Shown: piece after piece, positions 1 to 64,000 of the stretch | Position numbering within the stretch: position 1 is the first letter of the stretch | How the letters are laid out: the number at the start of each line of letters is the position of its first letter | Origin: Candidatus Sericytochromatia bacterium | GTDB taxonomy: Bacteria > Cyanobacteriota > Sericytochromatia > S15B-MN24 > UBA4093 | Direction: 5' to 3' | DNA: 64,000 nt | Assembly: GCA_036676455.1 (NCBI GenBank) | Contig: JAKFCW010000116.1 | Span: forward strand, 67,555 to 131,554 | Made by a program: the position numbers and the translations under genes | Notes under the pieces: generated by a model | What the model was told of the DNA's origin: nothing | The model's database searches: none | The model's input: only the letters and a program-made list of their open reading frames with translations

Positions 1-152
1 CGGTCGAATCGGCGATCGCCACCTGGCGCAAGAGCCGCGAGCCGCGCTCCTGGCCCGAGCCCCTGCTTGCCGCCGGCGAGCTCCACGGGGTCATGCCGCT
101 CCCGCGCCGCTAAAGCTCGCAGAACCTGGGTCTCGTCCGCTGGACGAGGCCC

Positions 153-1076
153 TTAAGCTTGTGCGGGCTCGATGTGGATGACGATCTCCATTCCCCCGAA
201 GCGCGAAATCAGCTCATGTTCGAGCTGGTCGGCGATCCCGTGGGCATCGGCCACGGAGAGGTCTGCGGGCACCGAGATGGTGAGCTCGGTGAAGGCCGAT
301 CCGGGCCGTCCGCGCGTCCGGACGCTGCCACAGTCCACCACGCCCGGGCAAGTCAGGGCGACCCGGCAGATCTCGTCGACGTCCAGGTAGGCCTCGTCGA
401 CCAGGTGCGGCAGGTTCACCTGGATGATGCGCAGGCCGCTGAGGAGAATGACGGCAGAGATGCCGAGCGTGAGTACCGGGTCAAGCCAGGGCATGCCGCG
501 GTCGGCGAGGATGATGCCGCCGACCAGGCTGAGGGTGACCAGCAGGTCGCTGCGCGTATGGGAAGCGTCCGCGGCGAGGAGATCGCTGTCGAGGCGCTTG
601 GCCTCCCGGGCCTCGTAGAGCGTGACGCCCAGGTTGACCAGGAAGGTGCTCGCCAGCAGGAGGATTGCCGGGAGGCTGGCGTCGACGACGTGGCCCGTGG
701 GGTGCATGAGGCGCTGGATGGCCTGCTGGACCAGCTCGAAGCCGGTGATCAGCAGGAAGCACGCGATGCCGAAGCCTGCCATGGTCTCGAACTTGCCATG
801 GCCGTAGGGGTGCTCCCGGTCAGGAGGCGAGATGGCGTAGTGCACGCCGACCAGGGCGACGACGTTCGAGAGTCCGTCGGTGGTGGAGTGCAGGGCGTCG
901 CCCAGCACTCCGAGAGAGCCGGTCCAGAAGCCGATCAGGGCCTTGAGCGCCGCGACGGCCAGGTTGAGCCCCAGGACGATCCAGAGGACCTTTCGGACTT
1001 CCTGGGGGCGAGTCGAATGGTCCTCGATGGCTGAGGGTGAGGTCACTTGGCCTTGGGGGCCCTGTAGCGGGATCAT
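153..1076 (-). CDS. Cation diffusion facilitator (CDF) family divalent-cation efflux transporter
   Basis: 307 aa with six N-terminal hydrophobic helices, including the HSTTD and HGHG-type CDF motifs, and a C-terminal cytoplasmic domain. The ATG at 1076 overlaps the stop of the upstream gene (ATGA). Confidence 0.85.
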   Translation of the reverse strand: MIPLQGPQGQVTSPSAIEDHSTRPQEVRKVLWIVLGLNLAVAALKALIGFWTGSLGVLGDALHSTTDGLSNVVALVGVHYAISPPDREHPYGHGKFETMAGFGIACFLLITGFELVQQAIQRLMHPTGHVVDASLPAILLLASTFLVNLGVTLYEAREAKRLDSDLLAADASHTRSDLLVTLSLVGGIILADRGMPWLDPVLTLGISAVILLSGLRIIQVNLPHLVDEAYLDVDEICRVALTCPGVVDCGSVRTRGRPGSAFTELTISVPADLSVADAHGIADQLEHELISRFGGMEIVIHIEPAQA

Positions 1077-1831
1077 GTCTCGAGCGGCAGGCGGAGCATG
1101 CGCTCCTGGCGGTCGAGCCGCACGCGCGACGCGAGCAGACGGCGAGAGAGGGTGCTGAAGAGGCGCGAGCGGTTGCGCAGCTCGGCTTCCATCCAGCGGG
1201 CGCGGGCGAAGGCAGCCCAGGCGGTGCCGACTTCGGGATGCTCGGGGCTGAGGACGTTGCCCCAGGCCTCGCCGGCGAGTTCGATCAGGATTGACGCTAG
1301 GGCCCGCGGGCCGTGGCAGGCCTCATGCAGGGTGCCCGCGAGGCGGCTCGCGTCCATCGGCGGGTGGACCGGGCCCGAGAGGGCAAGATGCTCGTCCATG
1401 CGGATGCCCAGATCCCAGAGGCTGGCGTGGTCGCGCTCGCGCGCGTGGATGCCGCGCGCCAGCTTGACGGGAACGGCCCGCGCGAAGGGGGTCTCCGCGA
1501 GCGGGCCTTGCAGCAAGGCGTAAAGGGCATGCAGCGCCGGGGAGGCGCCGTCGATGAAGATGCGCAGGCGGACGGAAGGGGCTTCCCGGCTGGTGGCCGC
1601 GCTGCGCAGCGCCTCGTAGACGACGCTCAGCAGTTCGAAGGCCTTGAGGTAAGCCTGGCGGCGCGCCAGCACCTCGGGGGCGAAGGGGGCGGAATGCTCA
1701 TCGGTGACGGGCTGAACGGCAGACGAGGCGGAGATCGGGGCCACGCGCGACGACAGCATGGGAGCCAGGGAGGGGATCCCCGTGATCGAGAGGGTAAGTT
1801 GCCTGAAGAGCCCCGTGGGGACCGTTTCCAT
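1073..1831 (-). CDS. Hypothetical protein, co-transcribed with the CDF transporter
   Basis: The ORF runs 1073..1849. The second in-frame ATG (1831) is preceded by GGAGGA at 6 nt. Its stop overlaps the CDF start. High GC3. No family recognised. Confidence 0.5.
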   Translation of the reverse strand: METVPTGLFRQLTLSITGIPSLAPMLSSRVAPISASSAVQPVTDEHSAPFAPEVLARRQAYLKAFELLSVVYEALRSAATSREAPSVRLRIFIDGASPALHALYALLQGPLAETPFARAVPVKLARGIHARERDHASLWDLGIRMDEHLALSGPVHPPMDASRLAGTLHEACHGPRALASILIELAGEAWGNVLSPEHPEVGTAWAAFARARWMEAELRNRSRLFSTLSRRLLASRVRLDRQERMLRLPLET

Positions 1832-2037
1832 TACGTCCTCCGATTGCATCCGCGGGCGCCGAGCGAGGCCGGGAAGTAGCCTTGGCTGCTGGCGCCATGC
1901 TCATGCATACCCCGTTTCATGCGATTTGACCAGGGTCTAGCTCGCTTGTTCGATTGCCGCGGGCGCTTAGGTAGTTTCCTCCGTTGACGTCAGGAAGCCG
2001 GAGCGCCATGGTGGAGGGTGCAGGAAGGAGGCGACGC

Positions 2038-2613
2038 ATGACGGTGGAAATCGAATTCTTGCATCCCCTGAAGGGCGAGGTCCCCGCGCCCTCGGAGCGC
2101 GAGCAAGAGCGCCTGGACGGGCTCTGTGAGTGCCTGCGGTCTGCGGAGAGCCTGGATGAAGCCTTCGACCTGCTGGGCTCGGAGCTGGCGAAGGACCTGC
2201 CGTTCGACCGGCTGGCCCTGGCAGTCCTGACGGACGACGATCAGCAGCTCAGGGCCCTGCGGGTCCAGTCCTCCCACGCCATGCGCTGGGGCGAAGGCGA
2301 TAGCCGACCGCTACTGGGCTCCAGCCTCGAGCCAATGATCCGCGAGCATGCCGTCCGGATCATCCACGACCTCAAGGGTTATCAGACCCTGCGCCCCTCG
2401 TCGCTGAGCACCAAGCGGCTCATCGAGGAGGGCATGCGCAGCAGCCTGACCATTCCCATCTACCGCGACGAGCAGCCACTCGGTGTCCTCTTCGTGACCA
2501 GCGCCACGCCGGACGCATTCCACGCCACCCATGCGGGCATCCTGGCCACCCTGAGCCCCGCCCTGAACGAAGCGTTCAGTCGTTTGATGTTTGCCCGGAT
2601 GCCGGCCGGCTGA
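2038..2613 (+). CDS. GAF domain-containing protein
   Basis: GAF-like core (…LAVLTDDDQQLRAL…SSLTIPIYRDEQPLGVLFVTS…). AGGAGG lies 6 nt upstream of ATG 2038. The ORF track starts at 1984. Confidence 0.65.
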   Translation: MTVEIEFLHPLKGEVPAPSEREQERLDGLCECLRSAESLDEAFDLLGSELAKDLPFDRLALAVLTDDDQQLRALRVQSSHAMRWGEGDSRPLLGSSLEPMIREHAVRIIHDLKGYQTLRPSSLSTKRLIEEGMRSSLTIPIYRDEQPLGVLFVTSATPDAFHATHAGILATLSPALNEAFSRLMFARMPAG

Positions 2614-2669
2614 TTCCGTTCATTGGAGCGATGGATACATTCGGGAGTTCGAATCCCGTTTTGGATACT

Positions 2670-2722
2670 AACAACAAAGCAGCTTGGTGGGTTATCTGCC
2701 AAGCTGCTTTGTTGTTGTGTTC
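2670..2722 (+). terminator. Perfect 18-bp stem hairpin (AACAACAAAGCAGCTTGG / CCAAGCTGCTTTGTTGTT) downstream of the GAF gene
   Basis: Inverted repeat read directly: 5' stem 2670-2687, 11-nt loop, 3' stem 2699-2716. Immediately preceded by a tRNA T-arm-like motif (CGGGAGTTCGAATCCCG, 2642-2658). Confidence 0.5.
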
Positions 2723-2761
2723 AGCCTTTAGGCGAACTAACCTTCCCCCCAGACTTTTATT

Positions 2762-2790
2762 CCGGCCATACCTCGCCGGGCTTCTTTTTT
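2762..2790 (+). terminator. Rho-independent terminator-like hairpin (CCGGC…GCCGG) followed by a T-run
   Basis: CCGGCcatacctcGCCGGgcttctttttt. Confidence 0.5.
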
Positions 2791-2926
2791 CCAGCTTTTC
2801 CTCCTGCTACCATTGCGGGAAAACTACGCAAGAAGAATCGCTCCCGGCGGGGAACATTGAGGGTGGCAGAATACGAATCCTGGGCACAGGTCCAGTCCCA
2901 GTCGTAGGCCAGAAAGTGGTGCGCTT

Positions 2927-4249
2927 ATGTCTCACATCGCGCATGACTCCAGTGCATCGCCTCCCAAACCGGAGGTCTCGGTCACCCTGAAGCGTGACGG
3001 GCTTGAAGCGTGGATCGCCGTCACTCCGCCTACCCCCGTCCCCCTGGCCGAACTCGAGGAGCGGATCCAGCAGTGTGGCGTCAGCCGTGGGCTCGACCGC
3101 GACCTGCTCAGACGAATTGCTGGAGATCCTCCTGAAACGCCCGTGCTGATTGCCAAGGGAAGGCTTCCCCAATCCGGGGCTCCCGCTCGTATCGACTACG
3201 TTTTCCAAGCACCACCGAGCGTCGGCATCGAAGCCGTCACCGAACTGGCCCGAGTCGATTTCCACGATGGCCATGTCACTCAGGTCCTGCAGGGGCAGGT
3301 CTTGGCCCGCAAGACCCCGGCAACTGCAGGGACTCCAGGATACACCGTGACCGGCCAGGTTCTCCCCGCCACCCTTGGCGCCGATGCAAACTTTGACATC
3401 GGCAAGAACGTCACCCTGAGCCAAGACAAGCTGGAGGCGCTCGCGGGTATCAGTGGTCTTCCCATGTTCGAGGGGGGCAAACTCACCATCGTTCCCGCCT
3501 TCACGGTGGGGAACGTCGACTTCTCCACCGGCAGCATCGTCTTCCAGGGTTCCGTGATCATCAAAGGAAACGTCATGGCAGGCTTCTCGGTGGTCGCCAC
3601 CGAGAACATCGAGGTGGATGGGTTTGTTGAAGGCGGAACCTTGCGAGCCGTCGGCAGCATTCACGTCAAAGGGGGTGTCCGTCAACACGCAGTGCTGGAG
3701 GCCGACCGTATCCATGCGCGCTACGTAGACACGGCCTCCACCTTGAAGGCCCTGGGAGACATCCAGATCGATAAGGATGCCGTGCAGAGCACACTGTCGG
3801 CAGGTGGCAAGATCAGCGTTGGCCAGCGCCTCGTCGGTGGCCATGCGAGCGCGGGCTCGCAGATCGAGGCGGGGCAAATCGGCCACCCGAGCGAACCCCC
3901 CACCCATGTGGAAATCGTGCTTTTCAAGGCCAGCAAGCAGTCCGAGGAGTTAAACGCCGAGATCAGCAACTTGCAAAGTGTCCTGGCCTTGGTGGAGGAA
4001 CGTCTCCAACTGGAGCAGACGACCCCGAGCGCAGCCCTGGGAAAGCTACTCCAGCAACGGATCGCGCTGGGCCTCGCGATTAAGCAGCTCGAGCTTCATC
4101 AGCAGGAACCCTGTTCCATGCCGCATATCATGGTGAAAGGTGAGATCTACCCCGGGGTCTTGCTGAGCATCCACCACACGACTCAACCGATCATGAGCAA
4201 GCTCACCGGCAAGACCTTCAAATGGACGGAAGAAGGGATCACCCACTGA
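2927..4249 (+). CDS. FapA-like DUF342 family protein (flagellar-assembly-protein-A-like beta-helix)
   Basis: 440 aa. Central region of repeated G-x-[VI] beta-helical units (…GSVIIKGNVMAGFSVVATENIEVDGFVEGGTLRAVGSIHVKGGV…) and a C-terminal coiled coil, typical of DUF342. Confidence 0.6.
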   Translation: MSHIAHDSSASPPKPEVSVTLKRDGLEAWIAVTPPTPVPLAELEERIQQCGVSRGLDRDLLRRIAGDPPETPVLIAKGRLPQSGAPARIDYVFQAPPSVGIEAVTELARVDFHDGHVTQVLQGQVLARKTPATAGTPGYTVTGQVLPATLGADANFDIGKNVTLSQDKLEALAGISGLPMFEGGKLTIVPAFTVGNVDFSTGSIVFQGSVIIKGNVMAGFSVVATENIEVDGFVEGGTLRAVGSIHVKGGVRQHAVLEADRIHARYVDTASTLKALGDIQIDKDAVQSTLSAGGKISVGQRLVGGHASAGSQIEAGQIGHPSEPPTHVEIVLFKASKQSEELNAEISNLQSVLALVEERLQLEQTTPSAALGKLLQQRIALGLAIKQLELHQQEPCSMPHIMVKGEIYPGVLLSIHHTTQPIMSKLTGKTFKWTEEGITH

Positions 4250-4488
4250 GTCTTGGCTATGCTCGGGCGTGGGCTTCATCACGGCAGGCCTCCTTCTTCA
4301 GCTTCCCCCGCCATCCTCACTTGTCTAAGCTCCGAAGTTTACTTCCGAGCTAGAGGTGGCGCACGGATCCCCCATCGGTTAGCTTAGTTAATAGTGTTCG
4401 AATACTATCCCGTAAGGGGTACCGATTGGCCTCGACTCGATTGAATTGAGGCGAGGCCTTTGCAAGGGGGCGTTCGAGCATCGGCTGG

Positions 4489-5550
4489 CTAGATCGTTTC
4501 CACGGTCCCATCGAGCAGCTCTTGTGCCTCCCAGAGGCCGACCACATCGAGCGTGCGCCTGAACCATCGCAGGCTCCCCTGGAAGATCGATTGGTAGACG
4601 TTCGTCAGGAGGGAGAAGCGATAGTCCCAGAGGCACTGCTCCCAGGCATAGTGCTTGACTCCTCGCGCCAGGAGTCGCTGGTGATAACGCCGTAGCAACG
4701 CGAGGTCGCGGCTTCGGCGGTCCGCGGCGTCAACCGACAGCAAGGCGAACATCAGGTCGTGCGGCCCCAGGCCACGTTTGACCTGGCCCCAGTCGATGAC
4801 TTTGATCGGGCTGAGCGCGTCGGGTTGCCTGGCGATGAAGACGTTGCCGAGGAGATGAAAATCGCCATGCAGCAGCGTCAGGCCACGATCGTCGACGGTA
4901 CGCTGGATGAAAGCGGCGGCCCATCGAGCGTCCAGTCGCGCGAGGAGTTGAGCTTCGCCCTCTCTGAACTCAGCTCCAAACGCCGAGCGGAACCGCGAGA
5001 CGGCAGTCCGCGCTGATGCCTCGTTTGTCCGAAGCCCCTGGGGCGGAATCGCCTGCGCCATTCGCATCACGGTGTCCTCCGGCTGGAGGAAGGCCGCGGT
5101 GTCAAGCATGGGAGACTCCCACCACTGGGCATGGAAGTCGGCCAGGGTGTCGACGAGGAGGTCAAGCCAAGCATCGGCCATGGGGGACGCGACCGGCTGA
5201 TAGCAAGTCGCGAGATCCTCGATCAAGAGCACACAGGTTTCAGCGGCGGGATCGTCGATGAGGCCGTAGAGCGAGGGGGCGATGGACAGGCGAAGTGCCG
5301 GTGTGATCCGCCGATAAGCCAGGACTTCCTGCAACCCTCCTCGCTGGTACCACTCCGGGCCATAGATCTTGCAAATCATGGTCTCGGGCATGCCCTGCGA
5401 GGTCTCGTCGCGATAACGAAGCCGGCACCGGTAGACGGCGGTGGCCAATGCGTGAAACTGTTCGCCCTCTTCCACGGCGATAACTTCGCCAGCATGCAGG
5501 AATCCACCCACATGCAGAGCTTTGATGATGGCAGCAGCGGTCGGGAACAT
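4489..5550 (-). CDS. Phosphotransferase enzyme family protein (APH/choline-kinase-like fold)
   Basis: 353 aa. Brenner-like motif HGDFHLLGNVF and a downstream IDWG motif (D-x-x-G of the APH fold). Confidence 0.7.
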   Translation of the reverse strand: MFPTAAAIIKALHVGGFLHAGEVIAVEEGEQFHALATAVYRCRLRYRDETSQGMPETMICKIYGPEWYQRGGLQEVLAYRRITPALRLSIAPSLYGLIDDPAAETCVLLIEDLATCYQPVASPMADAWLDLLVDTLADFHAQWWESPMLDTAAFLQPEDTVMRMAQAIPPQGLRTNEASARTAVSRFRSAFGAEFREGEAQLLARLDARWAAAFIQRTVDDRGLTLLHGDFHLLGNVFIARQPDALSPIKVIDWGQVKRGLGPHDLMFALLSVDAADRRSRDLALLRRYHQRLLARGVKHYAWEQCLWDYRFSLLTNVYQSIFQGSLRWFRRTLDVVGLWEAQELLDGTVETI

Positions 5551-5783
5551 GCCGCCATGGTAGCACCCCGTCCGTCACAGTGCTCGACATGCCCCCCGCA
5601 GAGGCCGAATCACCCGGGGCCCTTCCCGGGTACAATGCGCTTGGTTGCTTGCCTTCAGCCACGCATCCCACCCGATCGGGCGAATCGGCGCCAAATCTTC
5701 AGCAGAACTTAACCAGGATCTAACCCTTGCGAAGGACGTAGCGGCGACAATTCAAGCAGCAAGAGGTGAGGGGAGAGGGAATT

Positions 5784-6778
5784 TGCGCAAGATCACGGTA
5801 CTCGTCAACCGCGCGGCCCGCAACGGCTGCGATCGCCGTCGGCTCGACGCGATTCGCCAGGAATTCGCCGATAGCGACCTGACCATCCACACGCCCGACT
5901 CCTACGAGGCGCTCATCCAGGCCGCCAAGGACACGACCACCGACGGCACCGACCTCGTCATCGTCGTCGGCGGAGACGGCACCGTCAACGCAGTCGCCAA
6001 CCAGCTCGCCCACAGCCCCGTCCCCCTGGGCATCGTCCCCGCCGGCACCGCCAACGACCTCGCCACCCTGCTCGGCATCCCCGTCAACCCCCGCAAGGCC
6101 TGCCGCGTCATCAGCCAGGGCGCCGCCACCCCCATCGACCTCATCCGCGTCAACGGCCGCTACTTCGCCACCGCCGGCGGTCTCGGCGTCCTCAGCGACA
6201 CCGCCGTGGGAGTCAACCTCCTGAAAGCCCGCGAAGGCGCCGTCCGCAAGACCACCAAGCTGCTCGGCAGCCTCGTCTACGTGCTTTACAGCTTCATGCT
6301 GCTGCTGTTCTCGCGCCGGATCCTCAGCGACTTCACGATCACGCTGGACGGAGAGGACCTCGGCACCATGCGCTCCGTGGCCCTCTTCGTGAACAACCAG
6401 CCCACCATCGGCAAACTGGTCGTCTCGTGCCCCGATGCCAAGGTGACCGACGGCAAGCTCGGGCTCTGCGTCATGCGCGAGCGCAACCGCCTCCAGTCCA
6501 TCTTCACCGTCATCCTGATGAGCCTCAAGGGCACGCATACCCGCCGCAAGGACATCGTGATGCGCGACGGAGCGACCCTGCGGATCGCCTCGCCCGAGCC
6601 CAAGGTCTTCATCGGCGACGGAGAAGTGCTGGCCGAGACGACCGACCTGTCGATCAGCGTCGTGCCCCTGGCCCTGCGCGTGATCTCGGGACGGCTACTT
6701 GCGGATGACGCCTACCTCGAGGTTCGCGTAAAGGAAGGCGCGGTCCCGCGTCAAGAGCTCGGCGCCGCGTTCCGCTAA
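5784..6778 (+). CDS. Diacylglycerol-kinase catalytic-domain lipid kinase (YegS/BmrU-like)
   Basis: DAGK_cat signature (…LVIVVGGDGTVNAVANQL…PLGIVPAGTANDLA…). The ORF track starts at 5645. A likely TTG/GTG start near 5784 is preceded by GGGAGAGGG. The 3' end overlaps the convergent gene by 84 nt. Confidence 0.65.
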
Positions 6779-7852
6779 CCGCTCGAGCTGAGGCACCTCC
6801 GAGGGAATCGCCCGCGCCAAGAGCGTGTTCCAGTTGGCCATGCGGGCGCCGTTACGCCCCGTGCGCACGATCTCCTCGTGCAGCCGAACGAAGATCGGGG
6901 TCTGGATCCAGTCGAAGAGGTTGGAGACGTTGAACCGCGTGAACGTGTCATCGGGCACGCTCAGGAGGTACTGCTCGATCTCGCCGGTGACGATCTCCAC
7001 GCGGTCGACCCGCGCGCGCATCGTCTCGAAGTTCTCGCGCGCCAGGTACGCCGGCAGGTTGTCCTCGTCGAGGTAGCGCCCCAGCAGGATCAGCGCCAGG
7101 AAGTAGTTGCTGCGCGACGGGATGCGCGTGAAGGCATGCTCGGCTCGGCCCCGGAAGATCTTGCCGAAGTCCCGGAAGTCCACCAGCCGGAAATGCTCCT
7201 TGTCCTTGGTCCGCGTCATCACCGTCCGGCTGAAGAAGACGTCGAACATGGTCCGCCAGAGCGGCCCGTCGATCTCACGGTCGTAATACGTGCGCTGCGC
7301 GTCCAGCGACTCGCATGCGAAGAAGCGCATGATCCGCTTCTTGCCGTAAAGCAGGCGCATGAGCGATCCGAAGGCCAGAAGGTAACGTTCCAGGCGGCCT
7401 GCCACCAGAACCCCTCGGTCGAGCAGCTTCACATTCGCGTCCCAGAACGCCTGAGCCTCCGGCGAAAGGTCACCGCGTAGCTTCTGGTAAAGCGCGTTGC
7501 TGCGCTTCGAGGGGCAAACGCCGAGGATCTCGAGCATCTCGCCGTGGTCGAGGGCCTTGAACGCGGCAATCTTGAGGCGCAGCAAGTGGTTCTGGCTGGC
7601 GTTGAAGTCGAGGGCGACGACCCTTGCTGGGTCGTGACGCAAGAGGTCGAGGGTATTGCAGCCCCCCGAGGTGATCGAGAAGCAGACATCCCCGGGGCCG
7701 ACCTGTAAGGCCTCCTGGAGAATCGCCGGATCCTCCCAGCAGTTGCTGTAACCGATGCTCTTGAAGAAGGGACGGTCCGCGACCTCGCTGCGAAGCGTCC
7801 GGGTGGCAAACGTGGAAGGCTGGGGGGCTTGCGCAGAAAGGGTATCGGTCAC
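6695..7852 (-). CDS. DUF3419/BtaA-like protein (putative SAM-dependent 3-amino-3-carboxypropyl transferase, betaine-lipid synthase family)
   Basis: 385 aa, GTG start at 7852. Recalled resemblance to BtaA-family proteins (…GYSNCWEDP…CFSITSGGCNTLDLL… glycine-rich SAM-fold-like segment). The assignment is from memory and needs confirmation. Confidence 0.45.
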   Translation of the reverse strand: MTDTLSAQAPQPSTFATRTLRSEVADRPFFKSIGYSNCWEDPAILQEALQVGPGDVCFSITSGGCNTLDLLRHDPARVVALDFNASQNHLLRLKIAAFKALDHGEMLEILGVCPSKRSNALYQKLRGDLSPEAQAFWDANVKLLDRGVLVAGRLERYLLAFGSLMRLLYGKKRIMRFFACESLDAQRTYYDREIDGPLWRTMFDVFFSRTVMTRTKDKEHFRLVDFRDFGKIFRGRAEHAFTRIPSRSNYFLALILLGRYLDEDNLPAYLARENFETMRARVDRVEIVTGEIEQYLLSVPDDTFTRFNVSNLFDWIQTPIFVRLHEEIVRTGRNGARMANWNTLLARAIPSEVPQLERLAERGAELLTRDRAFLYANLEVGVIRK

Positions 7853-8005
7853 GGTCGCATCTCTCGCTTTTCTACTTTCTAGCCGCCGGCGCTAGTCAGG
7901 AGACTTGTACCACGAAGGAAGCCTCCCTTAGCATGCTGACTTCAAGCTTTCATTCAGGCCACCAACCGGGTAAAACTAGGAAGTGACGTCCAGAGAGGAG
8001 TTTCA

Positions 8006-8953
8006 ATGGCCACCCAAGCGGTCACCTTGCCCTTCATCAAGCGCTTCAAGCTATACCTCGACGAGCGCTTCCCGCTCGCGACCCACCTGGTGGTCGTCCT
8101 CGCCTTCTTCTTCAGCAGCTACCTGCTCTCCGAGCGGCTGCTGCGGCCGGGAGAGTCGCTGTTCGGATTGCAGGCGATCGCCGGCATGGTCACCGTCCTC
8201 TTCGCCCTCTTCTTCCTGCGCGTCCTCGACGAGTTCAAGGACTACGAAAAGGACCTCGTCGGACACCCCGACCGCATCGTCTCCCAGGGCATCATGCCGC
8301 TCTCCGAGCTCAAGGTCATCGGCCTCGTCGTCGTGGGCGCCATGCTCGCCCTCAACGCCCTGGTCGGCCTGCACGCACTGGCAGCTTGTCTGGTTGTCAT
8401 CGGCTTCGCGCTGTTGATGTTCAAGGAGTTCTTCGTCGGCGAATGGCTGAACAAGCACCTCGTCGTCTACGCGTTGACGCATCAGCTCATCACTCCACTG
8501 ATCTGTCTTTATGTTTACATGCTGGTCGCCTTCCCCACCGGCGGGGGCTGGAACCCCTGGTTCTGGCTGCAGCTGGCCATGGGCGCCGGCACCGGCCTCG
8601 GCTGGGAGATGTCCCGCAAGATCCGCTTCCCCGAGGAAGAGCATGAGCAGGTCGACACCTACTCCAAGCACTTCGGCTACGAAGCCGCCTCGGCCCTCGC
8701 CTTCACCATCCTCATGGCCGGAGCCCTCTGCGCCCTCGCCCTCGCGCTCGTGCTGCGCTTCCCCCCCTACGTCTTCGTGATCTTCGTCCTGGGCCTGACC
8801 GCCGCCGAGATCGGCTTCGTGCGCTTCTGGCGCAAGCCCACCGCCAAGGGCGCCCGCAAGCTAGGCGACTGGGCCGCCGTCATGATGCTCACCAGCTACC
8901 TCACCATCGCGCTCGGCTCGCTGGCCGGGCAGGCCTTCCACCTCGCGTTCTAG
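8006..8953 (+). CDS. Polytopic membrane protein, UbiA-prenyltransferase-like
   Basis: 315 aa with about 9 predicted TM helices. Asp-rich loop LDEFKDYEKD after TM2 and an acidic loop (EEEHEQVD) after TM6, resembling the two UbiA-family motifs. RBS AGAGGAG before ATG 8006. It is the first gene of a six-gene operon. Confidence 0.4.
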   Translation: MATQAVTLPFIKRFKLYLDERFPLATHLVVVLAFFFSSYLLSERLLRPGESLFGLQAIAGMVTVLFALFFLRVLDEFKDYEKDLVGHPDRIVSQGIMPLSELKVIGLVVVGAMLALNALVGLHALAACLVVIGFALLMFKEFFVGEWLNKHLVVYALTHQLITPLICLYVYMLVAFPTGGGWNPWFWLQLAMGAGTGLGWEMSRKIRFPEEEHEQVDTYSKHFGYEAASALAFTILMAGALCALALALVLRFPPYVFVIFVLGLTAAEIGFVRFWRKPTAKGARKLGDWAAVMMLTSYLTIALGSLAGQAFHLAF

Positions 8954-8977
8954 CGCCGCTTTGATAGGAGACCCCTC

Positions 8978-11662
8978 ATGACCCTCTCGCCACAGGCGCT
9001 CAGCCCGACGCAATCCCCTACCGAACGCGAGCTCGGCGGCAAGGCCGCCAACCTCACGATCCTCGCCGCCCAGGGCTTCCCCGTCCCGCGCTTCGTGACG
9101 GTTCCCGTGTCCACCTTCCGCGCGTTCATGCGCGACGCGGCCCTCTACGACCCCATCCGATCCCTCCTCGCCGAGCTGGACTTCAAGCGCCCCGAGGCCG
9201 TATCGACAGCCAGCCGCACCATTCACGGCATGATCACCTCGCAGGCGATCCCCCCGACCCTGCACGCACCGATCCTCCGCGACGCCCAGGACTTCGGCGA
9301 CGCCTTCGTCGCCGTGCGCTCCTCCGCTCTGGGTGAGGACGGCAGCAAGGACTCGTTCGCCGGTCAGATGGACTCCTTCCTCTTCGTGCGGGGCGAAGAC
9401 GCCATCCTCGACTCGGTCCGCGCCTGCTGGGCCTCGGCATTCTCAGAGCGCGCGCTGAGCTACCGGCACATGAGGGGCGTGGATGTCCTGGCCATCGACA
9501 TCGCGGTCGTGATCCAGGAGATGGTCCACCCCGAGGTCTCGGGCGTCATGTTCACCGCCGATCCCCTCACGGGCGATCGCGACCTCATCGTCATCAACGG
9601 CACCTATGGCGCCGGCGAGGGCATCGTCTCGGGCGCCCTCGACACCGACTCCTTCAAGGTCTCCAAGACCTCCCGCGAGGTCACCACCGAGCTGGTCTCC
9701 AAGCCCACGATGTTCGCCTTCGACTCCCAGCGCGGCCAGGGCACCCTCGAGGTTCCCGTCCCGATCGCCCTCCAGGAGGCCGCCTGCCTGACAAGCGAGC
9801 AAGCCCAGGAGCTGGCGCGGCTGGGAGCGGCCATCGAGGCGCACTACGGCGCTCCCCAGGACATCGAGTGGGCACTCAGCGAGGGCCGGCTCTTCATCCT
9901 GCAATCCCGCCCCATCACCAACCTCAAGGTCCCGCAGGCCACGATCGGCCGCGAAATCGTCTGGGACAACTCCAACATCACCGAGTCCTACTCGGGCGTC
10001 ACCTCTCCGCTGACCTTCTCGTTCGCCTCGCAGGCCTACAACATCGTCTACAACCAGGTCTGCCGCGCCCTGGGAATCTCCGACGACGTGATCCGCCAGA
10101 ACGAGCAGACCTACCGCAACCTCTTGGGACTCGTGCGCGGACGGGTCTTCTACAACCTCGGCAACTGGTACCAGATGACCTCCCTGCTGCCCGGCTTCAA
10201 CTACAACAAGGGCTTCATGGAGCAGATGATGGGCGTCAAGGAGAAAGGCGTCCATCAGAAGGAAAAGAAGGACTACCGCGAGCTTCCCAAGCTCCTGATG
10301 GTCGTCTTCCGGATGCTCGATCACTACCGCAAGATCGACGGCACCGTGGCCGGCTTCCAGGCAAACTTCAACACGGCCTACGGCGAGTACAAGACCTTCG
10401 ACTGGAAGGCCATGCGCCCCGACGAGATCAAGGTCTGCTACCACGATCTCGAGCAGCGCCTCTTGTGGCGCTGGCAGGCCCCCATCCTCACCGACATCTC
10501 GGCGATGGTCTTCTACGGCGTCCTGAAGAAGCTCTGCGTCGCCTGGTGCGGCGACGAGTCCGGCTCGCTGCAAAACGACCTCTTGTGCGGCGAGGGCGAG
10601 ATCGAGTCCACCGAGCCCACCAAGGCCATCATGCGCATGGCGATCGCCGCCAAGGCCGACCCCAGCCTCAAGGCCTTCTTCGAGCAGACCCCCGACACCG
10701 AGATCTGGAGCCAGCTTCGCGGCACGGAGCGCTTCCCCGACATGCGCGCGCAGGTCCAGGACTTCCTCGACAAGTACGGCTACCGCTGCATGAACGAGCT
10801 CAAGCTCGAGGAGAAAAACCTCAAGGAAGACCCCAGCTTCGTCTTCGCCATGGTCAAGAACTACCTCAAGATGGAGAAGCTGGACATCGCCGCCATGGAG
10901 GCCAACGAGCGCAAGATCCGCGAGCAGGCCGAGCAGCTCGTCAAGGAGAAGCTGGGTGGCAACCCCTTACGCCTGGCGGTCTTCCGCTGGGTGGTCTTCA
11001 ACGCCCGCCGCCACGTCAAGAACCGCGAGAACATGCGCTTCGCGCGCACCAAGATCTTCGGCATCCTGCGCGACATGTTCCAGTCCATCGGCGCCACCTT
11101 CGCGGCCTGGGACGTCCTCGACGACTCGCAGGACATCTTCTACCTGAACCTCGAGGAAATCTGGGGCTACATCCAGGGCACGGCCACCAGCACCAACCTC
11201 AAGGGCCTGGCCGCCCTGCGCAAGGCCGAGTTCGACCGCTACCGCCAGGAAGACGTCGACGACCGCTTCAAGACCTTTGGAACGGTCCACCACGCCAACC
11301 ACTTCGAGGGCGATCGCTCCAGCGAACCCGACGACCCGAACCTCCTCAAGGGCATCAGCTGCTGCCCCGGCGTCGTCAAGACGACCGTGCGCGTCATCCG
11401 CTCGCCGGAAGACGACATGAGCCTCAACGGCCAGATCCTGGTCGCCGAGCGCACCGATCCCGGCTGGGTGCCGCTTTACCCCGCAGCTTCCGGGTTGCTC
11501 ATCGAGCGCGGCAGCATCCTCAGCCACTCGGCCATCGTCGCCCGAGAGCTGGGCCTTCCCACCATCGTGGGCATCAAGAACCTGACCAAGCGCGTCAAGG
11601 ACGGCCAGCTCGTCGAGATGGACGCCCGCCTGGGCATCGTCCGCCTCAACCCGGAGCCCTGA
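8978..11662 (+). CDS. PEP-utilising enzyme family protein, with an N-terminal PEP-synthase/PPDK ATP-grasp domain and a C-terminal swivel phosphohistidine domain (rifampicin-phosphotransferase-like architecture)
   Basis: 894 aa. N-terminus GGKAANLTIL…VAVRSSALGEDGSKDSFAGQ (PPDK_N). C-terminus …NGQILVAERTDPGWVPLY…ILSHSAIVARELGLPTIVG (PEP-utilisers mobile domain with the catalytic His). RBS AGGAGA. Confidence 0.8.
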   Translation: MTLSPQALSPTQSPTERELGGKAANLTILAAQGFPVPRFVTVPVSTFRAFMRDAALYDPIRSLLAELDFKRPEAVSTASRTIHGMITSQAIPPTLHAPILRDAQDFGDAFVAVRSSALGEDGSKDSFAGQMDSFLFVRGEDAILDSVRACWASAFSERALSYRHMRGVDVLAIDIAVVIQEMVHPEVSGVMFTADPLTGDRDLIVINGTYGAGEGIVSGALDTDSFKVSKTSREVTTELVSKPTMFAFDSQRGQGTLEVPVPIALQEAACLTSEQAQELARLGAAIEAHYGAPQDIEWALSEGRLFILQSRPITNLKVPQATIGREIVWDNSNITESYSGVTSPLTFSFASQAYNIVYNQVCRALGISDDVIRQNEQTYRNLLGLVRGRVFYNLGNWYQMTSLLPGFNYNKGFMEQMMGVKEKGVHQKEKKDYRELPKLLMVVFRMLDHYRKIDGTVAGFQANFNTAYGEYKTFDWKAMRPDEIKVCYHDLEQRLLWRWQAPILTDISAMVFYGVLKKLCVAWCGDESGSLQNDLLCGEGEIESTEPTKAIMRMAIAAKADPSLKAFFEQTPDTEIWSQLRGTERFPDMRAQVQDFLDKYGYRCMNELKLEEKNLKEDPSFVFAMVKNYLKMEKLDIAAMEANERKIREQAEQLVKEKLGGNPLRLAVFRWVVFNARRHVKNRENMRFARTKIFGILRDMFQSIGATFAAWDVLDDSQDIFYLNLEEIWGYIQGTATSTNLKGLAALRKAEFDRYRQEDVDDRFKTFGTVHHANHFEGDRSSEPDDPNLLKGISCCPGVVKTTVRVIRSPEDDMSLNGQILVAERTDPGWVPLYPAASGLLIERGSILSHSAIVARELGLPTIVGIKNLTKRVKDGQLVEMDARLGIVRLNPEP

Positions 11663-12756
11663 TGCACGTCGCGCACAGCACGGACCTCCGGGACTCCGCC
11701 TTCCGGGAAGCCTTCATCGGGCTTCCCTACCGGCTGCACCGGGGGGATCGCGCATGGATCCCCCCGTTCCGGAACGCCATGCGCGCGCAACTAGCCCCCG
11801 ACGCCGCCTTCACCCGGCACGGCGACTGGGGCCACTTCCTCGCCTACGACGGCAAGACCCCCGTCGCCCGCTGCTCGGCCATGATCAACCCGCGCTACGA
11901 ACAGGGCCTCGGCTTCGTGGGCTACTTCGAGGCTGCGGACGACTTCAAGGCCTCGGAAGCCGTCCTCTCGGCGGCCGTCGACTGGCTGCGCGAGCGCGGC
12001 GTCACGACCATCCGCGGCCCCATCAACACCAGCACCTACTTCCCGTATCGCTTCATGACCGAGGGCTTCGAGCATGGGGCCTTCTTCCTGGAGCCCTACA
12101 ACCCCCGCCACTACCCCGAGCACTGGCTGCGCTTCGGCTTCACGGCCTGCTGCGGCTACTCCTCGTCCATCGTCGACTCGGCCCGCTTCGCGGCCGGGAC
12201 CAAGCGCCACCACGAACGGGCCGTGGCCGCGGGCTACCAGGCGCGCCCCTTCGACCCGTCGCGCTTCGACTCCGAGCTGCGGCTCATGTACGACCTGTCC
12301 ACGGCCATCTTCCAGGGCTCCTGGATGTGGCGGCCGGTGGAGTTCTCGGAGTTCAAGCTCCTCTACGCCGGCATGCGCGGCATCATGGACCCCGACCTCT
12401 GCTACTTCCTCTTCCAGGCTGAGACGCCCGTCGGCTTCGTCTTCGGGCTGCCGGACTTCGCCCCGGCCATCCGGAGCATGAACGGCAGTCAATCGCTCTG
12501 GGCGAAGGCCCGCTTCGTGATGAAGCGCCGCGAGACGCCCGCGGCCCTCTTGAAAACGTTCGGAGTGCTTCCCGACCACCGCAACGGCTCGCTGGCCCTG
12601 TCGCTCTCGCACCTCATGCACGACGCGGCCGCCCGCAAGGGCTACGCCAGGACCGTTCACTCCCTGATGCGAGACGACAACACCAGCCTCCGGATGTCTC
12701 AGCGCTTCGGCGGCGAGACCTTCAAGCGCTACGCCCTCTACGAGCTGGAGGCCTGA
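11662..12756 (+). CDS. Acyl-CoA N-acyltransferase with a C-terminal GNAT domain and an N-terminal domain of unknown function
   Basis: 364 aa. The ATG overlaps the upstream stop (TGATG). The C-terminal GNAT motif A (…VLPDHRNGSLALSLSHLMHDAAARKGYARTVHSLMRDDNTSLRMSQRFGG…) is assigned from memory; the N-terminal ~200 aa are unassigned. The 962-aa ORF 9868..12756 in the track is an out-of-frame artefact that happens to merge into this frame. Confidence 0.55.
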   Translation: MHVAHSTDLRDSAFREAFIGLPYRLHRGDRAWIPPFRNAMRAQLAPDAAFTRHGDWGHFLAYDGKTPVARCSAMINPRYEQGLGFVGYFEAADDFKASEAVLSAAVDWLRERGVTTIRGPINTSTYFPYRFMTEGFEHGAFFLEPYNPRHYPEHWLRFGFTACCGYSSSIVDSARFAAGTKRHHERAVAAGYQARPFDPSRFDSELRLMYDLSTAIFQGSWMWRPVEFSEFKLLYAGMRGIMDPDLCYFLFQAETPVGFVFGLPDFAPAIRSMNGSQSLWAKARFVMKRRETPAALLKTFGVLPDHRNGSLALSLSHLMHDAAARKGYARTVHSLMRDDNTSLRMSQRFGGETFKRYALYELEA

Positions 12757-12760
12757 GCCC

Positions 12761-14422
12761 ATGCAACGCCTTTTCACCCACTCGAACGTCATCGGCTACC
12801 TCGACCACTGGGCCGCCGTGACCCCCGACCAGCCCGCCGTCGTCTTCCCGAAACAGTCGCGCCCGGACGCTCAGCACCCCCTGGGCGTCGCGCTCGACTA
12901 CGACACGGTCAGTTTCGCCGAGCTGAGCCGCCGCGTGAACCGCCTCGCGGCCTCGCTGAGCACCCGCGGCTTGTCCCAAGGCGATCGCGTGGTCGTCATG
13001 ATCCCCATGAGCCTCGAGCTCTACACCCTGCTCCTGGCCCTCTTGAAGCTGGGCGTGATCATCGTCTTCATCGACCCGTGGGTGGGCCTGCCTCAGATCA
13101 AGCGCTGCATCGCGCTCACCGAGCCCAAGGCCTTTGCCGGCATCCCCATGATCCAGTTGCTGGGCCGCCTCACCGGAGTGCTCTCCCCCATCCCCCTGCG
13201 CCTGACCGCCCGCGGTCCCGCCCGGCTCGGCGAGCTCCAGCTGGAACGCCTACTAAACGAGGATCACCCTCCCGTGAGCACCCGGGAAGTCTCGCCGGAG
13301 GATACCGCCCTGGTCACCTTCACCACGGGCAGCACGGGCATCCCCAAGGGCTCCAACCGCACCCACGGGTTCTTGATGGCCCAGCACCGGGCGCTGGCGC
13401 GGGAGATGGGCTTGCGGGCGGGGGAAAAGGACCTCACGACCCTGCCCATCTTCGTGCTGAACAACCTGGCCGCCGGGGTGACCAGCGTGCTGCCGATGAT
13501 GAAGTCGTCCAAGCCCTCGGAGGTCGATCCCCGGGTCATCCTGAGGCAGATCCAGGATCACGGGATCGCCACTGCCGTGGGCTCACCCGCCTACTGGAAG
13601 CCCATCGCCGACTACTGCCAGGCCAACGGCCTGCAGCTTCCCACCTTGCGCACGCTCTTCACGGGCGGAGGACCGGTGCCCCCGGGCCTGCTCGAAACCC
13701 TTCGCCCCCTGATGCCTAACGGCGAGGCCTTCATCGGCTACGGTTCCACCGAGGCCGAACCCGTCGCCCTGATCTCGGCCACGGAGGTCTGCGAGGAAAC
13801 CGGCGCCCTGACCCGCGAGGGGCTCGGCAACTGCGTCGGCAAGCCCGCCCATGGCATCCGCCTCAAGGTCATCCGGATCGTCGACGGTCCCGTCACCGTG
13901 GGCCCTGACGGCCTCTCCGCCCTCGAGCTGCCCGCAGGGGAAAACGGCGAGCTGGTCGTGACCGGCGATCACGTCGGCAAGGACTACTACCGCAACCCCG
14001 AGGCCGTGCGCGAGAACAAGATCACGGACGCCGACGGCACCATCTGGCACCGCCTGGGCGACGTGGGCTACCTCGACACCACGGGGCGCATCTGGCTGAC
14101 GGGACGCGTGAACAACCTGATCGCGCACGGCACGCGCACGCTCTACCCGATCCAGGTGGAGGCCCTCGTCCACCAGCTCGACTTCGTGGGCAAGGCCGCC
14201 GTCCTGAACCACCGGGACAAGCTCTTGCTGGCGCTCAGCCCGGTGGAATGGGGCGATCGCCGGCAGCGCCGAACCTGGGAGGAAGCCCTGCACGCGCACA
14301 TGCTCCTCAACGGGATCCCCCTGGACCGGGTCGTCTTCCTCCGGAAGATGCCCGTGGATCCCCGCCACAACGTCAAGATCGATTACGCGAAGCTGAAACG
14401 GCGCTTGAGCCGAGAATTCTAG
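12761..14422 (+). CDS. AMP-dependent synthetase/ligase (ANL adenylate-forming enzyme, possibly a fatty-acyl-AMP/CoA ligase)
   Basis: 553 aa. Core motif TSGSTGIPKG, followed by YGSTE and the hinge D residue. It begins 5 nt after the upstream gene. Confidence 0.85.
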   Translation: MQRLFTHSNVIGYLDHWAAVTPDQPAVVFPKQSRPDAQHPLGVALDYDTVSFAELSRRVNRLAASLSTRGLSQGDRVVVMIPMSLELYTLLLALLKLGVIIVFIDPWVGLPQIKRCIALTEPKAFAGIPMIQLLGRLTGVLSPIPLRLTARGPARLGELQLERLLNEDHPPVSTREVSPEDTALVTFTTGSTGIPKGSNRTHGFLMAQHRALAREMGLRAGEKDLTTLPIFVLNNLAAGVTSVLPMMKSSKPSEVDPRVILRQIQDHGIATAVGSPAYWKPIADYCQANGLQLPTLRTLFTGGGPVPPGLLETLRPLMPNGEAFIGYGSTEAEPVALISATEVCEETGALTREGLGNCVGKPAHGIRLKVIRIVDGPVTVGPDGLSALELPAGENGELVVTGDHVGKDYYRNPEAVRENKITDADGTIWHRLGDVGYLDTTGRIWLTGRVNNLIAHGTRTLYPIQVEALVHQLDFVGKAAVLNHRDKLLLALSPVEWGDRRQRRTWEEALHAHMLLNGIPLDRVVFLRKMPVDPRHNVKIDYAKLKRRLSREF

Positions 14423-14433
14423 GAGGAGCCCCC

Positions 14434-16683
14434 ATGCTCAAAGGTCGCTTCGCCAGGCTGGGCGCCTGGCTCTACCGCCGAAGGCTCGCCGTCATCGGCT
14501 TCTGGGTGATCGCCGTCATCGTCGCGAGCCTGGGCTCCGCGCGCATCACCGAGGTGCTTTCGGGAGGCACCGGAGGCATCGCCGGCAGCCAGTCGGATCG
14601 CGTCGAGCGCATCCTCGGCACCGAGTTCGAGAATCCCTACTCCCAGGTGCTGGTGCTGGTGGCCAAGAGCGACCGCCAGACCGTGGACGATCCGACCTTC
14701 AAGCAGTTCCTGGCCGACGCCACCTCCCGCCTGAAGGCGCACCCGGCGGTCTCGGACGTCACCGCCTACCCGGAGGCCGACGACGTCCGCTTGCTATCCG
14801 ACGACCGGCGCGAGACCTTCGCCTTCGTGGGCCTGAAGGCCCGCGACGTACGCGGCTCCGAGAGGGCCGTGCAGCCCATCCGCGAGGCCGTCCGGGCCGC
14901 CGGCGAGGCCGCCCGCAAGCAGGATCCCAGCTTCGAGTGGCACGTCACCGGCCGCGGCGCCCTGACCTACGACATCAACCAGTTCAGCACCGAGGACACC
15001 ACCCGGGCCGAGACCCGGAGCATGCCCCTGACCATGTTGGTGCTGCTGCTGGCCTTCGGCACCCTGATGGCCGCGGGCGTGCCCCTGATCATGGGGGCCT
15101 TCGCCATCGTGATCACCCAGGGCCTGCTTTACCTGGTGGCCGGCAACATCGAGCTGACGGCCTTCGCCCAGAGCGTGTCGACCATGCTCGGCCTCGCCAT
15201 GGGCATCGACTACTCGCTGTTGATGGTCAACCGCTTCCGCGACGCGCTCGCCCGGGGGCTGGAGACGGCCCAGGCGGTGGAGGAGACGGTGGCAACGGCG
15301 GGCGTGGCCGTGCTCTTCTCGGGGCTGACCGTGCTGATCGGCTTCACCGGCCTGGTCGCCACGCCCATCCTCGACACCCGCTCCATCGGCTGGGGCGGCT
15401 TCATCGTCGTGATCGGCTCGGTGACCCTCGCCCTCACCCTGCTTCCGGCCATCCTGGGAGTGCTCGGGCCGCGCGTGGACTCGCCCCGCTGGCTGAAGCT
15501 GCCGACGCTTGCCAGCCAGCAAGCCACCTGGCGCGCCTGGGCGCAGCGGATCATGAAGCGCCCCGTGCCCTACGGACTCACGGCAATGGTCCTGCTCTTG
15601 GCGCTGAGCTGGCCGGCGGCAACCATCAAGCTCGGCTTCCCCGAGGGCCGCTGGCTGCCGGAACGCCTTGAGTACCAGCAGGGCTTCGACGCCCTGATCG
15701 CCATGGACAAGGGGGGCGTGGTCGCGCCCATCCACTTGATCCTGAAGACCGACCAGGAGGCCCTGAGCCTGAAGACCCTGCCGGCCCTGATGGCCTACTC
15801 GCGCGACCTCGCCCGGGACCCGCGGGTGGCCGAGGTGGCGGGCCCCGTCGACCTGCGCCGGGACCTGGGGGCGGCCCAGTACTTCATGCTCTACCGCGAC
15901 CTGGACGAAGCCATCCGGCAGTACCCCTTGCTCGGGCAGCTCTTCCTGAGCCGCGATCGCCAGACGACCTACATGTACCTCACCCTCAAGGACGACGTGG
16001 CCTTCGAGGAGACCAAGCGTTTCGCCAGGGAGCTGGAGAGCAAGGCTCCGGCGGGCTTCACGGTGCTGGTGGGCGGGCAGGCGTCCTTCTACAACGACTT
16101 CGACGCGGCGATGCTGGGGATCTACCCCTGGGTGATCGGCTTCGTCCTGCTCGCCACCTTGGTGGTGATGGCCGTGGCGTTCCGGTCCTACCTGGTTCCC
16201 GTCAAGGCGGTCCTGATGAATCTCCTCTCGGTCGGAGCCGGGTACGGCGCGGTCGTGGCGGTCTTCCAGTACGGCTGGGGGGCGGGAATCTTCGGGCTGG
16301 ACGCTCCGTCGGGGGCGATTCCCCTGAGCATCCCGTTGATGCTCTTCTGCATCATCTTCGGCCTGTCCATGGACTACGAGGTTTTCCTGCTGCATCGCAT
16401 CAAGGAGGTCTACGAGGAAACCGGGGACAATACCCATGCAACCGTGGAGGGCGTGGCCTCGACGGCCGGCATCATCACGTCGGCGGCGCTCATCATGGTC
16501 GTGGTCTTCGGGGCCTTCGCCTGGGCCGAGATGGTGATCGTGCAGATGCTGGGGCTGGGGCTGGCCGTGGCGGTGCTGGTGGACGCCACCATCATCCGCG
16601 TGCTACTGGTGCCGGCGTTCATGCGGCTGGCCGGGGACTGGAACTGGCGGGGCTTCGGACGAAAGGGACGTCATGTCGCTTAG
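14434..16683 (+). CDS. MMPL/RND-superfamily exporter (HpnN/MmpL-like, two sterol-sensing-like 6-TM bundles)
   Basis: About 749 aa from ATG 14434 (RBS GGAGGAG). Two hydrophobic 6-TM blocks separated by soluble periplasmic domains. Conserved MMPL segments …GIDYSLLMVNRFRD… and …GLSMDYEVFLLHRIKE…. Confidence 0.85.
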   Translation: MLKGRFARLGAWLYRRRLAVIGFWVIAVIVASLGSARITEVLSGGTGGIAGSQSDRVERILGTEFENPYSQVLVLVAKSDRQTVDDPTFKQFLADATSRLKAHPAVSDVTAYPEADDVRLLSDDRRETFAFVGLKARDVRGSERAVQPIREAVRAAGEAARKQDPSFEWHVTGRGALTYDINQFSTEDTTRAETRSMPLTMLVLLLAFGTLMAAGVPLIMGAFAIVITQGLLYLVAGNIELTAFAQSVSTMLGLAMGIDYSLLMVNRFRDALARGLETAQAVEETVATAGVAVLFSGLTVLIGFTGLVATPILDTRSIGWGGFIVVIGSVTLALTLLPAILGVLGPRVDSPRWLKLPTLASQQATWRAWAQRIMKRPVPYGLTAMVLLLALSWPAATIKLGFPEGRWLPERLEYQQGFDALIAMDKGGVVAPIHLILKTDQEALSLKTLPALMAYSRDLARDPRVAEVAGPVDLRRDLGAAQYFMLYRDLDEAIRQYPLLGQLFLSRDRQTTYMYLTLKDDVAFEETKRFARELESKAPAGFTVLVGGQASFYNDFDAAMLGIYPWVIGFVLLATLVVMAVAFRSYLVPVKAVLMNLLSVGAGYGAVVAVFQYGWGAGIFGLDAPSGAIPLSIPLMLFCIIFGLSMDYEVFLLHRIKEVYEETGDNTHATVEGVASTAGIITSAALIMVVVFGAFAWAEMVIVQMLGLGLAVAVLVDATIIRVLLVPAFMRLAGDWNWRGFGRKGRHVA

Positions 16684-17128
16684 AAATCTCGATTGGAAGC
16701 GCTGGGTCGACCGAGCGCTGAGCGTGGCGGCCGTGGTCATGATCGCGGTGGTGCTGGGGAAGTACTTCTGGCCGCGGGCCGGCGAGGCGGTGGACGGGGA
16801 GGCGATCGCCTTCATGACGAGCGGCCAGCCGGCCCTGGTCGAGTTCAGCCAGACCCATTGTCCCGCGTGCGTCGTGTCGCGGCCGATGGTGGCCGGCATC
16901 CGCAAGGACTACGAGGGCCGAGCCGTCGTCAAGGTCTACGAGCTCGACCGGCTGGGGGATTACCCGGAAGGCGAGGCCGTGAGGCAGCTGGCCCCAAGGC
17001 TCGGAGTGCGGGCCACGCCGACCTTCGTGGTGCTGGACGCGGCGGGCAAGCCCGTCAAGCGCTTCGTGGGGCCGACCTCGGGCCCCAGCTTGCGGCAAGC
17101 GCTCGACGAGGCCCTCGCGGCTAGGTGA
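16673..17128 (+). CDS. Membrane-anchored thioredoxin-fold protein (CPAC active site)
   Basis: 151 aa. N-terminal TM anchor, then the WCPAC-type motif (…FSQTHCPACVV…) and a thioredoxin fold (…ATPTFVVL…). It overlaps the MMPL stop by 11 nt. Confidence 0.75.
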   Translation: MSLRNLDWKRWVDRALSVAAVVMIAVVLGKYFWPRAGEAVDGEAIAFMTSGQPALVEFSQTHCPACVVSRPMVAGIRKDYEGRAVVKVYELDRLGDYPEGEAVRQLAPRLGVRATPTFVVLDAAGKPVKRFVGPTSGPSLRQALDEALAAR

Positions 17129-17274
17129 GCGGCCGCACCTCTGCTATCATGGGGATTCAACCAAGTGACTAAGAGCGCCTAACAAAACTGTTCCTTCGAG
17201 CCGCCCCCGGCGGCCACCGGTCGTAACATGCCTGGTTTTGTTAGATGCTCAGAGAGATTCGGAGCATCGCCACC

Positions 17275-17622
17275 GTGAACACCGTCATCTACCACAACCC
17301 CCGCTGCAGCAAGAGCCGCCAGGCCCTTGCCCTGCTCGAAGCGGCCGGCGCGGACGCGCAGGTCGTCAAGTACCTGGAGACCCCGCCCTCGGCCGAAGAG
17401 CTCGACGTGCTGCTGAGCAAGCTGAGCATGGAGCCCGTCGAGGTCATGCGCAAGCAGGACGACCTCTTCAAGGAGCTCGGCTTGGTGGGCAAGAGCCTGA
17501 GTCGCGAGGAAGGCATCCGGCTGCTGGTGGAGCATCCCGCCCTGCTGGAGCGGCCGATCGTCGTCAAGGGCGACAAGGCCGTCGTGGCGCGCCCGCCCGA
17601 GCGCGTGAGCGAGATCCTGTGA
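17275..17622 (+). CDS. ArsC/Spx-family thioredoxin-fold protein (arsenate-reductase-like, YffB-type)
   Basis: …TVIYHNPRCSKSRQALALLE… motif. An upstream in-frame ATG at 17245 is an alternative start. Stop overlaps engB start. Confidence 0.7.
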   Translation: MNTVIYHNPRCSKSRQALALLEAAGADAQVVKYLETPPSAEELDVLLSKLSMEPVEVMRKQDDLFKELGLVGKSLSREEGIRLLVEHPALLERPIVVKGDKAVVARPPERVSEIL

Positions 17623-18212
17623 AGATCCTCTCCGCGGACTTCGTCTGCTCGGCCGTCAAGCCGGAACAACACCCGCGCCAGCGCTTCCCCGGCGTGGCCT
17701 TCGCGGGCCGCTCGAACGTGGGCAAGAGCTCGCTGATCAACAAGCTGGTGAACCGCAAGGCCCTGGCGAAGATCTCGGCCAAGCCCGGCAAGACGGCGAC
17801 GCTCAACTTCTTCGTCGTCAACAACCAGATGTACCTGGTGGATCTGCCCGGCTACGGCTACGCCAAGGTCTCCAAGGCCGAGAAGGCCGCATGGGGCCAG
17901 ATGATCGAGCATTTCCTGAACACCTACGAGGACCTGAAGGGGCTGGTGCTGATCGTCGATCTGCGGCATCCGCCCTCGCCGGACGATCTCCAGATGTACC
18001 AGTGGGCGAAGGCCGCCGGGATGCCGGTGGTGGTAGCCGCCACCAAGGCGGACAAGCTGAAGCGCTCGGAGCTGGACAAGCACATCGCGCACGTCTGGGA
18101 GGGGCTGGGGATGGAGCACTTCCCCGAGGACGAGGTCATCGCGGTCTCGGCCGAGAGCGGTCTCAACCGGGACCGGCTCTGGACGGCGATCGCCGGCTTG
18201 ATGTCCCGCTAG
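17619..18212 (+). CDS. engB: Ribosome-biogenesis GTP-binding protein EngB/YihA
   Basis: G1 motif GRSNVGKSS, G3 DLPGYG and G4 TKADK. The GTG start overlaps the upstream stop. Confidence 0.85.
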   Translation: MKILSADFVCSAVKPEQHPRQRFPGVAFAGRSNVGKSSLINKLVNRKALAKISAKPGKTATLNFFVVNNQMYLVDLPGYGYAKVSKAEKAAWGQMIEHFLNTYEDLKGLVLIVDLRHPPSPDDLQMYQWAKAAGMPVVVAATKADKLKRSELDKHIAHVWEGLGMEHFPEDEVIAVSAESGLNRDRLWTAIAGLMSR

Positions 18213-18221
18213 CCGAACCCC

Positions 18222-18250
18222 CCGCCAGTCGGGAAACGCCGGGGCGTTTC
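18222..18250 (+). terminator. GC-rich hairpin (GGAAACGCC gg GGCGTTTCC) after engB
   Basis: Perfect 9-bp inverted repeat read directly. No strong T-run. Confidence 0.4.
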
Positions 18251-18324
18251 CATCGAATTCCTTGGCCCTTCGGACCAAGGCCCCCTCGCGCCGGGATCCC
18301 TATCATGGGGCGAGGGGGGACCGC

Positions 18325-20139
18325 ATGGAGGCGTTGCGCCGCAAATGGAAAGAGCTCAGCCTGGGGACCCAGTTTCGGGTCCTCTTCCTGCTGGCGTACG
18401 TCCCGGTACTGCTTTCCGGCAGCGCGCTGATGGTCTGGCTGTACGTGGAGGCCCGGCAGAGCTACTTCGAGCAGGCGGATCGGCACGCGCAGCTCGCCTA
18501 CACCAGTCTGGATCGCTGGTACGGCCAGCAGAAAGCCTTCCTGGAGCTTCTGTCGAGTGCTCCCGAGATCCGGGCGGGACCCCGTCGCGAGGCCTATGAC
18601 TTCCTGACCTGGATCGACCGAGGAACCGAGGGGTGGCAAGGGCTCACGTTGCTCGACGCGTCCGGCCGCGCCGTCTTGTCCACCTTCCAGCCGTACGGGA
18701 GTCCTCCGGTCGACATGAGCGACTTGCCGTTCGTGCAGCGCGCGCTGCAGACCGGCGAGCCGGCCATGTCCGGCTACTTCACGTCGCCGCTCAGCCACAC
18801 GCCGTCGCTCGTCCTGGCGTACCCGTTCGGGCAGGGAACCTCCCGGCAGGTCCTCATGCTCAACTACAATCCGCGCTACATCGCGGAGTTCTTCTCGGCG
18901 CCGATCTTCGAGGGACGGGTCGTGGTGACCATGGTGGACTCCACCGGCCGGCGGCTGGCCCGCCCGCAGATCGCAGGCCCACTGGGCGAGAAGCTCGTTT
19001 CTCCCGCCATGAGCTACATGCTCAGCCATTCCCAGGGCGAGCGGATCCTGCGCTGGAGCGACGGAACCAACCGGATCACGGCTTTCTACCGCTACGCGCC
19101 CACGGGCTGGACCGTCGTCGCGGGGATCCCCGTGGAGGCCTCCCTGGGGATGATCCGACGCATGCTGCTCGCCATCCTGGCCATCGGCATCGTCGGCTTC
19201 GGGTTCGTCTTCTGGCTGCTACAGGTCGGCATTCGCAAGGCGAGCCATCCCATCGCCCTCCTCGTGAACAACGCCCAGCGGATCGGCACCGGCGACCTGG
19301 GAGTGCGCGTCCCGCCCCTGCCCTCCCAGGAGCTCGACACGCTCGGCCGCACCTTCAACCAGATGGCCGAAGAGATCGAACGCTCCCACACCTCGCTCGA
19401 AGCGGACGTCGCGGCGCGCACCCAGGAACTGACCCAGGCCCTCTCGAAGCTCAAGACCCTCGACCAGCTCAAGGACACCTTTCTCTCGACCATCTCGCAC
19501 GAGATGAAGACCCCCTTGTCGCTCATCATCGGCTACACCGAGTTGCTCCAGGACAAGTATCCCTCCGAGGAGCTGCTCAAAGGCCTATTGGACGGCAGCC
19601 GGAGGCTGAGCACGCATATCAACAACATGCTCGACTACAGCGCATTGCTGGGAGATAGCCTGCCGCTCTACAAGACCGAGGTTTCGATCCCCGAGGTCGC
19701 CCGCAATGCCCTCGACATCATGGAAACCGAGTTCACCCTCGCGAACCTGCAGGTCGAGGCGCACCTGGACCCGGAGACGCCGCCGGTCTACGGGGACTCG
19801 CGGCGGATCACCCAGATCTTCATGGAGCTGCTCGACAACGCGCGCAAGTACACTCCCGCCGGAGGGCGCGTCGGGGTGAACGTCGCGCCCCATGACGGCG
19901 GCGTGCGGATCGAGGTCTGGGACACGGGCATGGGGATCCAGGAGGAGGATCGCGAGAGGATCTGGGAGGCGTTCGATCAACTCGCAAGCGGCGACGCGCT
20001 GCGGAAATGCGGGCTGGGGCTGGGACTCACGATCGTCAAGAAGCTCACCGAACTCCACCACGGCCGCGTCAGCGTGGACAGCCAACCCGGCCAGGGGAGT
20101 CGTTTCACCATCGACCTGCCGGCCGAAAGGCAAAGCTGA
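18325..20139 (+). CDS. Sensor histidine kinase (dCache-like periplasmic domain, HAMP, HisKA, HATPase_c)
   Basis: TM1, a periplasmic Cache-like region, TM2, a HAMP domain, an H-box (…FLSTISHEMKTPLS…), an N-box (…ELLDNARKYT…), a G1 box (…DTGMGI…) and a G2 box (…GLGLGLTIV…). Confidence 0.8.
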   Translation: MEALRRKWKELSLGTQFRVLFLLAYVPVLLSGSALMVWLYVEARQSYFEQADRHAQLAYTSLDRWYGQQKAFLELLSSAPEIRAGPRREAYDFLTWIDRGTEGWQGLTLLDASGRAVLSTFQPYGSPPVDMSDLPFVQRALQTGEPAMSGYFTSPLSHTPSLVLAYPFGQGTSRQVLMLNYNPRYIAEFFSAPIFEGRVVVTMVDSTGRRLARPQIAGPLGEKLVSPAMSYMLSHSQGERILRWSDGTNRITAFYRYAPTGWTVVAGIPVEASLGMIRRMLLAILAIGIVGFGFVFWLLQVGIRKASHPIALLVNNAQRIGTGDLGVRVPPLPSQELDTLGRTFNQMAEEIERSHTSLEADVAARTQELTQALSKLKTLDQLKDTFLSTISHEMKTPLSLIIGYTELLQDKYPSEELLKGLLDGSRRLSTHINNMLDYSALLGDSLPLYKTEVSIPEVARNALDIMETEFTLANLQVEAHLDPETPPVYGDSRRITQIFMELLDNARKYTPAGGRVGVNVAPHDGGVRIEVWDTGMGIQEEDRERIWEAFDQLASGDALRKCGLGLGLTIVKKLTELHHGRVSVDSQPGQGSRFTIDLPAERQS

Positions 20140-20142
20140 GAC

Positions 20143-20340
20143 TCAGGCGATTTCGCAGAGGGCGTCGAGCGGCACCATGGTGGGCTCCGAACCGCTCAGC
20201 GGCGAGAGGCGGGCCTCTCGCTCGCTGACGATGGTCACCGCCAATCGACAGGCCTCACAACAATAACCGAGCCACTTGGACGCCCGCGTAAGCTTCCCCT
20301 TGCATTGCGGGCAGGCATAGGTGCGAATCATAGTCTCCAC
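20143..20340 (-). CDS. Small zinc-ribbon-like protein (CxxC…CCxxC)
   Basis: 65 aa with two Cys pairs (CPQC…CCEAC), convergent with the kinase gene. Only modest coding signal. Confidence 0.3.
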   Translation of the reverse strand: METMIRTYACPQCKGKLTRASKWLGYCCEACRLAVTIVSEREARLSPLSGSEPTMVPLDALCEIA

Positions 20341-20446
20341 CCTCCCGGAACAACCCTATCAGATCCTGCACCTCCTATGCCCGAGAAATATTACGTCAAG
20401 ATGACGAAATATTCTCCCCCCCGTGAAAGCTCGGCGAGGCCGAGGC

Positions 20447-20857
20447 TCAGGGACGAACCTGCAAGCGGAAGTCCAGCGGGGCGGAGGTTCCGTTGGGTTG
20501 CATGGCCGTGAACTGGTAGGATCCGGGCGTCTTGGGGGTGAACGAACCGGTGGCGGTGAAGGGCGCGAGCATGTCGGCGTAGGCCTTGTCCTTCTCGCCG
20601 GTGGCGATCGCCTTGACCATGATGGTCTTGGTGTCGGCATGCTCGACGAACTCGACCCCGCGGAAGGTCAGGCCGGCCTGGGGAAACGCCCCCGAGACCG
20701 TGAGAACCAGCCTCTGGCCGACCTTGGCCGAGGCCGGGACGTCGAGATGATCGACGTAGCCGTAGGTCGTGAAGGTCTTGTCCTGGCTCGGGCTCATCCA
20801 GCCTCCCATGGCGACGAGGAAGGTCGCGATCGTTGCGGTGACAGTGTTGAAAAACAT
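20447..20857 (-). CDS. Secreted hypothetical protein (signal peptide)
   Basis: An internal ATG gives MFFNTVTATIATFLVAMGG… (signal peptide), followed by a beta-rich ~110-aa domain. The ORF track starts further upstream at 20965. Confidence 0.5.
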   Translation of the reverse strand: MFFNTVTATIATFLVAMGGWMSPSQDKTFTTYGYVDHLDVPASAKVGQRLVLTVSGAFPQAGLTFRGVEFVEHADTKTIMVKAIATGEKDKAYADMLAPFTATGSFTPKTPGSYQFTAMQPNGTSAPLDFRLQVRP

Positions 20858-20952
20858 GCCTGGCTCCTTGAATGAAGAGGGCGGGGCCCCTCTATGGTAC
20901 CTGAAATCCCGGCAGTCGACAGCTTGCTCCGCGCATGCTAGGATCCCCCCCC

Positions 20953-21456
20953 ATGACGACCTCACCCCCGACGCCGGTTCCCTGGCGACACGAAGACTTC
21001 ATGCGCCTCGCCCTCGACGAGGCGGCGCGCGCCGCGGCGCTCGGCGAGATCCCCGTCGGAGCCGTGCTGGTCCACGAAGGCGAAGTCGTGGCGCGCGCCC
21101 ATAACACGCGCGAAACCCAGCACGATCCGCTCGGGCACGCCGAGTTGACCGCCCTGCGCGAGGGCGCCCGACGCCTCGGACGCTGGCGCCTCAGCGGCTG
21201 CACCCTCTACGTCACCCTCGAACCCTGCCCCATGTGCGCGCCAGCCCTGGTGCAAGCCCGGGTGGACCGGATCGTCTTCGCCGCCATGGACCCCAAGCTG
21301 GGCGCCGCGGGCACCGTCTTAAACCTGGTCGACCGCCCGGAGTTCAACCACCGCCCCGACGTCATCGCCGGCATCTGCGAGGAAGAGGCCCAAAGCGCCT
21401 TGAAACGCTTCTTCGGGCGAAGGCGGGCCGGAGAAATCCCCGGGTGGGCCGAATAG
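20953..21456 (+). CDS. tadA: tRNA-specific adenosine deaminase TadA
   Basis: CDA zinc motifs HAELTAL and TLEPCPMCAPAL. The size is typical of TadA. Confidence 0.85.
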   Translation: MTTSPPTPVPWRHEDFMRLALDEAARAAALGEIPVGAVLVHEGEVVARAHNTRETQHDPLGHAELTALREGARRLGRWRLSGCTLYVTLEPCPMCAPALVQARVDRIVFAAMDPKLGAAGTVLNLVDRPEFNHRPDVIAGICEEEAQSALKRFFGRRRAGEIPGWAE

Positions 21457-21522
21457 GGGCTTGCGCTTAAGAAGGGCTTATGCTAATGTAAACCCTTGCG
21501 CGGTCGAAACACGACCCCGTTT

Positions 21523-21604
21523 GGAGGGTATCCGAATGGTGAGGAGGCGCACTCGAAATGCGTTGCCCCGTAAGGGGTTGGGGGTTCGAGTCCCCTGCCC
21601 TCCG
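21523..21604 (+). tRNA. tRNA-Ser (anticodon CGA), class II with long variable arm
   Basis: A hand fold gives a consistent class-II cloverleaf: acceptor GGAGGGT/GCCCTCC; anticodon stem GCGCA/TGCGT with loop CTCGAAA (anticodon CGA); variable-arm stem-loop GCCCC-GTAA-GGGG; T-arm GGGGG-TTCGAGT-CCCCT; discriminator G; CCA not encoded. The D-arm fold is slightly irregular. Confidence 0.7.
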
Positions 21605-21613
21605 CTCCCACCA
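21551..21613 (+). repeat. attL: 63-bp direct repeat (tRNA-Ser 3' half from the anticodon loop through the 3' end plus 9 bp)
   Basis: ACTCGAAATGCGTTGCCCCGTAAGGGGTTGGGGGTTCGAGTCCCCTGCCCTCCGCTCCCACCA recurs exactly at 31902-31964. Confidence 0.85.
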
Positions 21614-21619
21614 ACACTA

Positions 21620-21660
21620 GATTTGAGCCCCTTGACCGATTCGGTCAGGGGGCTCAAATC
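21620..21660 (+). terminator. Long hairpin after the tRNA (TTTGAGCCCCttgaccgattcggtcaGGGGGCTCAAA)
   Basis: Inverted repeat read directly. A structurally analogous but sequence-diverged hairpin follows the attR copy (31971-32010). Confidence 0.5.
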
Positions 21661-21696
21661 TTGGCGGTTGCAAACATTCTGCAAACATTCTCGTTT

Positions 21697-22875
21697 TCAC
21701 CCGCTCCGGGAATTAGTTCTGACGGCCTGGTAAGCGGCATCCAATAACTCCATGGCTTGCTCTTGCGCCCCCGGCATGAGGTGCCCGTAGACATCCATGG
21801 TCGTGGAAACCTTGGAGTGCCCGAGACGCTTGCTAACGGTGAGGGGATCGATCTTCAGGTTGATGAGCTGCGAGGCATGAGTGTGCCGGAGTTCATGAAG
21901 CCGGAGCGGCGGAAGGCCCGCCTTCTTGAGCAATGGCTTCAAGCACTTGGTGAGGGCCATGGGGTTACACGGCGTACCGTCTGAGCTAGCGAGGACCAAG
22001 CCATGGTCTTGGTAGCCTGGACCGAACATGAGCCTTTGGCGGGCTTGCTCGGCCCGGTGCTGCTTTAGTGCCTCGACGGCCATGGCGGGAAGCGAGATTG
22101 TCCGGCGACTCCCGGCGGTCTTTGGCTCCTTGAAGCGAAACCCTCCGGCCTTCGTGACCTCCACCGCCTGATGAACGGTGAGATACCGGCGAGTAAGGTC
22201 TAGGTCTTGCCAGCGAAGCGCCGCAAGTTCGCCCCTGCGGAGCCCCGTCGTGACCGCCAAGACGATCGCGGTGTAGTGGGGGGACTCCTTGGCGACCTCC
22301 AGGAGCTTGTCCGCGTCCTCCTGACTCAGTGCCCGCATTTCACGTTCAGAGGCCCGTGGCGGCGTCACATCATCGGCCGGGTTCCGAGGTAGCAAGCGCC
22401 ACGTGACCGCTTGCTGTAGAGCGCAACGGAGGACCCTGTGATGATACAGGACCGTACTGGAGGAGAGCCCTCCCTTGCCATCCCGGCGACCGGTCTTTAA
22501 CGCCTCCGCATAGTATTTCTGAATGTGCGCTGGGCGGAGTTTCTCCATTCTCAATTGACCGAGTTGCGGTATGAGATGGGTGTGGACGATCTCAGCATAT
22601 CGCTCATAAGTCTTGGGTTGGACGTTCAGTGCCGCGCAATCCCGAAGCCATCGAGTCAAGAAATCACCAAGAGTCTCCCGGCCAGGCTCTACGAATTGCC
22701 CTGTATGAAGTTCATGGAGAAGCCGTGCAAGTTCGCGTTCGGCGTCTCGCTTTGTCCCATCAAACTTGACCGTTACTTGATTTCGGCCGCCATCCGCCTT
22801 CCGCTCCCCGTCATAAATGATATGCCATTTGTTTTTGTTGTTCTTACCTCTGCGCTGTCTGATATGTCCCTTCAT
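21697..22875 (-). CDS. int: Tyrosine-type site-specific integrase (phage integrase family)
   Basis: 392 aa. N-terminal SAM-like and core-binding domains. C-terminal catalytic domain with R…HELRHTHAS…Y (…LHELRHTHASQLI…VYGHL…). Adjacent to the tRNA. Confidence 0.9.
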   Translation of the reverse strand: MKGHIRQRRGKNNKNKWHIIYDGERKADGGRNQVTVKFDGTKRDAERELARLLHELHTGQFVEPGRETLGDFLTRWLRDCAALNVQPKTYERYAEIVHTHLIPQLGQLRMEKLRPAHIQKYYAEALKTGRRDGKGGLSSSTVLYHHRVLRCALQQAVTWRLLPRNPADDVTPPRASEREMRALSQEDADKLLEVAKESPHYTAIVLAVTTGLRRGELAALRWQDLDLTRRYLTVHQAVEVTKAGGFRFKEPKTAGSRRTISLPAMAVEALKQHRAEQARQRLMFGPGYQDHGLVLASSDGTPCNPMALTKCLKPLLKKAGLPPLRLHELRHTHASQLINLKIDPLTVSKRLGHSKVSTTMDVYGHLMPGAQEQAMELLDAAYQAVRTNSRSG

Positions 22876-24005
22876 GTCTCCTCCTTGCCGAGCGCCTCAT
22901 TTCCAGCCTTTGATTTTCGCCAATTCGATTGGGCCACCGTCTTGGCGCAACGTCGGCTGCAATACTTCGCCCGCCATGCACTGGATGCAAACGGCAACTG
23001 ACAACGCGCACAGCGGTAGACCCGGTTGTTTTCCGAAAAATCCTGGAGCGCCATGTAGGCGTAGTTTGATAGAAGCGAAGGGCCCCAAAGATACTGCTTT
23101 AACGTGCCATCGGGTTCTTCCTTAAGGACCGGCGACACGCTAGCAGCCCATCGATTCATGTGTTCAAGGCCTCTCCTACCGAGAATGCTTGCCTGTGCTA
23201 ACTCCGGGGAATCAGTAGGTTCTCCCGAGGTTTGTAAATGCATCCACTTGGTGAGGGCATCATAGGCAACATAGAAGGCTTCTACGGCCTCCAGGAAGGC
23301 GCTCAGGGGCTCCCGATACGAGCGAGCGATCGGATCCTCGGCGGTAGGGACTCTCGTAGGTCGAACATCTGCTGCGAAAAATGGATCCCACTTCTCTTCC
23401 AGGCTGTACAGGACGATCTCTCCGCTGTCCAGGTACTCCCAGTGAACGCCGTGGGGGCGACCGCCTAGCATGCCTTCCCCTAGCATCTCTTGGAAATCAA
23501 CAGGCACGGCAGTGTTGATCCGAACCTGACCGTGAAGAACCCGAAGGTTGTCTTTCCGCCTCGGGTAGACAAGGCTTTGCGTAACGCGGCCGAGGGAGTA
23601 TTCCGGCATCAACGCATGGAGAGGATACGTTGGATGAATCTTGTCCTCGCCCCCGATGCTGGAACTCGCGTCCATGACGACAGGGAAACAGACTTCAAGG
23701 GCCGACTGATGAAGTAGACCAAGAAGTCCGTTCTGGGAGCACCACTGGATGATCCGTGTTTCGGCCCCTTGTCTCTTCACATCCCGGAAAAGTTCAAGGA
23801 GTGATTGGTAGGACGGCGCAATCGACGCATTGGCTTTCTTGCTTAGCCCGTCTTCCCTTGCTCCCCGGCGGGACCAAGTCTTGTCATAGTCTTGCCACGG
23901 ATCATACACACTCAGTTCAGCGTCCGGGGCCGGCCGGATATATCCTCCCTCGATGCAATAGCGGTCAAACTTCCACCAAGTCCCTTGCCAAAGTCGATTA
24001 CTCAT
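22872..24005 (-). CDS. Island hypothetical protein with a C-terminal zinc-ribbon (CxxC…CxxxC)
   Basis: About 377 aa. C-terminus …YRCARCQLPFASSAWRAKYCSRRCAKT…. The stop overlaps the integrase start (ATGA). Lower-GC gene. An alternative TTG start lies at 24017. Confidence 0.55.
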   Translation of the reverse strand: MSNRLWQGTWWKFDRYCIEGGYIRPAPDAELSVYDPWQDYDKTWSRRGAREDGLSKKANASIAPSYQSLLELFRDVKRQGAETRIIQWCSQNGLLGLLHQSALEVCFPVVMDASSSIGGEDKIHPTYPLHALMPEYSLGRVTQSLVYPRRKDNLRVLHGQVRINTAVPVDFQEMLGEGMLGGRPHGVHWEYLDSGEIVLYSLEEKWDPFFAADVRPTRVPTAEDPIARSYREPLSAFLEAVEAFYVAYDALTKWMHLQTSGEPTDSPELAQASILGRRGLEHMNRWAASVSPVLKEEPDGTLKQYLWGPSLLSNYAYMALQDFSENNRVYRCARCQLPFASSAWRAKYCSRRCAKTVAQSNWRKSKAGNEALGKEET

Positions 24006-24020
24006 TCTCGTCCTCAACTA

Positions 24021-24054
24021 TGTAGATATCAATTAGCTAGTTGAACGATCTACA
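24021..24054. promoter_or_regulatory. Inverted repeat TGTAGAT-N20-ATCTACA in the divergent promoter region, a candidate operator for the adjacent XRE regulator
   Basis: 7-bp perfect inverted repeat read directly. It lies between the divergently transcribed island genes. Confidence 0.35.
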
Positions 24055-24114
24055 AAGCAACCTTACCATTACCGTTGTAAAGGAACAAGCCCTACTTAAA
24101 GGAGGCATGTGGAA

Positions 24115-24339
24115 ATGGCAGGGGAAACGTTGAAAGGCTGGAGGGCAAAGCGGGGATGGTCTCAATCCAAACTGGCAAAAGAATCCGGCCTGCACACGAC
24201 AACAATCAGCTTGCTGGAGTCCGGGCGCCTGAAGCCTTACCGAGTTCAGGCACAGAAACTTGCGGTAGCCTTTGGCGTCACGGAGGAGGAGGTGACGGCA
24301 CTGCTCGGGGGAGTTCAAGCCAACGGGAGGTCTTCATGA
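24115..24339 (+). CDS. XRE-family helix-turn-helix transcriptional regulator
   Basis: …GWSQSKLAKESGLHTTTISLLESG… HTH_3 signature. RBS AAAGGAGG upstream. A GTG at 24109 is an alternative start. Confidence 0.7.
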   Translation: MAGETLKGWRAKRGWSQSKLAKESGLHTTTISLLESGRLKPYRVQAQKLAVAFGVTEEEVTALLGGVQANGRSS

Positions 24340-24596
24340 ACAAGGCACCGGCGGTCCTGACCGTGGCGGAAGTCGCACAACGCCTCCGGCTTGGGCGAAA
24401 CAGTGTCTACGAGGCCATCCGTCGCGGAGTGATCCCTTCTCTCCGTGTCGGCCGACGAATTGTTATCCCCGCGATCGCCTTTGACCGTTTTCTCGAAGGC
24501 GCCGCCTGGGTGGACGTTTATAGGGCCACCGAGCTTGACCGAAAAGGAGGTCCCGCATCAGTCCCCCTTTATGGGCGCCGAACCCTTGGCGGCTGA
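24336..24596 (+). CDS. xis: Excisionase/AlpA-like helix-turn-helix DNA-binding protein
   Basis: 86 aa. …LTVAEVAQRLRLGRNSVYEAIRRGVIPSLRVGRRIVIP… (MerR-superfamily excisionase fold). The start overlaps the upstream stop (ATGA). Confidence 0.6.
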   Translation: MNKAPAVLTVAEVAQRLRLGRNSVYEAIRRGVIPSLRVGRRIVIPAIAFDRFLEGAAWVDVYRATELDRKGGPASVPLYGRRTLGG

Positions 24597-24842
24597 GCGC
24601 TTAACATTTACACCCCCTCCGCATTAACCCCGTAGATTACGTGAGCATGCCCGCCTAGCCCTGTGCCTGGCGGGCTGACTCCAACCGCTCTTCCTGGGCC
24701 TAGCAAGGCAGGGGAAGAGAAGTGCCCGGGTGTCGGCTACTGCACTTTACAAACCTATCTCGCGGCGGAGTGCCTCATCATCCTGCGGGTCCCGGCGATC
24801 GATCCCGGGCATACGCCCAACGTGCCAACGGAGACCTCGACC

Positions 24843-26207
24843 ATGGCCCTAGACGATTCGTCGCTCAGCAGATCGGCGATCGCCAAGATAGTGGATGATC
24901 TGGAAGTCCCCCCGGATCTCGAAGAAGGCTGCCGTCTACTTGCTGGCTTGCTTGCCAAGCGTCATGCCGGCAAAGTCACTTGGCAGAGTTATGTTGGTTT
25001 CCAGGGTCCGGGTCTCCCATGTTACGTTAATGCCTTCGTCCAAGGCCCAGCCGGAGTTGTGTTGTCCGCGCTCCGCTCAGAGGATTCGAGCAACGACCAC
25101 CAAGCACATCTCCAGAGTCAGTTTTTCGCCCTCCGGCATGCCGCGGTTGGCGAACGTGCGGTTTGCGGCAAGTTGCTGGACATGAACGGAGTCGTTGCAA
25201 TTCTCAAACCACCCTCTGAGGGCGATGTATACGACCTCCAGATCCTGGTAGGACCCCGGCAAGGGTCCCCATTACAAACAAGCGCCGATGGAGTATACCG
25301 CCTGAAAGTTCGCCTGGAGTCCGCTCGAACCAACGGCCGGACGCGATACCTCCGGGTGTCCGGTGTACATGCCTATCCGGATCTCGCCAACCTTCTCAGG
25401 TCCCGGATGAAAATCGACAACGGCAACCCGATCCGACTCCATCGAGTAATCGCCGCTTTGGCCGGCGCAAACCTACATGCTCGTGGCAACCATGGGCAGG
25501 AACAGCAAATCCATGTCCATCATCTGAACGGGGTCGGATTCGATTGTCGCTGGGAAAATTTGACGCCGCTACCAAGTACGCGACACCGCCAGCAGCACAG
25601 GGCCTGGGCGATCGAGGTCGGCCTTCCGCTCGAATCTCAACTTGGGCCGCATGCGCCCGACCTGGGCCCGGGGGGTGGATCGCTGTACTGGGGTGAGTGG
25701 AATGACACATGGTTTAGGGACACGACGCATGCGCGTCACATCGACCGCCAAAGGGTTACGACGAAGCCGGCTTCATGGGGGTTCTTTGGATCCGCGAGCC
25801 GAAAAGACCGGCGCCGCAGCCTTGATCGGCTGGCGATCGCCATACATGCCCATGGCGGGTGCATGGCGGTGGACGACTTGGTTCATGCACTTTTGCTTTC
25901 GCCATGCGATTCCAAGTCCGGAATCAGAAAGGTAATCATCCAGGCGGTCTCGGCCGAACTTGTCGAGAGCTTCTTTGAGGGGCGACGCCAAACCCTTTTC
26001 TTGCGGGCCACCCTAGTCACAAGGTTTCGGCGTAGAGTCATTCTGAACCGGATGCTACGGATCAGGCAGTTGCGCCTCGCAAACGACCTGGAAAACGTGT
26101 CTCGGTGGTTCCATGGGAAATACTCCCGCCGAAAGATAGCTCCCTACCTTAGACGGGTATGGGCTGGCTTCAGGCCAGCCCAGTCGGTTACTCGAAGTTA
26201 CGAATAG
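24843..26207 (+). CDS. Island-encoded HNH-endonuclease-domain protein (large, otherwise uncharacterised)
   Basis: About 454 aa from ATG 24843 (GGAGA RBS). HNH-like motif …IHVHHLNGVGFDCRWENLTPLPSTRHRQQH…. No other recognisable domains. The ORF track extends upstream to 24663. Confidence 0.55.
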   Translation: MALDDSSLSRSAIAKIVDDLEVPPDLEEGCRLLAGLLAKRHAGKVTWQSYVGFQGPGLPCYVNAFVQGPAGVVLSALRSEDSSNDHQAHLQSQFFALRHAAVGERAVCGKLLDMNGVVAILKPPSEGDVYDLQILVGPRQGSPLQTSADGVYRLKVRLESARTNGRTRYLRVSGVHAYPDLANLLRSRMKIDNGNPIRLHRVIAALAGANLHARGNHGQEQQIHVHHLNGVGFDCRWENLTPLPSTRHRQQHRAWAIEVGLPLESQLGPHAPDLGPGGGSLYWGEWNDTWFRDTTHARHIDRQRVTTKPASWGFFGSASRKDRRRSLDRLAIAIHAHGGCMAVDDLVHALLLSPCDSKSGIRKVIIQAVSAELVESFFEGRRQTLFLRATLVTRFRRRVILNRMLRIRQLRLANDLENVSRWFHGKYSRRKIAPYLRRVWAGFRPAQSVTRSYE

Positions 26208-26214
26208 TTACAGG

Positions 26215-26595
26215 CTACTCGTTGAATTCTCTGATCAAGTCCGCCACAGCGTCAGGCACCGAGACACTCCGGTTCTTTGGGTTCCGATAGAACTTATCAA
26301 GTCGCCCGGAGAACGCCTTGCCCAGAGCCAGGATGTTTTGCTGGGTATTCTCATCCGACAGATCGATATCCAGTCCACCTGCACCGGCGATGAGCGCGAC
26401 GAAGGCCCCCGCACACTGCGGGCGATCCGCGGCCTTCATCCTGACCCAGTCCTTGCCGTCAATCCGGGAGTTCTTGTCTAAATCAAACTGGCGGTTCATT
26501 TCATCGGCAAGAGGATTTGCCAAAGCGGGGCCAGAGAGGCCGCTAATGACGATCGCCGTCGCAACCACAAGGGACAGGTATGTTGGTCGAAGCAC
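26215..26595 (-). CDS. Secreted EF-hand calcium-binding protein
   Basis: 126 aa. Signal peptide (…VVATAIVISGLSGPALA). Canonical EF loop DLDKNSRIDGKD. GTG start with AGGAGGAAAG RBS. Confidence 0.55.
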   Translation of the reverse strand: MLRPTYLSLVVATAIVISGLSGPALANPLADEMNRQFDLDKNSRIDGKDWVRMKAADRPQCAGAFVALIAGAGGLDIDLSDENTQQNILALGKAFSGRLDKFYRNPKNRSVSVPDAVADLIREFNE

Positions 26596-26603
26596 CTTTC
26601 CTC

Positions 26604-27554
26604 CTAGTAATTAAAGTTTGCGGAAGCCGGGTTTGCGGTTTGCCAATACATGGACCTTTCATCAAAACCCGACTTGCCCCCTTGGCGGTGGTAAACGTAG
26701 TTCCCCGCCCAAGTCTCCCACCCGACCCCCGGGACGTAGCCTAGCCACTGGCCGTCATTGTCCGAGTCCTCCCAGGCGAACAGGATCAACCCCAAGCACT
26801 CCTCCCCGGTATCCGGGATGGTGATCGAGTAGCGGCCGTTTTCATCCACCCTGGCGGTCGCTATGAGCGACGGCCGGGCAGGAGGAACGTTGTTGATGAA
26901 GTCATTCACCCGGGTCTCGAAGTTGAGACAGCCACTGATCTTGTAGACCCCGATCATGGGGTGGGTCGTGCTGCCGGACACCTGCCCCTTGAAGGAAAAA
27001 GGAGGTCGCACTCCACCGGTGGAACCGGAGTCATCTCCGGAGTCTCCGCCTGAGTTCGAGGGTGGGACTATCGGTGTCGGCGTAGGAGTCGTACACGGCT
27101 CCGGAGTCGGCATCGAACTGGTTGCCTCCAGCGGAAGCAGGGGTACTCCATCTCCGCCGGCATTGAAGTTCAGGGCGCCGCTTGCTGCTCCTCCACGACC
27201 GTCTGAGACGATGGCCTGGACGGTGACCACGTAGGCGGCGCTCCGGGTAGCCGTCGCACTCCAGACGACCTCATTCCCGATCGTTGAAGAAAGGATCCCT
27301 TGATTCACGGACCAGCTAACCCGGAGCGGGTCACAGTCAGGATCACTGGCAAGGAGGCGCAGGGTAGCGGATCCGGAGGCCGTTTCGAACCGATGGGCCG
27401 AAAGGGAATGCAGGATGGGATCCCGGTTCGATAGGGGGGATTCAGATCCTTGGCCGGGGGGAGTAGTGGTTCCCCCATGGTTAACGATTGTCGTACCTAC
27501 GCAGCCCCCCAGGACCGCCACTGAGGCCGCTAGGACCCATGGAAGGCCTCGCAT
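26604..27554 (-). CDS. Lipoprotein with Ig-like/PKD-like domain and a Pro/Thr-rich linker
   Basis: Signal peptide with lipobox (…VAVLGGC), …LRVSWSVNQG… beta-sandwich-like segment, a PTPEPCTTPTPTPIVPP linker and a C-terminal domain of unknown function. Confidence 0.55.
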   Translation of the reverse strand: MRGLPWVLAASVAVLGGCVGTTIVNHGGTTTPPGQGSESPLSNRDPILHSLSAHRFETASGSATLRLLASDPDCDPLRVSWSVNQGILSSTIGNEVVWSATATRSAAYVVTVQAIVSDGRGGAASGALNFNAGGDGVPLLPLEATSSMPTPEPCTTPTPTPIVPPSNSGGDSGDDSGSTGGVRPPFSFKGQVSGSTTHPMIGVYKISGCLNFETRVNDFINNVPPARPSLIATARVDENGRYSITIPDTGEECLGLILFAWEDSDNDGQWLGYVPGVGWETWAGNYVYHRQGGKSGFDERSMYWQTANPASANFNY

Positions 27555-27563
27555 TTCGGACGC

Positions 27564-27989
27564 CTACTGTGCGCCGACTTGGGCGGTTCCATCGGCCTTT
27601 ACGACGAGGTTCTGGGATCCCTCTGCCGTCCCGCCCTTTTGGTCAGAGATCGAGACCTGGACGATGTAGGTCCCGGCGGTGGACGGAGGCGTCCAGTTGA
27701 CCACCCGGCCGGTATTCGTGCTTAAGGTCCCACCGGTGGCGGTCCATGTGTACTTCAGAATGTCGTTGTCCGGATCCACGGCGTCAATCGAGAAAGTAAT
27801 CGCTTGGCCGGGGGACGTGGTGTTGGTCGGGTTCGCCGTGAATGACATGATCGTCGGCTGGCGGTTGGTCCCGGCTGCCGAGCCACCGATTCCGGTAGCG
27901 TTGGTGATCTGGGTCTTGATGTCGCAGCCGGCGAGGGCCGGAAGAGCGATCATGGAGACGATGAGTGCGGCGGAGAGACGACGAGCCAT
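27564..27989 (-). CDS. Lipoprotein with PKD-like domain
   Basis: MARRLSAALIVSMIALPALAGC lipobox; …ITFSIDAVDPDNDILKYTWTATGG… resembles a PKD/Ig-like fold. The ORF track starts at 28037. Confidence 0.5.
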   Translation of the reverse strand: MARRLSAALIVSMIALPALAGCDIKTQITNATGIGGSAAGTNRQPTIMSFTANPTNTTSPGQAITFSIDAVDPDNDILKYTWTATGGTLSTNTGRVVNWTPPSTAGTYIVQVSISDQKGGTAEGSQNLVVKADGTAQVGAQ

Positions 27990-28143
27990 CGTGCGGATCC
28001 TTTCTGCATCCAAGCAATGATCCGGGACCGGTATCATCGAGTCCCGGAAGGGATAGCGAACCCTCGCTTGTTCCTCTGTGGTGAATTAAACCACCAATCC
28101 ATATGAACGAAACCTTAGCTACCATCCGGAGTGGAGGACGTTC

Positions 28144-28503
28144 ATGGACCTGCCCCCTTTCAGCAAAGCCATCAAAGCCCGGCGGAGCGAACTAAATTAC
28201 TCCTTGAAGGAGGCTTCCCGGCGAACGGGGATCCAGCCGAGCCGCCTCCATGACCTGGAGCAGGGCCGCAGTTCGACTACCGGGAAACCCACCGGGCCCT
28301 CCCGGGAGAACATCAAGAAGATCGCCAAGGGCTACCTCCTAGATGAAGCCTACCTACTCGACCTTTCCGGCCAGCCCAAACTCGACGCATCCACCTCCTC
28401 CGAGCGGCGGCTCCTAAGTCACTTCCGGGGACTGATTCCCGGTCACCAGGAGGCCATCCTTGCCCTGGTAGACCACCTTTACCGACTGGACCAGTCCCCA
28501 TAG
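28144..28503 (+). CDS. XRE-family helix-turn-helix transcriptional regulator
   Basis: …ARRSELNYSLKEASRRTGIQPSRLHDLEQG… HTH_3-like N-terminus plus a C-terminal extension. Confidence 0.6.
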   Translation: MDLPPFSKAIKARRSELNYSLKEASRRTGIQPSRLHDLEQGRSSTTGKPTGPSRENIKKIAKGYLLDEAYLLDLSGQPKLDASTSSERRLLSHFRGLIPGHQEAILALVDHLYRLDQSP

Positions 28504-28518
28504 ATCCAAAGCGCCGTC

Positions 28519-29433
28519 TCAGGCCTCCAGGGCCCTCCTGACGGTCTCCTCGCTGACCACCGCATAGCGCTGGGTGGTTTGGAGGTTCCGGTGCCCAAGG
28601 ACCTTCTGGACGACTTCCACCGGCTTCCCCTCGTTGATCAGCCGGGTCGCGTAGGTGTGCCGGAGCTGATGAATGGTCGCCTCGACCCCGGCCGCCCGGC
28701 AGTAGCGTTGCCAAGCTTTCTGGATGACCGAGTAGTGGATCGGAGCGCCGGCAGTTCCGTTCCGGCGTTTGCTCTCGTTCGGCCGGAACAAGAGTCCCCG
28801 GCCGGTGATCGTCTCGCCGTCGCCGGCAAGCCAACCTTGCGAGCGGAGGTAGCGCCGGAGCATGCTGTAGCTTTCAGTCTTGATGAGGTAGATGGTCCTC
28901 TCCCGGCCACCCTTTCCGATGATCGTGATCTCCTGGGCCGCCATCCGGATCTGCTCCAGGCGGACGGAAAGGATCTCCGAGACCCGAGCACCGGTATCCG
29001 CCAGGAGCTGAAAGATCAGGCGGTCCCGCTTGTCCTTGATGATCCGGAGAACTGCCTGGACCTCCCCGGATCGCATGGCTCGGGGTTGGGCCTCCGGGAC
29101 ATTGATCCGGGGAAGGCGCTCAACCGGATTGGCCGGCAGGAGGTCTCCCTGGACGCACCACCGGAGAAAGGCAGACAAGGCTGAGCGATGCCGGGCCATG
29201 GTTGCCGGCGATCGACCTTGTAAAGACCGAAGGTAGTCGCGGACCACTTGGACAGAGAGCGCCCCGATTTCGCCCTTGTAGAAGGTCATGAAGGTCTGGA
29301 GGTTGCTTTGGTAGCCCCGGAGGGTCTCCGGTCTGTTTCCCTCCACCCGGAGGTCGGCCAGGAAGTCGTTAAGTAGAGTCTCCAGGGAGGCTCGCCGGCA
29401 ACCCGGCAGACCCGTATGCAGGATCCTTGGCAT
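28519..29433 (-). CDS. Tyrosine recombinase XerC/XerD-like (second island recombinase)
   Basis: N-terminal SAM-like domain (…LETLLNDFLADLRVEGNRPETLRGYQSNL…). Catalytic residues …R…HQLRHTYATRLI…LGHRNLQTTQRYA…. The ORF track begins at 29553; a probable internal ATG start lies at 29433. Confidence 0.8.
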   Translation of the reverse strand: MPRILHTGLPGCRRASLETLLNDFLADLRVEGNRPETLRGYQSNLQTFMTFYKGEIGALSVQVVRDYLRSLQGRSPATMARHRSALSAFLRWCVQGDLLPANPVERLPRINVPEAQPRAMRSGEVQAVLRIIKDKRDRLIFQLLADTGARVSEILSVRLEQIRMAAQEITIIGKGGRERTIYLIKTESYSMLRRYLRSQGWLAGDGETITGRGLLFRPNESKRRNGTAGAPIHYSVIQKAWQRYCRAAGVEATIHQLRHTYATRLINEGKPVEVVQKVLGHRNLQTTQRYAVVSEETVRRALEA

Positions 29434-29651
29434 GTGGTCCTCCTCGTTGTGCGTGGTAACGATAAGAAGGGGATCCGGGTTGTGGGACCGGAAGGCTTGG
29501 TGCCATCTCGCGGGTCCTCCGGAGTGTGCGCGGCAATGTTCATTACCGCGCACATTGCCCAGATTGTGTGGCCTACCTCATGGCATATTGGGGACGAAGG
29601 CCTGGAGATGGCTTCACCCACACGCGCCCATGCAAGGCAAGGAGACCCCCT

Positions 29652-29816
29652 ATGAGCCCCTCGTACCAAGAATTGCTTGCGCAGAACGTCGCCCTTAAGC
29701 AGGAACTTCAGCGTGCCACCGAGATCATCAACCGGCTGAGAGCCGAAAATGACGAACTCCGGAGGCGCCAGGGCGGCGATGGACTGGACGGTTTGCTTGG
29801 CCGGCTAGGGCGTTAA
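29652..29816 (+). CDS. Small coiled-coil protein
   Basis: 54 aa (MSPSYQELLAQNVALKQELQRATEIINRLRAENDELRRRQ…) with a strong RBS, AAGGAGA. Heptad-like pattern. Confidence 0.4.
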   Translation: MSPSYQELLAQNVALKQELQRATEIINRLRAENDELRRRQGGDGLDGLLGRLGR

Positions 29817-30020
29817 TACCTTCAAGGCCTCTGCGAGCCGTCAGTTCTCGCGGAGGCCTTGTGGTCCTTGCTATCGCCCTTGCGCTGGTTGGCCTCGAAC
29901 CTTGCCATCCGTCGCTCGATCTCCTGGAGCAATTCATCGAGTTCTACGGAGATTGCTTCCAAGTCGATGGGAACTTCAACCTCCTGGAGACTCTCCTCCG
30001 ACTCCTTCAGGGGACCTCCG

Positions 30021-30278
30021 CTATGACTGCCGGATCTGATCCCCAGGCTCCGTCTTGGGACCGAATACGGCGAACCCCCTGCCCATGGCCACCCCTGCAA
30101 CAAAGGACCGCTCAGCGATCGTCCGACTCCGCTCTAGGTGAAGCTGATGAAGTTGCTCGATCTCCTTCTGGTAGTCCGGCGACAGCACCTCTCGGAGGCA
30201 GTCCAGGCGGCCCGCAATGTCTACGATGAACCGATCGTTCACTTCGGCAAGCATGTCTTCGATGACCTCAAGACACAT
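30021..30278 (-). CDS. Small hypothetical protein; it may be fused by a frameshift with ORF 29822..30103
   Basis: 85-aa ORF. Partly overlaps a second minus-strand ORF in another frame (29822..30103, acidic coiled-coil-like). Weak evidence. Confidence 0.3.
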   Translation of the reverse strand: MCLEVIEDMLAEVNDRFIVDIAGRLDCLREVLSPDYQKEIEQLHQLHLERSRTIAERSFVAGVAMGRGFAVFGPKTEPGDQIRQS

Positions 30279-30552
30279 ATTGATCCTCCCTCAATAGTTG
30301 CAAGGCAGACGGGACACCCGGCCGGAGGCCATCCGGCGTGTGAGAGACGGGACATGGCAAACCACCCCCTTGGTTATCCAATATCGACGGTATTGCCACT
30401 AGGTAGAAAACATTCAAGCGTGCCGTTACAGGCACTCGACAGGGTCGTACTTTTGAGATGACTCGTTAGGCAGCATTGGGAACCATCGTTTTGATGGCAG
30501 AAGAGGCGGGTAAGTAATCAAGGGTTATCAGACCTTATGCAAGGACAATGCA

Positions 30553-31752
30553 ATGAATCGACGAAATGCGACGGCTGTCTCCCTGATCGCTCTTACCTTA
30601 GGTATTGGCATCATTGCCGGGTGCGCCGACTTACAAGGTGTATTGACCGGCTCGACGCAGGATCAATCCCAAGGCTCTTTTGGAAAGGTACTTTTCCAAA
30701 TTGCTTTGCCCAGCAGCGAACGACAGATTGCGGGCGTGCTGGATGTAGTCGATCGAATCGAATTGTCTCTGTCAGGTTCAGCCCTAAGCACTCCGTTATC
30801 TTCGACGATTAGCAAGTCCGAGATTTCTAGTGGTGGAGCTTCGGCAACAATCGAACGAGTTCCCCCCGGACAGCTGTTACTTTCGGCGTCCGTACTGGAC
30901 GGTATAGGGAACGTACTAGCAACCGGTTCGGCACCAGTAACCGTCGTAGCAGGGCGTCAAGCCACAGCCAACATGACGTTAACAATTCCAACCACAGGAT
31001 CGGTCGGTTCAACGATCACGTTGGAGGAAGGCTCGCCAGTTCCAGGGGCTAGTCCAAGTCCTTCATCATTTAGCTTTAGCCCCACGGCACAGCTCACTGG
31101 CAAGATCACGTATGACGGTTCCCCCCTTGAGTTTGCGGACGATAACTACGATCCGGTAATGAAGATCAAGGAGCCAGGCTTGACCCTATTGGGTCATTCC
31201 TCAGCAGTGTTTGAGAATCAGTACTTTCAGTATGTTGGCTTAACCGAGAGTAAGCCATATCAGGTTGTTTGGGACTATCAAGGACAGCCCCCGGCTAGTG
31301 CAGCGGCAATTAATACTATTAGGCTATTTGTCTCGGACCCTATTACCGCTTCCGCCGTCGCAGTAGACCCCATGGTCGCCATGGACATCATGTGGGAAAC
31401 GAAGGCTTCACCGAACTATGGAGCATACATCCATCCAACGACCGATAACCCTGTCAGCTTCAGCTTTAGCAAAGTCCCTCATTTAGACGCCGAGTATCAG
31501 GTAGATGTCTTTGACGTGAACGGTGCTAGGCAGTGGTCGTCAGCTTGGCTTACAAGTTCTTCCGTGTCTTGGAATGGGCGCAAAGGAACGGAAACGAACA
31601 CCCCTACTGGAGCAGAGATTTCGCCTGGTTCCTATTCCTACTCGATCAAGTTCCGTAAGGTGGGTGGGACATTTGGTGGAGCAAATTATTACGGGGAGTC
31701 TTTCAGAATTCCGCTCCAGAAGTCGCTCAGTGGGCCTGTAATAAATGATTGA
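30553..31752 (+). CDS. Lipoprotein of unknown function in a low-GC patch
   Basis: 399 aa. Signal peptide with lipobox (…LGIGIIAGC). Ser/Thr/Gly-rich and beta-rich. The gene and its upstream region are markedly AT-richer than the flanks. Confidence 0.6.
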   Translation: MNRRNATAVSLIALTLGIGIIAGCADLQGVLTGSTQDQSQGSFGKVLFQIALPSSERQIAGVLDVVDRIELSLSGSALSTPLSSTISKSEISSGGASATIERVPPGQLLLSASVLDGIGNVLATGSAPVTVVAGRQATANMTLTIPTTGSVGSTITLEEGSPVPGASPSPSSFSFSPTAQLTGKITYDGSPLEFADDNYDPVMKIKEPGLTLLGHSSAVFENQYFQYVGLTESKPYQVVWDYQGQPPASAAAINTIRLFVSDPITASAVAVDPMVAMDIMWETKASPNYGAYIHPTTDNPVSFSFSKVPHLDAEYQVDVFDVNGARQWSSAWLTSSSVSWNGRKGTETNTPTGAEISPGSYSYSIKFRKVGGTFGGANYYGESFRIPLQKSLSGPVIND

Positions 31753-31901
31753 GTGGCGTATTACTAGCAAACCGTTTGCAAACGAACTCTTTGGCACGAG
31801 GGAGCAACTAGCGGGATTATTTGGGACTCAGGTTCCGCCAAATCGAGATTAGACGGGACTCACGAAACCGTCTTGGGAATAGGGGGGATAGGGGCCATCA
31901 G

Positions 31902-31964
31902 ACTCGAAATGCGTTGCCCCGTAAGGGGTTGGGGGTTCGAGTCCCCTGCCCTCCGCTCCCACCA
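31902..31964 (+). repeat. attR: 63-bp direct repeat (partial tRNA-Ser 3' half, no 5' half)
   Basis: Identical to 21551-21613. The 28 nt upstream do not form a tRNA 5' half. Confidence 0.85.
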
Positions 31965-31970
31965 GTAATC

Positions 31971-32010
31971 GCTTAGAGCCCCCGGCCGAATCGGCCGGGG
32001 GCTCTAAGCC
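31971..32010 (+). terminator. Perfect 18-bp hairpin GCTTAGAGCCCCCGGCCG aat CGGCCGGGGGCTCTAAGC downstream of attR
   Basis: Read directly. Likely the original tRNA-Ser terminator. Confidence 0.55.
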
Positions 32011-32052
32011 TATTGGCCCTACCCGGGCTGACCCGGGAGGCGAGCGACCGTG

Positions 32053-32502
32053 CTAGTGGCCGGCGTGATCGCTGCTGCCCACGCGTGCGGCCTCCTCCCC
32101 ATGCGGGATGAGCCAGTTGATGAAGTGGTAGTGGGGCTCGGGCACGCCGGGATGGCCGGGATTGTACGCGATATCGGTATGGTCGATCGATAGGCCCGCC
32201 GCCGCGCCGCCGACATTGGTCCAGTTCTTGCGCTCATTGAGCTGCGAGAGCGGAAGCATGTAGGTGATGTTGGTCAACTTCCCCTTGCGATCGTAGCCCA
32301 GAAACGGGCCAGCAGGCAGGGTCTTGGGATCGACGTACAAGGTGCCGTAGCCGGGCAGGAATTCCGGAAGCTGGACGAGCGTGCTCACCTTCTTGAAGTT
32401 CGCAGGCGGCTTGGTCATCACGTCGCTCTTGGCGAGGGCTTGGCTCGCGCCGGTCGCGAGAAGCGCTCCGGTGACCAGCAATGCAGGCAGGATGGTTCTC
32501 AT
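32053..32502 (-). CDS. Secreted hypothetical protein
   Basis: 149 aa from an internal ATG (RBS AGGAGAA): MRTILPALLVTGALLATGASQALA signal peptide, then a His-rich C-terminus. The 331-aa ORF in the track is an upstream read-through artefact. Confidence 0.5.
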   Translation of the reverse strand: MRTILPALLVTGALLATGASQALAKSDVMTKPPANFKKVSTLVQLPEFLPGYGTLYVDPKTLPAGPFLGYDRKGKLTNITYMLPLSQLNERKNWTNVGGAAAGLSIDHTDIAYNPGHPGVPEPHYHFINWLIPHGEEAARVGSSDHAGH

Positions 32503-32790
32503 CACAATTCTCCTAAGCATGAGCAGGGAAGGCGATGGAAAGCCGGCGCCTGGAGATCCAGGCAGCAAGAACCCATCTTGAATGTTCATTAAAATACATA
32601 ACATACTCTTGCTCGCTTCAGCAAGGAACGGAGGGGGCAGCGTCAAACCGACGAAGAAGGCTGCCATCGCTGGACGGGCTGGACGCTGCCCAGGGTTTCT
32701 CAAAGCGGCTATGGTTCGGTGAGTGCAGCGAGCTCCGAGGGGGACATCCCGCCTGGAGCGTGACGCCAGCAAGACCAAAGGAGGCGAGGA

Positions 32791-33484
32791 GATGCAGAGC
32801 GTGTTGGAGCGGCGAGCGGAGACAGCGACGGCCCTGCCGCAGCTGTCGACGGAAGCATCCCCATGGAATTGGCTAGAGGCGAGGCGGATCGGCGGGGCTG
32901 TGATCGCCTTGCAAGGCGCCCGCTGGCTCGCGACCCGACTTAACCAGCGCTCGGTGCCGCCGACGCGTACCGGCGGCATGCTCGGAGACCTCGCCGGAGG
33001 GCTGGGCCGTGGGCTCGTCGCGGGAGCCGTGGGCACGGTGATCATCACCGCGGCTGCGGCGGCCCATCAGCAGATCAAGAGCCGCCTGAAGGCCAAGCCC
33101 GGCGAAGCGAAGCCCCCCACCGATCTCTTCCAGGTCCTCATCGGTCCCTGGCTCTTTTCCGCCGATGCCGTCAGCAAGGTTATGGGCGGCCTCACGCCCA
33201 AGGACGAGGCCGCGAAACGGCGCCTGGCCCTGGCTGCCCACGTGGGTTACGGCAGCGCTTGGGGGATGAGCCTGGCCGCCCTGTCGCTCGCGGGCATCCG
33301 GGGACCCGCGGCCATGGGAGTCCTGCTCGGGGGGGTCCTGGGCGCCGAGATGGCCTTGATGCCCCGGGCCGGGTTCTTTCCGCCGGTCGGGCAGTGGGGG
33401 ACCGAGGCCGTGATCAGTAGCACCTACCAGCACGCCCTCTACGCGATCGCCGCGGGGCTCACCTTCGACCTGCTGGAGCGGTGA
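32791..33484 (+). CDS. Hypothetical membrane protein (Gly/Ala-rich TM helices)
   Basis: ATG 32791 preceded by AAAGGAGGCGAGGAG. Several GxxxG-rich hydrophobic segments. Confidence 0.45.
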
Positions 33485-33831
33485 GGTCCTGCCTTGGCAC
33501 TACCACCGACGCCTGATCTCCGAATGCCTAGTCGCCAAGGGCCACGAGGTCTATGACATCGTCAGCGAGGCCCCGCCCCGCCTGCACCGGCTCTCGCCCT
33601 TTGCTGTCAAGGCGGGCCCCTGCGTGATCTACCCCGAAGAGCGCGACTCCTGAGGGCCGTTCCGGCTCCGGCTCGATGGTTAACTATTGGTTAATCTTTA
33701 CTTAGATTGAGATTAAAATTCGCGGCTATTCGGCTCGCCGAGCGCCCTTGAGGGGAGATGCCCCCTTAAGCAAGTGACAACGTATTCATCACGACCTGTT
33801 AATCAGCATCATCCCTCCTTAACAAAAAGAA

Positions 33832-34452
33832 GTGAGCATGAAGAAGAGCATTCCTTTCCTCCTGGCGGCGCTGCTGGCCGGTTGCGCGGCCCCGGGAACC
33901 ATGGGCGGGCTCTCGCTGACCGGGCCCGGATCCTTCACGGCGGACGACGTCCTCCTGGACGCCCAGTACATGAAGTGGTGGGTCGATCGCCCCGTCACGC
34001 AGGCGGATGTCGAGTTCCTGGCCCGCGCGATCTCCGCCGAGGCGCGCGGCGAGGTGACCCGCTACAAGAAATCCGGCGACGCCTCCGTCAAGAAATCCGT
34101 GCAGGGAGTGGCCTACGTCATCGCCCGCACGGCCGCGGTCCGCAAGCAGAGCGTCGAGGGCCTGATCAAGGGTCAGTCCGACTTCCTCTCCTCCTGGCAC
34201 CTCCAGAACCGGGCCGGAAACGCGGAGAATTACCGCCAGTTCTTCCTGCCGACCCAGAAGATCGTCTACTGGGACGAGCTCTGCGGGATCGCCCGGACCG
34301 CCCTGGAGGGCCAGGATCCCACGGGCATCGATCCCAACCACTTCTACGACGTCTCCATCGCCCATCGGCCGCCCCGCTGGGCCGTCGGTTCCGGCGTCTC
34401 GAAGCGCCAGCTCGGCCGGATGATCTTCGTCTACACGCCGAAGGACATCTAG
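33832..34452 (+). CDS. Cell-wall hydrolase, SleB/CwlJ (Hydrolase_2) family lipoprotein
   Basis: Lipobox LLAGC. …LARAISAEARGE…VQGVAYVIARTA… matches the SleB catalytic-domain pattern. Confidence 0.65.
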   Translation: MSMKKSIPFLLAALLAGCAAPGTMGGLSLTGPGSFTADDVLLDAQYMKWWVDRPVTQADVEFLARAISAEARGEVTRYKKSGDASVKKSVQGVAYVIARTAAVRKQSVEGLIKGQSDFLSSWHLQNRAGNAENYRQFFLPTQKIVYWDELCGIARTALEGQDPTGIDPNHFYDVSIAHRPPRWAVGSGVSKRQLGRMIFVYTPKDI

Positions 34453-34505
34453 CCCCCGCCTGAAGACCCGGCATGGCCCTACACAGAAAGGACCGAGAAA
34501 TCTCC

Positions 34506-35018
34506 ATGAAACGGTTACTGAGCCTCTCGCTGCTGGCGCTGACGCTGGCAGGCTGCGGGCAGCAGCCCCTGGCCCCGGCTACCGTCACGACCTCCACCAC
34601 GGAGACCGTGAGCGCGCAGGACGTCAACCTGGTCAAGAGCCAGATCAAGCAGCTGGTAAAGGTCTACTTCCGCTACCTCGATGACAACAACGACGGCCGG
34701 GTGAGCAAGAAGGAGCTCGCGAAGAACGCGCCGGGTCCCTTCTTCATGCGCCCCTACTTCGACAAGAACAACGACGGCTACCTCAGCTACGACGAGTTGC
34801 TCCAGATGATGGGGACCACGGTGCACACCGCGGCGAAGCTGCTCTACACCGTCTGCGACACCGACTTCGACGGCCGCGTCACGCGCGACGACATCAAGCT
34901 GGTGCCCTTCGCCAAGTACTTCTTCACCCTGGCCGACAAGAACGACGACGGCGTCATTTCGCTGACCGAGTTCGAGAAGCTTGTGACCAGCATCGGTCTC
35001 GTCAAGAACCCCTTCTAG
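34506..35018 (+). CDS. Secreted lipoprotein with four EF-hand calcium-binding motifs
   Basis: MKRLLSLSLLALTLAGC lipobox. EF loops DDNNDGRVSKKE, DKNNDGYLSYDE, DTDFDGRVTRDD and DKNDDGVISLTE. Confidence 0.7.
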   Translation: MKRLLSLSLLALTLAGCGQQPLAPATVTTSTTETVSAQDVNLVKSQIKQLVKVYFRYLDDNNDGRVSKKELAKNAPGPFFMRPYFDKNNDGYLSYDELLQMMGTTVHTAAKLLYTVCDTDFDGRVTRDDIKLVPFAKYFFTLADKNDDGVISLTEFEKLVTSIGLVKNPF

Positions 35019-35035
35019 CAAAATCGCCCGCTAAA

Positions 35036-35074
35036 GCCCGAGGGGCGCCGCAGATGCGGCGCCCCTCGGGTTTT
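35036..35074. terminator. Bidirectional rho-independent terminator (CCCGAGGGGCGCCGC agat GCGGCGCCCCTCGGG TTTT)
   Basis: Perfect 15-bp stem followed by T-run. It sits between convergent genes. Confidence 0.75.
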
Positions 35075-35091
35075 ACTCATCGGGAGTCGAC

Positions 35092-35460
35092 TCAGCGCTT
35101 GAAGGCTGTGAGGGCGAGCAAGACCCAGCCCACGATGAAGAGCACGCCTCCGATGGGCGTGATGGCACCGAGCCAGCGGATGCCGGTGAAGGCCAGCGTA
35201 TAGAGGCTTCCCGAGAAGATCAGGATCCCGAAGAGGAAGCACCAACCGGCTGCGACACTCAGCCCTCCCGGGAAACGCTGGATGGCCCAGGAGGCGGCGA
35301 TCAGGGCAAGGGCATGAATGAGGTGATAATGGGCTCCGGTCTCCCAGATCTGGAGCAAATCGGGAGTGACGCGGGCCTTCAGGCCGTGCGCTCCGAAGGC
35401 GCCGAAGGCGACCCCGAGCGCGCCCATCAAGGCACCGATGGCGAAGAAGAGACGATCCAT
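35092..35460 (-). CDS. DUF423 family small membrane protein (YgdD-like)
   Basis: 122 aa, four TM helices. …GAHGLK…HYHLIHALAL… conserved pattern. Confidence 0.8.
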   Translation of the reverse strand: MDRLFFAIGALMGALGVAFGAFGAHGLKARVTPDLLQIWETGAHYHLIHALALIAASWAIQRFPGGLSVAAGWCFLFGILIFSGSLYTLAFTGIRWLGAITPIGGVLFIVGWVLLALTAFKR

Positions 35461-35464
35461 GGAC

Positions 35465-37165
35465 TTACCCCTTTCCGTGGTCTTCCGGCGTTTGCCGGAT
35501 AGCAGGCTGCGTGATTGGCGATGGTGGCGATGACGTGAGCGGCAGGGTGAACCAGAAGGTGGAGCCCATGCCCGGTTCGCTTCGCACTCCGATCCGTCCT
35601 CCGTGGGATTCTACCAGAGCTTTGCTGATGCTCAGCCCCAGGCCCGTCCCTCCCTTGGGCCGGGTGCTGCTCATGTCGAGCTGTCCGAAGCGCCGGAAGA
35701 TCCGATTCAGGTCTTCCGGCGCGATGCCGGGACCGGTGTCGCTCACCTCGACGAGCAACTCCGTTTCGGTCCGCGTGGTCCGCAGGCTGATCGTTCCGCC
35801 AGCGGGAGTGAACTTGACGGCATTCCCAAGCAGGTTGGTAAGCACCTGGACGATGCGCGGTTCATCTACCGCCACGAGGCCGGAGGCGTCGCCCTCGACC
35901 CGCAGTTCCTGCCCGTGCTCCCTGGCCAGCGGCCGCATGGACTCCATGACCTCCTCGATAATAGGCGAGAAGGGCATCTCCTGGGGAAAGACCTGGAACT
36001 TGCCGGCGGCCATGCGGCTCATGTCGAGCAAGTTGTTGACCAGGAGCAACATGCGATCCGCCCCGCTGAGGATCTTGGCGAGCTGCTGATGCTGGGCTGC
36101 GTTGAGGGGGCCGGAGACCTCGTCATCCAGAATACTGGCGAATCCCATGATGAAGTTGAGGGGTGTGCGCAGCTCGTGGCTGATCATGGAGAGGAACTCG
36201 TCCTTGTAGTGGTCAGCCTTCTGAAGCTGCTGATTGGCGTGCTCCAGCTCCTCGGTGCGCTGCGCCAGCTGCCGGGTCCGCTCGGCCACCAAGGCCTCCA
36301 GATCCTTGAGAAATGCCTGCTCAGCATGCCGTTCGATCTCGAGGCGGGTCGCTTGCTCGGCGCGGAGGCGCTCCGAGATGTCCCGGATCATGAGGGAGAT
36401 GCCGACGATCTGGCCGCGCCAGTCGCTGACCGGAGCGAGCGATTGCTCTACCGGCACCCGCCGACCGTCACGCGTCAGGTGTTCGATCTGGATCAGGAAG
36501 TCACCATGGCGCGCAAGGACCTCGCCGATCAACCGGCGGTGCTCGCTGAGCCACTCGGGTGGCAGGCGATCCTCGAAGCTCCAGCCCGACGGGGTGGCGG
36601 CATCGAAGCCGTAAAGCTCCTCGGCCGCTTGGTTCCAGTAGCTGACATGGCCTTTCAAATCCAGGAAGAAGATGGCTTCGTGGGCATGCTGGAGAATGCT
36701 CGCAAGGTAGGGGGCGTCGAGGCTACGAGGAGGCGGCTTGGAAGGGCTGAGGGCCGCGGAAATGCCGCCGGTCTGCTTGAGCGCCTGACGGCGCTCGGTC
36801 TGGGCTCGGGCTTGCGCGAGGAGCGTGGGCCAGCGTTCGGGGTGCTCGGTCGGCAAGAAGGTCCATTGCCCGCCGGCGACTCCCACCAGAATGAGCTTCT
36901 GGCGAAGCGACGCGAGCTCGGAAGCCGAGCCGAGGAAGGCAAGTTCGGCGTAGGGATAATGGGCCCTCAGCTTCTGGATCAGGGGAAGCGGACTGCCCTG
37001 GAGAGCGGAGGCGGCGATGAGGACGCCGTGAACCTCGCTGAGCTCGGGAAGCGCGACGTCGTCCGGCGCCGGGGTGATGAGGGCGTCCGGTCCGGCGGCA
37101 CCCCGGATCGCGTCCCGCATCGGCGAGGCAGCCGCCAGGACGAGCAAGGAAAGCGGCGTGCTCAC
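35465..37165 (-). CDS. PAS-domain sensor histidine kinase (cytoplasmic)
   Basis: PAS (…HEAIFFLDLKGHVSYWNQAAEELYGF…), a coiled coil, an H-box …FLSMISHELRTPLN… and an HATPase N/G box (…GLGLSISKALVESHGG…). The GTG start overlaps the upstream stop (GTGA). The 919-aa ORF in the track is a fusion artefact. Confidence 0.7.
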   Translation of the reverse strand: MSTPLSLLVLAAASPMRDAIRGAAGPDALITPAPDDVALPELSEVHGVLIAASALQGSPLPLIQKLRAHYPYAELAFLGSASELASLRQKLILVGVAGGQWTFLPTEHPERWPTLLAQARAQTERRQALKQTGGISAALSPSKPPPRSLDAPYLASILQHAHEAIFFLDLKGHVSYWNQAAEELYGFDAATPSGWSFEDRLPPEWLSEHRRLIGEVLARHGDFLIQIEHLTRDGRRVPVEQSLAPVSDWRGQIVGISLMIRDISERLRAEQATRLEIERHAEQAFLKDLEALVAERTRQLAQRTEELEHANQQLQKADHYKDEFLSMISHELRTPLNFIMGFASILDDEVSGPLNAAQHQQLAKILSGADRMLLLVNNLLDMSRMAAGKFQVFPQEMPFSPIIEEVMESMRPLAREHGQELRVEGDASGLVAVDEPRIVQVLTNLLGNAVKFTPAGGTISLRTTRTETELLVEVSDTGPGIAPEDLNRIFRRFGQLDMSSTRPKGGTGLGLSISKALVESHGGRIGVRSEPGMGSTFWFTLPLTSSPPSPITQPAIRQTPEDHGKG

Positions 37166-38319
37166 GGGCTCAAAATCGGCAGGCCGAGGAGCGACCTGGC
37201 CGTCCAGGAGCGCAGGACGTCGGTGGTCGGGGCCATGACCTCGGCCGCGCGCGCGTCGCGTAGCAAGGTCCAGAGCATGGAGTTCTCGCGGTAGCCGATC
37301 CCTCCGACGCAGGTCATCGCCTCGTTCGTGACCTGGATGGCGGTTTCGGCGGCCGACATCTTGGCGGCACAGACGAGGGTCAGGGCATCGGGCGCATCGA
37401 GATCCCCGCGCTCGGCGGCATGAATCAGAAGCAGGCGCGCTTGTTGCACGGCGGTCCACATGCGGGCGATCCGGTCCTGGATGGCCGGGACCTCGGCCAG
37501 GGAACGCCCGGTGCGGGCGTGAACGCGCTCGCGCACGTGGGCGATCGCGAAGTCCACCGCGCTCTGGGCGACGCCCACGTAGGTGGCGGCCATGCCAATC
37601 AGGAAGTAGGGAGCCACCACGTGGAAGATGTACCAGGTCTGATCGCCTGACTGGCCGAGCAGGTTCCGGACGGGAACGCGAGCACCTTTCAGGCACATGC
37701 CGATCGAGGAGTTGCCCCTCATGCCGAGGCCTTGCCATGTCCCTTGCCAGGCGAGTCCGGGAGTCGTGGCGTCCACGACCAGGCAGTTGAACGCGCCGGG
37801 GAGATCCTGTCCATGCTCGGTCATCGTCGAGATCACGTAGGAATCGGCGTGGCCGCCGTTGGTGACGAAGCTCTTGTGGGCCGTGACCCGGAAGTCGTCG
37901 CCGTCGCGCTCGAGGCGCGAGTTCGGCTCGTAGAAGTGCACGCCGGTTTCGGGCTCGCTGAGGGCCAGGGTGGTGAGGTGAACCCCCCGAGCGATGGGGA
38001 TCAGGTAGCGCTCGGCCTGATCGTCGGTGACCTTGGCGGCGATGACGGCGGATCCGACGACGTGCATGCAGTAGCAAAGGGAAACCGAGGCGGAGATGCG
38101 TCCCAGCTCCTCGCCGGCGATCGCCAGGCCGGTCATCCCCATGCCCAGACCGCCGAAGCGCTCCGGTACGGCCAGACCGAAGAGGCCGGCCTCGGCGAGG
38201 GCGCGCATGCTGCGCGCGGGCCACTGATAAGTCTCGACGGCCGGCACGTCATCCAGGACCGTCGTTCGGGCCACCTCGGCGAAGCGCCCTCGAAGTTCTG
38301 GGAGGCCTGCGGTCGTCAT
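37162..38319 (-). CDS. Acyl-CoA dehydrogenase family protein
   Basis: 385 aa. ACAD N-terminal, middle and C-terminal pattern (…LALSEPETGVH…; …GGIGYRENS…). Confidence 0.8.
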   Translation of the reverse strand: MTTAGLPELRGRFAEVARTTVLDDVPAVETYQWPARSMRALAEAGLFGLAVPERFGGLGMGMTGLAIAGEELGRISASVSLCYCMHVVGSAVIAAKVTDDQAERYLIPIARGVHLTTLALSEPETGVHFYEPNSRLERDGDDFRVTAHKSFVTNGGHADSYVISTMTEHGQDLPGAFNCLVVDATTPGLAWQGTWQGLGMRGNSSIGMCLKGARVPVRNLLGQSGDQTWYIFHVVAPYFLIGMAATYVGVAQSAVDFAIAHVRERVHARTGRSLAEVPAIQDRIARMWTAVQQARLLLIHAAERGDLDAPDALTLVCAAKMSAAETAIQVTNEAMTCVGGIGYRENSMLWTLLRDARAAEVMAPTTDVLRSWTARSLLGLPILSP

Positions 38320-38475
38320 GGCTCTTCCTTTCGTTCGCCCCGGCGCGCCTACAGTTTAGCAAAGCCGTTCCCCATTCGGGGAGGGTCCCTGCCCAGGCAT
38401 AAGGGCTGCCTGGAGCTTTGGCCTCGCGGGGCGCGCGCCTATACTGAGGCCGGAATGGCGACAAGGAGGTGCGAG

Positions 38476-38724
38476 ATGGATCGCGACATGTACGGAATCG
38501 CCCGGGAAGACGCCGAAAGCCAGCTCAACCGGTTCCTTCATGACACGCTGCAAGAGCCCCAGGCGCAGCTCGAGGATCTCTACCTCGAGGACGGGCGCTG
38601 GCAGAGCCGGGTACAGGGCAGCCAGCGTGGAATCTCGGCGGTCTTCCTGCTGGAGCATGACGGAGTGATCGCACCGGGGCACATGACCGAGGATTACCAC
38701 TTCGACACCCCGAACAAATGGTAG
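38476..38724 (+). CDS. Small hypothetical protein
   Basis: 82 aa. RBS AAGGAGG before ATG 38476. Confidence 0.4.
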   Translation: MDRDMYGIAREDAESQLNRFLHDTLQEPQAQLEDLYLEDGRWQSRVQGSQRGISAVFLLEHDGVIAPGHMTEDYHFDTPNKW

Positions 38725-38733
38725 GAGGCAGGC

Positions 38734-39129
38734 GTGGCCAGGCCCCGAAGCGCTCCACGGATATCCCTGCACTTCGTCGAGGACCTGATCGCGCGTCACC
38801 TCGAGCTGGAACGCCAGCTCGAGGTGCTTAAAAGCGAGCAGTCCCGGCTCGACGAGCAGTTGCGCAGCGCCCTCGATCTGAGTCCCGGGAAGCGGGCGGA
38901 AACAGAGGAGGGAGAGGCCATGCTGGTTGAGTCGGACGTCATGACGTACGACCTCGACGCGCTCAGGGAAAGCGTGAGCCCGGAGCTGCTGGAGCGCATG
39001 ACCACCCGGGTTTTGGACAAGGCGCGGGTGGAGGCGGCGATCGCCATGGGCCTGCTCGCACCGGAAGTCGCGGACACCGCCCGCCGGCGAGTCAAGCGCA
39101 AGCCCCAGCTTCGCGTCTCCCGGCGCTGA
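38734..39129 (+). CDS. Hypothetical coiled-coil protein
   Basis: 131 aa, begins 10 nt after the preceding ORF, acidic and Arg-rich. Confidence 0.4.
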   Translation: MARPRSAPRISLHFVEDLIARHLELERQLEVLKSEQSRLDEQLRSALDLSPGKRAETEEGEAMLVESDVMTYDLDALRESVSPELLERMTTRVLDKARVEAAIAMGLLAPEVADTARRRVKRKPQLRVSRR

Positions 39130-39149
39130 ACGTCTGCTAGAATGGTGTC

Positions 39150-40145
39150 ATGACGCAGCTTCACACCGAGCTCCTGGCCGTACGTCCCGACGCTCCCGAC
39201 GCCGCCGCCCTGGAAAAGGCCGCATCCGTCCTCCGGCGCGGAGGCCTCGTGGCCCTGCCGACCGAGACCGTCTACGGCCTGGGCGCCAACGCCCTGGACC
39301 CACAGGCGGTCTTGCGCATCTTCGTGGCCAAGGACCGGCCTGCCGACAACCCCTTGATCGTCCACGTGAACGGGCTTGAGATGGCCCGTTCGCTGGTGGC
39401 GGACTGGCCGGAGCTGGCGGATCGGCTGGCCCAGGCCTTCTGGCCGGGGCCGCTTACCTTGATCCTGCCGAAATCCGAACGGGTGCCGGACGCGGTCACG
39501 GCGGGCTTGCCGGCCGTCGCGCTACGCATGCCGGCCCATCCAGTGGCCCTCGCGCTCATCACCCGCTCCGGGACGCCGATCGCCGCACCGAGCGCCAACC
39601 GTTCCGGGCGGCCGTCTCCCACCGACGCCTCCCACGTGCTTACCGACATGGACGGCCGCATCGACCTCATCCTGGACGGGGGACCGGCGACGGTAGGGAT
39701 CGAGTCCACTGTGCTCTCCCTGTTGAGCGATCCCCCGATGGTGCTGCGGCCGGGAGGCGTCAGCCTCGACCAGTTGCGCGCGCTCGATCCCCGCATCGCT
39801 TACGGGGCCGATCACGGCAAGGTCTCTCCCGGCACGCGCTACCGCCACTACGCCCCGAAGGCCCCAGTCTCGCGGCTCTCCGGCGCGGCGGAGCTATCGG
39901 CCGAAGCTGGCCGCCAGCACTCCGAGGGACGGCGCATCGGCGTGCTCACGCACCTCCCGCTGATCCTGCCCGAAGGCATGGCCGTCGAGACCTTGCCGGC
40001 GGATCCGGATGGCTACGCGGCGGAATTCTACCGGGCCATGCGGGCGCTAGATGCCCATGGCCTCGACCGGATCTTGCTGCTGGACCCGCCGAGCGGCGGA
40101 CGCTGGGATGCCGTGCGAGACCGGGTCCTGCGCGCCTCGAGCTAG
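39150..40145 (+). CDS. tsaC: L-threonylcarbamoyladenylate synthase (Sua5/YrdC/TsaC)
   Basis: YrdC domain (…GGLVALPTETVYGLGANAL…) plus the Sua5 C-terminal domain. 331 aa. Confidence 0.85.
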   Translation: MTQLHTELLAVRPDAPDAAALEKAASVLRRGGLVALPTETVYGLGANALDPQAVLRIFVAKDRPADNPLIVHVNGLEMARSLVADWPELADRLAQAFWPGPLTLILPKSERVPDAVTAGLPAVALRMPAHPVALALITRSGTPIAAPSANRSGRPSPTDASHVLTDMDGRIDLILDGGPATVGIESTVLSLLSDPPMVLRPGGVSLDQLRALDPRIAYGADHGKVSPGTRYRHYAPKAPVSRLSGAAELSAEAGRQHSEGRRIGVLTHLPLILPEGMAVETLPADPDGYAAEFYRAMRALDAHGLDRILLLDPPSGGRWDAVRDRVLRASS

Positions 40146-40383
40146 CACATTCCGGGCCGTTCTGCCGCCCGCGGCGCGCGGCCGTGATTCCGGCCTCGCG
40201 TCGTGGGCGGATTACGGTATAATGGGACCGATCTGCCCCTGGGACCCTAGTGCCGTGGCAGTTTCGGAAGGCAACGAGCGTCGACGCTCGCCCCCCACGA
40301 CGAGGGACGACCCATCGCTCGCTATCTTGAAGAAACGTCGCGGATTCTAGCGCTTCCCGGCTATTCAAGGATACGGTGATTCA

Positions 40384-41490
<1,107 letters not shown>

Positions 41491-41536
41491 TCTCCGTCGC
41501 ACCCGCACGCAACACATTTGGAGGAAATTCTTCGCC

Positions 41537-41914
41537 ATGATTCCCCAGGACCTGAAGTACGCCAAGTCCCACGAGTACGCCCGGATCGCGGGTGACGAAG
41601 CGACCATCGGCATCACGGACTACGCGGCCGAGCAGCTCGGAGACGTGGTCTTCGTCGAGCTTCCCGAGGTCGGCCGCGAGCTGTCGAAGGGCGACTCCTT
41701 CGGCGTCGTGGAGTCGGTCAAGGCCGTCTCCGACCTCTATGCCCCCCTTTCGGGCAAGGTGGTCGCGGTCAACGAGCGCCTCAACGACGAGTCGTCCCTG
41801 ATCAACGATGACCCGTTCGGCGAGGGCTGGATCATCAAGATCGCTCCGAGCAACCCTGCTGAGGCCAACGAGATCCTCGACGCCAAGCAGTACGAGGAGC
41901 TGATCGGAGGGTAG
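41537..41914 (+). CDS. gcvH: Glycine cleavage system H protein (lipoyl carrier)
   Basis: …VESVKAVSDLYAPLSG… lipoyl-lysine motif. 125 aa. Confidence 0.9.
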   Translation: MIPQDLKYAKSHEYARIAGDEATIGITDYAAEQLGDVVFVELPEVGRELSKGDSFGVVESVKAVSDLYAPLSGKVVAVNERLNDESSLINDDPFGEGWIIKIAPSNPAEANEILDAKQYEELIGG

Positions 41915-42112
41915 AAGGCCGAAGGCCCACACCCTGCCATGTCCCCCAGCGCCTGCGGCTAACTGCAGGTACGGGGGACTGGCGAAGCCAGGCGAGCGCC
42001 AGCGGCTAAAAACCCTGAATCACTGCTCCGAGGTTCCTTGGAACGCCTTGGCTTCGCCGGCTACCCCCCCTGTAGTCCCCCCGTCGAGGGGGGACGTGGA
42101 TAGGTAAGAAAC

Positions 42113-43489
42113 ATGAACTTCAACTACCTGCCCCATACCGACGCCGACCGCCAGGAGATGTTCCGGACGATCGGGGTTTCCGATAGTGACGCGCTCTACC
42201 ACGCCGTCCCGGCCTCGCTGCGGAACTTCCAGCTGGAGATTCCCGAGGGCCGCAGCGAGTGGGAAGTCCAGCAGCACGTCACCTCCCTGGCTGCCAAGAA
42301 CCGCTCAACCTCGCAGTTCGCGTCGTTCCTCGGGGCAGGCAGCTACCGGCGCTACTTGCCGACGGCGGTGGACTGGATCCTCCACCGCTCGGAGTTCCTG
42401 ACCGCTTACACCCCCTACCAGCCCGAGGTCAGCCAGGGCACCCTGCAGGCCATCTTCGAGTTCCAGACGATGATCTGCGAGCTGACCGGCATGGACGTGG
42501 CCAACGCCTCCATGTACGACGGCTCCACCGCCACGCCCGAGGCCGCGTTCATGGCCTGCCGGGTGACCCGGCGCGAGAAGGTCATCGTGGCCTCCACGGT
42601 GCACCCCGAGTACCGCGAAGTGCTCGACACCTACGCCAAGGGCCCAGGCATATCGGTCGTGACGGCTCCTCAGAAGGACGGCAAGATCGACCTCGACGCC
42701 CTGAAGGACCTGGTCGACACCCAGACCGCCTGCGTCATCCTCCAGATGCCCAACTTCCTGGGTACGCTCGAGGAGGCGCATGCCATCGGCGAGCTGATCC
42801 ACGCCTCGGGCGGCCTGCTGGTCGTCGTGGCCGACCCCGTCTCGCTGGGCCTCTTGGAGGCTCCCGGCCGCTACGGCGCGGACATCGTGATCGGCGAGGC
42901 CCATCAGCTGGGCAACGGCGCCTCTTTCGGCGGCCCGTACGTCGGCTTCATGGCCTGCAAGGACAAGTTCGTCCGCCAACTGCCCGGCCGCATCGCCGGT
43001 GAGACCAAAGATGTCAACGGCCAGCGGGTCTTCACCCTGACGCTGCAGACCCGCGAGCAGCACATCCGGCGCGAGAAGGCCACCAGCAACATCTGCACCA
43101 ACCAGGCGCTCAACGCCCTGGCCTCCACGGTGTACATGACGGTGGTCGGCAAGCGCGGCCTCTACGAGGTGGCGCATACCAGCCTCCAGCGGGCGCATGC
43201 GCTGGCGCGGGCGATCGCCAAGATCCCCGGCTTCGCCGTCCCCTTCGGCCCCCACTTCAACGAGTTCGTCGTGAAGAGCCCCGTGCCCGTCTCCGAGCTG
43301 CTCGATAGCCTGAAGGAGCAGGGCATCCTGGGTGGCGTGGCCCTCGGCCGCTGGTACCCCGAGCTCGCGGACTGCCTCCTGGTCTCGGTCACCGAGATCA
43401 ACGATCCTGCCGAGCTGGATGCCTACGCCAAGGCCCTGTCGGCCATCGCGACCAAGTCTGCCGAGCGCCCCTCGGCCACCCACGCCTAG
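42113..43489 (+). CDS. gcvPA: Glycine dehydrogenase (decarboxylating) subunit 1
   Basis: 458 aa, GcvP N-terminal-half family (…[12 protein letters not shown]…[11 protein letters not shown]…). Confidence 0.9.
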
Positions 43490-43502
43490 GAGGAGACCCG
43501 AA

Positions 43503-44954
43503 ATGGAAGCTTTGATCTTCGAAAAGAGCGTGGAAGGCCGTCGCGGCGTCACCCTTCCCGCATCCGGCGTCGAGGAGCGGCCCCTCTCGGAGCTGCTCCC
43601 CTCGGATCTCCTGCGCAAGGAGCTCGCCGAGCTGCCCCAGGTCACCGAGCTGGATGCCATGAGGCACTTCAACCGCCTCTCCCAGCTCAACTACTCCATC
43701 GACACCCAGTTCTACCCCCTGGGCTCGTGCACGATGAAGTACAACCCCAAGGTCAACGAGATGGCCGCCCGCCTGGACGGCTTCGCGAACCTGCACCCCT
43801 ACCAGCCCGACGACACCACCCAGGGCGCGCTCGAAATGATGCACACCCTCGAGAAGTGGCTGGCGTCGGTCACCGGCATGCACCGGGTCACCCTGCAGCC
43901 CGCCGCGGGCGCGCACGGTGAGTTCACCGGCATCCACCTGATCCGCGCCTACCACGAGTCGCGCGGCGAAGGCCACCGGACCAAGATGCTGGTCCCCAAC
44001 TCGGCGCACGGCACCAACCCCGCCACGGCGGCGCTGGCCGGCTACGAGGTGGTCACCGTCGACAGCAACGACCGCGGCATGGTCGACCTCGACTCGCTAT
44101 CGAGCATGTTGTCGAACGACATCGCGGGCATCATGCTCACCAACCCCAACACCCTCGGCCTCTTCGAGGAGGACATCCTCGAGATCGCCCAGCTGGTGCA
44201 CGATGCGGGCGGCTTGCTGTACTACGACGGAGCCAACACCAACGCCATCATGGGCACGGTCCGCCCCGGCGACATGGGCTTCGACGTGGTGCACCTGAAC
44301 CTCCACAAGACCTTCTCGACTCCCCATGGCGGCGGAGGCCCCGGCGCCGGCCCGGTGGGCGTCTCGAAGGCCCTGGAGCCCTTCCTCCCGACTCCGACCG
44401 TCGAGTTCGCGGACGGCCAGTACTTCCTGAATTTCGATCGGCCCCAGACGATCGGCCGGGTCCGGGCGTTCTACGGCAACTTCGGGGTGCTGGTGCGGGC
44501 CTACACCTACATCGCCAGCATGGGCCGCGACGGCCTGACCCAGGCGAGCAAGGACGCGGTCCTCAACGCCAACTACCTCAAGGCCCGCCTGCAGGACCTC
44601 TACGAGGTGCCGCACCAGCAGCACTGCATGCACGAGTTCGTCATCTCGGGCGATCGCCAGAAGGAACAGGGCGCCAACACCCTGGCCATGGCCAAGCGCC
44701 TCCTGGACTTCGGCTACCACGCCCCGACGATCTACTTCCCGCTGATCGTTCACGAGGCGATGATGATCGAGCCCACCGAGACCGAGAGCAAGGACACGCT
44801 CGACGGCTTCGTGGAGGCCATGCGGAAAATCGCCGAGGAAGTGAAGACCAACCCCGAGTGGGTCAACTCGGCGCCACATGACACCCCGGTGGGACGGGTC
44901 GACGAGACCACCGCCGCGCGCAAGCCGGTCCTGCGCTGGCATAAAGCGGACTAG
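43503..44954 (+). CDS. gcvPB: Glycine dehydrogenase (decarboxylating) subunit 2
   Basis: PLP-binding …[16 protein letters not shown]… 483 aa. RBS AGGAGGAG. Confidence 0.9.
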
Positions 44955-44968
44955 CACCGAAACGCGAA

Positions 44969-45010
44969 AAGGCCGCCCCGAGCAACTGGCTCGGGGCGGC
45001 CTTTCCCTTC
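44969..45010 (+). terminator. Rho-independent terminator after the gcv operon (AAAAGGCCGCCCCGAGC aactg GCTCGGGGCGGCCTTT)
   Basis: Perfect GC-rich stem followed by a T-containing tail. Confidence 0.7.
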
Positions 45011-45237
45011 TCCGACCCGTTCACGCCGACAACCTGGCGCCAACCTGACGAAAACCTCACTAAGCTCACAAAAAGCTTATGCCGAAAACGCTTAACTCCC
45101 TTGCCAAGGCGTCGATGTTGATATTTGTAACATCAGTAGTTTTCCGATCCATTCTGTTAACTTCCATCACGCCGTTACCGCCCTCCACCGGAGGTAAGCT
45201 CCTCCGGTCCACTCGCAGCAAGGAAGAAATCACGCGC

Positions 45238-46734
45238 ATGAAGAACGTTTCGATGGCTAGCTTGCTGGCCGCGTCCCTGATGATGACGGGATGCACCATG
45301 GCCGACCTCGCCCTCATCCCCTCCGCCACCCTGACCCCGGCCGCCCGGGGTCAACTCGTCCTGACCCCCCAGTTCGTGAACGGCGGCTATGCCGCCGCTT
45401 CGATCGTGAATCCGCGCACGGTCGCCAGCATCCACCACCTGGTCGTCCGGCTCTTCATCCTCGACGGCGACGCGGAGATCCCCGCCACCAACGCCGCCGG
45501 CAGCCCCGTCCAGGTGGACGTCGTGCGCGCCGAGCTGAGCAACCCCATCACCCTGTCGCCCCTGCGCGCCAACACGAAATACCGGGTCCGTGCCTTCGCC
45601 TATCGGGCTGCTGGCACCGCCGAGGCCGATCTCATCAGCACGACCGACGAGGGCTCGTACGTGGACGTGAACGTGACCAACGATGACGCGCCGATCGCGG
45701 CCACCCTCAAGGTCACCCTCACGGACGTGGCCTTCGCCGGGGTCGCGACCTCGAACGGCGTGACGGTGCACAACGGCGGCTATGCCCCGGTCGCCCCCGA
45801 GAGCATCTTCGTAGGCACGACCGGCTCGCTGATGTCCAGAACCTCGACGGCGTCCATCACGAACACCACGGGCGGCTACCTGGAGCTGGTGCGCATCGGC
45901 AACCGGATCTACGTCCTCGGCGGGGCCGACTCCAACACCCTCGTCATGAAAGCGGATGTGCAGCCTGACGGCAGCCTCTCGGCGTTCGCGTCCGCGGGCG
46001 TGAACATCAGCTCCCCGCGCCGCGGTTACCGGAGCGCCGTCATCGGCAATTTCCTCTACCTCTTCGGCGGTCATGATCCCGTCGCCAACGTGTACGTGAA
46101 CACCATCGAGCGCGCGCCCATCCAGCCGGACGGCACGCTTGGCGCGTTCGAGGTCGTGCAGACCACGCTGCCCACGACGCTCGGCAGCCACGGGGTTTAC
46201 GTGGGAGGCGGCAAGGTCCATATCTTCGGCGGTTCGCCCGCGTACACCCAACAAACCGCAGCCGCCTACACGGCTCCGATCCATCCGGATGGCAGCATCG
46301 GCGCCTTCAGTGCCGCGCCCCATCTCGACCTACCTCAGCCCTCGAGCTCGTTCGCGACGGTGCGCGTCAAGGACCGGCTCTACGTTATCGGAGGGGACCT
46401 CGGGATGCGGAACACCGTCCTCGCGGCCCCCATCCTGCCGGACGGATCTCTGGGCGCTTTCGCGGATAGCGGCGTGACCCTGGAAACCGGACGCGGCACG
46501 CTGTCTGCCGCCTTCATCGGCGGAAAGATCTACGCGATCGGCGGCTTCAGCCCGTCGAACCCCATGAACACGATCGAGGCGGCCACGGTCAACCCGGACG
46601 GCTCCCTGGGCGCGTTCTCCGTGGTCGAGGGCGTCACCCTTAACGCCGGCGAGTGGGGTCACGAGAGCGTCATCGCGGGCAACTCGCTGTACGTCTACGC
46701 GAATACCGAGATCCAGCGCTTCCCCATTCAATAG
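45238..46734 (+). CDS. Lipoprotein with an N-terminal Ig-like domain and a Kelch-type beta-propeller
   Basis: MKNVSMASLLAASLMMTGC lipobox. About 6 repeats of …YV(L/F)GG…(I/V)QPDGSLGAF…. The N-terminal ~120 aa are paralogous to the next gene. Confidence 0.55.
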   Translation: MKNVSMASLLAASLMMTGCTMADLALIPSATLTPAARGQLVLTPQFVNGGYAAASIVNPRTVASIHHLVVRLFILDGDAEIPATNAAGSPVQVDVVRAELSNPITLSPLRANTKYRVRAFAYRAAGTAEADLISTTDEGSYVDVNVTNDDAPIAATLKVTLTDVAFAGVATSNGVTVHNGGYAPVAPESIFVGTTGSLMSRTSTASITNTTGGYLELVRIGNRIYVLGGADSNTLVMKADVQPDGSLSAFASAGVNISSPRRGYRSAVIGNFLYLFGGHDPVANVYVNTIERAPIQPDGTLGAFEVVQTTLPTTLGSHGVYVGGGKVHIFGGSPAYTQQTAAAYTAPIHPDGSIGAFSAAPHLDLPQPSSSFATVRVKDRLYVIGGDLGMRNTVLAAPILPDGSLGAFADSGVTLETGRGTLSAAFIGGKIYAIGGFSPSNPMNTIEAATVNPDGSLGAFSVVEGVTLNAGEWGHESVIAGNSLYVYANTEIQRFPIQ

Positions 46735-46795
46735 GCCCACCAAGGATGCCGGGACTGCGCGTTCCGGCATCCCCCCTCATCAAGCGAAGGTTCCG

Positions 46796-47575
46796 ATGGA
46801 TAATTTTCGATACTTTGCCGTCCTGGCGCTCGTCTTGGCCGGATGTGCGCAAGGGCAGCCCTTGCCTCAGCCCCATGCGGGCGGTTTTGCGCTGACGGTC
46901 TTGCCCAGCTTCCAGGCGGGAGGCTTCCGCTCCCAAGCCGTCATCCCGGAGATCGAACGTGACGACGTGCACCACCTCGTGCTCAAGCTGCACCACCTCA
47001 CAGGGGACGTCGAGACCCCCGTCCTGACCACCGGCGGCGCTGCCGTCATGGCGGACCTCAGCCGCTCGGAACTCGAGTCGCCGATCACCTTCTCTCAGCT
47101 CGCCCCCAACCACTCTTACCGCATCCGGGCTTACGCCTACAAAGCTCCGGGAATGGCCGCCGAGGACCTGATCAGCGTCAGCGACGCGGCCTCGTTCACG
47201 GACATCACCGTGGAAAACGACGATCGTCCCGCGCTAACGCCGCTGGCGGTCAAGCTGATCGCCACCCCCTTCGCCGCGACCACCTCGGTGGCGCTCAGTA
47301 CGGGCGGCTCCGTGCTTTTCGATTCGATGGAGCTGACCCTCTACGGCCTCGCGAACGAGACCGAGGTGCTGGTCGCGACCCGCAGTCTGCGCGCGCAGGA
47401 CATCCCGACCACAGCCCTCTTCGGCAACCTGCAAGCCATGACGACCTACCGGATAGCGGCAATCGCGAAGGACTTCAACGGCCTCGACATCCCGGGGGCA
47501 AAGGCCCATGTCGATCTGGCGGTCACGAACGACACCGCAGCTCCAACGGCCAGCGTGCAAATCATCGTCCCCTGA
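46796..47575 (+). CDS. Lipoprotein paralogous to the N-terminal domain of the preceding Kelch lipoprotein
   Basis: Lipobox LVLAGC. The segment …HHLVLKLHHLTGDVETP…ELESPITFSQLAPNHSYRIRAYAYKAPGMAAEDLISVSD…TVENDDRPALTPLAVKL… aligns with …HHLVVRLFILDGDAEIP…ELSNPITLSPLRANTKYRVRAFAYRAAGTAEADLISTTD…VTNDDAPIAATLKVTL… of the neighbouring protein. Confidence 0.5.
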   Translation: MDNFRYFAVLALVLAGCAQGQPLPQPHAGGFALTVLPSFQAGGFRSQAVIPEIERDDVHHLVLKLHHLTGDVETPVLTTGGAAVMADLSRSELESPITFSQLAPNHSYRIRAYAYKAPGMAAEDLISVSDAASFTDITVENDDRPALTPLAVKLIATPFAATTSVALSTGGSVLFDSMELTLYGLANETEVLVATRSLRAQDIPTTALFGNLQAMTTYRIAAIAKDFNGLDIPGAKAHVDLAVTNDTAAPTASVQIIVP

Positions 47576-47762
47576 GCCAAGCACGTCGCGCATTGGACCG
47601 AGGCCCCGCACCCGAAATTGGGTGCGGGGCCTCGGTCTTGAGCAGGCCTGCCTTGAACTACGCTTGACAGCCCGACCATGATGGCGCAAACTGGCTTTGA
47701 CCGCTGGTCAAACCAGTCGTCAAACTTCCGGTCAAACCAGTCAGCGAACCCAGGAGCACCCG

Positions 47763-48422
47763 ATGCCCAGCACCCGATACAAGCGGATGGACCCCGAGAC
47801 CCAGCGCAGGATACTGGAAGCGGCCCGCGCCGAGTTCGTCGAGCACGGCTACGAGGCCTCCTCGATCAACCGAATCATCCAGGCTGCGGGCATCAACAAG
47901 GGCTCGCTCTACTACTACTTCGAGGACAAGGCCGACCTCTTCGTGCGGGTGATCCAGGATGCCCAGGAATCGATGATCCGCGCGATCGCGGACCTCGACC
48001 TCGACCAGATCATGCGGCACCCGCCCCAGGATTTCTGGGGCTACCTGGAGAGCGCCAGCTTTCAGAAGATCGCCTTCGCCAGGCAGCACCCCGAGCTCAC
48101 CCGCCTCACGACCGACTTCATGCGCCAGGCCAGCAAACCGGGGGCTCCTTCCCGCTTCACGACCTTCATGAAGCAGACGCTGTCGCAGTGGTCCGCCCTG
48201 CTGCAGATGGGGCAAGCCCAGGGGGCCGTTCGCGACGACCTTCCGCTCGACGTCCTGATGAACCTGACCATGGCCGTCAGCGAGATCATGAACCGTCCGC
48301 TGATGGACGACCCCTCGGTGCTCGAAGGCATGGGCCCCGACGACATGCGCCGGTACGCCGAGCCTCAGCTCGACATGCTGCGCCGCATCCTCTCCGTTCC
48401 GAAAGGAGGGACCTCCCGATGA
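47763..48422 (+). CDS. TetR-family transcriptional regulator
   Basis: …ILEAARAEFVEHGYEASSINRIIQAAGINKGSLYYYFEDKADLF… TetR_N HTH. Confidence 0.75.
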   Translation: MPSTRYKRMDPETQRRILEAARAEFVEHGYEASSINRIIQAAGINKGSLYYYFEDKADLFVRVIQDAQESMIRAIADLDLDQIMRHPPQDFWGYLESASFQKIAFARQHPELTRLTTDFMRQASKPGAPSRFTTFMKQTLSQWSALLQMGQAQGAVRDDLPLDVLMNLTMAVSEIMNRPLMDDPSVLEGMGPDDMRRYAEPQLDMLRRILSVPKGGTSR

Positions 48423-49174
48423 TTCATCCCCGCTCCAAGTGGCTCATGAGCGGCCTCCTGGCCATCGGGCTCGCGTTCGCCGCTCCCCCGAGCGCCGATG
48501 CCCGCCCGGACGCCAAGACCCTGATCCGTCAGGTCGAAACCCAGTACCAGAGCGCGACCTCTCACTCGGTCTTCCGCATGAAGGTGGTGACCCAGTCGTG
48601 GACCCGCGAGATGACGCTCGAAGCCTGGGGCGAAGGCCGCGACAAGATGCTCTCCAAGATCCTGACCCCCAAGAAGGACGCCGGGACCGCCACCCTCAAG
48701 GTGGGCGACGAGATGTGGAACTACCTGCCCAAGATCGATCGGCTCATGAAGATCCCGTCGAGCCTGATGGGCGATCGCTGGATGGGCAGCCATCTGACCA
48801 ACGACGACCTCGTCAAGGAGAACAAGGTCGACGAGCTCTACACCTTCAAGGTCGCCTCCGAGACCGCCCGGGAGGCCAGCATCGTGGCCACGCCCAGGCC
48901 GGACGCGGCCGTCGTCTGGGGCTCGATCACCTACCGCATCGACCTTTCGCGCCAGGTCCCCCTCGACGTGGCGTACTTCGACGAGGACGGCGAGTTGGTC
49001 CGCACCATCACCTTCGACCAGCTCCGCACGGTCAACGGCCGCACGATTCCCACCCGCATGCGCTACGTGCCGGCCGACGAGCCGGGTGAGTACACCGAGA
49101 TGGTCTACGAGACGATCGAGTTCGATCGCCCGCTGCCCAAGGGCCTTTTCTCGGTGCGCTCCCTGAGGAGGTAG
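48419..49174 (+). CDS. LolA-like outer-membrane lipoprotein-sorting / lipoprotein-carrier-family protein
   Basis: Signal peptide. …LKVGDEMWNYLPKIDRLMKIPSSLMGDRWMGSHLTNDDL… is typical of the LolA-fold family found with FtsX-type ABC exporters. ATGA overlap with TetR. Confidence 0.6.
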   Translation: MIHPRSKWLMSGLLAIGLAFAAPPSADARPDAKTLIRQVETQYQSATSHSVFRMKVVTQSWTREMTLEAWGEGRDKMLSKILTPKKDAGTATLKVGDEMWNYLPKIDRLMKIPSSLMGDRWMGSHLTNDDLVKENKVDELYTFKVASETAREASIVATPRPDAAVVWGSITYRIDLSRQVPLDVAYFDEDGELVRTITFDQLRTVNGRTIPTRMRYVPADEPGEYTEMVYETIEFDRPLPKGLFSVRSLRR

Positions 49175-49176
49175 CC

Positions 49177-50412
49177 ATGGCCTTCATGACGCGGATGGGA
49201 TTTCGCAACCTCTGGCGAAACAAGCGCCGAACCCTGCTCACCATGTCGGCGATGGCGATCGCCACCGCCCTGCTGATCGTGACCCTGGGCATCACCGAGA
49301 GCGTCATGGTCGACTCCGTGGACAACGCCACCGGCCTCTACCACGGCCACGCCAAGGTCACGGCGCCGGGCTACCTCGACGGCCGTGACATGGATCTCAC
49401 GCTCGACGCCGGGGCCAAGCCGCCGGCACTCGAAAGCGACCCAAGCGTCCTCGGCGCGGCCGGACGCGTGCGAGGCTTCGCCCTCCTGAGCGCGGGCCAC
49501 GACTCCGACTCCCTCAGCCAGCCCGCCGAACTGCTGGGCGTCTCGCCCCGCGAGGAAGAAGCCGTGAGCGCGCTCAGCACGCGCCTCGCCGCGGGATCCA
49601 ACCTGGCCGAGGGCCGGCTCAACGATATCCTCTTGGGCACGACCCTCGCCAAGCGCCTCGGCGCATCCCTGGGATCCGAGGTCGTGGCCATGGGGCAAGC
49701 CGCCGACGGGTCGGTGGCCGCCGAGGTCTTCACGGTCGCGGGCCTCTTGAACTCGGGAGACGCCATGCTCGACGGCTCGCTGGCCCTGGCCCCGCGCGCC
49801 ACGCTGCAACGCATGTTCGCGCTGGACGGCCGCCTTCACGAATGGGTCGTCAAGCTATCCAACCCCAAGGCCAGCCGCGACTGGGCCAAGCAGACTCAGG
49901 CGCGCGTCACCGACGCCGAGGTCACCTCCTGGGAGCGCATGCTGCCCCAGATGGCCGCGATGATGCGGCAATCTGGGACGAGCAAGGTCATGACGTCCGT
50001 GATCTTCTACTTCGCGGTGGTGCTCGTGACCATCAACACCATGTACATGGCGCAGCTCGAACGGCTGCGCGAGTTCGCGGTGATGGGCGCCATCGGCCTG
50101 AAGCCCCGGCGGCTCATGGCGCTCATAGTCCTCGAAGGCCTCATGATGAGCGCGATCGCCGCCGTCGTCGGCGGGCTCGCCGGCACGGGCCTCAGCTTCT
50201 ACCTGATGGAGCACCCCATCGTCATGTCCTCGAGCGCCGAGTCCCTCACCATGGCCGGCACCACCTTGAGCACCTCCATGCGCAGCGAGCCCAGCTGGGA
50301 CAGCATCCTCTTCCCGGTCCTGCTCATGATGAGCCTGGGGGGCGTGCTCTCGCTCTTCCCGGCCTGGAAGCTCGGGCGCTTGCGTCCCGTCGACGCGCTC
50401 AGGGAGGTTTGA
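49177..50412 (+). CDS. ABC transporter permease (FtsX/MacB-LolC-like)
   Basis: N-terminal TM, a large periplasmic domain and a C-terminal 3-TM FtsX domain. Confidence 0.8.
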   Translation: MAFMTRMGFRNLWRNKRRTLLTMSAMAIATALLIVTLGITESVMVDSVDNATGLYHGHAKVTAPGYLDGRDMDLTLDAGAKPPALESDPSVLGAAGRVRGFALLSAGHDSDSLSQPAELLGVSPREEEAVSALSTRLAAGSNLAEGRLNDILLGTTLAKRLGASLGSEVVAMGQAADGSVAAEVFTVAGLLNSGDAMLDGSLALAPRATLQRMFALDGRLHEWVVKLSNPKASRDWAKQTQARVTDAEVTSWERMLPQMAAMMRQSGTSKVMTSVIFYFAVVLVTINTMYMAQLERLREFAVMGAIGLKPRRLMALIVLEGLMMSAIAAVVGGLAGTGLSFYLMEHPIVMSSSAESLTMAGTTLSTSMRSEPSWDSILFPVLLMMSLGGVLSLFPAWKLGRLRPVDALREV

Positions 50413-50413
50413 G

Positions 50414-51640
50414 ATGATCTGGTTCCGAATCGCCTGGCGCAACCTCTGGCGCAACCGGCGGCGCACGTCCATCCAGCTCGCCGCCATCGCCGGAAGCTTG
50501 TTCCTGGCTCTCTTCTACCATCACATCGCCGTCGGGATGTACGCCGACATGATCGACGACGGAGTCCGCTCCGGCTCCGGTCACGTCGGGCTCTACCACA
50601 AACGCTACCTCGATGACCGCCAGGTCTCCGACACCATCCCCGCCGATACCCTCGTTCCCCTTCTCTCGCAGGAACCGGGCGTCGAGGCAGTCTACGCTCG
50701 CCTCAACGTCCCCGGCCTCCTGCGATCCAGCCGGAACTCCCGGCCCGCTTTGGGCATGGGCCTCGACATCGCGCGCGAGGCCGCTCACAACATCCTGCTG
50801 GATCCGAAGAACCTGGTCGCCGGCTCGCTTCCCGACAGTCCCGCTGAGGTCGCGATCGGCGAGGTGCTGGCCCAGGAGCTGCAGGTGAAGGTCGGCAAGA
50901 AGGTCGTCTGGATGGCCCAGGACGCCCAGGGTGAGATGGCGAGCAAGCTATTCAAGGTCTCGGGCATCCTCAAGACCGGCGTGAAGGCCGTCGACTCCGG
51001 CACCGTGCTGGCCTCTCGCGAGGCCTTGGCCGCGCTCATCGGGCGCGAGGGGCACGCCCATGAGATCGCCGTCATGCTCGAGGGCCCCGAGGCCATTCCC
51101 GGGATGCTGCCGCGCCTGAAGGCGATCGCCTCCCAGGCTGAAGCGACCGACGCCTATCCCTGGCAGAAAGCCATGCCCAACCTTGCCGCCATCATCGAGT
51201 GGGGGAACTCCGAGACCCGGATGATCGTGAGCATCCTCTTCGTGCTGGTCGGCATCGGCACCCTCAACACGATGCTCATGAGCGTCATGGAGCGCACCCG
51301 CGAGTTCGGAGTGATCCGGGCGCTGGGCGTCCACCGGGGATCCATCCGCGTGATGGTCATGGCGGAAGCCCTGGTGCTGGGCCTCGCTGGCTCGGTCGTC
51401 GGCGTGGCCCTGACAGGCCTTTTGGGGCTCTACACCTCGACGGTCGGCATGGACTTCTCGGCCATGTACCAGGACATGGACATGGGCGGCGTCGCCCTGG
51501 ACCCGGTGATCCGCACCGGCTGGGACTGGACCATGGTGCTCGGGCTCTCGCTAGGCATGATTCTGCTCTCGGTACTGGCTTCACTCTACCCGGCACAGCG
51601 GGCGCTCGCCATCCGGCCCGCCGACGCCATCCGCAAGTGA
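50414..51640 (+). CDS. ABC transporter permease (FtsX/MacB-LolE-like)
   Basis: Same architecture as the preceding gene. Starts 2 nt after it. Confidence 0.8.
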   Translation: MIWFRIAWRNLWRNRRRTSIQLAAIAGSLFLALFYHHIAVGMYADMIDDGVRSGSGHVGLYHKRYLDDRQVSDTIPADTLVPLLSQEPGVEAVYARLNVPGLLRSSRNSRPALGMGLDIAREAAHNILLDPKNLVAGSLPDSPAEVAIGEVLAQELQVKVGKKVVWMAQDAQGEMASKLFKVSGILKTGVKAVDSGTVLASREALAALIGREGHAHEIAVMLEGPEAIPGMLPRLKAIASQAEATDAYPWQKAMPNLAAIIEWGNSETRMIVSILFVLVGIGTLNTMLMSVMERTREFGVIRALGVHRGSIRVMVMAEALVLGLAGSVVGVALTGLLGLYTSTVGMDFSAMYQDMDMGGVALDPVIRTGWDWTMVLGLSLGMILLSVLASLYPAQRALAIRPADAIRK

Positions 51641-51653
51641 GCCGTGAAAAGGA

Positions 51654-52352
51654 TTGACTGAGATGAACGCGATTGAACTACACGGTGTGAAGAAGCACTA
51701 CGCGCAAGCCGACAACGTCGTGCGGGCAGTGGATGGGATCGATCTGACGCTGGCTCCCGGGGAATTCGCCTCCCTGGCGGGAACCTCCGGCTCCGGCAAG
51801 ACCACCCTGCTGAACCTGATCGGCGGGCTCGACCGGCCCAAGGAGGGCACGCTCGCGATCGACGGAGTCGACACCCGCGACAAGTCGGACGACGAACTGG
51901 CCGAGCTGCGCCTGCGCCGGATCGGCTTCGTCTTCCAGGCCTACAACCTGATCCCGGTGCTGACGGCCTACGAGAACGTTCAGTTCGTCCTGCAGGCGCA
52001 GGGCGTCCCCGAGCGCCTGCATAAAGCCCGGATCATGCCGATCCTCGAAGAGCTGGGACTCGCCGAGCTGGCGACGCGCTTCCCGACGCAGCTCTCGGGA
52101 GGCCAGCAGCAGCGCGTGGCGGTGGCCCGGGCCATCGTGGGAAATCCCGCCATCGTGCTCGCCGACGAGCCGACCGCCAACCTCGACTCCGAGACGGCGG
52201 CCTCGCTGCTCGGCATGATGCGGCGGCTGAACCAGGAGCACGGCATCACCTTCCTCTTCAGCTCGCATGACCCGGCGGTCATCGCGATCGCCGAACGGGT
52301 AATCCGGCTCAAGGACGGCAAGGTCATCGCTGATGAACGCAAGGACGCTTAG
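51654..52352 (+). CDS. ABC transporter ATP-binding protein (LolD/MacB-type)
   Basis: Walker A GTSGSGKTT, signature LSGGQQQRVAVARA, Walker B IVLADEPT. Confidence 0.9.
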   Translation: MTEMNAIELHGVKKHYAQADNVVRAVDGIDLTLAPGEFASLAGTSGSGKTTLLNLIGGLDRPKEGTLAIDGVDTRDKSDDELAELRLRRIGFVFQAYNLIPVLTAYENVQFVLQAQGVPERLHKARIMPILEELGLAELATRFPTQLSGGQQQRVAVARAIVGNPAIVLADEPTANLDSETAASLLGMMRRLNQEHGITFLFSSHDPAVIAIAERVIRLKDGKVIADERKDA

Positions 52353-53559
52353 CGCCGCCCTCGCGGCCTCCGTTCTCCTCGGAGCGACCCCATCCTGGGC
52401 CGAGACCGAGTCGGGGGTGGCCCTGCGGCATAACGTGCTAACCGCCGACTGGTTGAGCCGACCGGCGGGCATCCCGCTTCCTGCCGGCGGCGTCGGCACG
52501 AGCGAGACCCGTGCGCGGGTCTGGTTCCATCAGCCCCTGGGTGAAGCCCGGCTCAACACTGCCTTCGAACTGACGACGGGCTTTGGATCCACGGGTGCCA
52601 GCGGCATTGCGCTCATCGGAAACGGCACGCCCCAGCAAAGCCGGCCCTTCGAGGTCATGGACCTCGGTTGGTCGCAAGGGACCGGGACGACCACCCGAGG
52701 CCGGATCGAACGGCTGGACGCGACCTGGAGCCTGGGGGCTTTCGACTTCGACCTCGGCCGCCAGCCCGTCAGCCTCGGCACCAGCCACTTCGTGGGCGTG
52801 CTGGACGTGCTCGCGCCCTTCGCGCCGGGAGCCTTGGACTCCTCGTACAAGCCGGGCATCGATGCACTGCGCGCTCGCACGGCCCTCGCAGAGAAGGGTG
52901 AGGCCGAGGTGATCCTGGCTGGAAGCGATCCCTGGAATGTCGGGGGCTCGCTCGCAAGGCTTCGAACCTCGCTCCACGGCATGGACGTCGAGGTCCTGGG
53001 TGGGCGGTTCCGCAACCGGGGCTTCGGCGGTCTCGGCTGGGAAGGCGAACTTGGGCCAGCCGGCATCTGGGGAGAGCTGGCGCTCTTCGAGCGGCGGCCG
53101 GACGCCGAGCAGATCCGCGGAGGCTGGCCCCATGCGGCCTTCTCGGGAGTGATCGGGGCGGACTTCAACCTCCCCTTCGAGACCCGCGGTGGGGCCGCCC
53201 TGATGCTTCAGGACTTCGGTGCCCGCCGCCCCGAAGATCTCGCCTCCGTCCACACCGATGCCCCCTTTCGCGAAGGCTGGGCCTTTCTGGGATCGGCCGG
53301 CTACGGCGTGGTCACGGCCTCCAAGCAGTTGCACCCGCTGGTCAACGGCTCCTTGGCAGGACTCCTGAACCTGGTCGACGGCTCCACCCTGTGGCAGCCA
53401 CGGCTGACGTTAAGCATCAGCGACAACTCGGATCTGGGGGCTTACGCCTGGGTCGGGCTGGGATCGCCGCCGCGCCTCGACGGCGAGTCCGTCTCGCTCG
53501 GCTCGGAGTTCGGAGGGATCCCGACCGGCGTCGGCCTCTACTCGCGCTGGTACTTCTAG
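52333..53559 (+). CDS. Putative outer-membrane beta-barrel protein
   Basis: Signal peptide (…VLLGATPSWA), Gly/aromatic-rich beta-strand pattern, C-terminal …YSRWYF aromatic terminus. Overlaps the ATPase stop. Confidence 0.5.
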   Translation: MNARTLSAALAASVLLGATPSWAETESGVALRHNVLTADWLSRPAGIPLPAGGVGTSETRARVWFHQPLGEARLNTAFELTTGFGSTGASGIALIGNGTPQQSRPFEVMDLGWSQGTGTTTRGRIERLDATWSLGAFDFDLGRQPVSLGTSHFVGVLDVLAPFAPGALDSSYKPGIDALRARTALAEKGEAEVILAGSDPWNVGGSLARLRTSLHGMDVEVLGGRFRNRGFGGLGWEGELGPAGIWGELALFERRPDAEQIRGGWPHAAFSGVIGADFNLPFETRGGAALMLQDFGARRPEDLASVHTDAPFREGWAFLGSAGYGVVTASKQLHPLVNGSLAGLLNLVDGSTLWQPRLTLSISDNSDLGAYAWVGLGSPPRLDGESVSLGSEFGGIPTGVGLYSRWYF

Positions 53560-53721
53560 CCACCGACGCGCGTGCGTTTTTTGTGCAAGTAGTATCCCCG
53601 GCTCACCGGGCCCGCCGGATCCGCATGATTGCATGCGTCCATGAGGGGTGATTTAATTGAGTTAACATGACAATCAGAGCAATAAACCGGACTTTCCGGG
53701 CCAAGCTCCTCTCACGCGAGG

Positions 53722-54927
53722 ATGACGCGAATGATGCTACCGTTTCTGATGACCTTGCTCGATGCCTCCCCCGACTTCTTCTGCTTCACGGACGGCGACG
53801 GGCACTGGTTGCTGGCAAACGATGCATTCCTCAAGCTCTTTCAGCTGGACGGAGCCGCCTACCAGGGCAAGACCAACTACGAGCTCGCGCAGCTGAGGCC
53901 CTTCTTCCGCGAAGCTTTTCTGACCTGCGAAGCGACCAATGAGCGCACCTGGGCCTCCGGAAAGCGCTGCAAGGCCGAGGAGATCATCCCGCAACCGTCT
54001 GCTCCGGCAGTCATCCTGGAGACCATCAAGGTCCCCGTCTTCAACGACGACGGCACCCGCATGGGGCTGGTCATCATCGGACGGGACGTCACCGAACGCA
54101 AGCAATCCGAGCGGGCGCTTCACCAGCTCACCATGGAACTCCAGCGCCGCAAGGATCAAGTGGAGGCAGAGGTCGCCGAGCGCACCCGCGAACTTCAACG
54201 GGCCAATGAGAAGCTACGCGAACTCGATCGCCTCAAGAGCGACTTCATCAACTCGGCCTCCCACGAGCTCCGCACTCCCCTGACCTCCATCATGGGCTAC
54301 GCGGAGTTCCTCGAGGACGGCATCGGGGGCGACCTGACCGCGCAGCAGCTTGCGTTCGTCTCCCAGATTCAGCAAAGCACGGACCGGCTCCAGTTCCTCG
54401 TCGAGGATCTCCTCGATTTCGCGCGGCTCGAGGCCGGGACGTTCCGCCTCAGCCCTCAAGAAACGGACTTGAGCCACGTCGTGCGCAACGGTTTGTCGAG
54501 CCTTTTGCCGCAGGCGCATGAGTCTCAGCTCAGCCTGGAGGCCGAGGTGCCTTTCGAGCCCATGCGGCTGCGCATGGACGTGAAGCGAATCGAACAGGTC
54601 CTCTTCAACCTGGTCGGAAACGCGATCAAGTTCACGCCCGCAGGCGGCCGGATCAATATTTCGGTCGACTCCTTGGGCCACGCGTACAAGCTCTCGATTC
54701 AGGATTCCGGAGTCGGCATCTCCGCCGACCACCTGCCGCGGCTTTTCGAGAAGTTCTACCAGGTGGACCCCTCCGACACGCGCGAACACAGCGGCGCCGG
54801 CCTCGGACTCGCCATCTCGAAGTCGATCATCGAGGCCCACGGAGGGTGCATCGGAGTCGAAAGCCGGCTGGGGGAAGGAAGCACCTTCTGGTTCACCCTC
54901 CCGTGCCAGCCGCAAAAGGCTGACTAG
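53722..54927 (+). CDS. PAS-domain sensor histidine kinase
   Basis: PAS (…DFFCFTDGDGHWLLANDAF…), a coiled coil, an H-box …FINSASHELRTPLTS… and HATPase motifs (…GLGLAISKSIIEAHGG…). Confidence 0.8.
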   Translation: MTRMMLPFLMTLLDASPDFFCFTDGDGHWLLANDAFLKLFQLDGAAYQGKTNYELAQLRPFFREAFLTCEATNERTWASGKRCKAEEIIPQPSAPAVILETIKVPVFNDDGTRMGLVIIGRDVTERKQSERALHQLTMELQRRKDQVEAEVAERTRELQRANEKLRELDRLKSDFINSASHELRTPLTSIMGYAEFLEDGIGGDLTAQQLAFVSQIQQSTDRLQFLVEDLLDFARLEAGTFRLSPQETDLSHVVRNGLSSLLPQAHESQLSLEAEVPFEPMRLRMDVKRIEQVLFNLVGNAIKFTPAGGRINISVDSLGHAYKLSIQDSGVGISADHLPRLFEKFYQVDPSDTREHSGAGLGLAISKSIIEAHGGCIGVESRLGEGSTFWFTLPCQPQKAD

Positions 54928-54963
54928 CACCGAATCAACGACTATCGCGCTTCGTGCATTCCG

Positions 54964-55566
54964 CTAGCCAGCGGTATGTGCCTGGATGAGTGCATCGGCC
55001 ATGCGCTTGACTCGAGATCCGGGTCCCAAGGGCCCCACGCTCTGCGCGCTGACCCGGGCGCCCTCGATGAGCAGGAAGAGCTCATCGGCGAGCAGCTCGG
55101 GATGACGAGCGCCGAGCGCACGACAAAGTTCGAGGATCTGGTTGCGACAGGCCTGTTTTTGCTCCTCGATGACCACGCGGGCCGGATGATCCTTCTCGGA
55201 AAGCTCGACCGCCGCGTTGGAAAGCGGACAGCCCCGGGAGTTCCCCACCCCCGTCACAACGACGTCCAGCCAGGCGTCCAGCTGGGCGCGCGGCTCGCCG
55301 GGGTGCGCCGCGGCCACCTGTTTCCAGAACGCCTCCTCGGCGGCTGCGATCTCGCGGAGGTACTCGGCAACCAGGACGTCCTTGGACTCGAAATGCCGGT
55401 AAAGGGTCATCTTGTTGGAGCCCGCCGCCTCGGCGATGCTTTCCACTCCTACCGCCCGGATGCCGTGTTCTGCAAAAAGCAGGCGCGCCGCGGCCAGGAT
55501 GCGCTGGCGCGGGGGGAGCTGCATGTCGATGACGCCCGTGATCAGGCTGGCAAGATTTTTCTTCAC
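54964..55566 (-). CDS. TetR-family transcriptional regulator
   Basis: …ILAAARLLFAEHGIRAVGVESIAEAAGSNKMTLYRHFESKD… HTH. Confidence 0.8.
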   Translation of the reverse strand: MKKNLASLITGVIDMQLPPRQRILAAARLLFAEHGIRAVGVESIAEAAGSNKMTLYRHFESKDVLVAEYLREIAAAEEAFWKQVAAAHPGEPRAQLDAWLDVVVTGVGNSRGCPLSNAAVELSEKDHPARVVIEEQKQACRNQILELCRALGARHPELLADELFLLIEGARVSAQSVGPLGPGSRVKRMADALIQAHTAG

Positions 55567-55909
55567 GACCCTTGACTTCTTAGTTACCGATCAGTAACAT
55601 CAGGACCTGTTACCGATCGGTATCATAGCAAAGATCCCCCTTTGTGTCTCGCTTCCACTTGCTTCCGAGGAACAGCCCCTATGTCCACCAACCTTCTCAC
55701 CCTTTCCAGGTCCTCCAAGGCCTGGAGCATCGGCCTCTGGGCCGTCCAGGTGCTCGTCGCCTGGGGGCGCCTTTCGACGGCCCCCATCGCCCCGCGCAAG
55801 TAAGCGAGTTCTCGCCAGGGGACGCGCGGGCGTCACCCCTGGCGCCACGAGGGTTCCCCGTCGGGTAGACTGAATCAGGGCAAGCCCTCGCCAACGACCA
55901 TGAGGAGAC

Positions 55910-56611
55910 GTGATGAAAGTCGAAATCTATTCGGATATTCAGTGCCCCTGGTGCTACATCGGCAAGGCCCGCTTCGAGAAGGCGCTCGAAGCCTTCCCCC
56001 AGCGGGATCAGGTGGAGGTCGTCTACAAGGCCTACCAGCTCAACGCCGACCTTCCCACCGACCCCCAGCAGGCCATGCTGCATGACGAGTACCTGACCGA
56101 GCGCTACGGCCCCGGCTTCAAGCAGATGAGCCAGAACGTCAAAGCCGTTGCCGCCAAGGAAGGCCTGGAGTTCCACACGGAGAAGGCCCTGATCGTCAAC
56201 ACGTTCAACGGCCACCGGCTACTCGCCCTGGCCGAGCGCGAAGGCGGAGCGGACCTCAAGCAGAAGCTCGCCACCCGGCTCTTCAAGGCGCAGTTCACCG
56301 ATGGGGACAACCTGGCGGACACGGCGCGGCTGGCCGAGATTGCCGGCGAGCTGGGCATGTCGCCGGAGCGCGTCCGGGACTACCTGGCCTCCGATGACGG
56401 AGCCGACGTGGTCAGCGCCGAGATCAACCAGGCTCGCGAGATGGGTATCACGGGAGTTCCCACCTTCGTCTTCGAAGGCAAGTGGGGAGTGTCGGGCGCT
56501 CAGGAGGCCGAGACCTTCTTGAAGATTCTCGAGCAGGTTTCGGCCGAGATCGGCGAAACGCCGACCGAGGGCGACGCCCCGGCCTGCGAAGGAGATTCCT
56601 GCGTGGTCTAG
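55910..56611 (+). CDS. DsbA-family thiol:disulfide oxidoreductase (FrnE/HCCA-isomerase-like)
   Basis: N-terminal …YSDIQCPWCYIGK… CPWC active site, characteristic of the FrnE/DsbA_FrnE subfamily. Confidence 0.8.
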   Translation: MMKVEIYSDIQCPWCYIGKARFEKALEAFPQRDQVEVVYKAYQLNADLPTDPQQAMLHDEYLTERYGPGFKQMSQNVKAVAAKEGLEFHTEKALIVNTFNGHRLLALAEREGGADLKQKLATRLFKAQFTDGDNLADTARLAEIAGELGMSPERVRDYLASDDGADVVSAEINQAREMGITGVPTFVFEGKWGVSGAQEAETFLKILEQVSAEIGETPTEGDAPACEGDSCVV

Positions 56612-56623
56612 CCGACAGGCTAA

Positions 56624-57796
56624 TTAGTTGAGCTTGGGAGCCGCTCCGAGCATGCCGCTCGGGGCGGCTTTCTTGCTGGCAGTCGGGGTCGCGGCAGGGG
56701 CAGCGCCGGTGAGCTTGTCTCCGAGCTTGGTGAACATCGTCGTGACCTGCTTGGCAATGCCGCGGGCCGCCTCGGAAATCACGCCACCGAAGGCCTTCGC
56801 GCCCTCGACGGGATTGGCGAGGTACGAGAGCATCTGGCGGTCGGTATTGCCCGCTTCGAGGTCGCGCTTGCGGGTGGCAATCAATCCGAGCTCGGTGGCG
56901 ACGCCGAAGGCGGCCGCCGCAGGCACCAGGGCCGCCCCACCGGTGATGACGGAGGCCCCGAAGAGGACCGCGCCGCTCGCGATGGAGCCGGCGACCAGGC
57001 CCTTGGAGGTGTTGGAGCTGCGGGGGTCGCGCCAGATGTCGATGGCGATCCGGATCGAATTGGCGAGCGCGGCCAGGTTCAGGACGGGCATGAGCTTGCC
57101 CAGCTTGCGGACCAAGACGCCGAGCGGGCTGGCGGAGACCGTGGCGGCCAGGCGGCCGATTCCTGCGGTCATGCCCTTGAAGGCGGGGAACTTGCCGAGC
57201 CACTTGCCGATGCCGGTGGCCGCGCCACTTAGCTGCTGAGCGAGCACCACGCCGTTCTGGGTATGCTGCGCGAGCTTGAGGCCGGACTTCACGCGATCGC
57301 CTCGGGTGGTCAGGGGCGAAACCACCTTCTTGACTTCCTTCGAGACCTGTTCCACCGTCTCGGAGACCTTCGCCTCACCGGTGGCGATCATGACGGCATC
57401 CGCCACCACGGAGAGCTTCGAAAGGCTGGGAGAGTTCTTGAGCACGGCCTTGGCCGTCATCGCGGCGGCGAAGTGATCTCCCTTGGCAGCAGCGACGGCT
57501 CCCGAGACCACGGTGGCGCCCTTGGCGATTCCCTCGGCGACCTCCGGGCTGGCCGACATGGTCTTGGCGGCGACCTTTGCGGCCTCCACGGCGGCGGCGG
57601 CGGCATCCCCGCTGGCGACGTTCGACGTGAGCGTCGTGCCCCCCACCAGCTTGCCAACGAAGACGTCCGTCTTGTTCGCGACGCTCGACTTGAGCGCTTC
57701 CTCGGTCTGATCGCCCTCCTGAGCCTCCGGCGCCGCGGGGCGCGAAGTGCGGACGAACATGTCGTGGATTCTCGATTGGCCGTTGATGGTGCTCAT
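56624..57796 (-). CDS. Ala/Gly/Val/Lys-rich low-complexity protein of unknown function
   Basis: 390 aa, no signal peptide. High GC3 in this frame and a GGAG RBS support it being coding. The overlapping plus-strand ORF 56628..57239 is its antisense shadow. Confidence 0.5.
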   Translation of the reverse strand: MSTINGQSRIHDMFVRTSRPAAPEAQEGDQTEEALKSSVANKTDVFVGKLVGGTTLTSNVASGDAAAAAVEAAKVAAKTMSASPEVAEGIAKGATVVSGAVAAAKGDHFAAAMTAKAVLKNSPSLSKLSVVADAVMIATGEAKVSETVEQVSKEVKKVVSPLTTRGDRVKSGLKLAQHTQNGVVLAQQLSGAATGIGKWLGKFPAFKGMTAGIGRLAATVSASPLGVLVRKLGKLMPVLNLAALANSIRIAIDIWRDPRSSNTSKGLVAGSIASGAVLFGASVITGGAALVPAAAAFGVATELGLIATRKRDLEAGNTDRQMLSYLANPVEGAKAFGGVISEAARGIAKQVTTMFTKLGDKLTGAAPAATPTASKKAAPSGMLGAAPKLN

Positions 57797-57880
57797 GGGA
57801 AAGGCTCCGTTAAAAGGGTGTTAGGAGTCTTATCCCCTCGAGGAGCCCGGAAGTTGCGTTAAGAAGTCGGTAAGTTCCGA

Positions 57881-58570
57881 TTACTTCCAAAACTCCCACC
57901 AGCGCTTGCGTTGCTGGGTCGCGAGCACCTGAATCGCCGATGCCAACTCATCGAGCATCCCCCCCTCCGGGTCGGGATGGTCCATCTGCGCCGCGATCGT
58001 GCCTTCCAGCTCCAGCAAGCGGCGCTGCAGGCGACGGATGACCTCATCCTTGCTCGCCTCGGCCATGGCCGTCTCGGCCTGGGACTCCAGCCCCGCGACG
58101 CGCTCGCGCAGCGCCGAAAGCTCTTCGTTCGGCACGGAAGGCTGGGCCAAGAGCCCTCCGAGCTGCTCATGCCGCGCCAGCAGCTTCTGGTTCTCTCCCA
58201 AGAGCGCCTCGATCCGCTCCTGGTGCGCCTTGAGCTGGGCTTGCTGCGCGGTGACGACGCTCTCGAGCTCGTCTTGCCGCCGGACCAGCGCGGAGAGCAC
58301 CTCGCGGATCTCCGGGCCCTCGACGTGGGTCTCCGCCGAAACCAGCTCGACGCCTTCTTGCGGACGAAGCTGCTCCTTGATCGCATCGAACGCCATTCCC
58401 TGTTGCCGGAACGAACGAATGATGCGAAGGTTGGTCAGGTCCCGATCCGTGAGCATGCAACGCCCTTGCTCGGTACGGGCGAAGTTCAGCTCGAACTCCT
58501 TTTCGTACCGCCGGATCAGCGAGGTGGATACTCCGAGTTGCTTCGCGGCCTCGGAAAGGCTATGGGTCAC
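57881..58570 (-). CDS. MerR-family transcriptional regulator with a long C-terminal coiled coil
   Basis: The GTG start has RBS GGAGGAGAA. …SLSEAAKQLGVSTSLIRRYEKEFEL… MerR HTH, followed by a heptad-rich region. The ORF track extends upstream in-frame to 59038. Confidence 0.65.
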   Translation of the reverse strand: MTHSLSEAAKQLGVSTSLIRRYEKEFELNFARTEQGRCMLTDRDLTNLRIIRSFRQQGMAFDAIKEQLRPQEGVELVSAETHVEGPEIREVLSALVRRQDELESVVTAQQAQLKAHQERIEALLGENQKLLARHEQLGGLLAQPSVPNEELSALRERVAGLESQAETAMAEASKDEVIRRLQRRLLELEGTIAAQMDHPDPEGGMLDELASAIQVLATQQRKRWWEFWK

Positions 58571-58690
58571 GGTTCTCCTCCCGGTTTCTGCTCTGCCCAT
58601 TATAACGGCTCGCATGCCGGGAAGACCATCCTCGTTCCCGGGTATACCTGCCAAAGTAACCCTCGCTCCCTTCGAGACGGAGGAAATTCG

Positions 58691-59335
58691 ATGCTGAAGC
58701 GACTCGCCGCCGCCCTCGCGGCGCTCTGGATCACCACCAGCTCTCCCGCTCAGGCCTTCGGTGGCACCGGCCTTCCGAGCGTCTTGCCAGGACTGGACAA
58801 CGCCCCGCCCTTCACCGCGGACGTCGTGATCACCTCGCCGGCGATGCCCACCCCCACCACGTTCCGGATCGCCTACATGCCCCAGCGCGTGCGCCTGGAA
58901 TCGAAGGGAGAGGCGGGCATGACCGCCATCATCCGCATGGACGAAGGGTCGGCGTACATGTACCAGGGAGATTCCACCTGGCTGCGCCTCAGCCTCTCCT
59001 CGCTCGGCGCCATGGGGCTCAACCCCGGCGCCCGCCATTCGCTGAAGAAGCTGGCCAACCAGACGGTCGACGGCCGCAACTGCGAGGTCTACCAGAGCAC
59101 CTCGGAAGACGGCAGCGTCTCCACCAACTACGTCGCGAGCGGCGTGCCGTTCAAGTCGATCGTCCGGACGCCCGCCAGTGGCGACACCGTGGTCCGCTAC
59201 CTCAATGTCTCGCGCGGGGGCGTCAACGCCGCACTCTTCACCCTGCCTGCCGACGCCGAGGTGATGGACATGGCAAACTTGTTGAACGGCCTCAAAGGCC
59301 GAAAGGGCGCCGACTTCGGCCTCGAGGAGCCCTAG
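58691..59335 (+). CDS. Secreted hypothetical protein (LolA/DUF4412-like beta-rich fold is possible)
   Basis: RBS GGAGGAA. Signal peptide MLKRLAAALAALWITTSSPAQA. Confidence 0.5.
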   Translation: MLKRLAAALAALWITTSSPAQAFGGTGLPSVLPGLDNAPPFTADVVITSPAMPTPTTFRIAYMPQRVRLESKGEAGMTAIIRMDEGSAYMYQGDSTWLRLSLSSLGAMGLNPGARHSLKKLANQTVDGRNCEVYQSTSEDGSVSTNYVASGVPFKSIVRTPASGDTVVRYLNVSRGGVNAALFTLPADAEVMDMANLLNGLKGRKGADFGLEEP

Positions 59336-59424
59336 CTCGCATCGAGCGAGTCGTTAAGTTTCGTCTTGCCATGGGAACGAGGGAGCAAGGGAGCGTTTGA
59401 CTCCCCACTCGAAGGGAGGTTGGC

Positions 59425-60588
59425 ATGTCAACAGGACCGCTGGGCCTGACCTGGGTCACCCAAACGCCAAACGTTCGGCCTCGCGGCGATGCCTCTTCTG
59501 CCACCCCTCCCGAGCCTCCGACGCAGACGCCTCCGGCCGGGTCGACGCCCCCCGCCGATCAGTCCTCGGTAGCGGGCGGAAAAGGCCTGCTCCTCGAATG
59601 GGCGGGAAGCGCTCCCGCGCCCGGATCGGCCGGTACGCCAAGCGGTCTGGGCATCGAATGGGCCTCTGCCAGCAAGCCATCGGCCCCACCTCCGGCCGGT
59701 GGACCGCTGGGAGGTGGTTCGCCCGCGAGCAAGCCCTCCACCGGCAGCGCGCTCGGCATCGAGTGGCGCAGCGGAGCCAGCACCTCCACCCCGGCCGCCC
59801 CGCCACCGGCGGGCGGATCCCCCTCGACCAACCAGGGACTCGGCCTCGAATGGCGCAGCGGCTCGACCTCTTCCGCTCCCGCAGGCGGCAAGCCTGCCGG
59901 AAGCACTTCCTCGCCCCCTCCTTCCGGCAACTCGCTCGGCCTGACCTGGGCCGGCGGCTCCAGCAGCGTCGCCCCGGCCGTGCCGCTCGACCCGGAAGCC
60001 CAGCGGCTCGCACAGCTGAAGACGCAGCTTACCGGCCCTCTACCCAAGCTTCCTGGGCCTGCCCAGGGCACCAGCTGGAAGCAGAACGACCTGATCAACC
60101 GGTCCAACCTCATCAAGGGCATCCGCGCCGACGCAGCCCTGCAGAGCGCGTTCGCCGACTGGGGCAAGCTGCCCGCCGACACCAAACTCGCGGCGGGTAA
60201 CCGCATCGCGGCGATGGAAGGAGCGATCTACGGCTTCGCGCCCGCCGCCATCCAGATCGATGCCTTCCTGAAGAAGCCGTCCTACGGGTACTACCACCCG
60301 ACCGAGGACAAGGTCCATGTCTCGCCCGACACCCTGACGAACCTGCGCGAATTCGTGAACACCGTGACCCACGAGCAGGCACATGCCTATCAGTGGGAAA
60401 AGGGCGTCGACGCGAAGAAGGGGAGGATGGACCCGGCCGATCCCCTCTACGACACGGCGATCAGCTGGTATGGGAACTTCTTCGATTACGCTCAGCCCAC
60501 CAACGGGTATGAAGCCTACCGCACGCAACCCATCGAAGCCCACGCCTTCGCCACCGGCGACAGCGTCTCGGCCGGAGTCTTCGCATGA
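59425..60588 (+). CDS. Repeat protein with five or six Pro/Ser-rich G(L/I)EW repeats and a C-terminal HExxH zinc-metallopeptidase-like domain
   Basis: N-terminal ~200 aa: tandem units of about 30 aa centred on LLLEWAG, LGIEWAS, LGIEWRS, LGLEWRS and LGLTWAG. The C-terminal globular domain contains …VTHEQAHAYQWEKG… (HExxH), with a possible downstream third ligand …EAHAF…. Confidence 0.55.
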   Translation: MSTGPLGLTWVTQTPNVRPRGDASSATPPEPPTQTPPAGSTPPADQSSVAGGKGLLLEWAGSAPAPGSAGTPSGLGIEWASASKPSAPPPAGGPLGGGSPASKPSTGSALGIEWRSGASTSTPAAPPPAGGSPSTNQGLGLEWRSGSTSSAPAGGKPAGSTSSPPPSGNSLGLTWAGGSSSVAPAVPLDPEAQRLAQLKTQLTGPLPKLPGPAQGTSWKQNDLINRSNLIKGIRADAALQSAFADWGKLPADTKLAAGNRIAAMEGAIYGFAPAAIQIDAFLKKPSYGYYHPTEDKVHVSPDTLTNLREFVNTVTHEQAHAYQWEKGVDAKKGRMDPADPLYDTAISWYGNFFDYAQPTNGYEAYRTQPIEAHAFATGDSVSAGVFA

Positions 60589-60908
60589 AAACCTTGACCT
60601 TCTACCTCTGGAAACTGGATGCCTCGACGGACTTCCTACCTCAGCTCGCGGGCCAGGTGACCGTCGAGGGCGATCGCGCCTCGGCCACCCCTTCCTCCGA
60701 CGCCCGAATCCGGGATCTGGTGGCGGCACTCGGCAAGAAGCCGCTGCCCCTACGCTCGGAGACCATGGAGGGGCAGGGAGCCGGCATGAAGCTCAAGCTA
60801 CGCGAGGTCGAGCTGCGGCCCGGCGAAGCGGACTGGGGCTATGCCCTCAGCGAGGCCATCGGCCGAGAGGGTGGCTACTCGGTCACCTTCACCCCCGAGC
60901 CACAATAG
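60585..60908 (+). CDS. Small protein translationally coupled to the HExxH protein (candidate immunity/partner protein)
   Basis: 107 aa. The ATG overlaps the upstream stop (ATGA). No recognisable family. Confidence 0.4.
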   Translation: MKTLTFYLWKLDASTDFLPQLAGQVTVEGDRASATPSSDARIRDLVAALGKKPLPLRSETMEGQGAGMKLKLREVELRPGEADWGYALSEAIGREGGYSVTFTPEPQ

Positions 60909-60910
60909 CG

Positions 60911-60942
60911 AAAAAGGCCCGCCTACTGGCGGGCCTTCGTCT
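60911..60942. terminator. Bidirectional terminator hairpin (AAAAAGGCCCGCC tact GGCGGGCCTT) between convergent genes
   Basis: Perfect 8-bp GC stem flanked by an A-run and a T-rich tail. It overlaps the last codons of the methyltransferase gene. Confidence 0.65.
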
Positions 60943-61813
60943 TGGGTTTGGCCTTGGCTTTCGCCTGAGGCTTCTGGAAGAGCATGACGTACTCGTGCTT
61001 GAAGACGTAGTAGCCGTCCTTGAGGGCGCGGTACTTCCAGAGGTTGGCGTTCTTGCCCTTGCCCTTCTCGTTCCCGTTGATGTCCTTCACGACGATGCTC
61101 TTGAGCAGATAGCCGGCGTTCATGCACTCCTGCATGCACTGGAAGCCCAGGGGCACCCACTCACCCTTGGCGTACTTGTCCCCGATGACCAGGGCCATGA
61201 AGCGGCCCGGGGCGAGCAGGTCGAAGCTGGCACGGGCCACCTCACCGAAGCGCTCCACGAACTCGTCGTCGCTGTCGACGGTGGAGAGGTCGTCGGGGTT
61301 CTCGCCGTTGGAGAAGCGGATGATGTCCGAGTAAGGGGGGTGCAGGAAGACCAGGTCCGCCGCGTCCTTCTCAAGCGACTCGAAGGCCTCGCGGACCTTG
61401 ACGTGGGTGACGGAGTCGGCGGAGCTGCCGTTCACCACGATCGTGCGCACGTCGTGGGGGTTCTCGGTGGCCTCGATGCGGGCCTGCGAGCGCTCCGCGA
61501 TGGCCGGCAGCAGCTCGATGCCGACGCCGTTGCGCCCCAGCCGGCGGCACTCGATGAGGCTGGTGCCCATCCCCAGGAACATGTCCAGGACCGTGTCGCC
61601 CTGCTTGGAGTAGCGCAACATGATCTGCTCGGCGACCTGGGGGATGAAGTTGCCGTGGTAATCCCCGACGTGGGTCCCGGTGTTCTTGCGGGACGGAAAC
61701 TGCCAGAGGCTGTCCGTCAGGATGTCGGGATAGTCCTTCCAGTTCGAAAGGTCGATATCCGAGTACGAGGGGGACTTGGGCTGGCGCGGGGACATGGATT
61801 TTGGCCTCAACAT
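60923..61813 (-). CDS. DNA methyltransferase, beta-class N6-adenine/N4-cytosine (DPPY family, PF01555-like)
   Basis: 296 aa. Catalytic motif …VFLHPPYSD… and SAM-binding motif …VLDMFLGMGTSLIEC…. No adjacent restriction-endonuclease gene is evident. Confidence 0.8.
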   Translation of the reverse strand: MLRPKSMSPRQPKSPSYSDIDLSNWKDYPDILTDSLWQFPSRKNTGTHVGDYHGNFIPQVAEQIMLRYSKQGDTVLDMFLGMGTSLIECRRLGRNGVGIELLPAIAERSQARIEATENPHDVRTIVVNGSSADSVTHVKVREAFESLEKDAADLVFLHPPYSDIIRFSNGENPDDLSTVDSDDEFVERFGEVARASFDLLAPGRFMALVIGDKYAKGEWVPLGFQCMQECMNAGYLLKSIVVKDINGNEKGKGKNANLWKYRALKDGYYVFKHEYVMLFQKPQAKAKAKPKTKARQ

Positions 61814-61928
61814 GGGTGCGGAGATACCGAACTATTGTACTATATCGAGCCCCACCCCTGAACCCAAAGAAGCGTCCGAGCTATGCTACGAGTCGTGAAG
61901 CATGGCGGGCTGGCCGTGGGACGGGCGT

Positions 61929-63416
61929 CTAGGCGAGGGGGTGGGATTCAAGCCGGGATGCGGCAAGGCTTGCGAGCGATCGCCGGTCGACCTTGCCGTT
62001 GGCGAGCAAGGGCAACGCCTCGATGAAGCGGTACTCGGCAGGCAGCTTGTACCTGGCAAGCCTGCTGGCCAGGAAGTCTGACAGCAAGTCGGTCTCCAGG
62101 GGCTCGCGACGCACCACGAAGGCCAGGGGCGCCTGTCCCCAGCGCGGGTGGGCGATGGCGACCACCGCGGCGTCCCGGACCGCCGGATGGGCGCGCAGGG
62201 CGGCCTCGATCTCGGCCGGATAGACGTTCTCTCCCCCCGAGAGGATCAGGTCGGTGCGGCGGGTCAACACCGTCAGGCGTCCCTGCGCATCGAGCATGCC
62301 GAAGTCGCCGGTGTCCAGCCAGCCGTCATGCAGGGCCTTGGCCGTCGCCGCGGGGTCGAGGTAGCCGCCGATGACCATGGGGCCGCGCACCGTGATGGTG
62401 CCCGCCATGCCGGGGGGCAGCAAAGTGCCGTCCTCGGAGCGGATCTGGATCTCGACGCCGGCCATCGGCCTGCCTGCCGTGGCCCGGTCCGCATCCGTCG
62501 CCCCCAGGCCCACCAAGGTCACACCCGAGCAGGTTTCGGTCAAACCGTAGGTCGGCAGCGCGATCGCACAGCGAGCGATGAGGTCCGGCGGGACCGGCCC
62601 CCCGCCGATCAGGACCGCGCGTACGTGCGGCGGCAGGGGTGTCTGGCGGGCGTCGAGCGTACGGGTCAGGGTCGAGGCCACCAGCGAGATCACGGTCCCC
62701 CCGTCCCGATCGAAGGCGAGGTTCACGGCGTCGGCATCGAAGCGCTCATGCAGGATGGCGGCCGCTCCGGCCATGGCGCAGCGGTAGAGGATGTTGAGCC
62801 CCCCCACGTGAAAGAGCGGCATGCAATCGATCCAGCGGTCGGAAGGCGCAAGCGGAATCACGCTGGAGGAGGCCTCGGCGCTGGCGAACTGGTTGCCCCA
62901 GGTGATGACCGCGCCCTTCGGGATGCCGCTGGTCCCCGAGGTGAAGAGGATCGCCTGCGGGGCCGACAGGTCCAGCGTCTCCGGGACGGGTGCGGCATCG
63001 GGCGCGATGTCCCAGAAGGACTCAAGGCCTGGATACGTGCCGTCGAAGGTCAAGACCGGCAAGCCGACAGGCAGGGCCTGGCGCGCCCGCGCGGCCAGCT
63101 CGGGACTGGCCAGCAAGAGCTCCGCGTGGGAGGCCTGGTAAAGCAGCTCGTGGTCCGTCAGGCGGGTGTTGAGGGGCAGCAAGACGCCTCCGGCACGTCC
63201 CACCGCATGAGCGAGGAGCGCCCAGTCCGGAGAGTTTCCCGCCCAGACGGCCACCCGGGTTCCGGACGCCACGCCCCGCGCATGCAGGCGCCGGGCCGCC
63301 TGCTGGATGCGCTCCTCGAATGTGCGGTAAGTCCAGACCTCTCCCCGGCAGATCAGGGCCGGGTGATCGGGGAAACGGCGGGAAGCATCGAGGGTGGGCG
63401 CGGTTCTAAGCATCAT
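61929..63416 (-). CDS. menE: O-succinylbenzoate-CoA ligase-like AMP-binding enzyme
   Basis: ANL motif …LFTSGTSGIPKGAVITW…, hinge …GLTETC… and a C-terminal …LPLLANGKVDR…. Start MMLRTAP… at 63416 (the ORF track extends to 63563). It overlaps the upstream menC-like gene by 11 nt. Confidence 0.7.
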   Translation of the reverse strand: MMLRTAPTLDASRRFPDHPALICRGEVWTYRTFEERIQQAARRLHARGVASGTRVAVWAGNSPDWALLAHAVGRAGGVLLPLNTRLTDHELLYQASHAELLLASPELAARARQALPVGLPVLTFDGTYPGLESFWDIAPDAAPVPETLDLSAPQAILFTSGTSGIPKGAVITWGNQFASAEASSSVIPLAPSDRWIDCMPLFHVGGLNILYRCAMAGAAAILHERFDADAVNLAFDRDGGTVISLVASTLTRTLDARQTPLPPHVRAVLIGGGPVPPDLIARCAIALPTYGLTETCSGVTLVGLGATDADRATAGRPMAGVEIQIRSEDGTLLPPGMAGTITVRGPMVIGGYLDPAATAKALHDGWLDTGDFGMLDAQGRLTVLTRRTDLILSGGENVYPAEIEAALRAHPAVRDAAVVAIAHPRWGQAPLAFVVRREPLETDLLSDFLASRLARYKLPAEYRFIEALPLLANGKVDRRSLASLAASRLESHPLA

Positions 63417-64000
63417 GAGCGACCTCGCGGGAAAGAACGATCGAGCGGGGCACGCCGTGTCCCGGACCGCGGACCTCCAGCCAGCCACTGACGGGGGAGG
63501 GGCCCACGAAGTGCTCCGGATCCATGTGGGTATTCGACAGACCGCAGGCCGATTCCAGGCCAAGAGCGGCGGCCAGGTGCATGGCCCCAGCCGTGCCGAT
63601 GCCCCGGTCCAGCACCGAGGTGAGAGTCACGCCGATTCCCGCCGCGCGCGCCTCGCGAGCCAGGTCGCGCGTGTAGAGCAAGCCACCGAGTGCCATGGGC
63701 TTCAAGACGAGCCAATCGACCGACCGCTGCGCGATCAACGCGTTCACCGCGTTCGGATCGGTGGCGGATTCGTCGGCGGCGATGGGCAGGATGCCTCGCT
63801 CGTGCAGACGAGTGAGCGCGGCGGCGTCCGGTAGGGGCTGCTCGAGGTATTCCAGGTCGTACGGCCGAAGCTGGCGCAAGGCATCCTCGGCCGTAGCCGG
63901 GTCCCAGGCGGCGTTGGCGTCCGCCCGCAGGCGAATCTCCGGCCCCACGGCCTCGCGCACGGCGCGCACGCGCTCGACGTCCTGGGCGATCGCCCCCAGC
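63406..64000 (-). CDS. menC: O-succinylbenzoate synthase / enolase-superfamily (MR/MLE) enzyme, N-terminus beyond the window
   Basis: Partial protein: …LRADANAAWD…YDLEYLEQPL…ILPIAADES… has the metal-ligand pattern of MR/MLE enzymes. Co-oriented and overlapping with menE. Confidence 0.65.
   Translation of the reverse strand, partial: LGAIAQDVERVRAVREAVGPEIRLRADANAAWDPATAEDALRQLRPYDLEYLEQPLPDAAALTRLHERGILPIAADESATDPNAVNALIAQRSVDWLVLKPMALGGLLYTRDLAREARAAGIGVTLTSVLDRGIGTAGAMHLAAALGLESACGLSNTHMDPEHFVGPSPVSGWLEVRGPGHGVPRSIVLSREVAHDA

Follow-up and report, generated by a model that had tools for sequence, protein, structure and literature searches.

Organisation of the locus

The window, a 64,000-nucleotide stretch of contig JAKFCW010000116.1 from a Candidatus Sericytochromatia bacterium, contains at positions 8006–17128 six co-oriented plus-strand open reading frames (g1–g6) that abut or overlap. 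These genes, and the features directly upstream of them, are as follows.

5783–6778, plus strand: soluble lipid kinase of the DAGK_cat/YegS_C type, start most likely TTG
6695–7852, minus strand: DUF3419 (BtaA-like) SAM-dependent enzyme, divergent from g1
7853–8005, no strand: divergent intergenic region, presumed promoter/control region, with blocks conserved in orthologous Sericytochromatia loci
8006–8953, plus strand: g1, divergent nine-helix UbiA-fold membrane transferase
8978–11662, plus strand: g2, three-domain ATP-dependent phosphohistidine dikinase of Rph/PigC architecture (PPDK_N and PEP-utilizers domains)
11662–12756, plus strand: g3, tandem-repeat GNAT acyl-CoA N-acyltransferase
12761–14422, plus strand: g4, adenylating enzyme (AMP-binding) of the ANL superfamily, PRK09274/OleC-related branch
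14434–16683, plus strand: g5, MMPL-family RND transporter
16673–17128, plus strand: g6, membrane-anchored thioredoxin-fold protein with a CPAC motif

The junctions comprise a 24 nt gap between g1 and g2, a common TGATG (1 nt overlap) between g2 and g3, gaps of 4 nt (g3/g4) and 11 nt (g4/g5), and an 11 nt overlap between g5 and g6, with a Shine–Dalgarno-like motif lying 5–10 nt upstream of each start. The six tightly packed, same-strand genes of the preliminary description are therefore present as reported, with the anatomy of an operon, and Pfam and NCBIfam profile searches upheld the domains predicted for all six. Consensus scanning found no credible terminator within g1–g6 (three sites, against 6.1 expected by chance) and zero sigma-70 matches in the divergent region. 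The blocks CAGGAGCCTTGTACCACG, GCTTTCATTC and GGGTAAAACTAGG..GTGAC of this region are retained in the window and in the orthologous loci L007 and L001 (alignment A5). The lipid kinase reading frame opens at 5645, with the likely TTG start at 5783 preceded by GGGGAGAGGG. The g5 frame opens at 14248, and the ATG at 14434 is preceded by GGAGGA and agrees with the 749-residue orthologues in L001.

The UbiA-fold transferase and dikinase

The g1 protein scored 31 bits against the UbiA Pfam model, slightly below the gathering score of 34.2, and matched NCBIfam PRK13592 at 1.9e-27. Its AF2 model has a pLDDT of 93, and the best Foldseek matches of this model are DGGGP synthase (6m31/7bpu), ApUbiA (4od4), a membrane PRTase and UBIAD1, which confirms the UbiA fold anticipated for the 8006–8953 product; a profile of the g1 family matches DGGGPS at 3.5e-6. 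The first Asp-rich motif is invariant (Asp75, Asp79, Asp83, Arg90 and Arg94), while the second is absent, with E201xxR204K205...E212 in its place. Prenyl-diphosphate chemistry is not assured for g1, because the canonical second DxxxD motif is missing.

The g2 gene always lies directly 3′ of g1. Its product contains PPDK_N (1e-88) and PEP-utilizers (1e-22) domains and belongs to NF004881 (943 bits, cutoff 883), a family that carries a default name only. Scores against the Rph model (381 bits, cutoff 999) and the PigC and RedH models (406 and 428 bits, cutoffs 1300 and 1350) are much lower, and the PEP synthase model scored far under its cutoff. The closest PDB match is Listeria Rph (5fbs/5hv1), with whose catalytic His825 the g2 residue His850 aligns; the middle, substrate-binding domain of g2 cannot be aligned to Rph.

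The acyltransferase, ligase, exporter and thioredoxin

The N-terminal region of g3, previously considered an unknown domain, proved to be a second, degenerate GNAT fold, and g3 is therefore a tandem GNAT protein. It is always adjoined by g4, which matched PF00501 at 4e-52, reached 467.6 bits against NF006754 (cutoff 478), and scored 317 and 271 bits against the OleC models. Orthologues of g3 with approximately 62% identity also occur alone beside MacB-type ABC exporters in other Sericytochromatia, and three long loci hold g3 and g4 without g1 and g2; therefore, the sub-modules can work independently.

The g5 protein matched PF03176 at 3e-77 and has orthologues only in the Sericytochromatia loci L001 and L007. 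The g6 gene (Thioredoxin_2, 3.8e-7), whose N-terminal transmembrane segment and CPAC motif are read directly from the translation, was found only in the window and these same two loci. Both are Sericytochromatia-lineage additions that lie outside the conserved core. Four further loci (L005, L006, L033 and L045) have an independently recruited MMPL gene next to the cassette, from subfamilies other than that of g5.

The DUF3419 enzyme and lipid-kinase-type partners

The upstream kinase matched the Pfam models DAGK_cat (4e-27) and YegS_C (1e-15) and exceeded the TIGR00147 cutoff (139 bits against 118.65); the 3′ ends of its gene and the DUF3419 gene overlap by 84 nt. The DUF3419 protein (PF11899, 1e-71) shares an invariant Y..CWED motif, SGGxN glycine loop and Asp82 with two BtaA-type proteins that have a BtaB-like partner gene, at about 26–29% identity. 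It is predicted to transfer an aminocarboxypropyl or a methyl group, between which its sequence does not discriminate. The preliminary description had included this gene pair in one neighbourhood with g1–g6, which was a sound grouping: of the 29 loci that have the four core genes, 16 also include DUF3419, and the DUF3419 and kinase genes are members of the conserved system.

A DAGK-type kinase accompanies the cassette in six loci and a 450-residue polytopic membrane protein in 14, with no locus having both. The latter, a putative lipid-kinase-type protein, gave no Pfam or PDB matches, and a CdsA motif match was not significant; in L011, the C-terminal half of the cassette membrane protein is a DUF92 domain.

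Conservation across bacteria

All four core genes (UbiA, dikinase, GNAT and AMP-ligase) are co-located in 29 distinct loci and in two cultured-strain loci outside this count, those of Roseinatronobacter sp. S2, where the cassette is on a plasmid, and Brevibacillus laterosporus B9. The cassette spans more than 10 bacterial phyla and was found in Acidobacteriota, Verrucomicrobiota, Planctomycetota, Lentisphaerota, Legionellales, Rhodobacterales, Desulfobacterota, Deinococcota (including the cultured Deinobacterium chartae, counted within the 29) and Bacillota (B. laterosporus); Synechococcus sp. CS-1328 has a reduced version. L001 and L007 have the identical eight-gene layout at 63–89% identity, and L005 and L006 have the same genes in another order at 35–50% identity. 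Synteny thus holds far beyond close relatives.

The conserved unit is GNAT, AMP-ligase, UbiA and dikinase, to which DUF3419, a kinase-type protein and HMG-CoA reductase (HMGR) may be added. Its core consists of three gene pairs: UbiA-fold transferase and dikinase, tandem GNAT and adenylating enzyme, and DUF3419 and lipid-kinase-type protein. The earlier reading of the six genes as a system is supported, with a change to its membership: its genes are confirmed and four of them are kept across phyla, but the MMPL and thioredoxin genes fall outside the core and the DUF3419 and kinase genes fall inside it. A stand-alone HMGR gene adjoins the cassette in nine loci, and a P450 or MMPL transporter is an occasional companion; in the window, neither an HMGR gene nor the 450-residue membrane protein is present. 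In B. laterosporus, a terpene-type P450 is translationally coupled to the cassette, and an ABC exporter and two genes for FecCD iron-siderophore permeases lie 1 kb upstream of it. Fusion proteins join AMP-binding (g4-type) to UbiA (g1-type) domains (P0192 and P0196) and UbiA to PPDK_N (P0219). These Rosetta-stone fusions, with the mutual exclusivity of the DAGK-type and 450-residue proteins, suggest that the cassette genes are functionally coupled.

Profile searches assigned the genes to no characterised housekeeping pathway, with the Rph, PigC/RedH, PEP synthase, OleC and MmpL3 equivalogs far below their cutoffs. RefSeq and NCBIfam give the cassette proteins generic names only, and we found no published description in the literature searched. 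The enzyme families are known ones, and it is their combination in the cassette that is undescribed.

Alternative explanations

The consensus scan, which found neither promoter nor terminator, would fit a chance juxtaposition of unrelated housekeeping genes on one strand. The same families occur together in several gene orders, in many phyla, on a plasmid and in fusion proteins, and the synteny analysis effectively refutes this reading, to which we attach almost no probability. It is also improbable that the locus is an island for inactivation and efflux of xenobiotics or antibiotics, combining Rph-like phosphorylation, acetylation by an Eis/AAC-like tandem GNAT and MMPL export. Against this stand the score of g2, far short of the Rph cutoff, with a middle domain that does not align, as well as linkage over more than 10 phyla to UbiA, a BtaA-like enzyme, a ligase, HMGR and P450, and fusions with cassette enzymes, neither of which is expected of resistance genes. 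That the APH-like kinase at 4489–5550 is an additional resistance gene is similarly improbable, as it is missing from all other loci.

Two further readings, each unlikely, take the DUF3419 enzyme as their starting point. In betaine-lipid (DGTS/DGHS-type) remodelling, it would be a BtaA acting on diacylglycerol, the DAG kinase would tune DAG/PA pools and the remaining genes would be accessory. Its BtaA family membership, the residues it shares with BtaB-partnered proteins of the BtaA type, and the adjoining lipid kinase agree with this, but no cassette examined has a BtaB-type N-methyltransferase gene, which directly follows both reference BtaA genes. The identity to the reference proteins is low, and DUF3419 in relatives travels with UbiA, dikinase, GNAT and ligase genes that DGTS does not need. 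SAM aminocarboxypropyl transferases also take part in making nicotianamine- or opine-type metallophores, SidI and SidF activate and install a mevalonate-derived acyl group in fungal fusarinine-type siderophores, and MMPL proteins export mycobactin. A lipophilic metallophore could accordingly be built by aminocarboxypropyl transfer from SAM, acylated with a mevalonate-derived group by the ligase and GNAT, and exported by MMPL. The co-occurrence of HMGR, AMP-ligase and GNAT in nine loci, the FecCD and ABC exporter genes in B. laterosporus and the repeated recruitment of exporters favour such a product. However, iron-transport genes adjoin the cassette only at that locus, profile searches of the window cluster gave no gene for an N-hydroxylase, a TonB receptor or an NRPS/NIS synthetase, and this reading offers no role for UbiA and the dikinase.

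Comparison with known systems

The cassette shares with the BtaA/BtaB DGTS pathway of Rhodobacter and rhizobia a lipid-related context and a BtaA-family enzyme with the Y..CWED, SGGxN and acidic-residue motifs; it differs in the lack of BtaB, the 26–29% identity, and UbiA, dikinase, tandem-GNAT and ligase genes foreign to that pathway. In phytol salvage to tocopherol and phylloquinone, the phytol kinase VTE5 and the phytyl-phosphate kinase VTE6 (DUF92) act before a UbiA-family phytyltransferase. The cassette likewise has lipid-alcohol kinases that may feed a UbiA-fold transferase, and a DUF92 domain in one membrane protein, but its second ATP-dependent enzyme is a PEP-synthase/Rph-type dikinase, the kinase role of the 450-residue protein is putative, and, unlike phytol salvage, it has no aromatic head-group genes. 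Dikinases of the PEP-synthase/Rph type are not known to act on isoprenoid phosphates.

The g2 protein has the same ATP-grasp, middle and swivelling phosphohistidine parts as Rph and PigC/RedH and keeps the catalytic His, but falls within NF004881 instead, given the scores and unalignable middle domain above. Archaeal DGGGPS and chlorophyll synthase, of the O-prenylating UbiA branch, are the top sequence-profile and structure matches of g1 and align at the first Asp-rich motif; g1 differs in its approximately 15% identity, the ExxRK...E replacement of the second motif and the lack of a GGGPS/PcrB partner. The earlier parallel with mycobacterial FadD–MmpL loci holds insofar as the genes for the adenylating enzyme and the MMPL transporter share a predicted operon in the window, but g4 belongs to the OleC/PRK09274 rather than the FadD/FAAL branch, making this a resemblance only. 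The cassette also has no PKS, NRPS or Pap genes, and its MMPL link is lineage-specific, with cassette MMPL genes elsewhere adjoining DUF3419 and not the ligase. The ebo operon (PMC5133447), a cluster of six genes that includes UbiA and is present in bacteria and eustigmatophyte plastids, resembles the cassette as a widely distributed bacterial cluster built around a UbiA-family enzyme and without an assigned product. The partner genes in ebo are entirely different; they reportedly encode a sugar-phosphate cyclase, TatD, and xylose-isomerase-like and phosphatase-like proteins, and the cassette has none of these.

Proposed function

With moderate confidence, we regard the 5.78–17.13 kb region as the form taken in Sericytochromatia by a widespread and so far undescribed cassette that synthesises a small molecule associated with membranes. 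HMGR, the DUF92 domain and the terpene-type P450 of relatives suggest an isoprenoid flavour, and the closeness of the g1 fold to DGGGPS and the repeated recruitment of MMPL suggest an isoprenoid or lipid connection. The conserved His850 of g2, SAM motifs of DUF3419, first Asp motif of g1 and tandem-GNAT fold of g3 suggest catalytic competence.

In the pathway model, of which we infer both the step order and the substrate identities, the kinase-type protein (DAGK-like here, the 450-residue polytopic protein elsewhere) and the dikinase, via phospho-His850, would phosphorylate and thus activate a lipid or isoprenoid alcohol. The DGGGPS/ChlG-like UbiA enzyme would move the activated hydrophobic group onto an O-nucleophile, and the BtaA-like enzyme may attach a SAM-derived group, most likely 3-amino-3-carboxypropyl. 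The adenylating enzyme would form an acyl-CoA with which the tandem GNAT would N-acylate the new amine. In Sericytochromatia, the MMPL pump would then extract the product from the inner membrane, and the anchored thioredoxin would have an accessory role. Our best inference for the product is an exported compound that is N-acylated, SAM-derived and linked to an isoprenoid or lipid; the cassette probably makes and exports a membrane-associated, likely isoprenoid-linked molecule.

Organisation of the gene cluster and its flanks

Reading of open reading frames (ORFs) in the window, which has a G+C content of ~65%, recovered the six plus-strand genes of the preliminary description at their positions, as well as the lipid-gene pair that it placed 5′ of them. 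The features are as follows.

ORF opens at 5645, likely start TTG 5783 after GGGGAGAGGG; convergent with the DUF3419 gene; lipid kinase (DAGK_cat/YegS_C)
6695–7852; − strand; DUF3419 gene (BtaA-like), divergent from g1
8006–8953; + strand; g1, UbiA-fold protein, 315 aa
8978–11662; + strand; g2, dikinase, 894 aa
11662–12756; + strand; g3, tandem GNAT protein, 364 aa
12761–14422; + strand; g4, AMP-ligase, 553 aa
ORF from 14248, likely start ATG 14434; + strand; g5, MMPL protein, 749 aa
16673–17128; + strand; g6, thioredoxin, 151 aa

ATG 14434 is the likely start of g5 because it is preceded by GGAGGA and yields the 749-aa length of the orthologues. The genes are closely packed: g1 and g2 are separated by 24 nt, g2 and g3 overlap at TGATG, gaps of 4 and 11 nt separate g3 from g4 and g4 from g5, and g5 and g6 overlap by 11 nt. 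An SD-like motif precedes every start from g1 to g6. A consensus scan of the operon found no promoters, and terminator-like hairpins were rarer there than in shuffled sequence. These features therefore offer nothing against one transcription unit, and g1–g6 are presumably co-transcribed. The genes 3′ of g6 encode an EngB-type GTPase and then a dCache histidine kinase, the same as in the orthologous Sericytochromatia locus L001, and thus the unit ends at g6.

Directly 3′ of g6 (17170–17255) is a long imperfect inverted repeat, GAGCGCCTAACAAAAC...GTTTTGTTAGATGCTC, around the GC hairpin GCCGCCCCCGGCGGC, which may be a terminator-like structure. The folding energy of this long hairpin is not significantly below that of shuffled sequence (z −1.3), and Rfam gave no match near the operon, the inverted repeat included. 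At the other end of the cluster, the 3′ ends of the lipid kinase and DUF3419 genes overlap by 84 nt (6695–6778), with a similar 81-nt overlap in L001 (5030–5110), and this could reflect antisense coupling or plain compaction. Directly upstream of the lipid kinase is an APH/EcKL-family kinase (4489–5550, −), and farther upstream a FapA-family protein (2927–4249, +); the corresponding position beside the L001 kinase gene is held by an HMG-CoA reductase (HMGR) gene. A distant second AMP-binding homologue (62136–62951, −) aligns with g4 over 322 aa at 26% identity.

Beyond the operon, a tyrosine-recombinase integrase (21697–22875, −) comes immediately after a tRNA gene (21523–21604), with a second integrase at 28519–29553 (−) and several ORFs without Pfam matches between the two. 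The G+C content of 21523–32000 is 0.53–0.61, compared with ~0.65 in the window, and from its sequence this region looks like a mobile element integrated at the tRNA, ~4.4 kb past the operon and separate from it.

The cassette is conserved and modular

The layout is kept in relatives: the same eight genes (kinase, DUF3419 and g1–g6) are found in the Sericytochromatia loci L001 and L007, with protein identities of 63–89%. The g3 homologue in L007 (Candidatus Sericytochromatia isolate LC028) has 83% identity, and a further homologue is present in L008 (S15B-MN24). Farther loci carry the same genes in altered order. In L005 (42–53% identity) the kinase, DUF3419, UbiA, dikinase, GNAT and ligase genes follow one another with an MMPL gene upstream, and L006 (35–46% identity) has the order GNAT-ligase-UbiA-dikinase, with the 450-aa membrane protein, DUF3419 and MMPL genes on the opposite strand. 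This 450-aa protein is a polytopic protein of other cassettes, whereas the window has the soluble DAGK-type kinase; neither it nor HMGR is encoded anywhere in the 64-kb window.

To define the distribution, one genome per species was scanned with an 11-sequence alignment of g3, giving 57 loci, in which the cassette genes were mapped by tblastn and jackhmmer (one run per reference protein). The four genes g1–g4 occur together in 29 distinct loci, the window included, from Sericytochromatia, Acidobacteriota (Thermoanaerobaculia), Verrucomicrobiota, Planctomycetota, Lentisphaerota, Legionellales, Rhodobacteraceae, Thermodesulfobacteriota and Deinococcota. Throughout, g2 stands next after g1, and g4 next after g3. 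DUF3419 accompanies the four genes in 16 of the 29 loci, the 450-aa membrane protein in 14 and HMGR in seven; six have a DAGK-type kinase, none of these with the 450-aa protein. Three long Acidobacteriota loci have only g3 and g4, and thus the cassette is modular. Orthologues of g5 and g6 were found only in Sericytochromatia among the mapped loci, and MMPL genes of differing subfamilies adjoin the cassette in four others (L005, L006, L033 and L045).

Cultured organisms also carry the cassette. Deinobacterium chartae has the order UbiA-dikinase-DUF3419-428 aa-GNAT-ligase, Roseinatronobacter sp. S2 has the cassette on a 137-kb plasmid (NZ_CP121116, about 128.2–136.2 kb) under generic RefSeq names only, and the version in Synechococcus sp. 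CS-1328 is reduced. In Brevibacillus laterosporus B9 the order is HMGR-UbiA-dikinase-DUF3419-439 aa-GNAT-ligase-P450, with overlapping boundaries, and this eight-gene operon occupies about 463.5–474.7 kb of NZ_CP011076.

Within this last locus (L068, NZ_CP011076, 1589–20115), the extra, translationally coupled cytochrome P450 best matches terpene-oxidising P450s; upstream are genes for an ABC exporter and for two FecCD iron-siderophore permeases, and an ETX/MTX2 toxin gene is downstream. A stand-alone HMGR gene directly 5′ of the UbiA-like gene is seen at L058 2807–5019, L068 6881–9260 and L067 1–1428; the boundaries overlap in L058 and L068, and the L067 stretch covers only the C-terminal part of HMGR. 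The closest g3 homologues of other Sericytochromatia (~62% identity; L003 8769–11107 and L004 4884–11098) stand alone, outside the cassette, each with a MacB-type ABC/OEP/MFP export operon as neighbour, at its end or in its vicinity. In L003 the homologue comes directly downstream of that operon, and its start overlaps the last FtsX gene there.

Apparent natural fusions are present among the top matches of the g1 branch, comprising two AMP-binding::UbiA metagenomic proteins (P0192 and P0196; 855 and 815 aa) and a probably truncated UbiA::PPDK_N protein (P0219, 475 aa).

The dikinase and UbiA-fold proteins

The architecture reported for g2, resembling that of rifampicin phosphotransferase (Rph), is borne out by ATP-grasp, middle and phosphohistidine swivel domains (PPDK_N, residues 18–318; PEP-utilizers, 818–885). 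In the alignment with Listeria Rph, His850 falls on His825, the catalytic histidine of that enzyme. In a phmmer comparison with Listeria Rph (5fbs), only the N- and C-terminal domains align, whereas the rifampin-binding middle domain does not. The protein falls far below the equivalog cutoffs for Rph (NF041857, 381 bits against 999; NF000283, 283 against 1700), PEP synthase (TIGR01418, 326 against 739.75), PigC (406 against 1300) and RedH (428 against 1350). No PEP-utilizers_C domain, the PEP/pyruvate-binding TIM barrel, was reported in g2, and no further prodiginine genes are present in the window cluster. The model that g2 does pass is NCBIfam NF004881 (942.9 bits, cutoff 883; full length, 11–890), which is PRK06241.2-2 with the default name ‘phosphoenolpyruvate synthase’ and is not known to have a characterised member.

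Structure prediction for g1 agrees with the proposed UbiA fold, with nine long helices and an AF2 pLDDT of 93. The best Foldseek matches are DGGGP synthase (DGGGPS; 6m31/7bpu), ApUbiA (4od4), a membrane PRTase and UBIAD1, with TM scores of 0.63–0.77 to DGGGPS and ApUbiA; as a curiosity only, the eukaryotic HMGCR-UBIAD1 complex (8djk) is also among the matches. Against Pfam PF01040, g1 scores 31 bits (gathering score 34.2) and several homologues pass at 34.8–42.5 bits, while NCBIfam PRK13592 matches at 1.9e-27. The first Asp-rich motif, (N/D)DxxDxxxD plus Arg, is present as LDEFKDYEKD...PDR.. and aligns with the NDIFDIEIDRINKPSRP motif of DGGGPS; across 23 homologues D75, D79, D83, R90 and R94 show little or no variation. 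The second motif, DxxxD, is not found in the g1 family, and E201-x-x-R204-K205...E212...D-T-Y stands in its place. Searched against the PDB, the family profile finds DGGGPS best and chlorophyll synthase next, which is the O-prenylating branch. Clustered at 50% identity, UbiA proteins of this type number 1,429 representatives at E ≤ 1e-30.

The predicted acyl-activating, transfer and export proteins

The C-terminal half of g3, where the preliminary description placed a GNAT domain, gives a weak GNAT match, and the chain as a whole contains two GNAT folds with the acyl-CoA loop on the C-terminal one, the tandem type of MshD, MAB_4324 and clavulanate ORF14. The g4 product has the AMP-binding domain of an adenylate-forming ligase and matches NF006754 (PRK09274, fatty acid CoA ligase family) over its full length (8–551) at 467.6 bits, with a cutoff of 478. 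The next-best models, the OleC beta-lactone synthetase equivalogs, score well below cutoff (317 bits against 900 and 271 against 850), and no oleA, oleB or oleD homologues are present in the window cluster.

Assignment of g5 to the MMPL exporters holds (PF03176, 260 bits over two stretches), with a score far below the MmpL3 equivalog (267 bits against 1400). Similarly, g6 reads as a membrane-anchored thioredoxin (PF13098, 30.8 bits against 27), and its translation shows CPAC as well as a hydrophobic anchor at the N-terminus. The DUF3419 product matches PF11899 at 242.6 bits against 28.2, and two BtaA-type proteins have the same residues at Y35, W39, E40, D41, G64, N66 and D82; no solved relative was found by sequence. 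The reference BtaA loci (L069 and L070) have a btaB N-methyltransferase gene directly downstream, whereas none is present in the window cluster or the annotated cassettes.

The 450-aa membrane protein carries the strongly conserved motifs RKLVH, DAFAALIGxxYG, KSLEGS and EAISxxGxDNLFVP. Pfam, NCBIfam and PDB searches with it found nothing apart from a DUF92 domain, which makes up the C-terminal half of the Acetothermia member. When its GDxxAxxxGxxxG...K..EG motif was aligned with the signature loop of E. coli CdsA, hhalign gave a probability of 0.08%; because the alignment is without statistical support, we rejected identity as a polyprenol kinase as unproven. The resemblance to the CdsA motif, the DUF92 link and the mutual exclusion with the DAGK-type kinase suggest that the protein may be a kinase.

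Proposed function and alternative readings

Taken together, these genes form a conserved, modular biosynthetic cassette whose enzymes look catalytically intact at the level of sequence. Its links to isoprenoid and lipid chemistry (the UbiA fold, HMGR, DUF92 and the terpene-type P450) and to RND/MMPL exporters recur. We consider it probable that the cassette makes a membrane-associated compound, with modules acting broadly as follows. The kinase-type protein and the dikinase, via phospho-His850, would phosphorylate a lipid or isoprenoid alcohol once or twice, and the DGGGPS/ChlG-like UbiA enzyme would transfer a hydrophobic group to an oxygen nucleophile. The BtaA-like enzyme, which shares SAM-binding motifs with BtaA proteins partnered by BtaB, would add a SAM-derived group; the OleC/FACL-like ligase would make an acyl-CoA with which the tandem GNAT would N-acylate, and MMPL would export the product in the Sericytochromatia lineage. 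Where HMGR is linked, it could provide either mevalonate for the isoprenoid portion or, as in fungal SidI/SidF, the acyl portion, and we prefer neither. As a specific scheme of five steps (phosphorylation, UbiA transfer, SAM group, N-acylation and MMPL export), this is tentative and rather unlikely to be right throughout.

Synteny across the loci excludes chance adjacency of the genes. An Rph-like enzyme, an Eis-like GNAT, efflux and an APH could also be read as a resistance island. This reading is contradicted by the sub-threshold scores, by the substrate domain of g2, which does not align to Rph, and by the conserved linkage of these genes to biosynthetic enzymes, with which fusions also occur; moreover, the APH-like gene is limited to the window, with jackhmmer mapping placing it in no other cassette locus. 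The DUF3419 gene might instead suggest a plain DGTS-type pathway, which the absence of BtaB and the low identity contradict. A lipophilic metallophore is a possible product, as FecCD genes neighbour the B. laterosporus cassette, although they do so at that locus only. We rejected an anti-phage defence system because PADLOC gave no match for nine proteins.

Novelty and biological meaning

Neither NCBIfam nor RefSeq has a name for this gene combination, and full-text literature searches found no description of the cassette. The ebo operon (PMC5133447) surfaced in these searches and is a different UbiA cluster. We class the cassette as a gene cluster of lipid/meroterpenoid type whose component superfamilies are all known and whose composition and product are undescribed.

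The product may conceivably represent a class of bacterial membrane lipids or lipophilic metabolites that is itself new, although we hold this reading with considerable doubt. Here, a hydrophobic and probably isoprenoid chain would be activated along a novel route, in which an Rph/PEP-synthase-type phosphohistidine dikinase phosphorylates a lipid alcohol or lipid phosphate, and a UbiA enzyme without the second motif would attach it; the product would then receive a SAM-derived aminocarboxypropyl group carrying an N-acyl chain. On this reading, both the dikinase and the UbiA variant would be enzymes with new activities, found in more than 1,400 protein clusters of bacteria. The presence of the cassette in cultured B. 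laterosporus B9, Roseinatronobacter sp. S2 and D. chartae makes the proposal directly testable.

If the cassette does make a distinct lipid or lipophilic metabolite, this would account for a gene set of many poorly studied phyla, with carriers in Sericytochromatia, Thermoanaerobaculia, Verrucomicrobiota, Planctomycetota and Legionellales. In that case NF004881, the 1,400-cluster UbiA superfamily branch, the DUF3419 branch not linked to BtaB and the unannotated 450-aa membrane protein family would all acquire their first functions, and PEP-synthase-type dikinases could gain a new role in lipid activation.

Follow-up and report, generated by a model that had tools for sequence, protein, structure and literature searches.

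A probable integrase-mediated genomic island with rare gene families in the tRNA-Ser(CGA) gene of a Sericytochromatia-like bacterium

A perfect 63-bp repeat with one copy inside a tRNA-Ser(CGA) gene raises the question of whether the DNA between the two copies is a mobile element and, if so, of what kind and with which genes of its own. In the 64,000-nt stretch analysed here (the window, to which all positions refer), the element so delimited is 10,351 bp long and is, at a probability of roughly 0.8, a genuine integrase-mediated genomic island of a Sericytochromatia-like bacterium, ordinary in its general kind. Rare, uncharacterised families account for several of its genes.

Integration site

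The integration target is the only tRNA gene in the 64 kb, an intact tRNA-Ser(CGA) on the plus strand (21523–21605 by ARAGORN; 21523–21604 by Rfam, RF00005, 37.9 bits), which forms the attB side of attL. The 63-bp attL core (21551–21613, plus strand) reaches from the last pair of the anticodon stem to 8–9 nt beyond the tRNA 3′ end and recurs exactly as the attR core (31902–31964, plus strand), a 5′-truncated copy of the tRNA 3′ part in which neither ARAGORN nor Rfam called a tRNA and upstream of which no tRNA 5′ half was found. An earlier note on this DNA had described this same perfect repeat lacking a second 5′ half, and both programs and the repeat search bear it out. Partial-tRNA att scars of this type are generally described in the literature.

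The repeat search returned a direct repeat at 21551–21631 and 31902–31982, of which the first 63 nt are identical and the very next base is a mismatch, and a 23-mer from the repeat occurred at exactly two sites in the window with up to three mismatches allowed (none in 100 shuffles). Identity is confined to the 63 bp, with no larger duplication around the repeat. An assembly chimera or local tandem duplication producing a spurious repeat is a negligible prospect: short-read contigs do end at the repeat, but the two copies sit in unrelated flanks, three independent assemblies agree (the Logan contig L001 matches 21594–31931 at 100%, and contig L024 matches 19354–21613 at 99.9%) and a JGI contig obtained independently is built in the same way. 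The region is reproduced by independent assemblies.

Composition also sets the block apart, with a GC content of 0.579 inside the island versus 0.656 and 0.661 in the flanks and the lowest values at about 22.5–24.2 kb and 30.3–31.9 kb, in agreement with the two low-GC patches reported previously. Just 3′ of the rebuilt tRNA lies an island-borne GC-rich hairpin (21619–21661; 21-nt arms, 95% complementary) that resembles the native post-tRNA hairpins of the window and of two related genomes (L025 and L006, see below) when aligned with them, and is presumed to be a replacement terminator. The window's own native hairpin (31971–32009; 19-nt arms, 100% complementary) has been displaced to the right of attR.

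The integrase end

Beside the intact tRNA, with its 3′ end towards it, the minus strand encodes a 392-aa tyrosine integrase, Int (21697–22875), with Phage_integrase (1.7e-25) and Phage_int_SAM_3 (1.3e-14) domains in Pfam, a match to the PHROGs integrase family phrog_1 (2.4e-80) and the residues R..HxxR..H..Y in its translation; inspected by eye, an N-terminal arm-binding segment appears to precede the SAM_3 and catalytic domains. The earlier reading, that of a site-specific insertion in the 3′ part of tRNA-Ser(CGA) by an element whose integrase adjoins the intact gene, is supported. The adjoining gene, p377 (22872–24005, minus strand), overlaps int by 4 nt, and the two thus form one operon. 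Its product is an orphan with no family match in the Pfam, PHROGs and NCBIfam searches, a poor AF2 model and no match in fold comparison, and it ends in a C-terminal Cys4 Zn-ribbon whose four cysteines are invariant across five homologues. Elsewhere, homologues are found immediately upstream of a tyrosine integrase gene at a tRNA-Arg, where the p377–int linkage is kept at another tRNA, and beside a serine recombinase, making p377 a candidate accessory of the integrase module.

Divergent from p377–int are two plus-strand genes that overlap by 4 nt: xre74 (24115–24339), a 74-aa XRE-family HTH regulator (HTH_31 and HTH_3, ~1e-10) also called as a gene in L001, and xis (24336–24596), an 86-aa excisionase-type HTH_17 protein (PF12728, 1e-13) that scores 44.6 bits against the NCBIfam 'excise' model TIGR01764 (cutoff 28.8). 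Between the left core and int, TRF and the repeat search detected a tandem 11-mer, TGCAAACATTC x2 (21669–21690, plus strand), a candidate arm-type binding site for integrase or Xis. All five matches to TGCAAACR in the 64 kb fall inside the island, four at no more than 170 bp from the cores, and the copy at the left end is kept in L025. At the right end, a motif scan found the overlapping inverted pair TGCAAACG (31773–31784), likewise a candidate arm-type site. TRF and the repeat search found no iterons or tandem repeats outside the att arms.

p454, secreted proteins and a second recombinase

The plus-strand gene p454 (24843–26207) encodes a protein of a very rare family, with an alpha/beta domain at the N terminus, an HNH motif and a winged helix at the C terminus. 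The gene stands in integrative-element contexts and is linked to an excisionase-type HTH_17 gene in every case, and the Xis–p454 pair recurs in two distant elements, L026 and L030. Like HNH_3-type phage homing endonucleases, p454 carries the HNH_3 His/Asn signature, with invariant His residues, together with a separate DNA-binding domain, but its N-terminal domain of ~200 aa and its ArsR/MarR-like wHTH amount to a different architecture. It is a candidate DNA-processing enzyme of the element.

Three minus-strand genes for secreted proteins and lipoproteins follow. The small secreted protein p126 (26215–26595; 126 aa) has a signal peptide, recognised as an N-terminal hydrophobic segment of the ORF, and no match in Pfam, PHROGs or NCBIfam. 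Big316 (26604–27554; lipobox LGGC) combines a Big_9 Ig-like domain (2.2e-5) with a C-terminal beta-rich domain and is 92% identical to its counterpart in L025 and 52% in L026, while PKD141 (27564–27989; lipobox LAGC; Big_9 2.8e-9, PKD 1.7e-7) reaches 97% and 70%, respectively; the PKD/Big pair thus recurs in one distant element. The gene list of the earlier note was essentially right, except that the HNH protein has 454 aa rather than 514, and the EF-hand label it gave the 126-aa secreted protein was not upheld, as Pfam returned no match and an EF-loop-like motif is visible by eye only.

Divergent from the lipoprotein genes is XRE119 (28144–28503, plus strand; HTH_19, HTH_3), an XRE-family regulator with identities of 99% in L025, 71% in L030 and 70% in L037, which each time faces secreted, membrane or lipoprotein genes. 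The recurrence of this arrangement and of the Xis–p454 pair in distant elements suggests that both are probably backbone rather than cargo, and the label of 'cargo' previously applied to the island genes does not hold for all of them. Next comes Xer304 (28519–29433, minus strand), a second, Xer-like tyrosine recombinase of 304 aa (SAM_1, 5e-9; Phage_integrase, 2.9e-33) that falls below the NCBIfam cutoffs for XerA, XerC, XerD and integron integrase; at the matching position L030 encodes a different SAM_1 recombinase, unrelated to Xer304.

To its right, a variable segment (29434–30552) contains only small ORFs, of 73 and 54 aa on the plus strand (L001 gene calls) and o85 (30021–30278, minus strand; 38% identity in L030 and 64% in L025), and 29554–30153 cannot be aligned with L025. 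The last gene, lip399 (30553–31752, plus strand; lipobox IAGC; 51% GC), was assigned to no family by profile searches, including NCBIfam, although the N-terminal 160 aa share 26% identity (6e-11) with a lipoprotein adjoining the XRE119 homologue in L037. As L025 lacks the corresponding stretch (30387–31852), lip399 is taken, from this comparison, to be a strain-specific addition.

Occupied and unoccupied sites in related genomes

The related Sericytochromatia MAG L006 has tadA, the tRNA-Ser and the site, identical over 63–64 bp, between flanks that are 80–84% identical to the window (matching 17257–21656 and 33678–35476), and tblastn found no island proteins in it. In L025, a second relative, the island occupies this site, and its 63-bp cores at 6391 and 17976 are identical. 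The empty site that the earlier note proposed to look for among relatives thus exists, although L006 and the window also differ in the 1.5–1.7 kb that follow the tRNA on its right, so that it is no clean footprint; the window's own population yielded neither an attP nor a clean attB junction. The region right of the tRNA was observed to be a hotspot extending beyond the element.

All five cores (attL and attR of the window and of L025, and the L006 site) are identical, whereas the flanks are only 79–92% identical. Between the window and L025, the 4.6-kb block from p454 to Xer304 has dS values of 0.045–0.245 (median 0.10) versus 0.20–0.53 (median 0.40) in ten flank genes (Mann–Whitney U = 2, p = 0.001), which points to recent exchange of this block, the contrast being significant but not overwhelming given the heterogeneous flank values. 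The int–p377–xre74–xis module, by comparison, is as diverged as the flanks (dS 0.42–0.55, median 0.45), and the insertion may therefore be older than the split between the two lineages and have been passed on vertically. Mosaic indels also separate the two copies: the window alone has lip399, L025 alone has an IS21, and 29.55–30.15 kb has been replaced.

Such a history could also be read as a single integration in the common ancestor of both genomes that is now fixed, domesticated and immobile, the low-dS block having arisen by ordinary homologous recombination between related chromosomes and not through mobility of the island. This reading is unlikely. Occupation of the same site in both genomes, the flank-like divergence of the integrase module and the failure to observe an excised form (the attP junction is not in IMG/VR) agree with it, but both lineages keep a non-functional attR copy that is identical at 63 of 63 positions, against ~10–20% divergence in the flanks, int and xis are intact and constrained, and the interior shows the turnover just described.

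A decayed prophage, reduced from a larger temperate phage by loss of its structural genes and no longer an independent element, is very improbable. The phage-type integrase, the excisionase and the XRE repressor-like genes would suit it, as would a larger element in L027 that ends in a p377–int module and encodes an N6 methyltransferase and HTH_23 genes. However, the L025 orthologues of the island genes contain no stop codons and have dN/dS values of 0.05–0.44, so that every ORF is intact in both lineages; the island genes are all intact and under purifying selection. In addition, the two lineages retain perfect att cores, the non-phage genes recur in the distant relatives L026 and L030, where 5–10 kb contain no structural genes either, and PHROGs returned no structural or lysis match.

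Relationship to known mobile elements

Searches of Pfam, PHROGs, NCBIfam and PADLOC detected no capsid, terminase, relaxase, FtsK-like or primase/helicase gene in the island, and within these databases the earlier note was right to find no genes for replication, packaging or conjugation. The closest general resemblance is to lambda/P4-type tRNA islands and prophages of the anticodon-loop class, with which the island shares an identity block from the anticodon loop to the tRNA 3′ end, an integrase beside the intact tRNA, an excisionase, direct repeats, deviant composition and variable presence among relatives. The remaining genes match no described island, phage or ICE family, and the host is an uncultured Sericytochromatia-like lineage.

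The island resembles PICIs and other phage satellites in being ~10 kb long, in encoding a site-specific integrase and xis and in having a divergent repressor/xis control region. If it were a PICI- or P4-like satellite, it would lie silent until a helper infects and then be excised, replicated and packaged in helper capsids, with the HNH protein p454 acting in cos-type cutting or replication. PICIs are indeed described as integrase-bearing islands of 10–20 kb, the XRE/xis switch resembles satellite regulatory regions and an HNH nuclease is encoded, but primase/helicase, small terminase (terS), capsid, capsid-redirecting and interference genes are lacking, as is any PHROG structural match. Nor was viral-fraction evidence found in IMG/VR, where p454, XRE119 and Big316 have no relatives and Int has only matches of 25–30%, nor is there a known helper phage. 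A satellite is accordingly quite unlikely.

An integrated plasmid-like or mobilisable element (IME), replicated through p454 once excised, transferred by a co-resident conjugative system and resolved from multimers by Xer304, is also unlikely. Two recombinases of different architectures suit an integration and resolution pair, a DNA-binding nuclease with site specificity could provide the nick at an origin, and the element family is small and free of phage genes, but profile searches found no relaxase, T4CP, FtsK/SpoIIIE-type Tra or known Rep family, and iterons are missing outside the att arms. HNH enzymes are not known to serve as relaxases or replication initiators, which further counts against this reading. 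In the description 'integrative mobilisable island' given earlier, 'integrative' stands, while 'mobilisable' was a guess, with no relaxase or oriT found and no excised form observed.

Tycheposons of Prochlorococcus and other marine bacteria likewise combine an integrase, tRNA targeting, a size of 10–20 kb, modular cargo, partial-tRNA flanks and hotspots, but their definition rests on a recombinase specific to their lineage, on hallmark replication genes common to the group and on an integrase that faces inward. Here int points outward to the tRNA, and polymerase, primase and helicase are absent; the island is set apart on these two grounds. AICEs such as pSAM2 (10.9 kb) are nearly equal in size and similar in tRNA integration, int–xis and a compact modular layout with regulators. 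They carry RepSA/RepAM replication genes and an FtsK–SpoIIIE-domain transfer protein, all of which the island lacks, and occur in another host phylum.

A model for the element

For the integrase-mediated island favoured here, Int would recombine the 63-bp attP core with the identical attB inside the tRNA gene, the TGCAAAC repeats near both ends serving as likely arm sites. The tRNA would remain functional because the element brings a new 3′ part and a terminator-like hairpin, leaving a dead 3′ fragment at attR. The xre74–xis operon, divergent from p377–int, could then be the switch for excision into a 10.35-kb circle. As no recognisable transfer gene is encoded, movement between cells would need a helper (phage or conjugative element), vesicles or transformation. 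The roles of p454, p377, Xer304 and the TGCAAAC repeats are inferred here without experimental or homology-based precedent. More speculatively, p454, with its HNH motif and winged helix, might nick or cut the circle at a specific site, starting replication or hand-over to a helper, and multimers might be resolved by Xer304, while the divergent PKD/Big lipoprotein genes, under the control of XRE119, may change the surface of the host.

An island integrated at tRNA-Ser(CGA)

The sole tRNA gene in the window, tRNA-Ser(CGA) on the + strand (21523-21605; called by ARAGORN, with Rfam in agreement), contains the start of a direct repeat (21551-21631 and 31902-31982) whose two copies are identical over the first 63 nt (63/63) and mismatch from the next base onward. 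This core extends from the last pair of the anticodon stem to 8-9 nt beyond the acceptor end, while the second copy has no 5' half upstream and is not called as a tRNA by ARAGORN or Rfam. The earlier note's description of a duplicated tRNA-Ser 3' end is thereby upheld. With three mismatches allowed, the 64 kb contain exactly two occurrences of a 23-mer from the repeat, and 100 shuffles contain none. The region right of attR was also checked for an older att scar, which was rejected because no additional copy appeared with three mismatches allowed. The Rfam scan of the window returned no other non-coding RNA.

The insert shows the features by which genomic islands are recognised. It is flanked by direct repeats of the tRNA 3' part with the intact tRNA at one end only, it encodes a tyrosine integrase (Int; 21697-22875) 84 nt from the attL core, and its GC content is 0.579 between the repeats versus 0.656 and 0.661 outside, with minima in the genes for an orphan Zn-ribbon protein, p377 (0.556), and a lipoprotein, lip399 (0.513). 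The left hairpin and the end of int enclose an exact tandem 11-mer (TGCAAACATTC, two copies), and near the right end an overlapping inverted pair (TGCAAACG) precedes attR by 118 nt. Of the TGCAAACR matches in the 64 kb, all five fall inside the island, four of them within 170 bp of a core, and the TGCAAAC motif is conserved in a related island (L025, below) at the left end, by att alignment, and at the right end, by eye. The tandem 11-mer and the inverted pair are taken as candidate arm-type sites. A replication origin or iterons were rejected, the only tandem repeats being the att-arm 11-mer and trivial ones. An island-borne hairpin (21619-21661) resembles both the native post-tRNA hairpin (31971-32009) and that of a relative with an empty site (L006), and presumably keeps tRNA 3' processing or termination intact.

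Assembly error does not account for the island structure. Run SRR17380412 yielded a Logan contig that reproduces window 21594-31931 at 100% identity; its left end lies 20 nt from the right edge of the attL core, and its right end 30 nt into the attR core. Another, from run SRR34789595, matches window 19354-21613 at 99.9% and stops precisely at the final base of the 63-bp core. The assembly graph branches at the att repeat, and both contigs break inside it or at its edge, as short-read graphs do. Similarly, exact-protein look-ups for a conspecific empty site returned only short Logan contigs, all broken at the repeat. A further contig, from run SRR34789591, is 99.8% identical to window 7292-14280, a flank that includes an 894-aa PPDK_N/PEP-utilizers gene; with this match from a different run, the same or a very close strain is present in at least three sequencing runs.

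Occupied and empty sites in related genomes

The T-arm and acceptor of the tRNA supplied an exact 32-mer, which was looked for in one genome per GTDB species. Planctomycetota tRNAs made up most of the matches, and one match, L006 (Candidatus Sericytochromatia bacterium LC028), was syntenic with the window (80% identity to 17257-20932, 84% to 20940-21656 and 82% to 33678-35476, with 64 bp identical to the core). In L006 a hairpin directly follows the tRNA, after which the DNA is unrelated, and tblastn with all island proteins found none of them there. The site is thus unoccupied in L006, but the footprint is not clean, as window 31965-33678 is exchanged for 1.5 kb of unrelated ORFs (L006 1854-3354).

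An occupied site was reached through a homologue search with p454, an island-encoded HNH and winged-helix protein. This JGI contig, L025, has flanks 79-92% identical to the window, and the island sits in the same tRNA-Ser between cores at 6391 and 17976. All five cores (attL and attR of the window and of L025, and attB of L006) are identical over 63 bp, with divergence setting in exactly at both edges. Across the three related genomes compared, the site is therefore empty in L006 and occupied in L025, as expected of a genomic island, although L006 also differs over 1.5-1.7 kb rightward of the site. The earlier note would have given up its reading had every relative carried the segment and no empty site existed, and this is not what was found.

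The DNA beyond attR is itself variable. Two genes, rf148 (32053-32499, - strand) and rf253 (32786-33484, + strand), are common to the window and L025 (17926-21035), and synteny is lost in L025 after rf253, where DUF488 and HhH-GPD genes occur. Because the stretch to the right of attR varies in both L006 and L025, the region around tRNA-Ser is a hotspot of plasticity that extends past the att-bounded island. No paralogues of island genes were found elsewhere in the window.

The Planctomycetota MAGs that share the 32-mer suggest that this tRNA also serves as a target for integration in another phylum. MAG MB_PLM_2 has four contigs with the 32-mer, each placing it at most ~125 nt from one end of the sequence retrieved. 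Among the Planctomycetota sequences, L008 carries the tRNA and a partial copy 1.6 kb away (2345-2402 and 3936-3992), and L015 (3725-4695) encodes a tyrosine recombinase ~200 bp from the tRNA.

Divergence between the two copies of the island

Synonymous divergence between the window and L025 is heterogeneous across ten flank genes (dS 0.20-0.53, median 0.40), and the module comprising int, p377, a regulator gene (xre74) and an excisionase gene (xis) does not differ from these flanks (0.25-0.55, median 0.45; p=0.37). In contrast, the contiguous block encoding p454, a small secreted protein (p126), two lipoproteins (Big316 and PKD141), a regulator (XRE119) and a second, Xer-like recombinase (Xer304) differs from the flanks (0.045-0.245, median 0.10; Mann-Whitney U=2, p=0.001). 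Sliding identity is 94-99% over 25.95-29.25 kb and 71-96% in the flanks, window 29.55-30.15 kb does not align to L025, and window 30.39-31.85 kb, which holds lip399, is missing from it. L025 also carries an IS21-family element (IstA/IstB; L025 11421-13842), which separates p126 from Big316 and has produced a 6-bp target duplication (CGAAGC). The L025 orthologues contain no stop codons and have dN/dS values of 0.05-0.44.

The simplest reading is that the two lineages either inherited the element or gained it independently, and that its internal part was recently replaced through recombination with another copy. Such a replacement implies that island DNA still travels between these bacteria, and the attR copies, non-functional yet perfectly conserved in both lineages, lead to the same conclusion.

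The integrase module

Int (392 aa) has a Phage_int_SAM_3 and a catalytic domain, matches phrog_1, and is encoded with its 3' end towards the tRNA. Its gene overlaps by 4 nt that of p377, which has no family match and ends in a C-terminal Zn-ribbon whose four cysteines are invariant in the five relatives known. A p377 homologue (29% identical) on JGI contigs L027 and L028 lies directly upstream of a tyrosine integrase (L027 10001-12472); it overlaps the start of this SAM_3 integrase, which abuts tRNA-Arg(ACG), and stands opposite an HTH_17 gene. Another homologue, on an IMG/VR contig (L029 919-3329), lies beside a large serine recombinase. As its relatives accompany both tyrosine and serine recombinases, p377 may be an accessory of integration modules of either recombinase class. 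Structure gave no lead to its function, the AF2 model being poor (pLDDT 57) with no fold match. Divergent from p377 and int are xre74 (HTH_3/31) and xis, whose genes overlap; the latter product carries an HTH_17 domain and scores above the TIGR01764 excisionase cutoff. From this anatomy and the established behaviour of tRNA-targeting tyrosine integrases, Int would recombine at the 63-bp core and Xis would reverse the reaction.

p454, surface proteins and the second recombinase

The gene for p454 starts 247 nt after xis. Its family is very small: a word-indexed search gave four proteins, 25 clusters out of 1.84 billion representatives reached E<1e-10, and a profile scan of metagenomes found only a compost contig and one HNH fragment. 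Profile matches of p454 are confined to HNH_3 and a winged helix: HNH_3 is matched by 11 of 27 family members (best 4.2e-10), H226, H227, G232 and H248 are invariant, and the C-terminus is an ArsR/MarR-like winged helix. The N-terminal ~200 residues are predicted to adopt a confident fold (pLDDT ~90) with no match among solved structures. We hypothesise that p454 is a nicking or processing enzyme. PADLOC, run on the cargo as the earlier note had proposed, found no known defence system; its only match, of p454 to ZorE HNH, is marginal (E 0.0015, 15.7 bits), and a defence island was rejected.

The secreted 126-aa p126 had been described as an EF-hand protein, yet it has no EF-hand profile match. 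Outside the island, the conserved right flank (33838-35018) encodes 204-aa and 181-aa lipoproteins, the second of which is, unlike p126, a real EF-hand protein with three motifs (EF-hand_5, 2.6e-19). PKD141 and Big316 are two PKD/Big_9 lipoproteins, from both of whose genes that of XRE119 is divergent. The remaining genes are small ORFs and lip399 (30553-31752, low GC), whose ~160-aa N-terminal domain matches a lipoprotein on contig L037 (8606-9466; 26%, 6e-11).

Xer304 is Xer-like, and it falls below every NCBIfam equivalog cutoff. A chromosomal XerC or XerD was ruled out by its bit scores against the cutoffs (XerC 161/335, XerD 148/330, XerA 168/220). A role as an invertible-promoter or phase-variation switch for XRE119 and the lipoproteins was likewise rejected, with only short, imperfect inverted repeats within coding sequence; promoter and terminator scans stayed at chance level. 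Xer304 might serve in multimer resolution.

Related elements

Several contigs share genes with the island. In a 9.8-kb Logan contig (L026), genes for an HTH_17 protein, p454 (36%), an XRE regulator, PKD141 (70%) and Big316 (52%) are placed relative to one another as in the island. A 5.4-kb ENA contig (L030) encodes an HTH_17 protein, p454 (35%) and a small ORF (o85, 38%), together with a SAM_1 tyrosine recombinase other than Xer304; its XRE119 homologue (71%) faces a secreted 237-aa protein, and the contig terminus has T-arm-like sequence. On L037, an unrelated region rich in IS and TIR sequences has an XRE119 homologue (70%) opposite genes for a membrane protein and for the lipoprotein that matches lip399. 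An XRE119-type regulator with a surface lipoprotein may thus be a recurring unit. What recurs with the element includes the pair of Xis and p454, a second recombinase adjoining XRE119, and a surface-protein slot that XRE119 would control. The cargo had been called uncharacterised, which stands insofar as several genes have no family; much of the apparent cargo, though, recurs with the element in L026, L030 and L037.

Classification and significance

No capsid, terminase, portal, tail or lysis genes were detected in any island ORF (Pfam, PHROG), no relaxase, T4SS/T4CP or FtsK-SpoIIIE-domain Tra (Pfam, NCBIfam), and no primase, helicase or Rep family, including the RepSA/RepAM type (Pfam, PHROG, NCBIfam), in agreement with the earlier note, which had seen no replication, packaging or conjugation genes. 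With no structural, packaging or replication matches in these scans, a prophage or phage satellite was rejected. In IMG/VR, the attP junction was absent, as were relatives of p454, XRE119 and Big316; Int had matches of only 25-30%, and p377 a single distant one, on a 5-kb UViG. ICEs and AICEs need an FtsK-type Tra and RepSA, neither of which was detected, and PICI-type satellites need a primase/helicase replication module together with terS, a capsid or a packaging-redirection gene, none of which was detected. Tycheposons need an inward-facing integrase and hallmark replication genes, whereas int is transcribed here towards the element end and the tRNA, and neither a polymerase nor a primase or helicase was detected. 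The most fitting label for the element is a tRNA-integrated genomic island, one with unusual backbone genes.

A more ambitious combined reading is unlikely as a whole, at roughly one chance in five. It places the island in a rare family of small integrative elements, not described before, of which it would be the best-preserved member. The hallmark would be the excisionase-linked p454, a site-specific nicking enzyme of non-HUH type by which the excised circle begins to replicate or to be transferred. The elements would also have an XRE119-controlled surface-lipoprotein slot, and p377 would be a new integrase accessory, for directionality or targeting, of tyrosine and serine recombinases.

Sericytochromatia are a little-studied, non-photosynthetic sister group of the Cyanobacteria, and to our knowledge almost nothing is known of their mobile DNA. 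The island documents gene flow of an ordinary, integrase-mediated kind at a tRNA hotspot in this group, and its Int/Xis pair and 63-bp att site are a possible integration tool for such bacteria. Practical value would be modest unless p454 or p377 proves to have a new activity. The analysis flags two orphan families that travel with integration modules, the integrase-linked p377 and the HNH and winged-helix p454, for which the biochemistry would be cheap.

Follow-up and report, generated by a model that had tools for sequence, protein, structure and literature searches.

A zincin-like protein and its translationally coupled partner in Sericytochromatia: a candidate effector-inhibitor pair

Introduction

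The zincins of the SprT/Spartan group use the motif HExxHxxxxxH, in which a third His takes the place of a distant Glu. ImmA/IrrE (COG2856) systems are two-gene units of a zincin and a small partner protein, the partner being an HTH repressor that is the substrate of the protease. VgrG2b of the P. aeruginosa H2-T6SS is a zincin with HExxH and a Glu ligand, and is neutralised by PA0261, which is encoded in a small ORF directly behind it (PMC6899460). The Tox-MPTase1-5 and PVC-metallopeptidase families comprise small Wss1/SprT-like zincins that lie at the C-terminus of toxins exported through the T6SS or otherwise, and the Tox-MPTase families have been described as typically placed after RHS repeats (Zhang et al. 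2012, PMC3482391).

Here we describe a conserved unit of two genes in Sericytochromatia, an uncultured group related to cyanobacteria but not photosynthetic; the unit is located in a 64,000-nucleotide stretch of DNA that we call the window. The first gene encodes a 387-aa protein with a disordered repeat N-terminus and a zincin-like C-terminus, and the second a 107-aa partner, which we consider as a candidate effector and its inhibitor. Like VgrG2b, the window protein has a compact predicted zincin near its C-terminus, with a putative Glu third ligand about 45-50 residues after HExxH and a small ORF directly downstream, and one relative of its domain (P0103) is itself fused to VgrG. The two systems nevertheless differ: no sequence or fold similarity is detectable (VgrG2b is absent from the top 50 Foldseek matches in the PDB and from a PDB profile search), PA0261 is a periplasmic protein but the window partner lacks a signal peptide, and the window protein has neither a VgrG module nor T6SS context. 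The PVC-metallopeptidase signature HExxHxxQ-E matches the pattern HEQAHAYQ…E371 of the window protein, but no Pfam Tox-MPTase or eCIS_core/DUF4157 model matches this protein even at E <= 1, RHS repeats are lacking, and the locus is not polymorphic. The best-scoring curated models are DUF6782 (putative metallopeptidase) and SprT-like, which align over the strand and HExxH helix in nearly all close homologues; unlike SprT/Spartan, the window protein has no DNA-binding module. The ImmA/IrrE group is represented among the weak Foldseek matches by PprI/IrrE structures (8sln, 3dti; E 0.3-2.7, TM about 0.27-0.33), but the window partner lacks an HTH and matches no family.

Results

Gene layout

Both ORFs of the pair are real and conserved, as the original prediction held. 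The 387-aa protein has 18 homologues (E 7e-242 to 9e-57). The small ORF, coupled to it through ATGA, shows coding signal (GC3 0.82) and has 14 homologues at 57-92% identity, with 36 invariant columns in the family alignment. The two genes form one operon (Table 1), and neither product has a signal-peptide-like N-terminus, in agreement with what had been noted for the 387-aa protein. The downstream hairpin is strong, reaching -24.7 kcal/mol on the + strand (z = -3.7) and -24.5 kcal/mol on the - strand (z = -5.5); no shuffled sequence folded equally well, and it is likely a bidirectional terminator. The pair had been described as flanked by such terminators, which is right for the downstream side only: the upstream candidate at 59335-59351 does not outdo shuffled sequence in its folding (z = -0.38), and the pair is therefore not enclosed by terminators.

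Table 1. Features of the locus, in window coordinates
Feature	Position	Strand	Basis or remark
Shine-Dalgarno GGGAGG	59414..59419	+	Read in sequence; 5 nt before ATG of 387-aa gene
387-aa protein gene (disordered repeat N-terminus, zincin-like C-terminus)	59425..60588	+	ORF, homologues, alignment
N-terminal region, aa 1-185	59425..59979	+	Motif census across family; DNA repeats
L-x-[LVI]-[ET]-W motifs 1-3	59440-59454, 59587-59601, 59647-59661	+	Motif census
L-x-[LVI]-[ET]-W motifs 4-6	59752-59766, 59839-59853, 59935-59949	+	Motif census
Zincin-like metallopeptidase domain, aa 186-387	59980..60585	+	AF2; weak Pfam/Foldseek zincin matches; HMMER relatives
HEQAH, aa 316-320	60370..60384	+	Putative zinc-binding/catalytic motif; part of family-wide HExxHxxQ
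YRTQPIEAHAF, aa 366-375	60520..60549	+	Part of family-wide YxxQPxE
E371	60535-60537	+	Probable third zinc ligand
107-aa partner gene	60585..60908	+	ATG overlaps upstream stop codon (ATGA)
GC-rich hairpin	60915..60936	.	Between convergent partner gene (+) and methyltransferase gene (-)

The C-terminal domain

The metallopeptidase-like domain anticipated in the original prediction is supported by structure prediction. AF2 returns a confident model (pLDDT 91.9, pTM 0.90) in which helices and a three-stranded sheet are followed by the active-site helix and then by a C-terminal helix starting at E371; in domain-model numbering, HExxH lies within predicted helix 123-147 and the segment with E371 opens helix 185-202. 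The model supports assignment of the domain as a minimal SprT/Wss1-like zincin. Foldseek searches of the PDB gave mostly zincins as best matches, all with E of at least 0.014 and TM about 0.3-0.4, among them a M. tuberculosis transcriptional regulator (6cyy), PprI/IrrE, deuterolysin, abylysin, selecase and MATCAP. These were mixed with unrelated folds of low probability, and the high-probability matches were all zincins. In BFVD, SprT-like proteins were returned weakly; nothing in either database fell below E = 0.01.

Weak Pfam matches to SprT-like are found in all 19 close sequences (the window protein and 18 homologues), and to DUF6782 in 18 of them and in 21 of 50 diverse family members (best E 5e-7). 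The scores stay under the gathering thresholds, at 16.1 bits for the full protein and 17.7 for the domain alone against 25.6 for SprT-like (PF10263), and at 13.8 and 15.6 against 27 for DUF6782 (PF20573). Neither a single-sequence search nor a 50-member profile found a relative in the PDB: the sole sequence-search matches, ribosomal protein L19 and a DNA ligase III fragment, were taken as chance, and the profile returned Spartan at E = 0.18. The pair was unmatched in PADLOC and PHROGs, where only an "anti-restriction" zincin of the ArdC type scored, weakly (E = 0.0045), and tblastn against plasmid and phage collections left the pair unmatched.

HEQAH (316-320) and IEAHAF (370-375) are invariant in the 19 close sequences, and H316, E317, H320 and E371 remain so in an alignment of the 50 diverse members, together with the Y, Q and P of YxxQPxE, whose E is E371. 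It had been proposed that EAHAF supplies the third zinc ligand. The Glu of this motif fits that role, but other members of the family have E, Q or D in place of H373, and because of this variation the third ligand is most likely E371 rather than H373, as judged from the alignment.

A family of C-terminal zincin domains

An exhaustive HMMER profile search identified 836 relatives of the domain (about 840 representatives, 50% clustering), which have HExxHxxQ…YxxQPxE in common. At the sequence level these proteins define a large zincin family without a relative in the PDB; the window protein and nearly all of the scanned relatives stay below threshold against every Pfam and NCBIfam model. The zincin domain is nearly always found at the extreme C-terminus. 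Ahead of it are PAAR in P0081 and P0086, DUF4280 in P0166, VgrG in P0103 and LysM in P0075, while Amidase_2 and Peptidase_M23 fusions occur among other relatives. Of the N-terminal markers that had been suggested for a search in homologues, those of T6SS type (PAAR, DUF4280 and VgrG) occur only in four distant members. These T6SS-type architectures amount to 4 of about 150 scanned relatives, export-related architectures overall being a small minority, and signal-peptide-like N-termini were seen in 11 of 130. As cargo on a few T6SS spike proteins, the zincin domain is a candidate antibacterial effector domain. N-termini beginning with "MG" (18 of 130 relatives, seven from one clade) were considered as a host-myristoylation signal and not found compelling.

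The partner family

Among the 12 loci that were looked up out of the 836 relatives, a small ORF placed tightly 3' of the zincin gene is the rule. It overlaps the zincin gene by 1 nt in L002 and L004 and by 4 nt in the PAAR fusion L014, follows with no gap in the VgrG fusion L013, and is separated by 3 nt in L009, 6 nt in L011, 12 nt in L015, and 13 and 42 nt in L007 and L012 (Rhodobacterales). The position expected of an immunity gene, directly downstream, is thus occupied in the window and in L001, L002, L004, L009 and L011, where members of the 107-aa family adjoin the zincin gene, and by analogous ORFs in L013-L015. In hhalign the downstream ORF of T6SS-fused L014 did not match the 107-aa partner significantly (probability 0.5%), nor did those of L007 and L012 in hhalign and BLAST.

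The 107-aa family also follows two zincins with N-termini unlike that of the window protein and unrelated to it, P0040 (964 aa) and P0183. The partners found there are 33-38% identical to the 107-aa protein (E 4e-19 and 5e-16), and the zincins followed by this family share only about 30% identity. Retention of the partner beside unrelated N-termini indicates that it goes with the catalytic domain rather than with the N-terminal region. By these comparisons the 107-aa proteins make up a new, narrow family, which is a candidate family of cognate inhibitors. It is absent beside the zincin paralogues P0011, P0013, P0014 and P0017.

Discussion

Effector and inhibitor, or intracellular protease

There are several possible explanations for a zincin coupled to a small partner. 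The one that we prefer, at a confidence a little short of even, is that the pair consists of a peptidase effector and an inhibitor- or immunity-type partner, and the 107-aa protein is probably an inhibitor of the zincin. This reading draws on the reality and conservation of both genes, the predicted zincin fold and its motif signature, the conserved coupling, and the relatives fused to T6SS modules. In such a mechanism, H316 and H320 would bind zinc, E317 would act as the catalytic base, and E371 on the later helix would provide the third ligand. The 107-aa protein would be made from the same mRNA through translational coupling, and we infer that it would bind the peptidase domain and hold it inactive inside the producer. 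The peptidase itself would then act on its target as an effector outside the producer's cytoplasm.

The original prediction had compared the pair to polymorphic toxins and their immunity proteins. That likeness survives in the zincin C-terminus, in the coupled small ORF, and in the PAAR, DUF4280 and VgrG relatives that are likewise followed by small ORFs, but not in the locus itself. Trafficking domains are absent from the window protein (no PAAR, VgrG, Rhs, LXG or Hcp module), and the locus is not variable, its N-terminal module being joined to no alternative C-terminal toxin domain in a pattern-limited scan. No secretion genes, and none of a T6SS, were present among the ten large ORFs scanned in the window, which encode glycine cleavage, MacB/FtsX, histidine kinase, PPDK, MMPL and Kelch proteins.

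These features fit the main rival, which we regard as somewhat unlikely: a lineage-specific, regulated protease that works inside the cell on cytoplasmic substrates of the producer itself. Its repeats would recruit substrates or act as a scaffold, and the 107-aa protein would serve as a regulator or adaptor, inhibiting reversibly or setting specificity, rather than as immunity to a weapon. The absence of signal peptides from both proteins is consistent with this, as is the core-genome position of the pair. The locus is vertically inherited and syntenic in other Sericytochromatia genomes, with identities of 76-82% for the zincin domain and 72-77% for the partner, alongside 66-75% for the DsbA-like and 70-78% for the menE-like neighbours. 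Such housekeeping-level divergence is unlike that of a fast-evolving weapon locus. Sericytochromatia genomes in which the locus is present include DAZV01, JAKFCT01 and RCUQ01. Additionally, a pattern-limited scan of JGI metagenomes found the N-terminal repeat module only in this same family and joined to no other C-terminal domain, paralogues without the partner exist, and the nearest recognisable zincins, SprT/Wss1 and ImmA/IrrE, act intracellularly. Against an intracellular role, the fusions found in the family (PAAR, DUF4280, VgrG, LysM, amidase and M23) and its signal peptides point outside the cytoplasm, and a tightly coupled downstream ORF that persists across differing architectures is a hallmark of effector and immunity pairs. 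In the Sericytochromatia variant the zincin bears a multivalent tail of Trp motifs, which is unusual, and its place in the core genome is stable; it would represent either a weapon domain domesticated for an internal role or the user of an unrecognised export route, and both outcomes would be informative, though not revolutionary.

A second alternative, which we consider quite unlikely, keeps the effector but makes the 107-aa protein a dedicated, non-inhibitory export chaperone or adaptor, which would bind the N-terminus or the domain and hand the protein to an export machine, in the manner of class I T3SS chaperones or T6SS adaptors. The partner is indeed small, mildly acidic (pI 5.1) and predicted to adopt an alpha/beta fold (AF2 pLDDT 88.7), it is encoded beside a Ser/Thr/Pro-rich disordered N-terminus, and in L004 a single partner gene lies between two zincin genes. 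The association of the partner with the unrelated N-termini of P0040 and P0183 argues against this role, and no export machine is encoded nearby. The top 50 Foldseek matches of the partner model in the PDB included no T3SS chaperone, T6SS adaptor, known inhibitor or immunity protein, the best being generic ferredoxin-like or PII folds (E of at least 0.087).

The repeat region

The N-terminal 185 aa are 75% Pro/Ser/Gly/Ala/Thr and contain the motif L-x-[LVI]-[ET]-W six times, with first residues at aa 6, 55, 75, 110, 139 and 171 (spacings of 49, 20, 35, 29 and 32 aa), with all six Trp of the region inside these motifs. The EW-core repeats of the original prediction are therefore genuine, and they are also conserved: 16 of the 18 homologues keep 5-7 copies, apart from a fragment (P0010) that keeps one, and two homologues lack the motif. 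Across the family the consensus reads G-L-[GD]-[LVI]-E-W-x-[SGT]-G-S, and the units are conserved while the spacers differ in length and sequence. At the DNA level the copies have diverged, with start-to-start distances of 60, 105, 87 and 96 nt and 62-81% identity; the first and last are 94% identical over 18 nt, and Tandem Repeats Finder reported no array.

With the pair taken as effector and inhibitor, the repeats may act multivalently, as a module for docking to a further partner or for delivery along an export route. A bolder version, which we think unlikely, is that the GLGxEW region is an unrecognised delivery or targeting module that carries a SprT/Wss1-like zincin toxin out of the Sericytochromatia cell, or onto a target, along a route independent of the known trafficking domains, and that the 107-aa protein founds a family of cytoplasmic zincin immunity proteins. 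Conserved units between variable spacers, in a module always attached to a peptidase domain, could alternatively suggest a self-processing precursor, whose GLGxEW units would be core peptides excised by the fused peptidase and released as small Trp peptides for signalling or as natural-product precursors. We hold this to be very improbable, as the pair has neither modifying enzymes nor peptide transporters beside it, the peptidase domain stands without repeats in the paralogues P0017 and P0018 and in most of the 836 relatives, and the zincin family offers no precedent.

Neighbouring genes

The neighbours are those originally listed: one gene encodes an Ala-rich protein, another a MerR regulator, and a third an N6_N4 DNA methyltransferase beside which no nuclease is encoded; we found no evidence of a functional link between the pair and any of them. 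The Ala-rich protein, which has no PDB relative, was compared with the N-terminal part of P0040 as a possible gene-fusion link, and the two are unrelated. A defence or stress island built around the regulator and the methyltransferase is disfavoured to the point of being hardly credible: the block of MerR, DUF4412-like, zincin, partner and methyltransferase genes is kept in L001 and L002, and the methyltransferase matches type II methyltransferase models, but the zincin and its partner have no match in PADLOC, the methyltransferase gene is convergent and lies behind a strong terminator, and in L004, L009 and L011 the pair occurs without these neighbours.

A conserved two-gene operon

The repeat-zincin gene and the gene for its 107-aa partner form one operon, and the pair is real and well conserved (Table below). 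The coupled small ORF proposed in the original prediction is borne out by 14 homologues (57-92% identity, 36 invariant columns) and by a GC3 of 0.82, similar to that of other window genes. Of the bidirectional terminators thought to flank the pair, the downstream one is strong on both strands, while the upstream candidate folds no better than shuffled sequence.

Within the species-representative collection, the only genomes that encode a close relative are two Candidatus Sericytochromatia MAGs, which contribute three loci. The window shares synteny with L001 and L002, the common order being DsbA-like gene, Ala-rich 390-aa protein (-), MerR (-), signal-peptide DUF4412-like protein (+), repeat-zincin (+), partner (+), N6_N4 DNA methyltransferase (-), and menE- and menC-like genes. 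Among the three genomes (window, L001, L002), identity is 76-82% for the zincin domain, 72-77% for the partner and 60-68% for the repeat region, compared with 66-75% for the DsbA-like protein, 70-78% for the menE-like protein and 87-89% for the methyltransferase. Given this synteny and these neighbour-like identities, the pair is inherited vertically as part of the core genome and evolves under ordinary purifying selection; it is no hypervariable island. Elsewhere the window is ordinary chromosome, with genes for glycine cleavage, MacB/FtsX, histidine kinases, PPDK and MMPL and no secretion machinery among the ORFs scanned.

Features of the locus and of related loci, in window positions unless a locus is named
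Feature	Location	Strand	Details
Low-G+C segment	22001-32000		G+C from ~0.66 to 0.53-0.61; minimum 0.533 at 30001-32000
Ala-rich neighbour	56624-57796	-	390 aa; 66-74% identity in L001, L002
Signal-peptide gene directly 5' of the pair	58691-59335	+	214 aa; MLKRLAAALAALWITTSSPAQA; 75-79% identity in L001, L002
Proposed upstream hairpin	59335-59351		z = -0.38
Ribosome-binding site GGGAGG	5 nt 5' of repeat-zincin ATG
Repeat-zincin ORF	59425-60588	+	387 aa
HEQAH	aa 316-320		invariant in 19/19 sequences
IEAHAF	aa 370-375		invariant in 19/19 sequences
Partner ORF	60585-60908	+	107 aa; ATG within ATGA overlapping upstream stop codon
Hairpin 3' of the pair	60915-60936	both	-24.7 and -24.5 kcal/mol; z = -3.7 and -5.5
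N6_N4 DNA methyltransferase	60923-61813	-
12-nt tandem repeat	60932-60966		encodes KAKAKPKTK tail
Zincin-headed ORFan clusters	L004:9779-17371; L003:9213-13201; L018:7459-8142		Sericytochromatia-type contigs
Amidohydro_1 genes	L004:6443-7840; L011:3529-4908; L018:4418-5815		directly upstream of zincin gene
Giant relatives	L007:8001-12534; L012:5001-8999		1100-1700 aa; Albimonas/Paracoccaceae

The Ala-rich protein, the MerR regulator and the orphan methyltransferase were correctly recognised as neighbours, and no nuclease gene adjoins the methyltransferase, which is the block's best-conserved gene and carries a Lys/Ala-rich C-terminal tail. A defence island including the MerR and methyltransferase genes finds little support and is the least probable reading of the locus. 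The Ala-rich neighbour, syntenic in L001 and L002, ends in a Gly/Ala-rich hydrophobic stretch of ~45 residues, possibly a membrane hairpin; searches of Pfam, NCBIfam and PDB gave no relative, and it shows no similarity to the N-terminus of P0040, a 964-aa relative of the repeat-zincin. The gene directly 5' of the pair, also syntenic in both genomes, encodes a clear signal peptide and has a sub-threshold DUF4412 match.

A predicted minimal zincin with a Trp-motif tail

An AF2 model of repeat-zincin residues 185-387, built with the family alignment (pLDDT 91.9, pTM 0.90), places an N-terminal helical part before a three-stranded sheet, a long HEQAH-bearing helix and C-terminal helices, the last starting at E371. 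This predicted layout is that of a zincin and, with HExxH conserved among homologues, upholds the original assignment. No curated model reached threshold for the domain; the recurrent weak matches were to zincin families (among 19 sequences, SprT-like in 19, DUF6782 in 18 and MPTase-PolyVal in 14). Foldseek gave no match below E = 0.01, and its best weak PDB matches were mostly zincins (deuterolysin, PprI/IrrE, abylysin, selecase, MATCAP) interspersed with low-probability folds of unrelated kinds, 6cyy, a transcriptional regulator from Mycobacterium tuberculosis, also being among the matches; the best viral matches were SprT-like proteins. A PDB sequence search with a 50-member profile found no solved relative (Spartan, E = 0.18). 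We conclude that the domain is a predicted minimal SprT/Wss1-like zincin, of a family without a solved structure.

In an alignment of 50 diverse short members, the H, E, H and Q of HExxHxxQ never vary, nor do the Y, Q, P and E of YxxQPxE; this zincin active site is conserved across a large family. The EAHAF segment, proposed as a possible source of the third zinc ligand, was the right one, and the conserved residue there is the Glu: because the Glu of YxxQPxE is invariant and H373 is replaced elsewhere by E, Q or D, E371 is the likely third ligand of a gluzincin-type site.

The six Trp-motif repeats are also real. Residues 1-185 are 75% Pro/Ser/Gly/Ala/Thr, and all of their Trp residues belong to a motif, L-x-[LVI]-[ET]-W, that occurs six times (first residues 6, 55, 75, 110, 139 and 171). 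The consensus over 18 homologues is tighter (G-L-[GD]-[LVI]-E-W-x-[SGT]-G-S); sixteen carry 5-7 copies (the fragment P0010, one), P0017 and P0018 carry none, and the spacers differ in length and sequence. The DNA copies are old and have diverged, with 62-81% identity and start-to-start distances of 60, 105, 87 and 96 nt; the first and last are 94% identical over 18 nt, and Tandem Repeats Finder reported no array.

The wider family and its downstream genes

An exhaustive profile search over 1.84 billion cluster representatives yielded 836 proteins at E <= 1e-3 and 142 at E <= 1e-10. QPxE lies 30-90 residues after HExxH in 137 of 164 sequences (18 close homologues and 146 representatives), and in nearly all of these the zincin domain stops within ~15-30 residues of the C-terminus. 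Most relatives scanned (~150 with Pfam, 50 with NCBIfam) have no recognisable partner domain. The T6SS-type markers suggested as a check are present in a minority, as fusions to PAAR (P0081, P0086), PAAR-like DUF4280 (P0166) and a complete VgrG (P0103, 1095 aa), and some relatives are thus T6SS cargo. Cell-wall modules occur in one protein each (LysM in P0075, Amidase_2, Peptidase_M23), and 11 of 130 relatives have signal-peptide or lipoprotein-like N-termini. These export-related contexts are real but a minority, and represent possible uses of the domain, not the function of every member. Twenty-five relatives are giants of 900-1700 aa, those inspected being all-helical Rhodobacterales proteins without a recognisable domain (Albimonas WP_339949695.1; Paracoccaceae MEX0348145.1); the two listed in the Table have Ala/Glu/Lys-rich helices, no Pfam domain and a terminal zincin domain. 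Met-Gly starts occur in 18 of 130 full-length relatives (among representatives P0033-P0178), six fitting MGxxx[S/T/A/C/G/N]. Host N-myristoylation was not accepted as their explanation, the enrichment being weak because seven belong to a single clade (consensus MGLRxLLGLPxK).

The partner is modelled as a confident alpha/beta fold (pLDDT 88.7; beta-beta-beta-alpha-beta-beta-alpha-beta) with no significant structural neighbours, just generic ferredoxin-like or PII folds at E >= 0.087. Its family is narrow, comprising 20 clusters even with a profile search. Homologues follow P0040, which has an unrelated N-terminus (3-nt gap; 33% identity, E = 4e-19), and the 302-aa relative P0183 (6-nt gap; 38% identity); partner presence therefore follows the catalytic domain, not the N-terminal region. 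Several paralogous zincins lack an adjacent counterpart: the next protein is ~225 aa for P0011 (L003) and P0013 (L018), and the next ORF is zincin-sized for P0014 (L019). In L004, one partner gene sits between two zincin genes. The missing partners and this shared one do not fit a strict rule of one immunity protein per toxin.

Among the loci inspected, tight coupling to a downstream ORF is the general pattern. Such an ORF follows the VgrG fusion without a gap (L013; >125 aa, hydrophobic N-terminus), the PAAR fusion with a 4-nt overlap (L014; 141 aa, signal-peptide-like), the DUF4280 fusion after 12 nt (L015; running off the contig end) and the giants of L012 and L007 after 42 and 13 nt (160 and 174 aa, acidic tail). 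The last two proteins are mutually homologous (34% identity, E = 2e-13). The likeness of these ORFs to the partner is positional only, because none has significant similarity to the 107-aa family.

Possible roles of the pair

The closest known system in its working is VgrG2b/PA0261 of P. aeruginosa, in which a small immunity ORF comes after a zincin effector with an HExxH-plus-Glu site (PMC6899460); VgrG2b has no detectable similarity to the window protein. A further resemblance is to the Wss1-like Tox-MPTase domains found in polymorphic toxins (PMC3482391), with no Tox-MPTase or eCIS_core match for the window protein. The family pattern HExxHxxQ…E recalls the PVC-metallopeptidase signature HExxHxxQ-E (Zhang et al., PMC3482391), a resemblance only, because the protein has no Pfam eCIS_core/DUF4157 hit. 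Scores for DUF6782 and SprT-like fall below threshold. The module belongs to none of these groups. Tests for the defining features of polymorphic toxins found neither a trafficking domain in the window protein nor a constant N-terminus joined to variable C-termini.

The original toxin/immunity or effector reading is plausible, if unproven, from family context, and is partly contradicted by the evolutionary behaviour of the window locus. In its full form, the partner would bind the peptidase and silence it in the producer, the peptidase would act outside the producer's cytoplasm, and the six GLGxEW motifs of the disordered chain would serve as multivalent short linear motifs docking to some receptor or export component. 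We hold this combination tentatively, at somewhat below even chances. Its main rival, an intracellular regulated protease, is rather unlikely; in its favour are a locus that behaves like core genome, a repeat-zincin without signal or trafficking domain, the failure to find secretion genes nearby and a repeat module for which no alternative C-terminal domain was found. That the partner tracks the catalytic domain makes a role for it as export chaperone improbable. A self-processing multi-core peptide precursor has little in its favour and is very improbable.

These findings do not overturn current understanding. New here, from an uncultured lineage, are a zincin family without annotation, a family of partner proteins and a Trp-motif repeat tail of an unusual kind; the pair is a testable effector/inhibitor candidate with an unexplained targeting region.

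Additional genomic observations

The low-G+C segment of the window may be horizontally acquired DNA. In L004, L003 and L018, zincin genes head a larger ORFan cluster in which ~225-aa proteins (PRARGTxxLD motif) are each encoded 5' of ~405-445-aa proteins with conserved Cys and His motifs (…DCAEATLEATLA…GLHGVAVTG…) and a common C-terminal GGGRVASxATKR. None of these proteins has a Pfam hit or occurs in the window; L004 holds two copies of the pair, followed by NHL-repeat proteins. L004, L011 and L018, otherwise different loci, each have an Amidohydro_1 gene directly 5' of the zincin gene, an association absent from the window; the L004 and L011 proteins are 48% identical.
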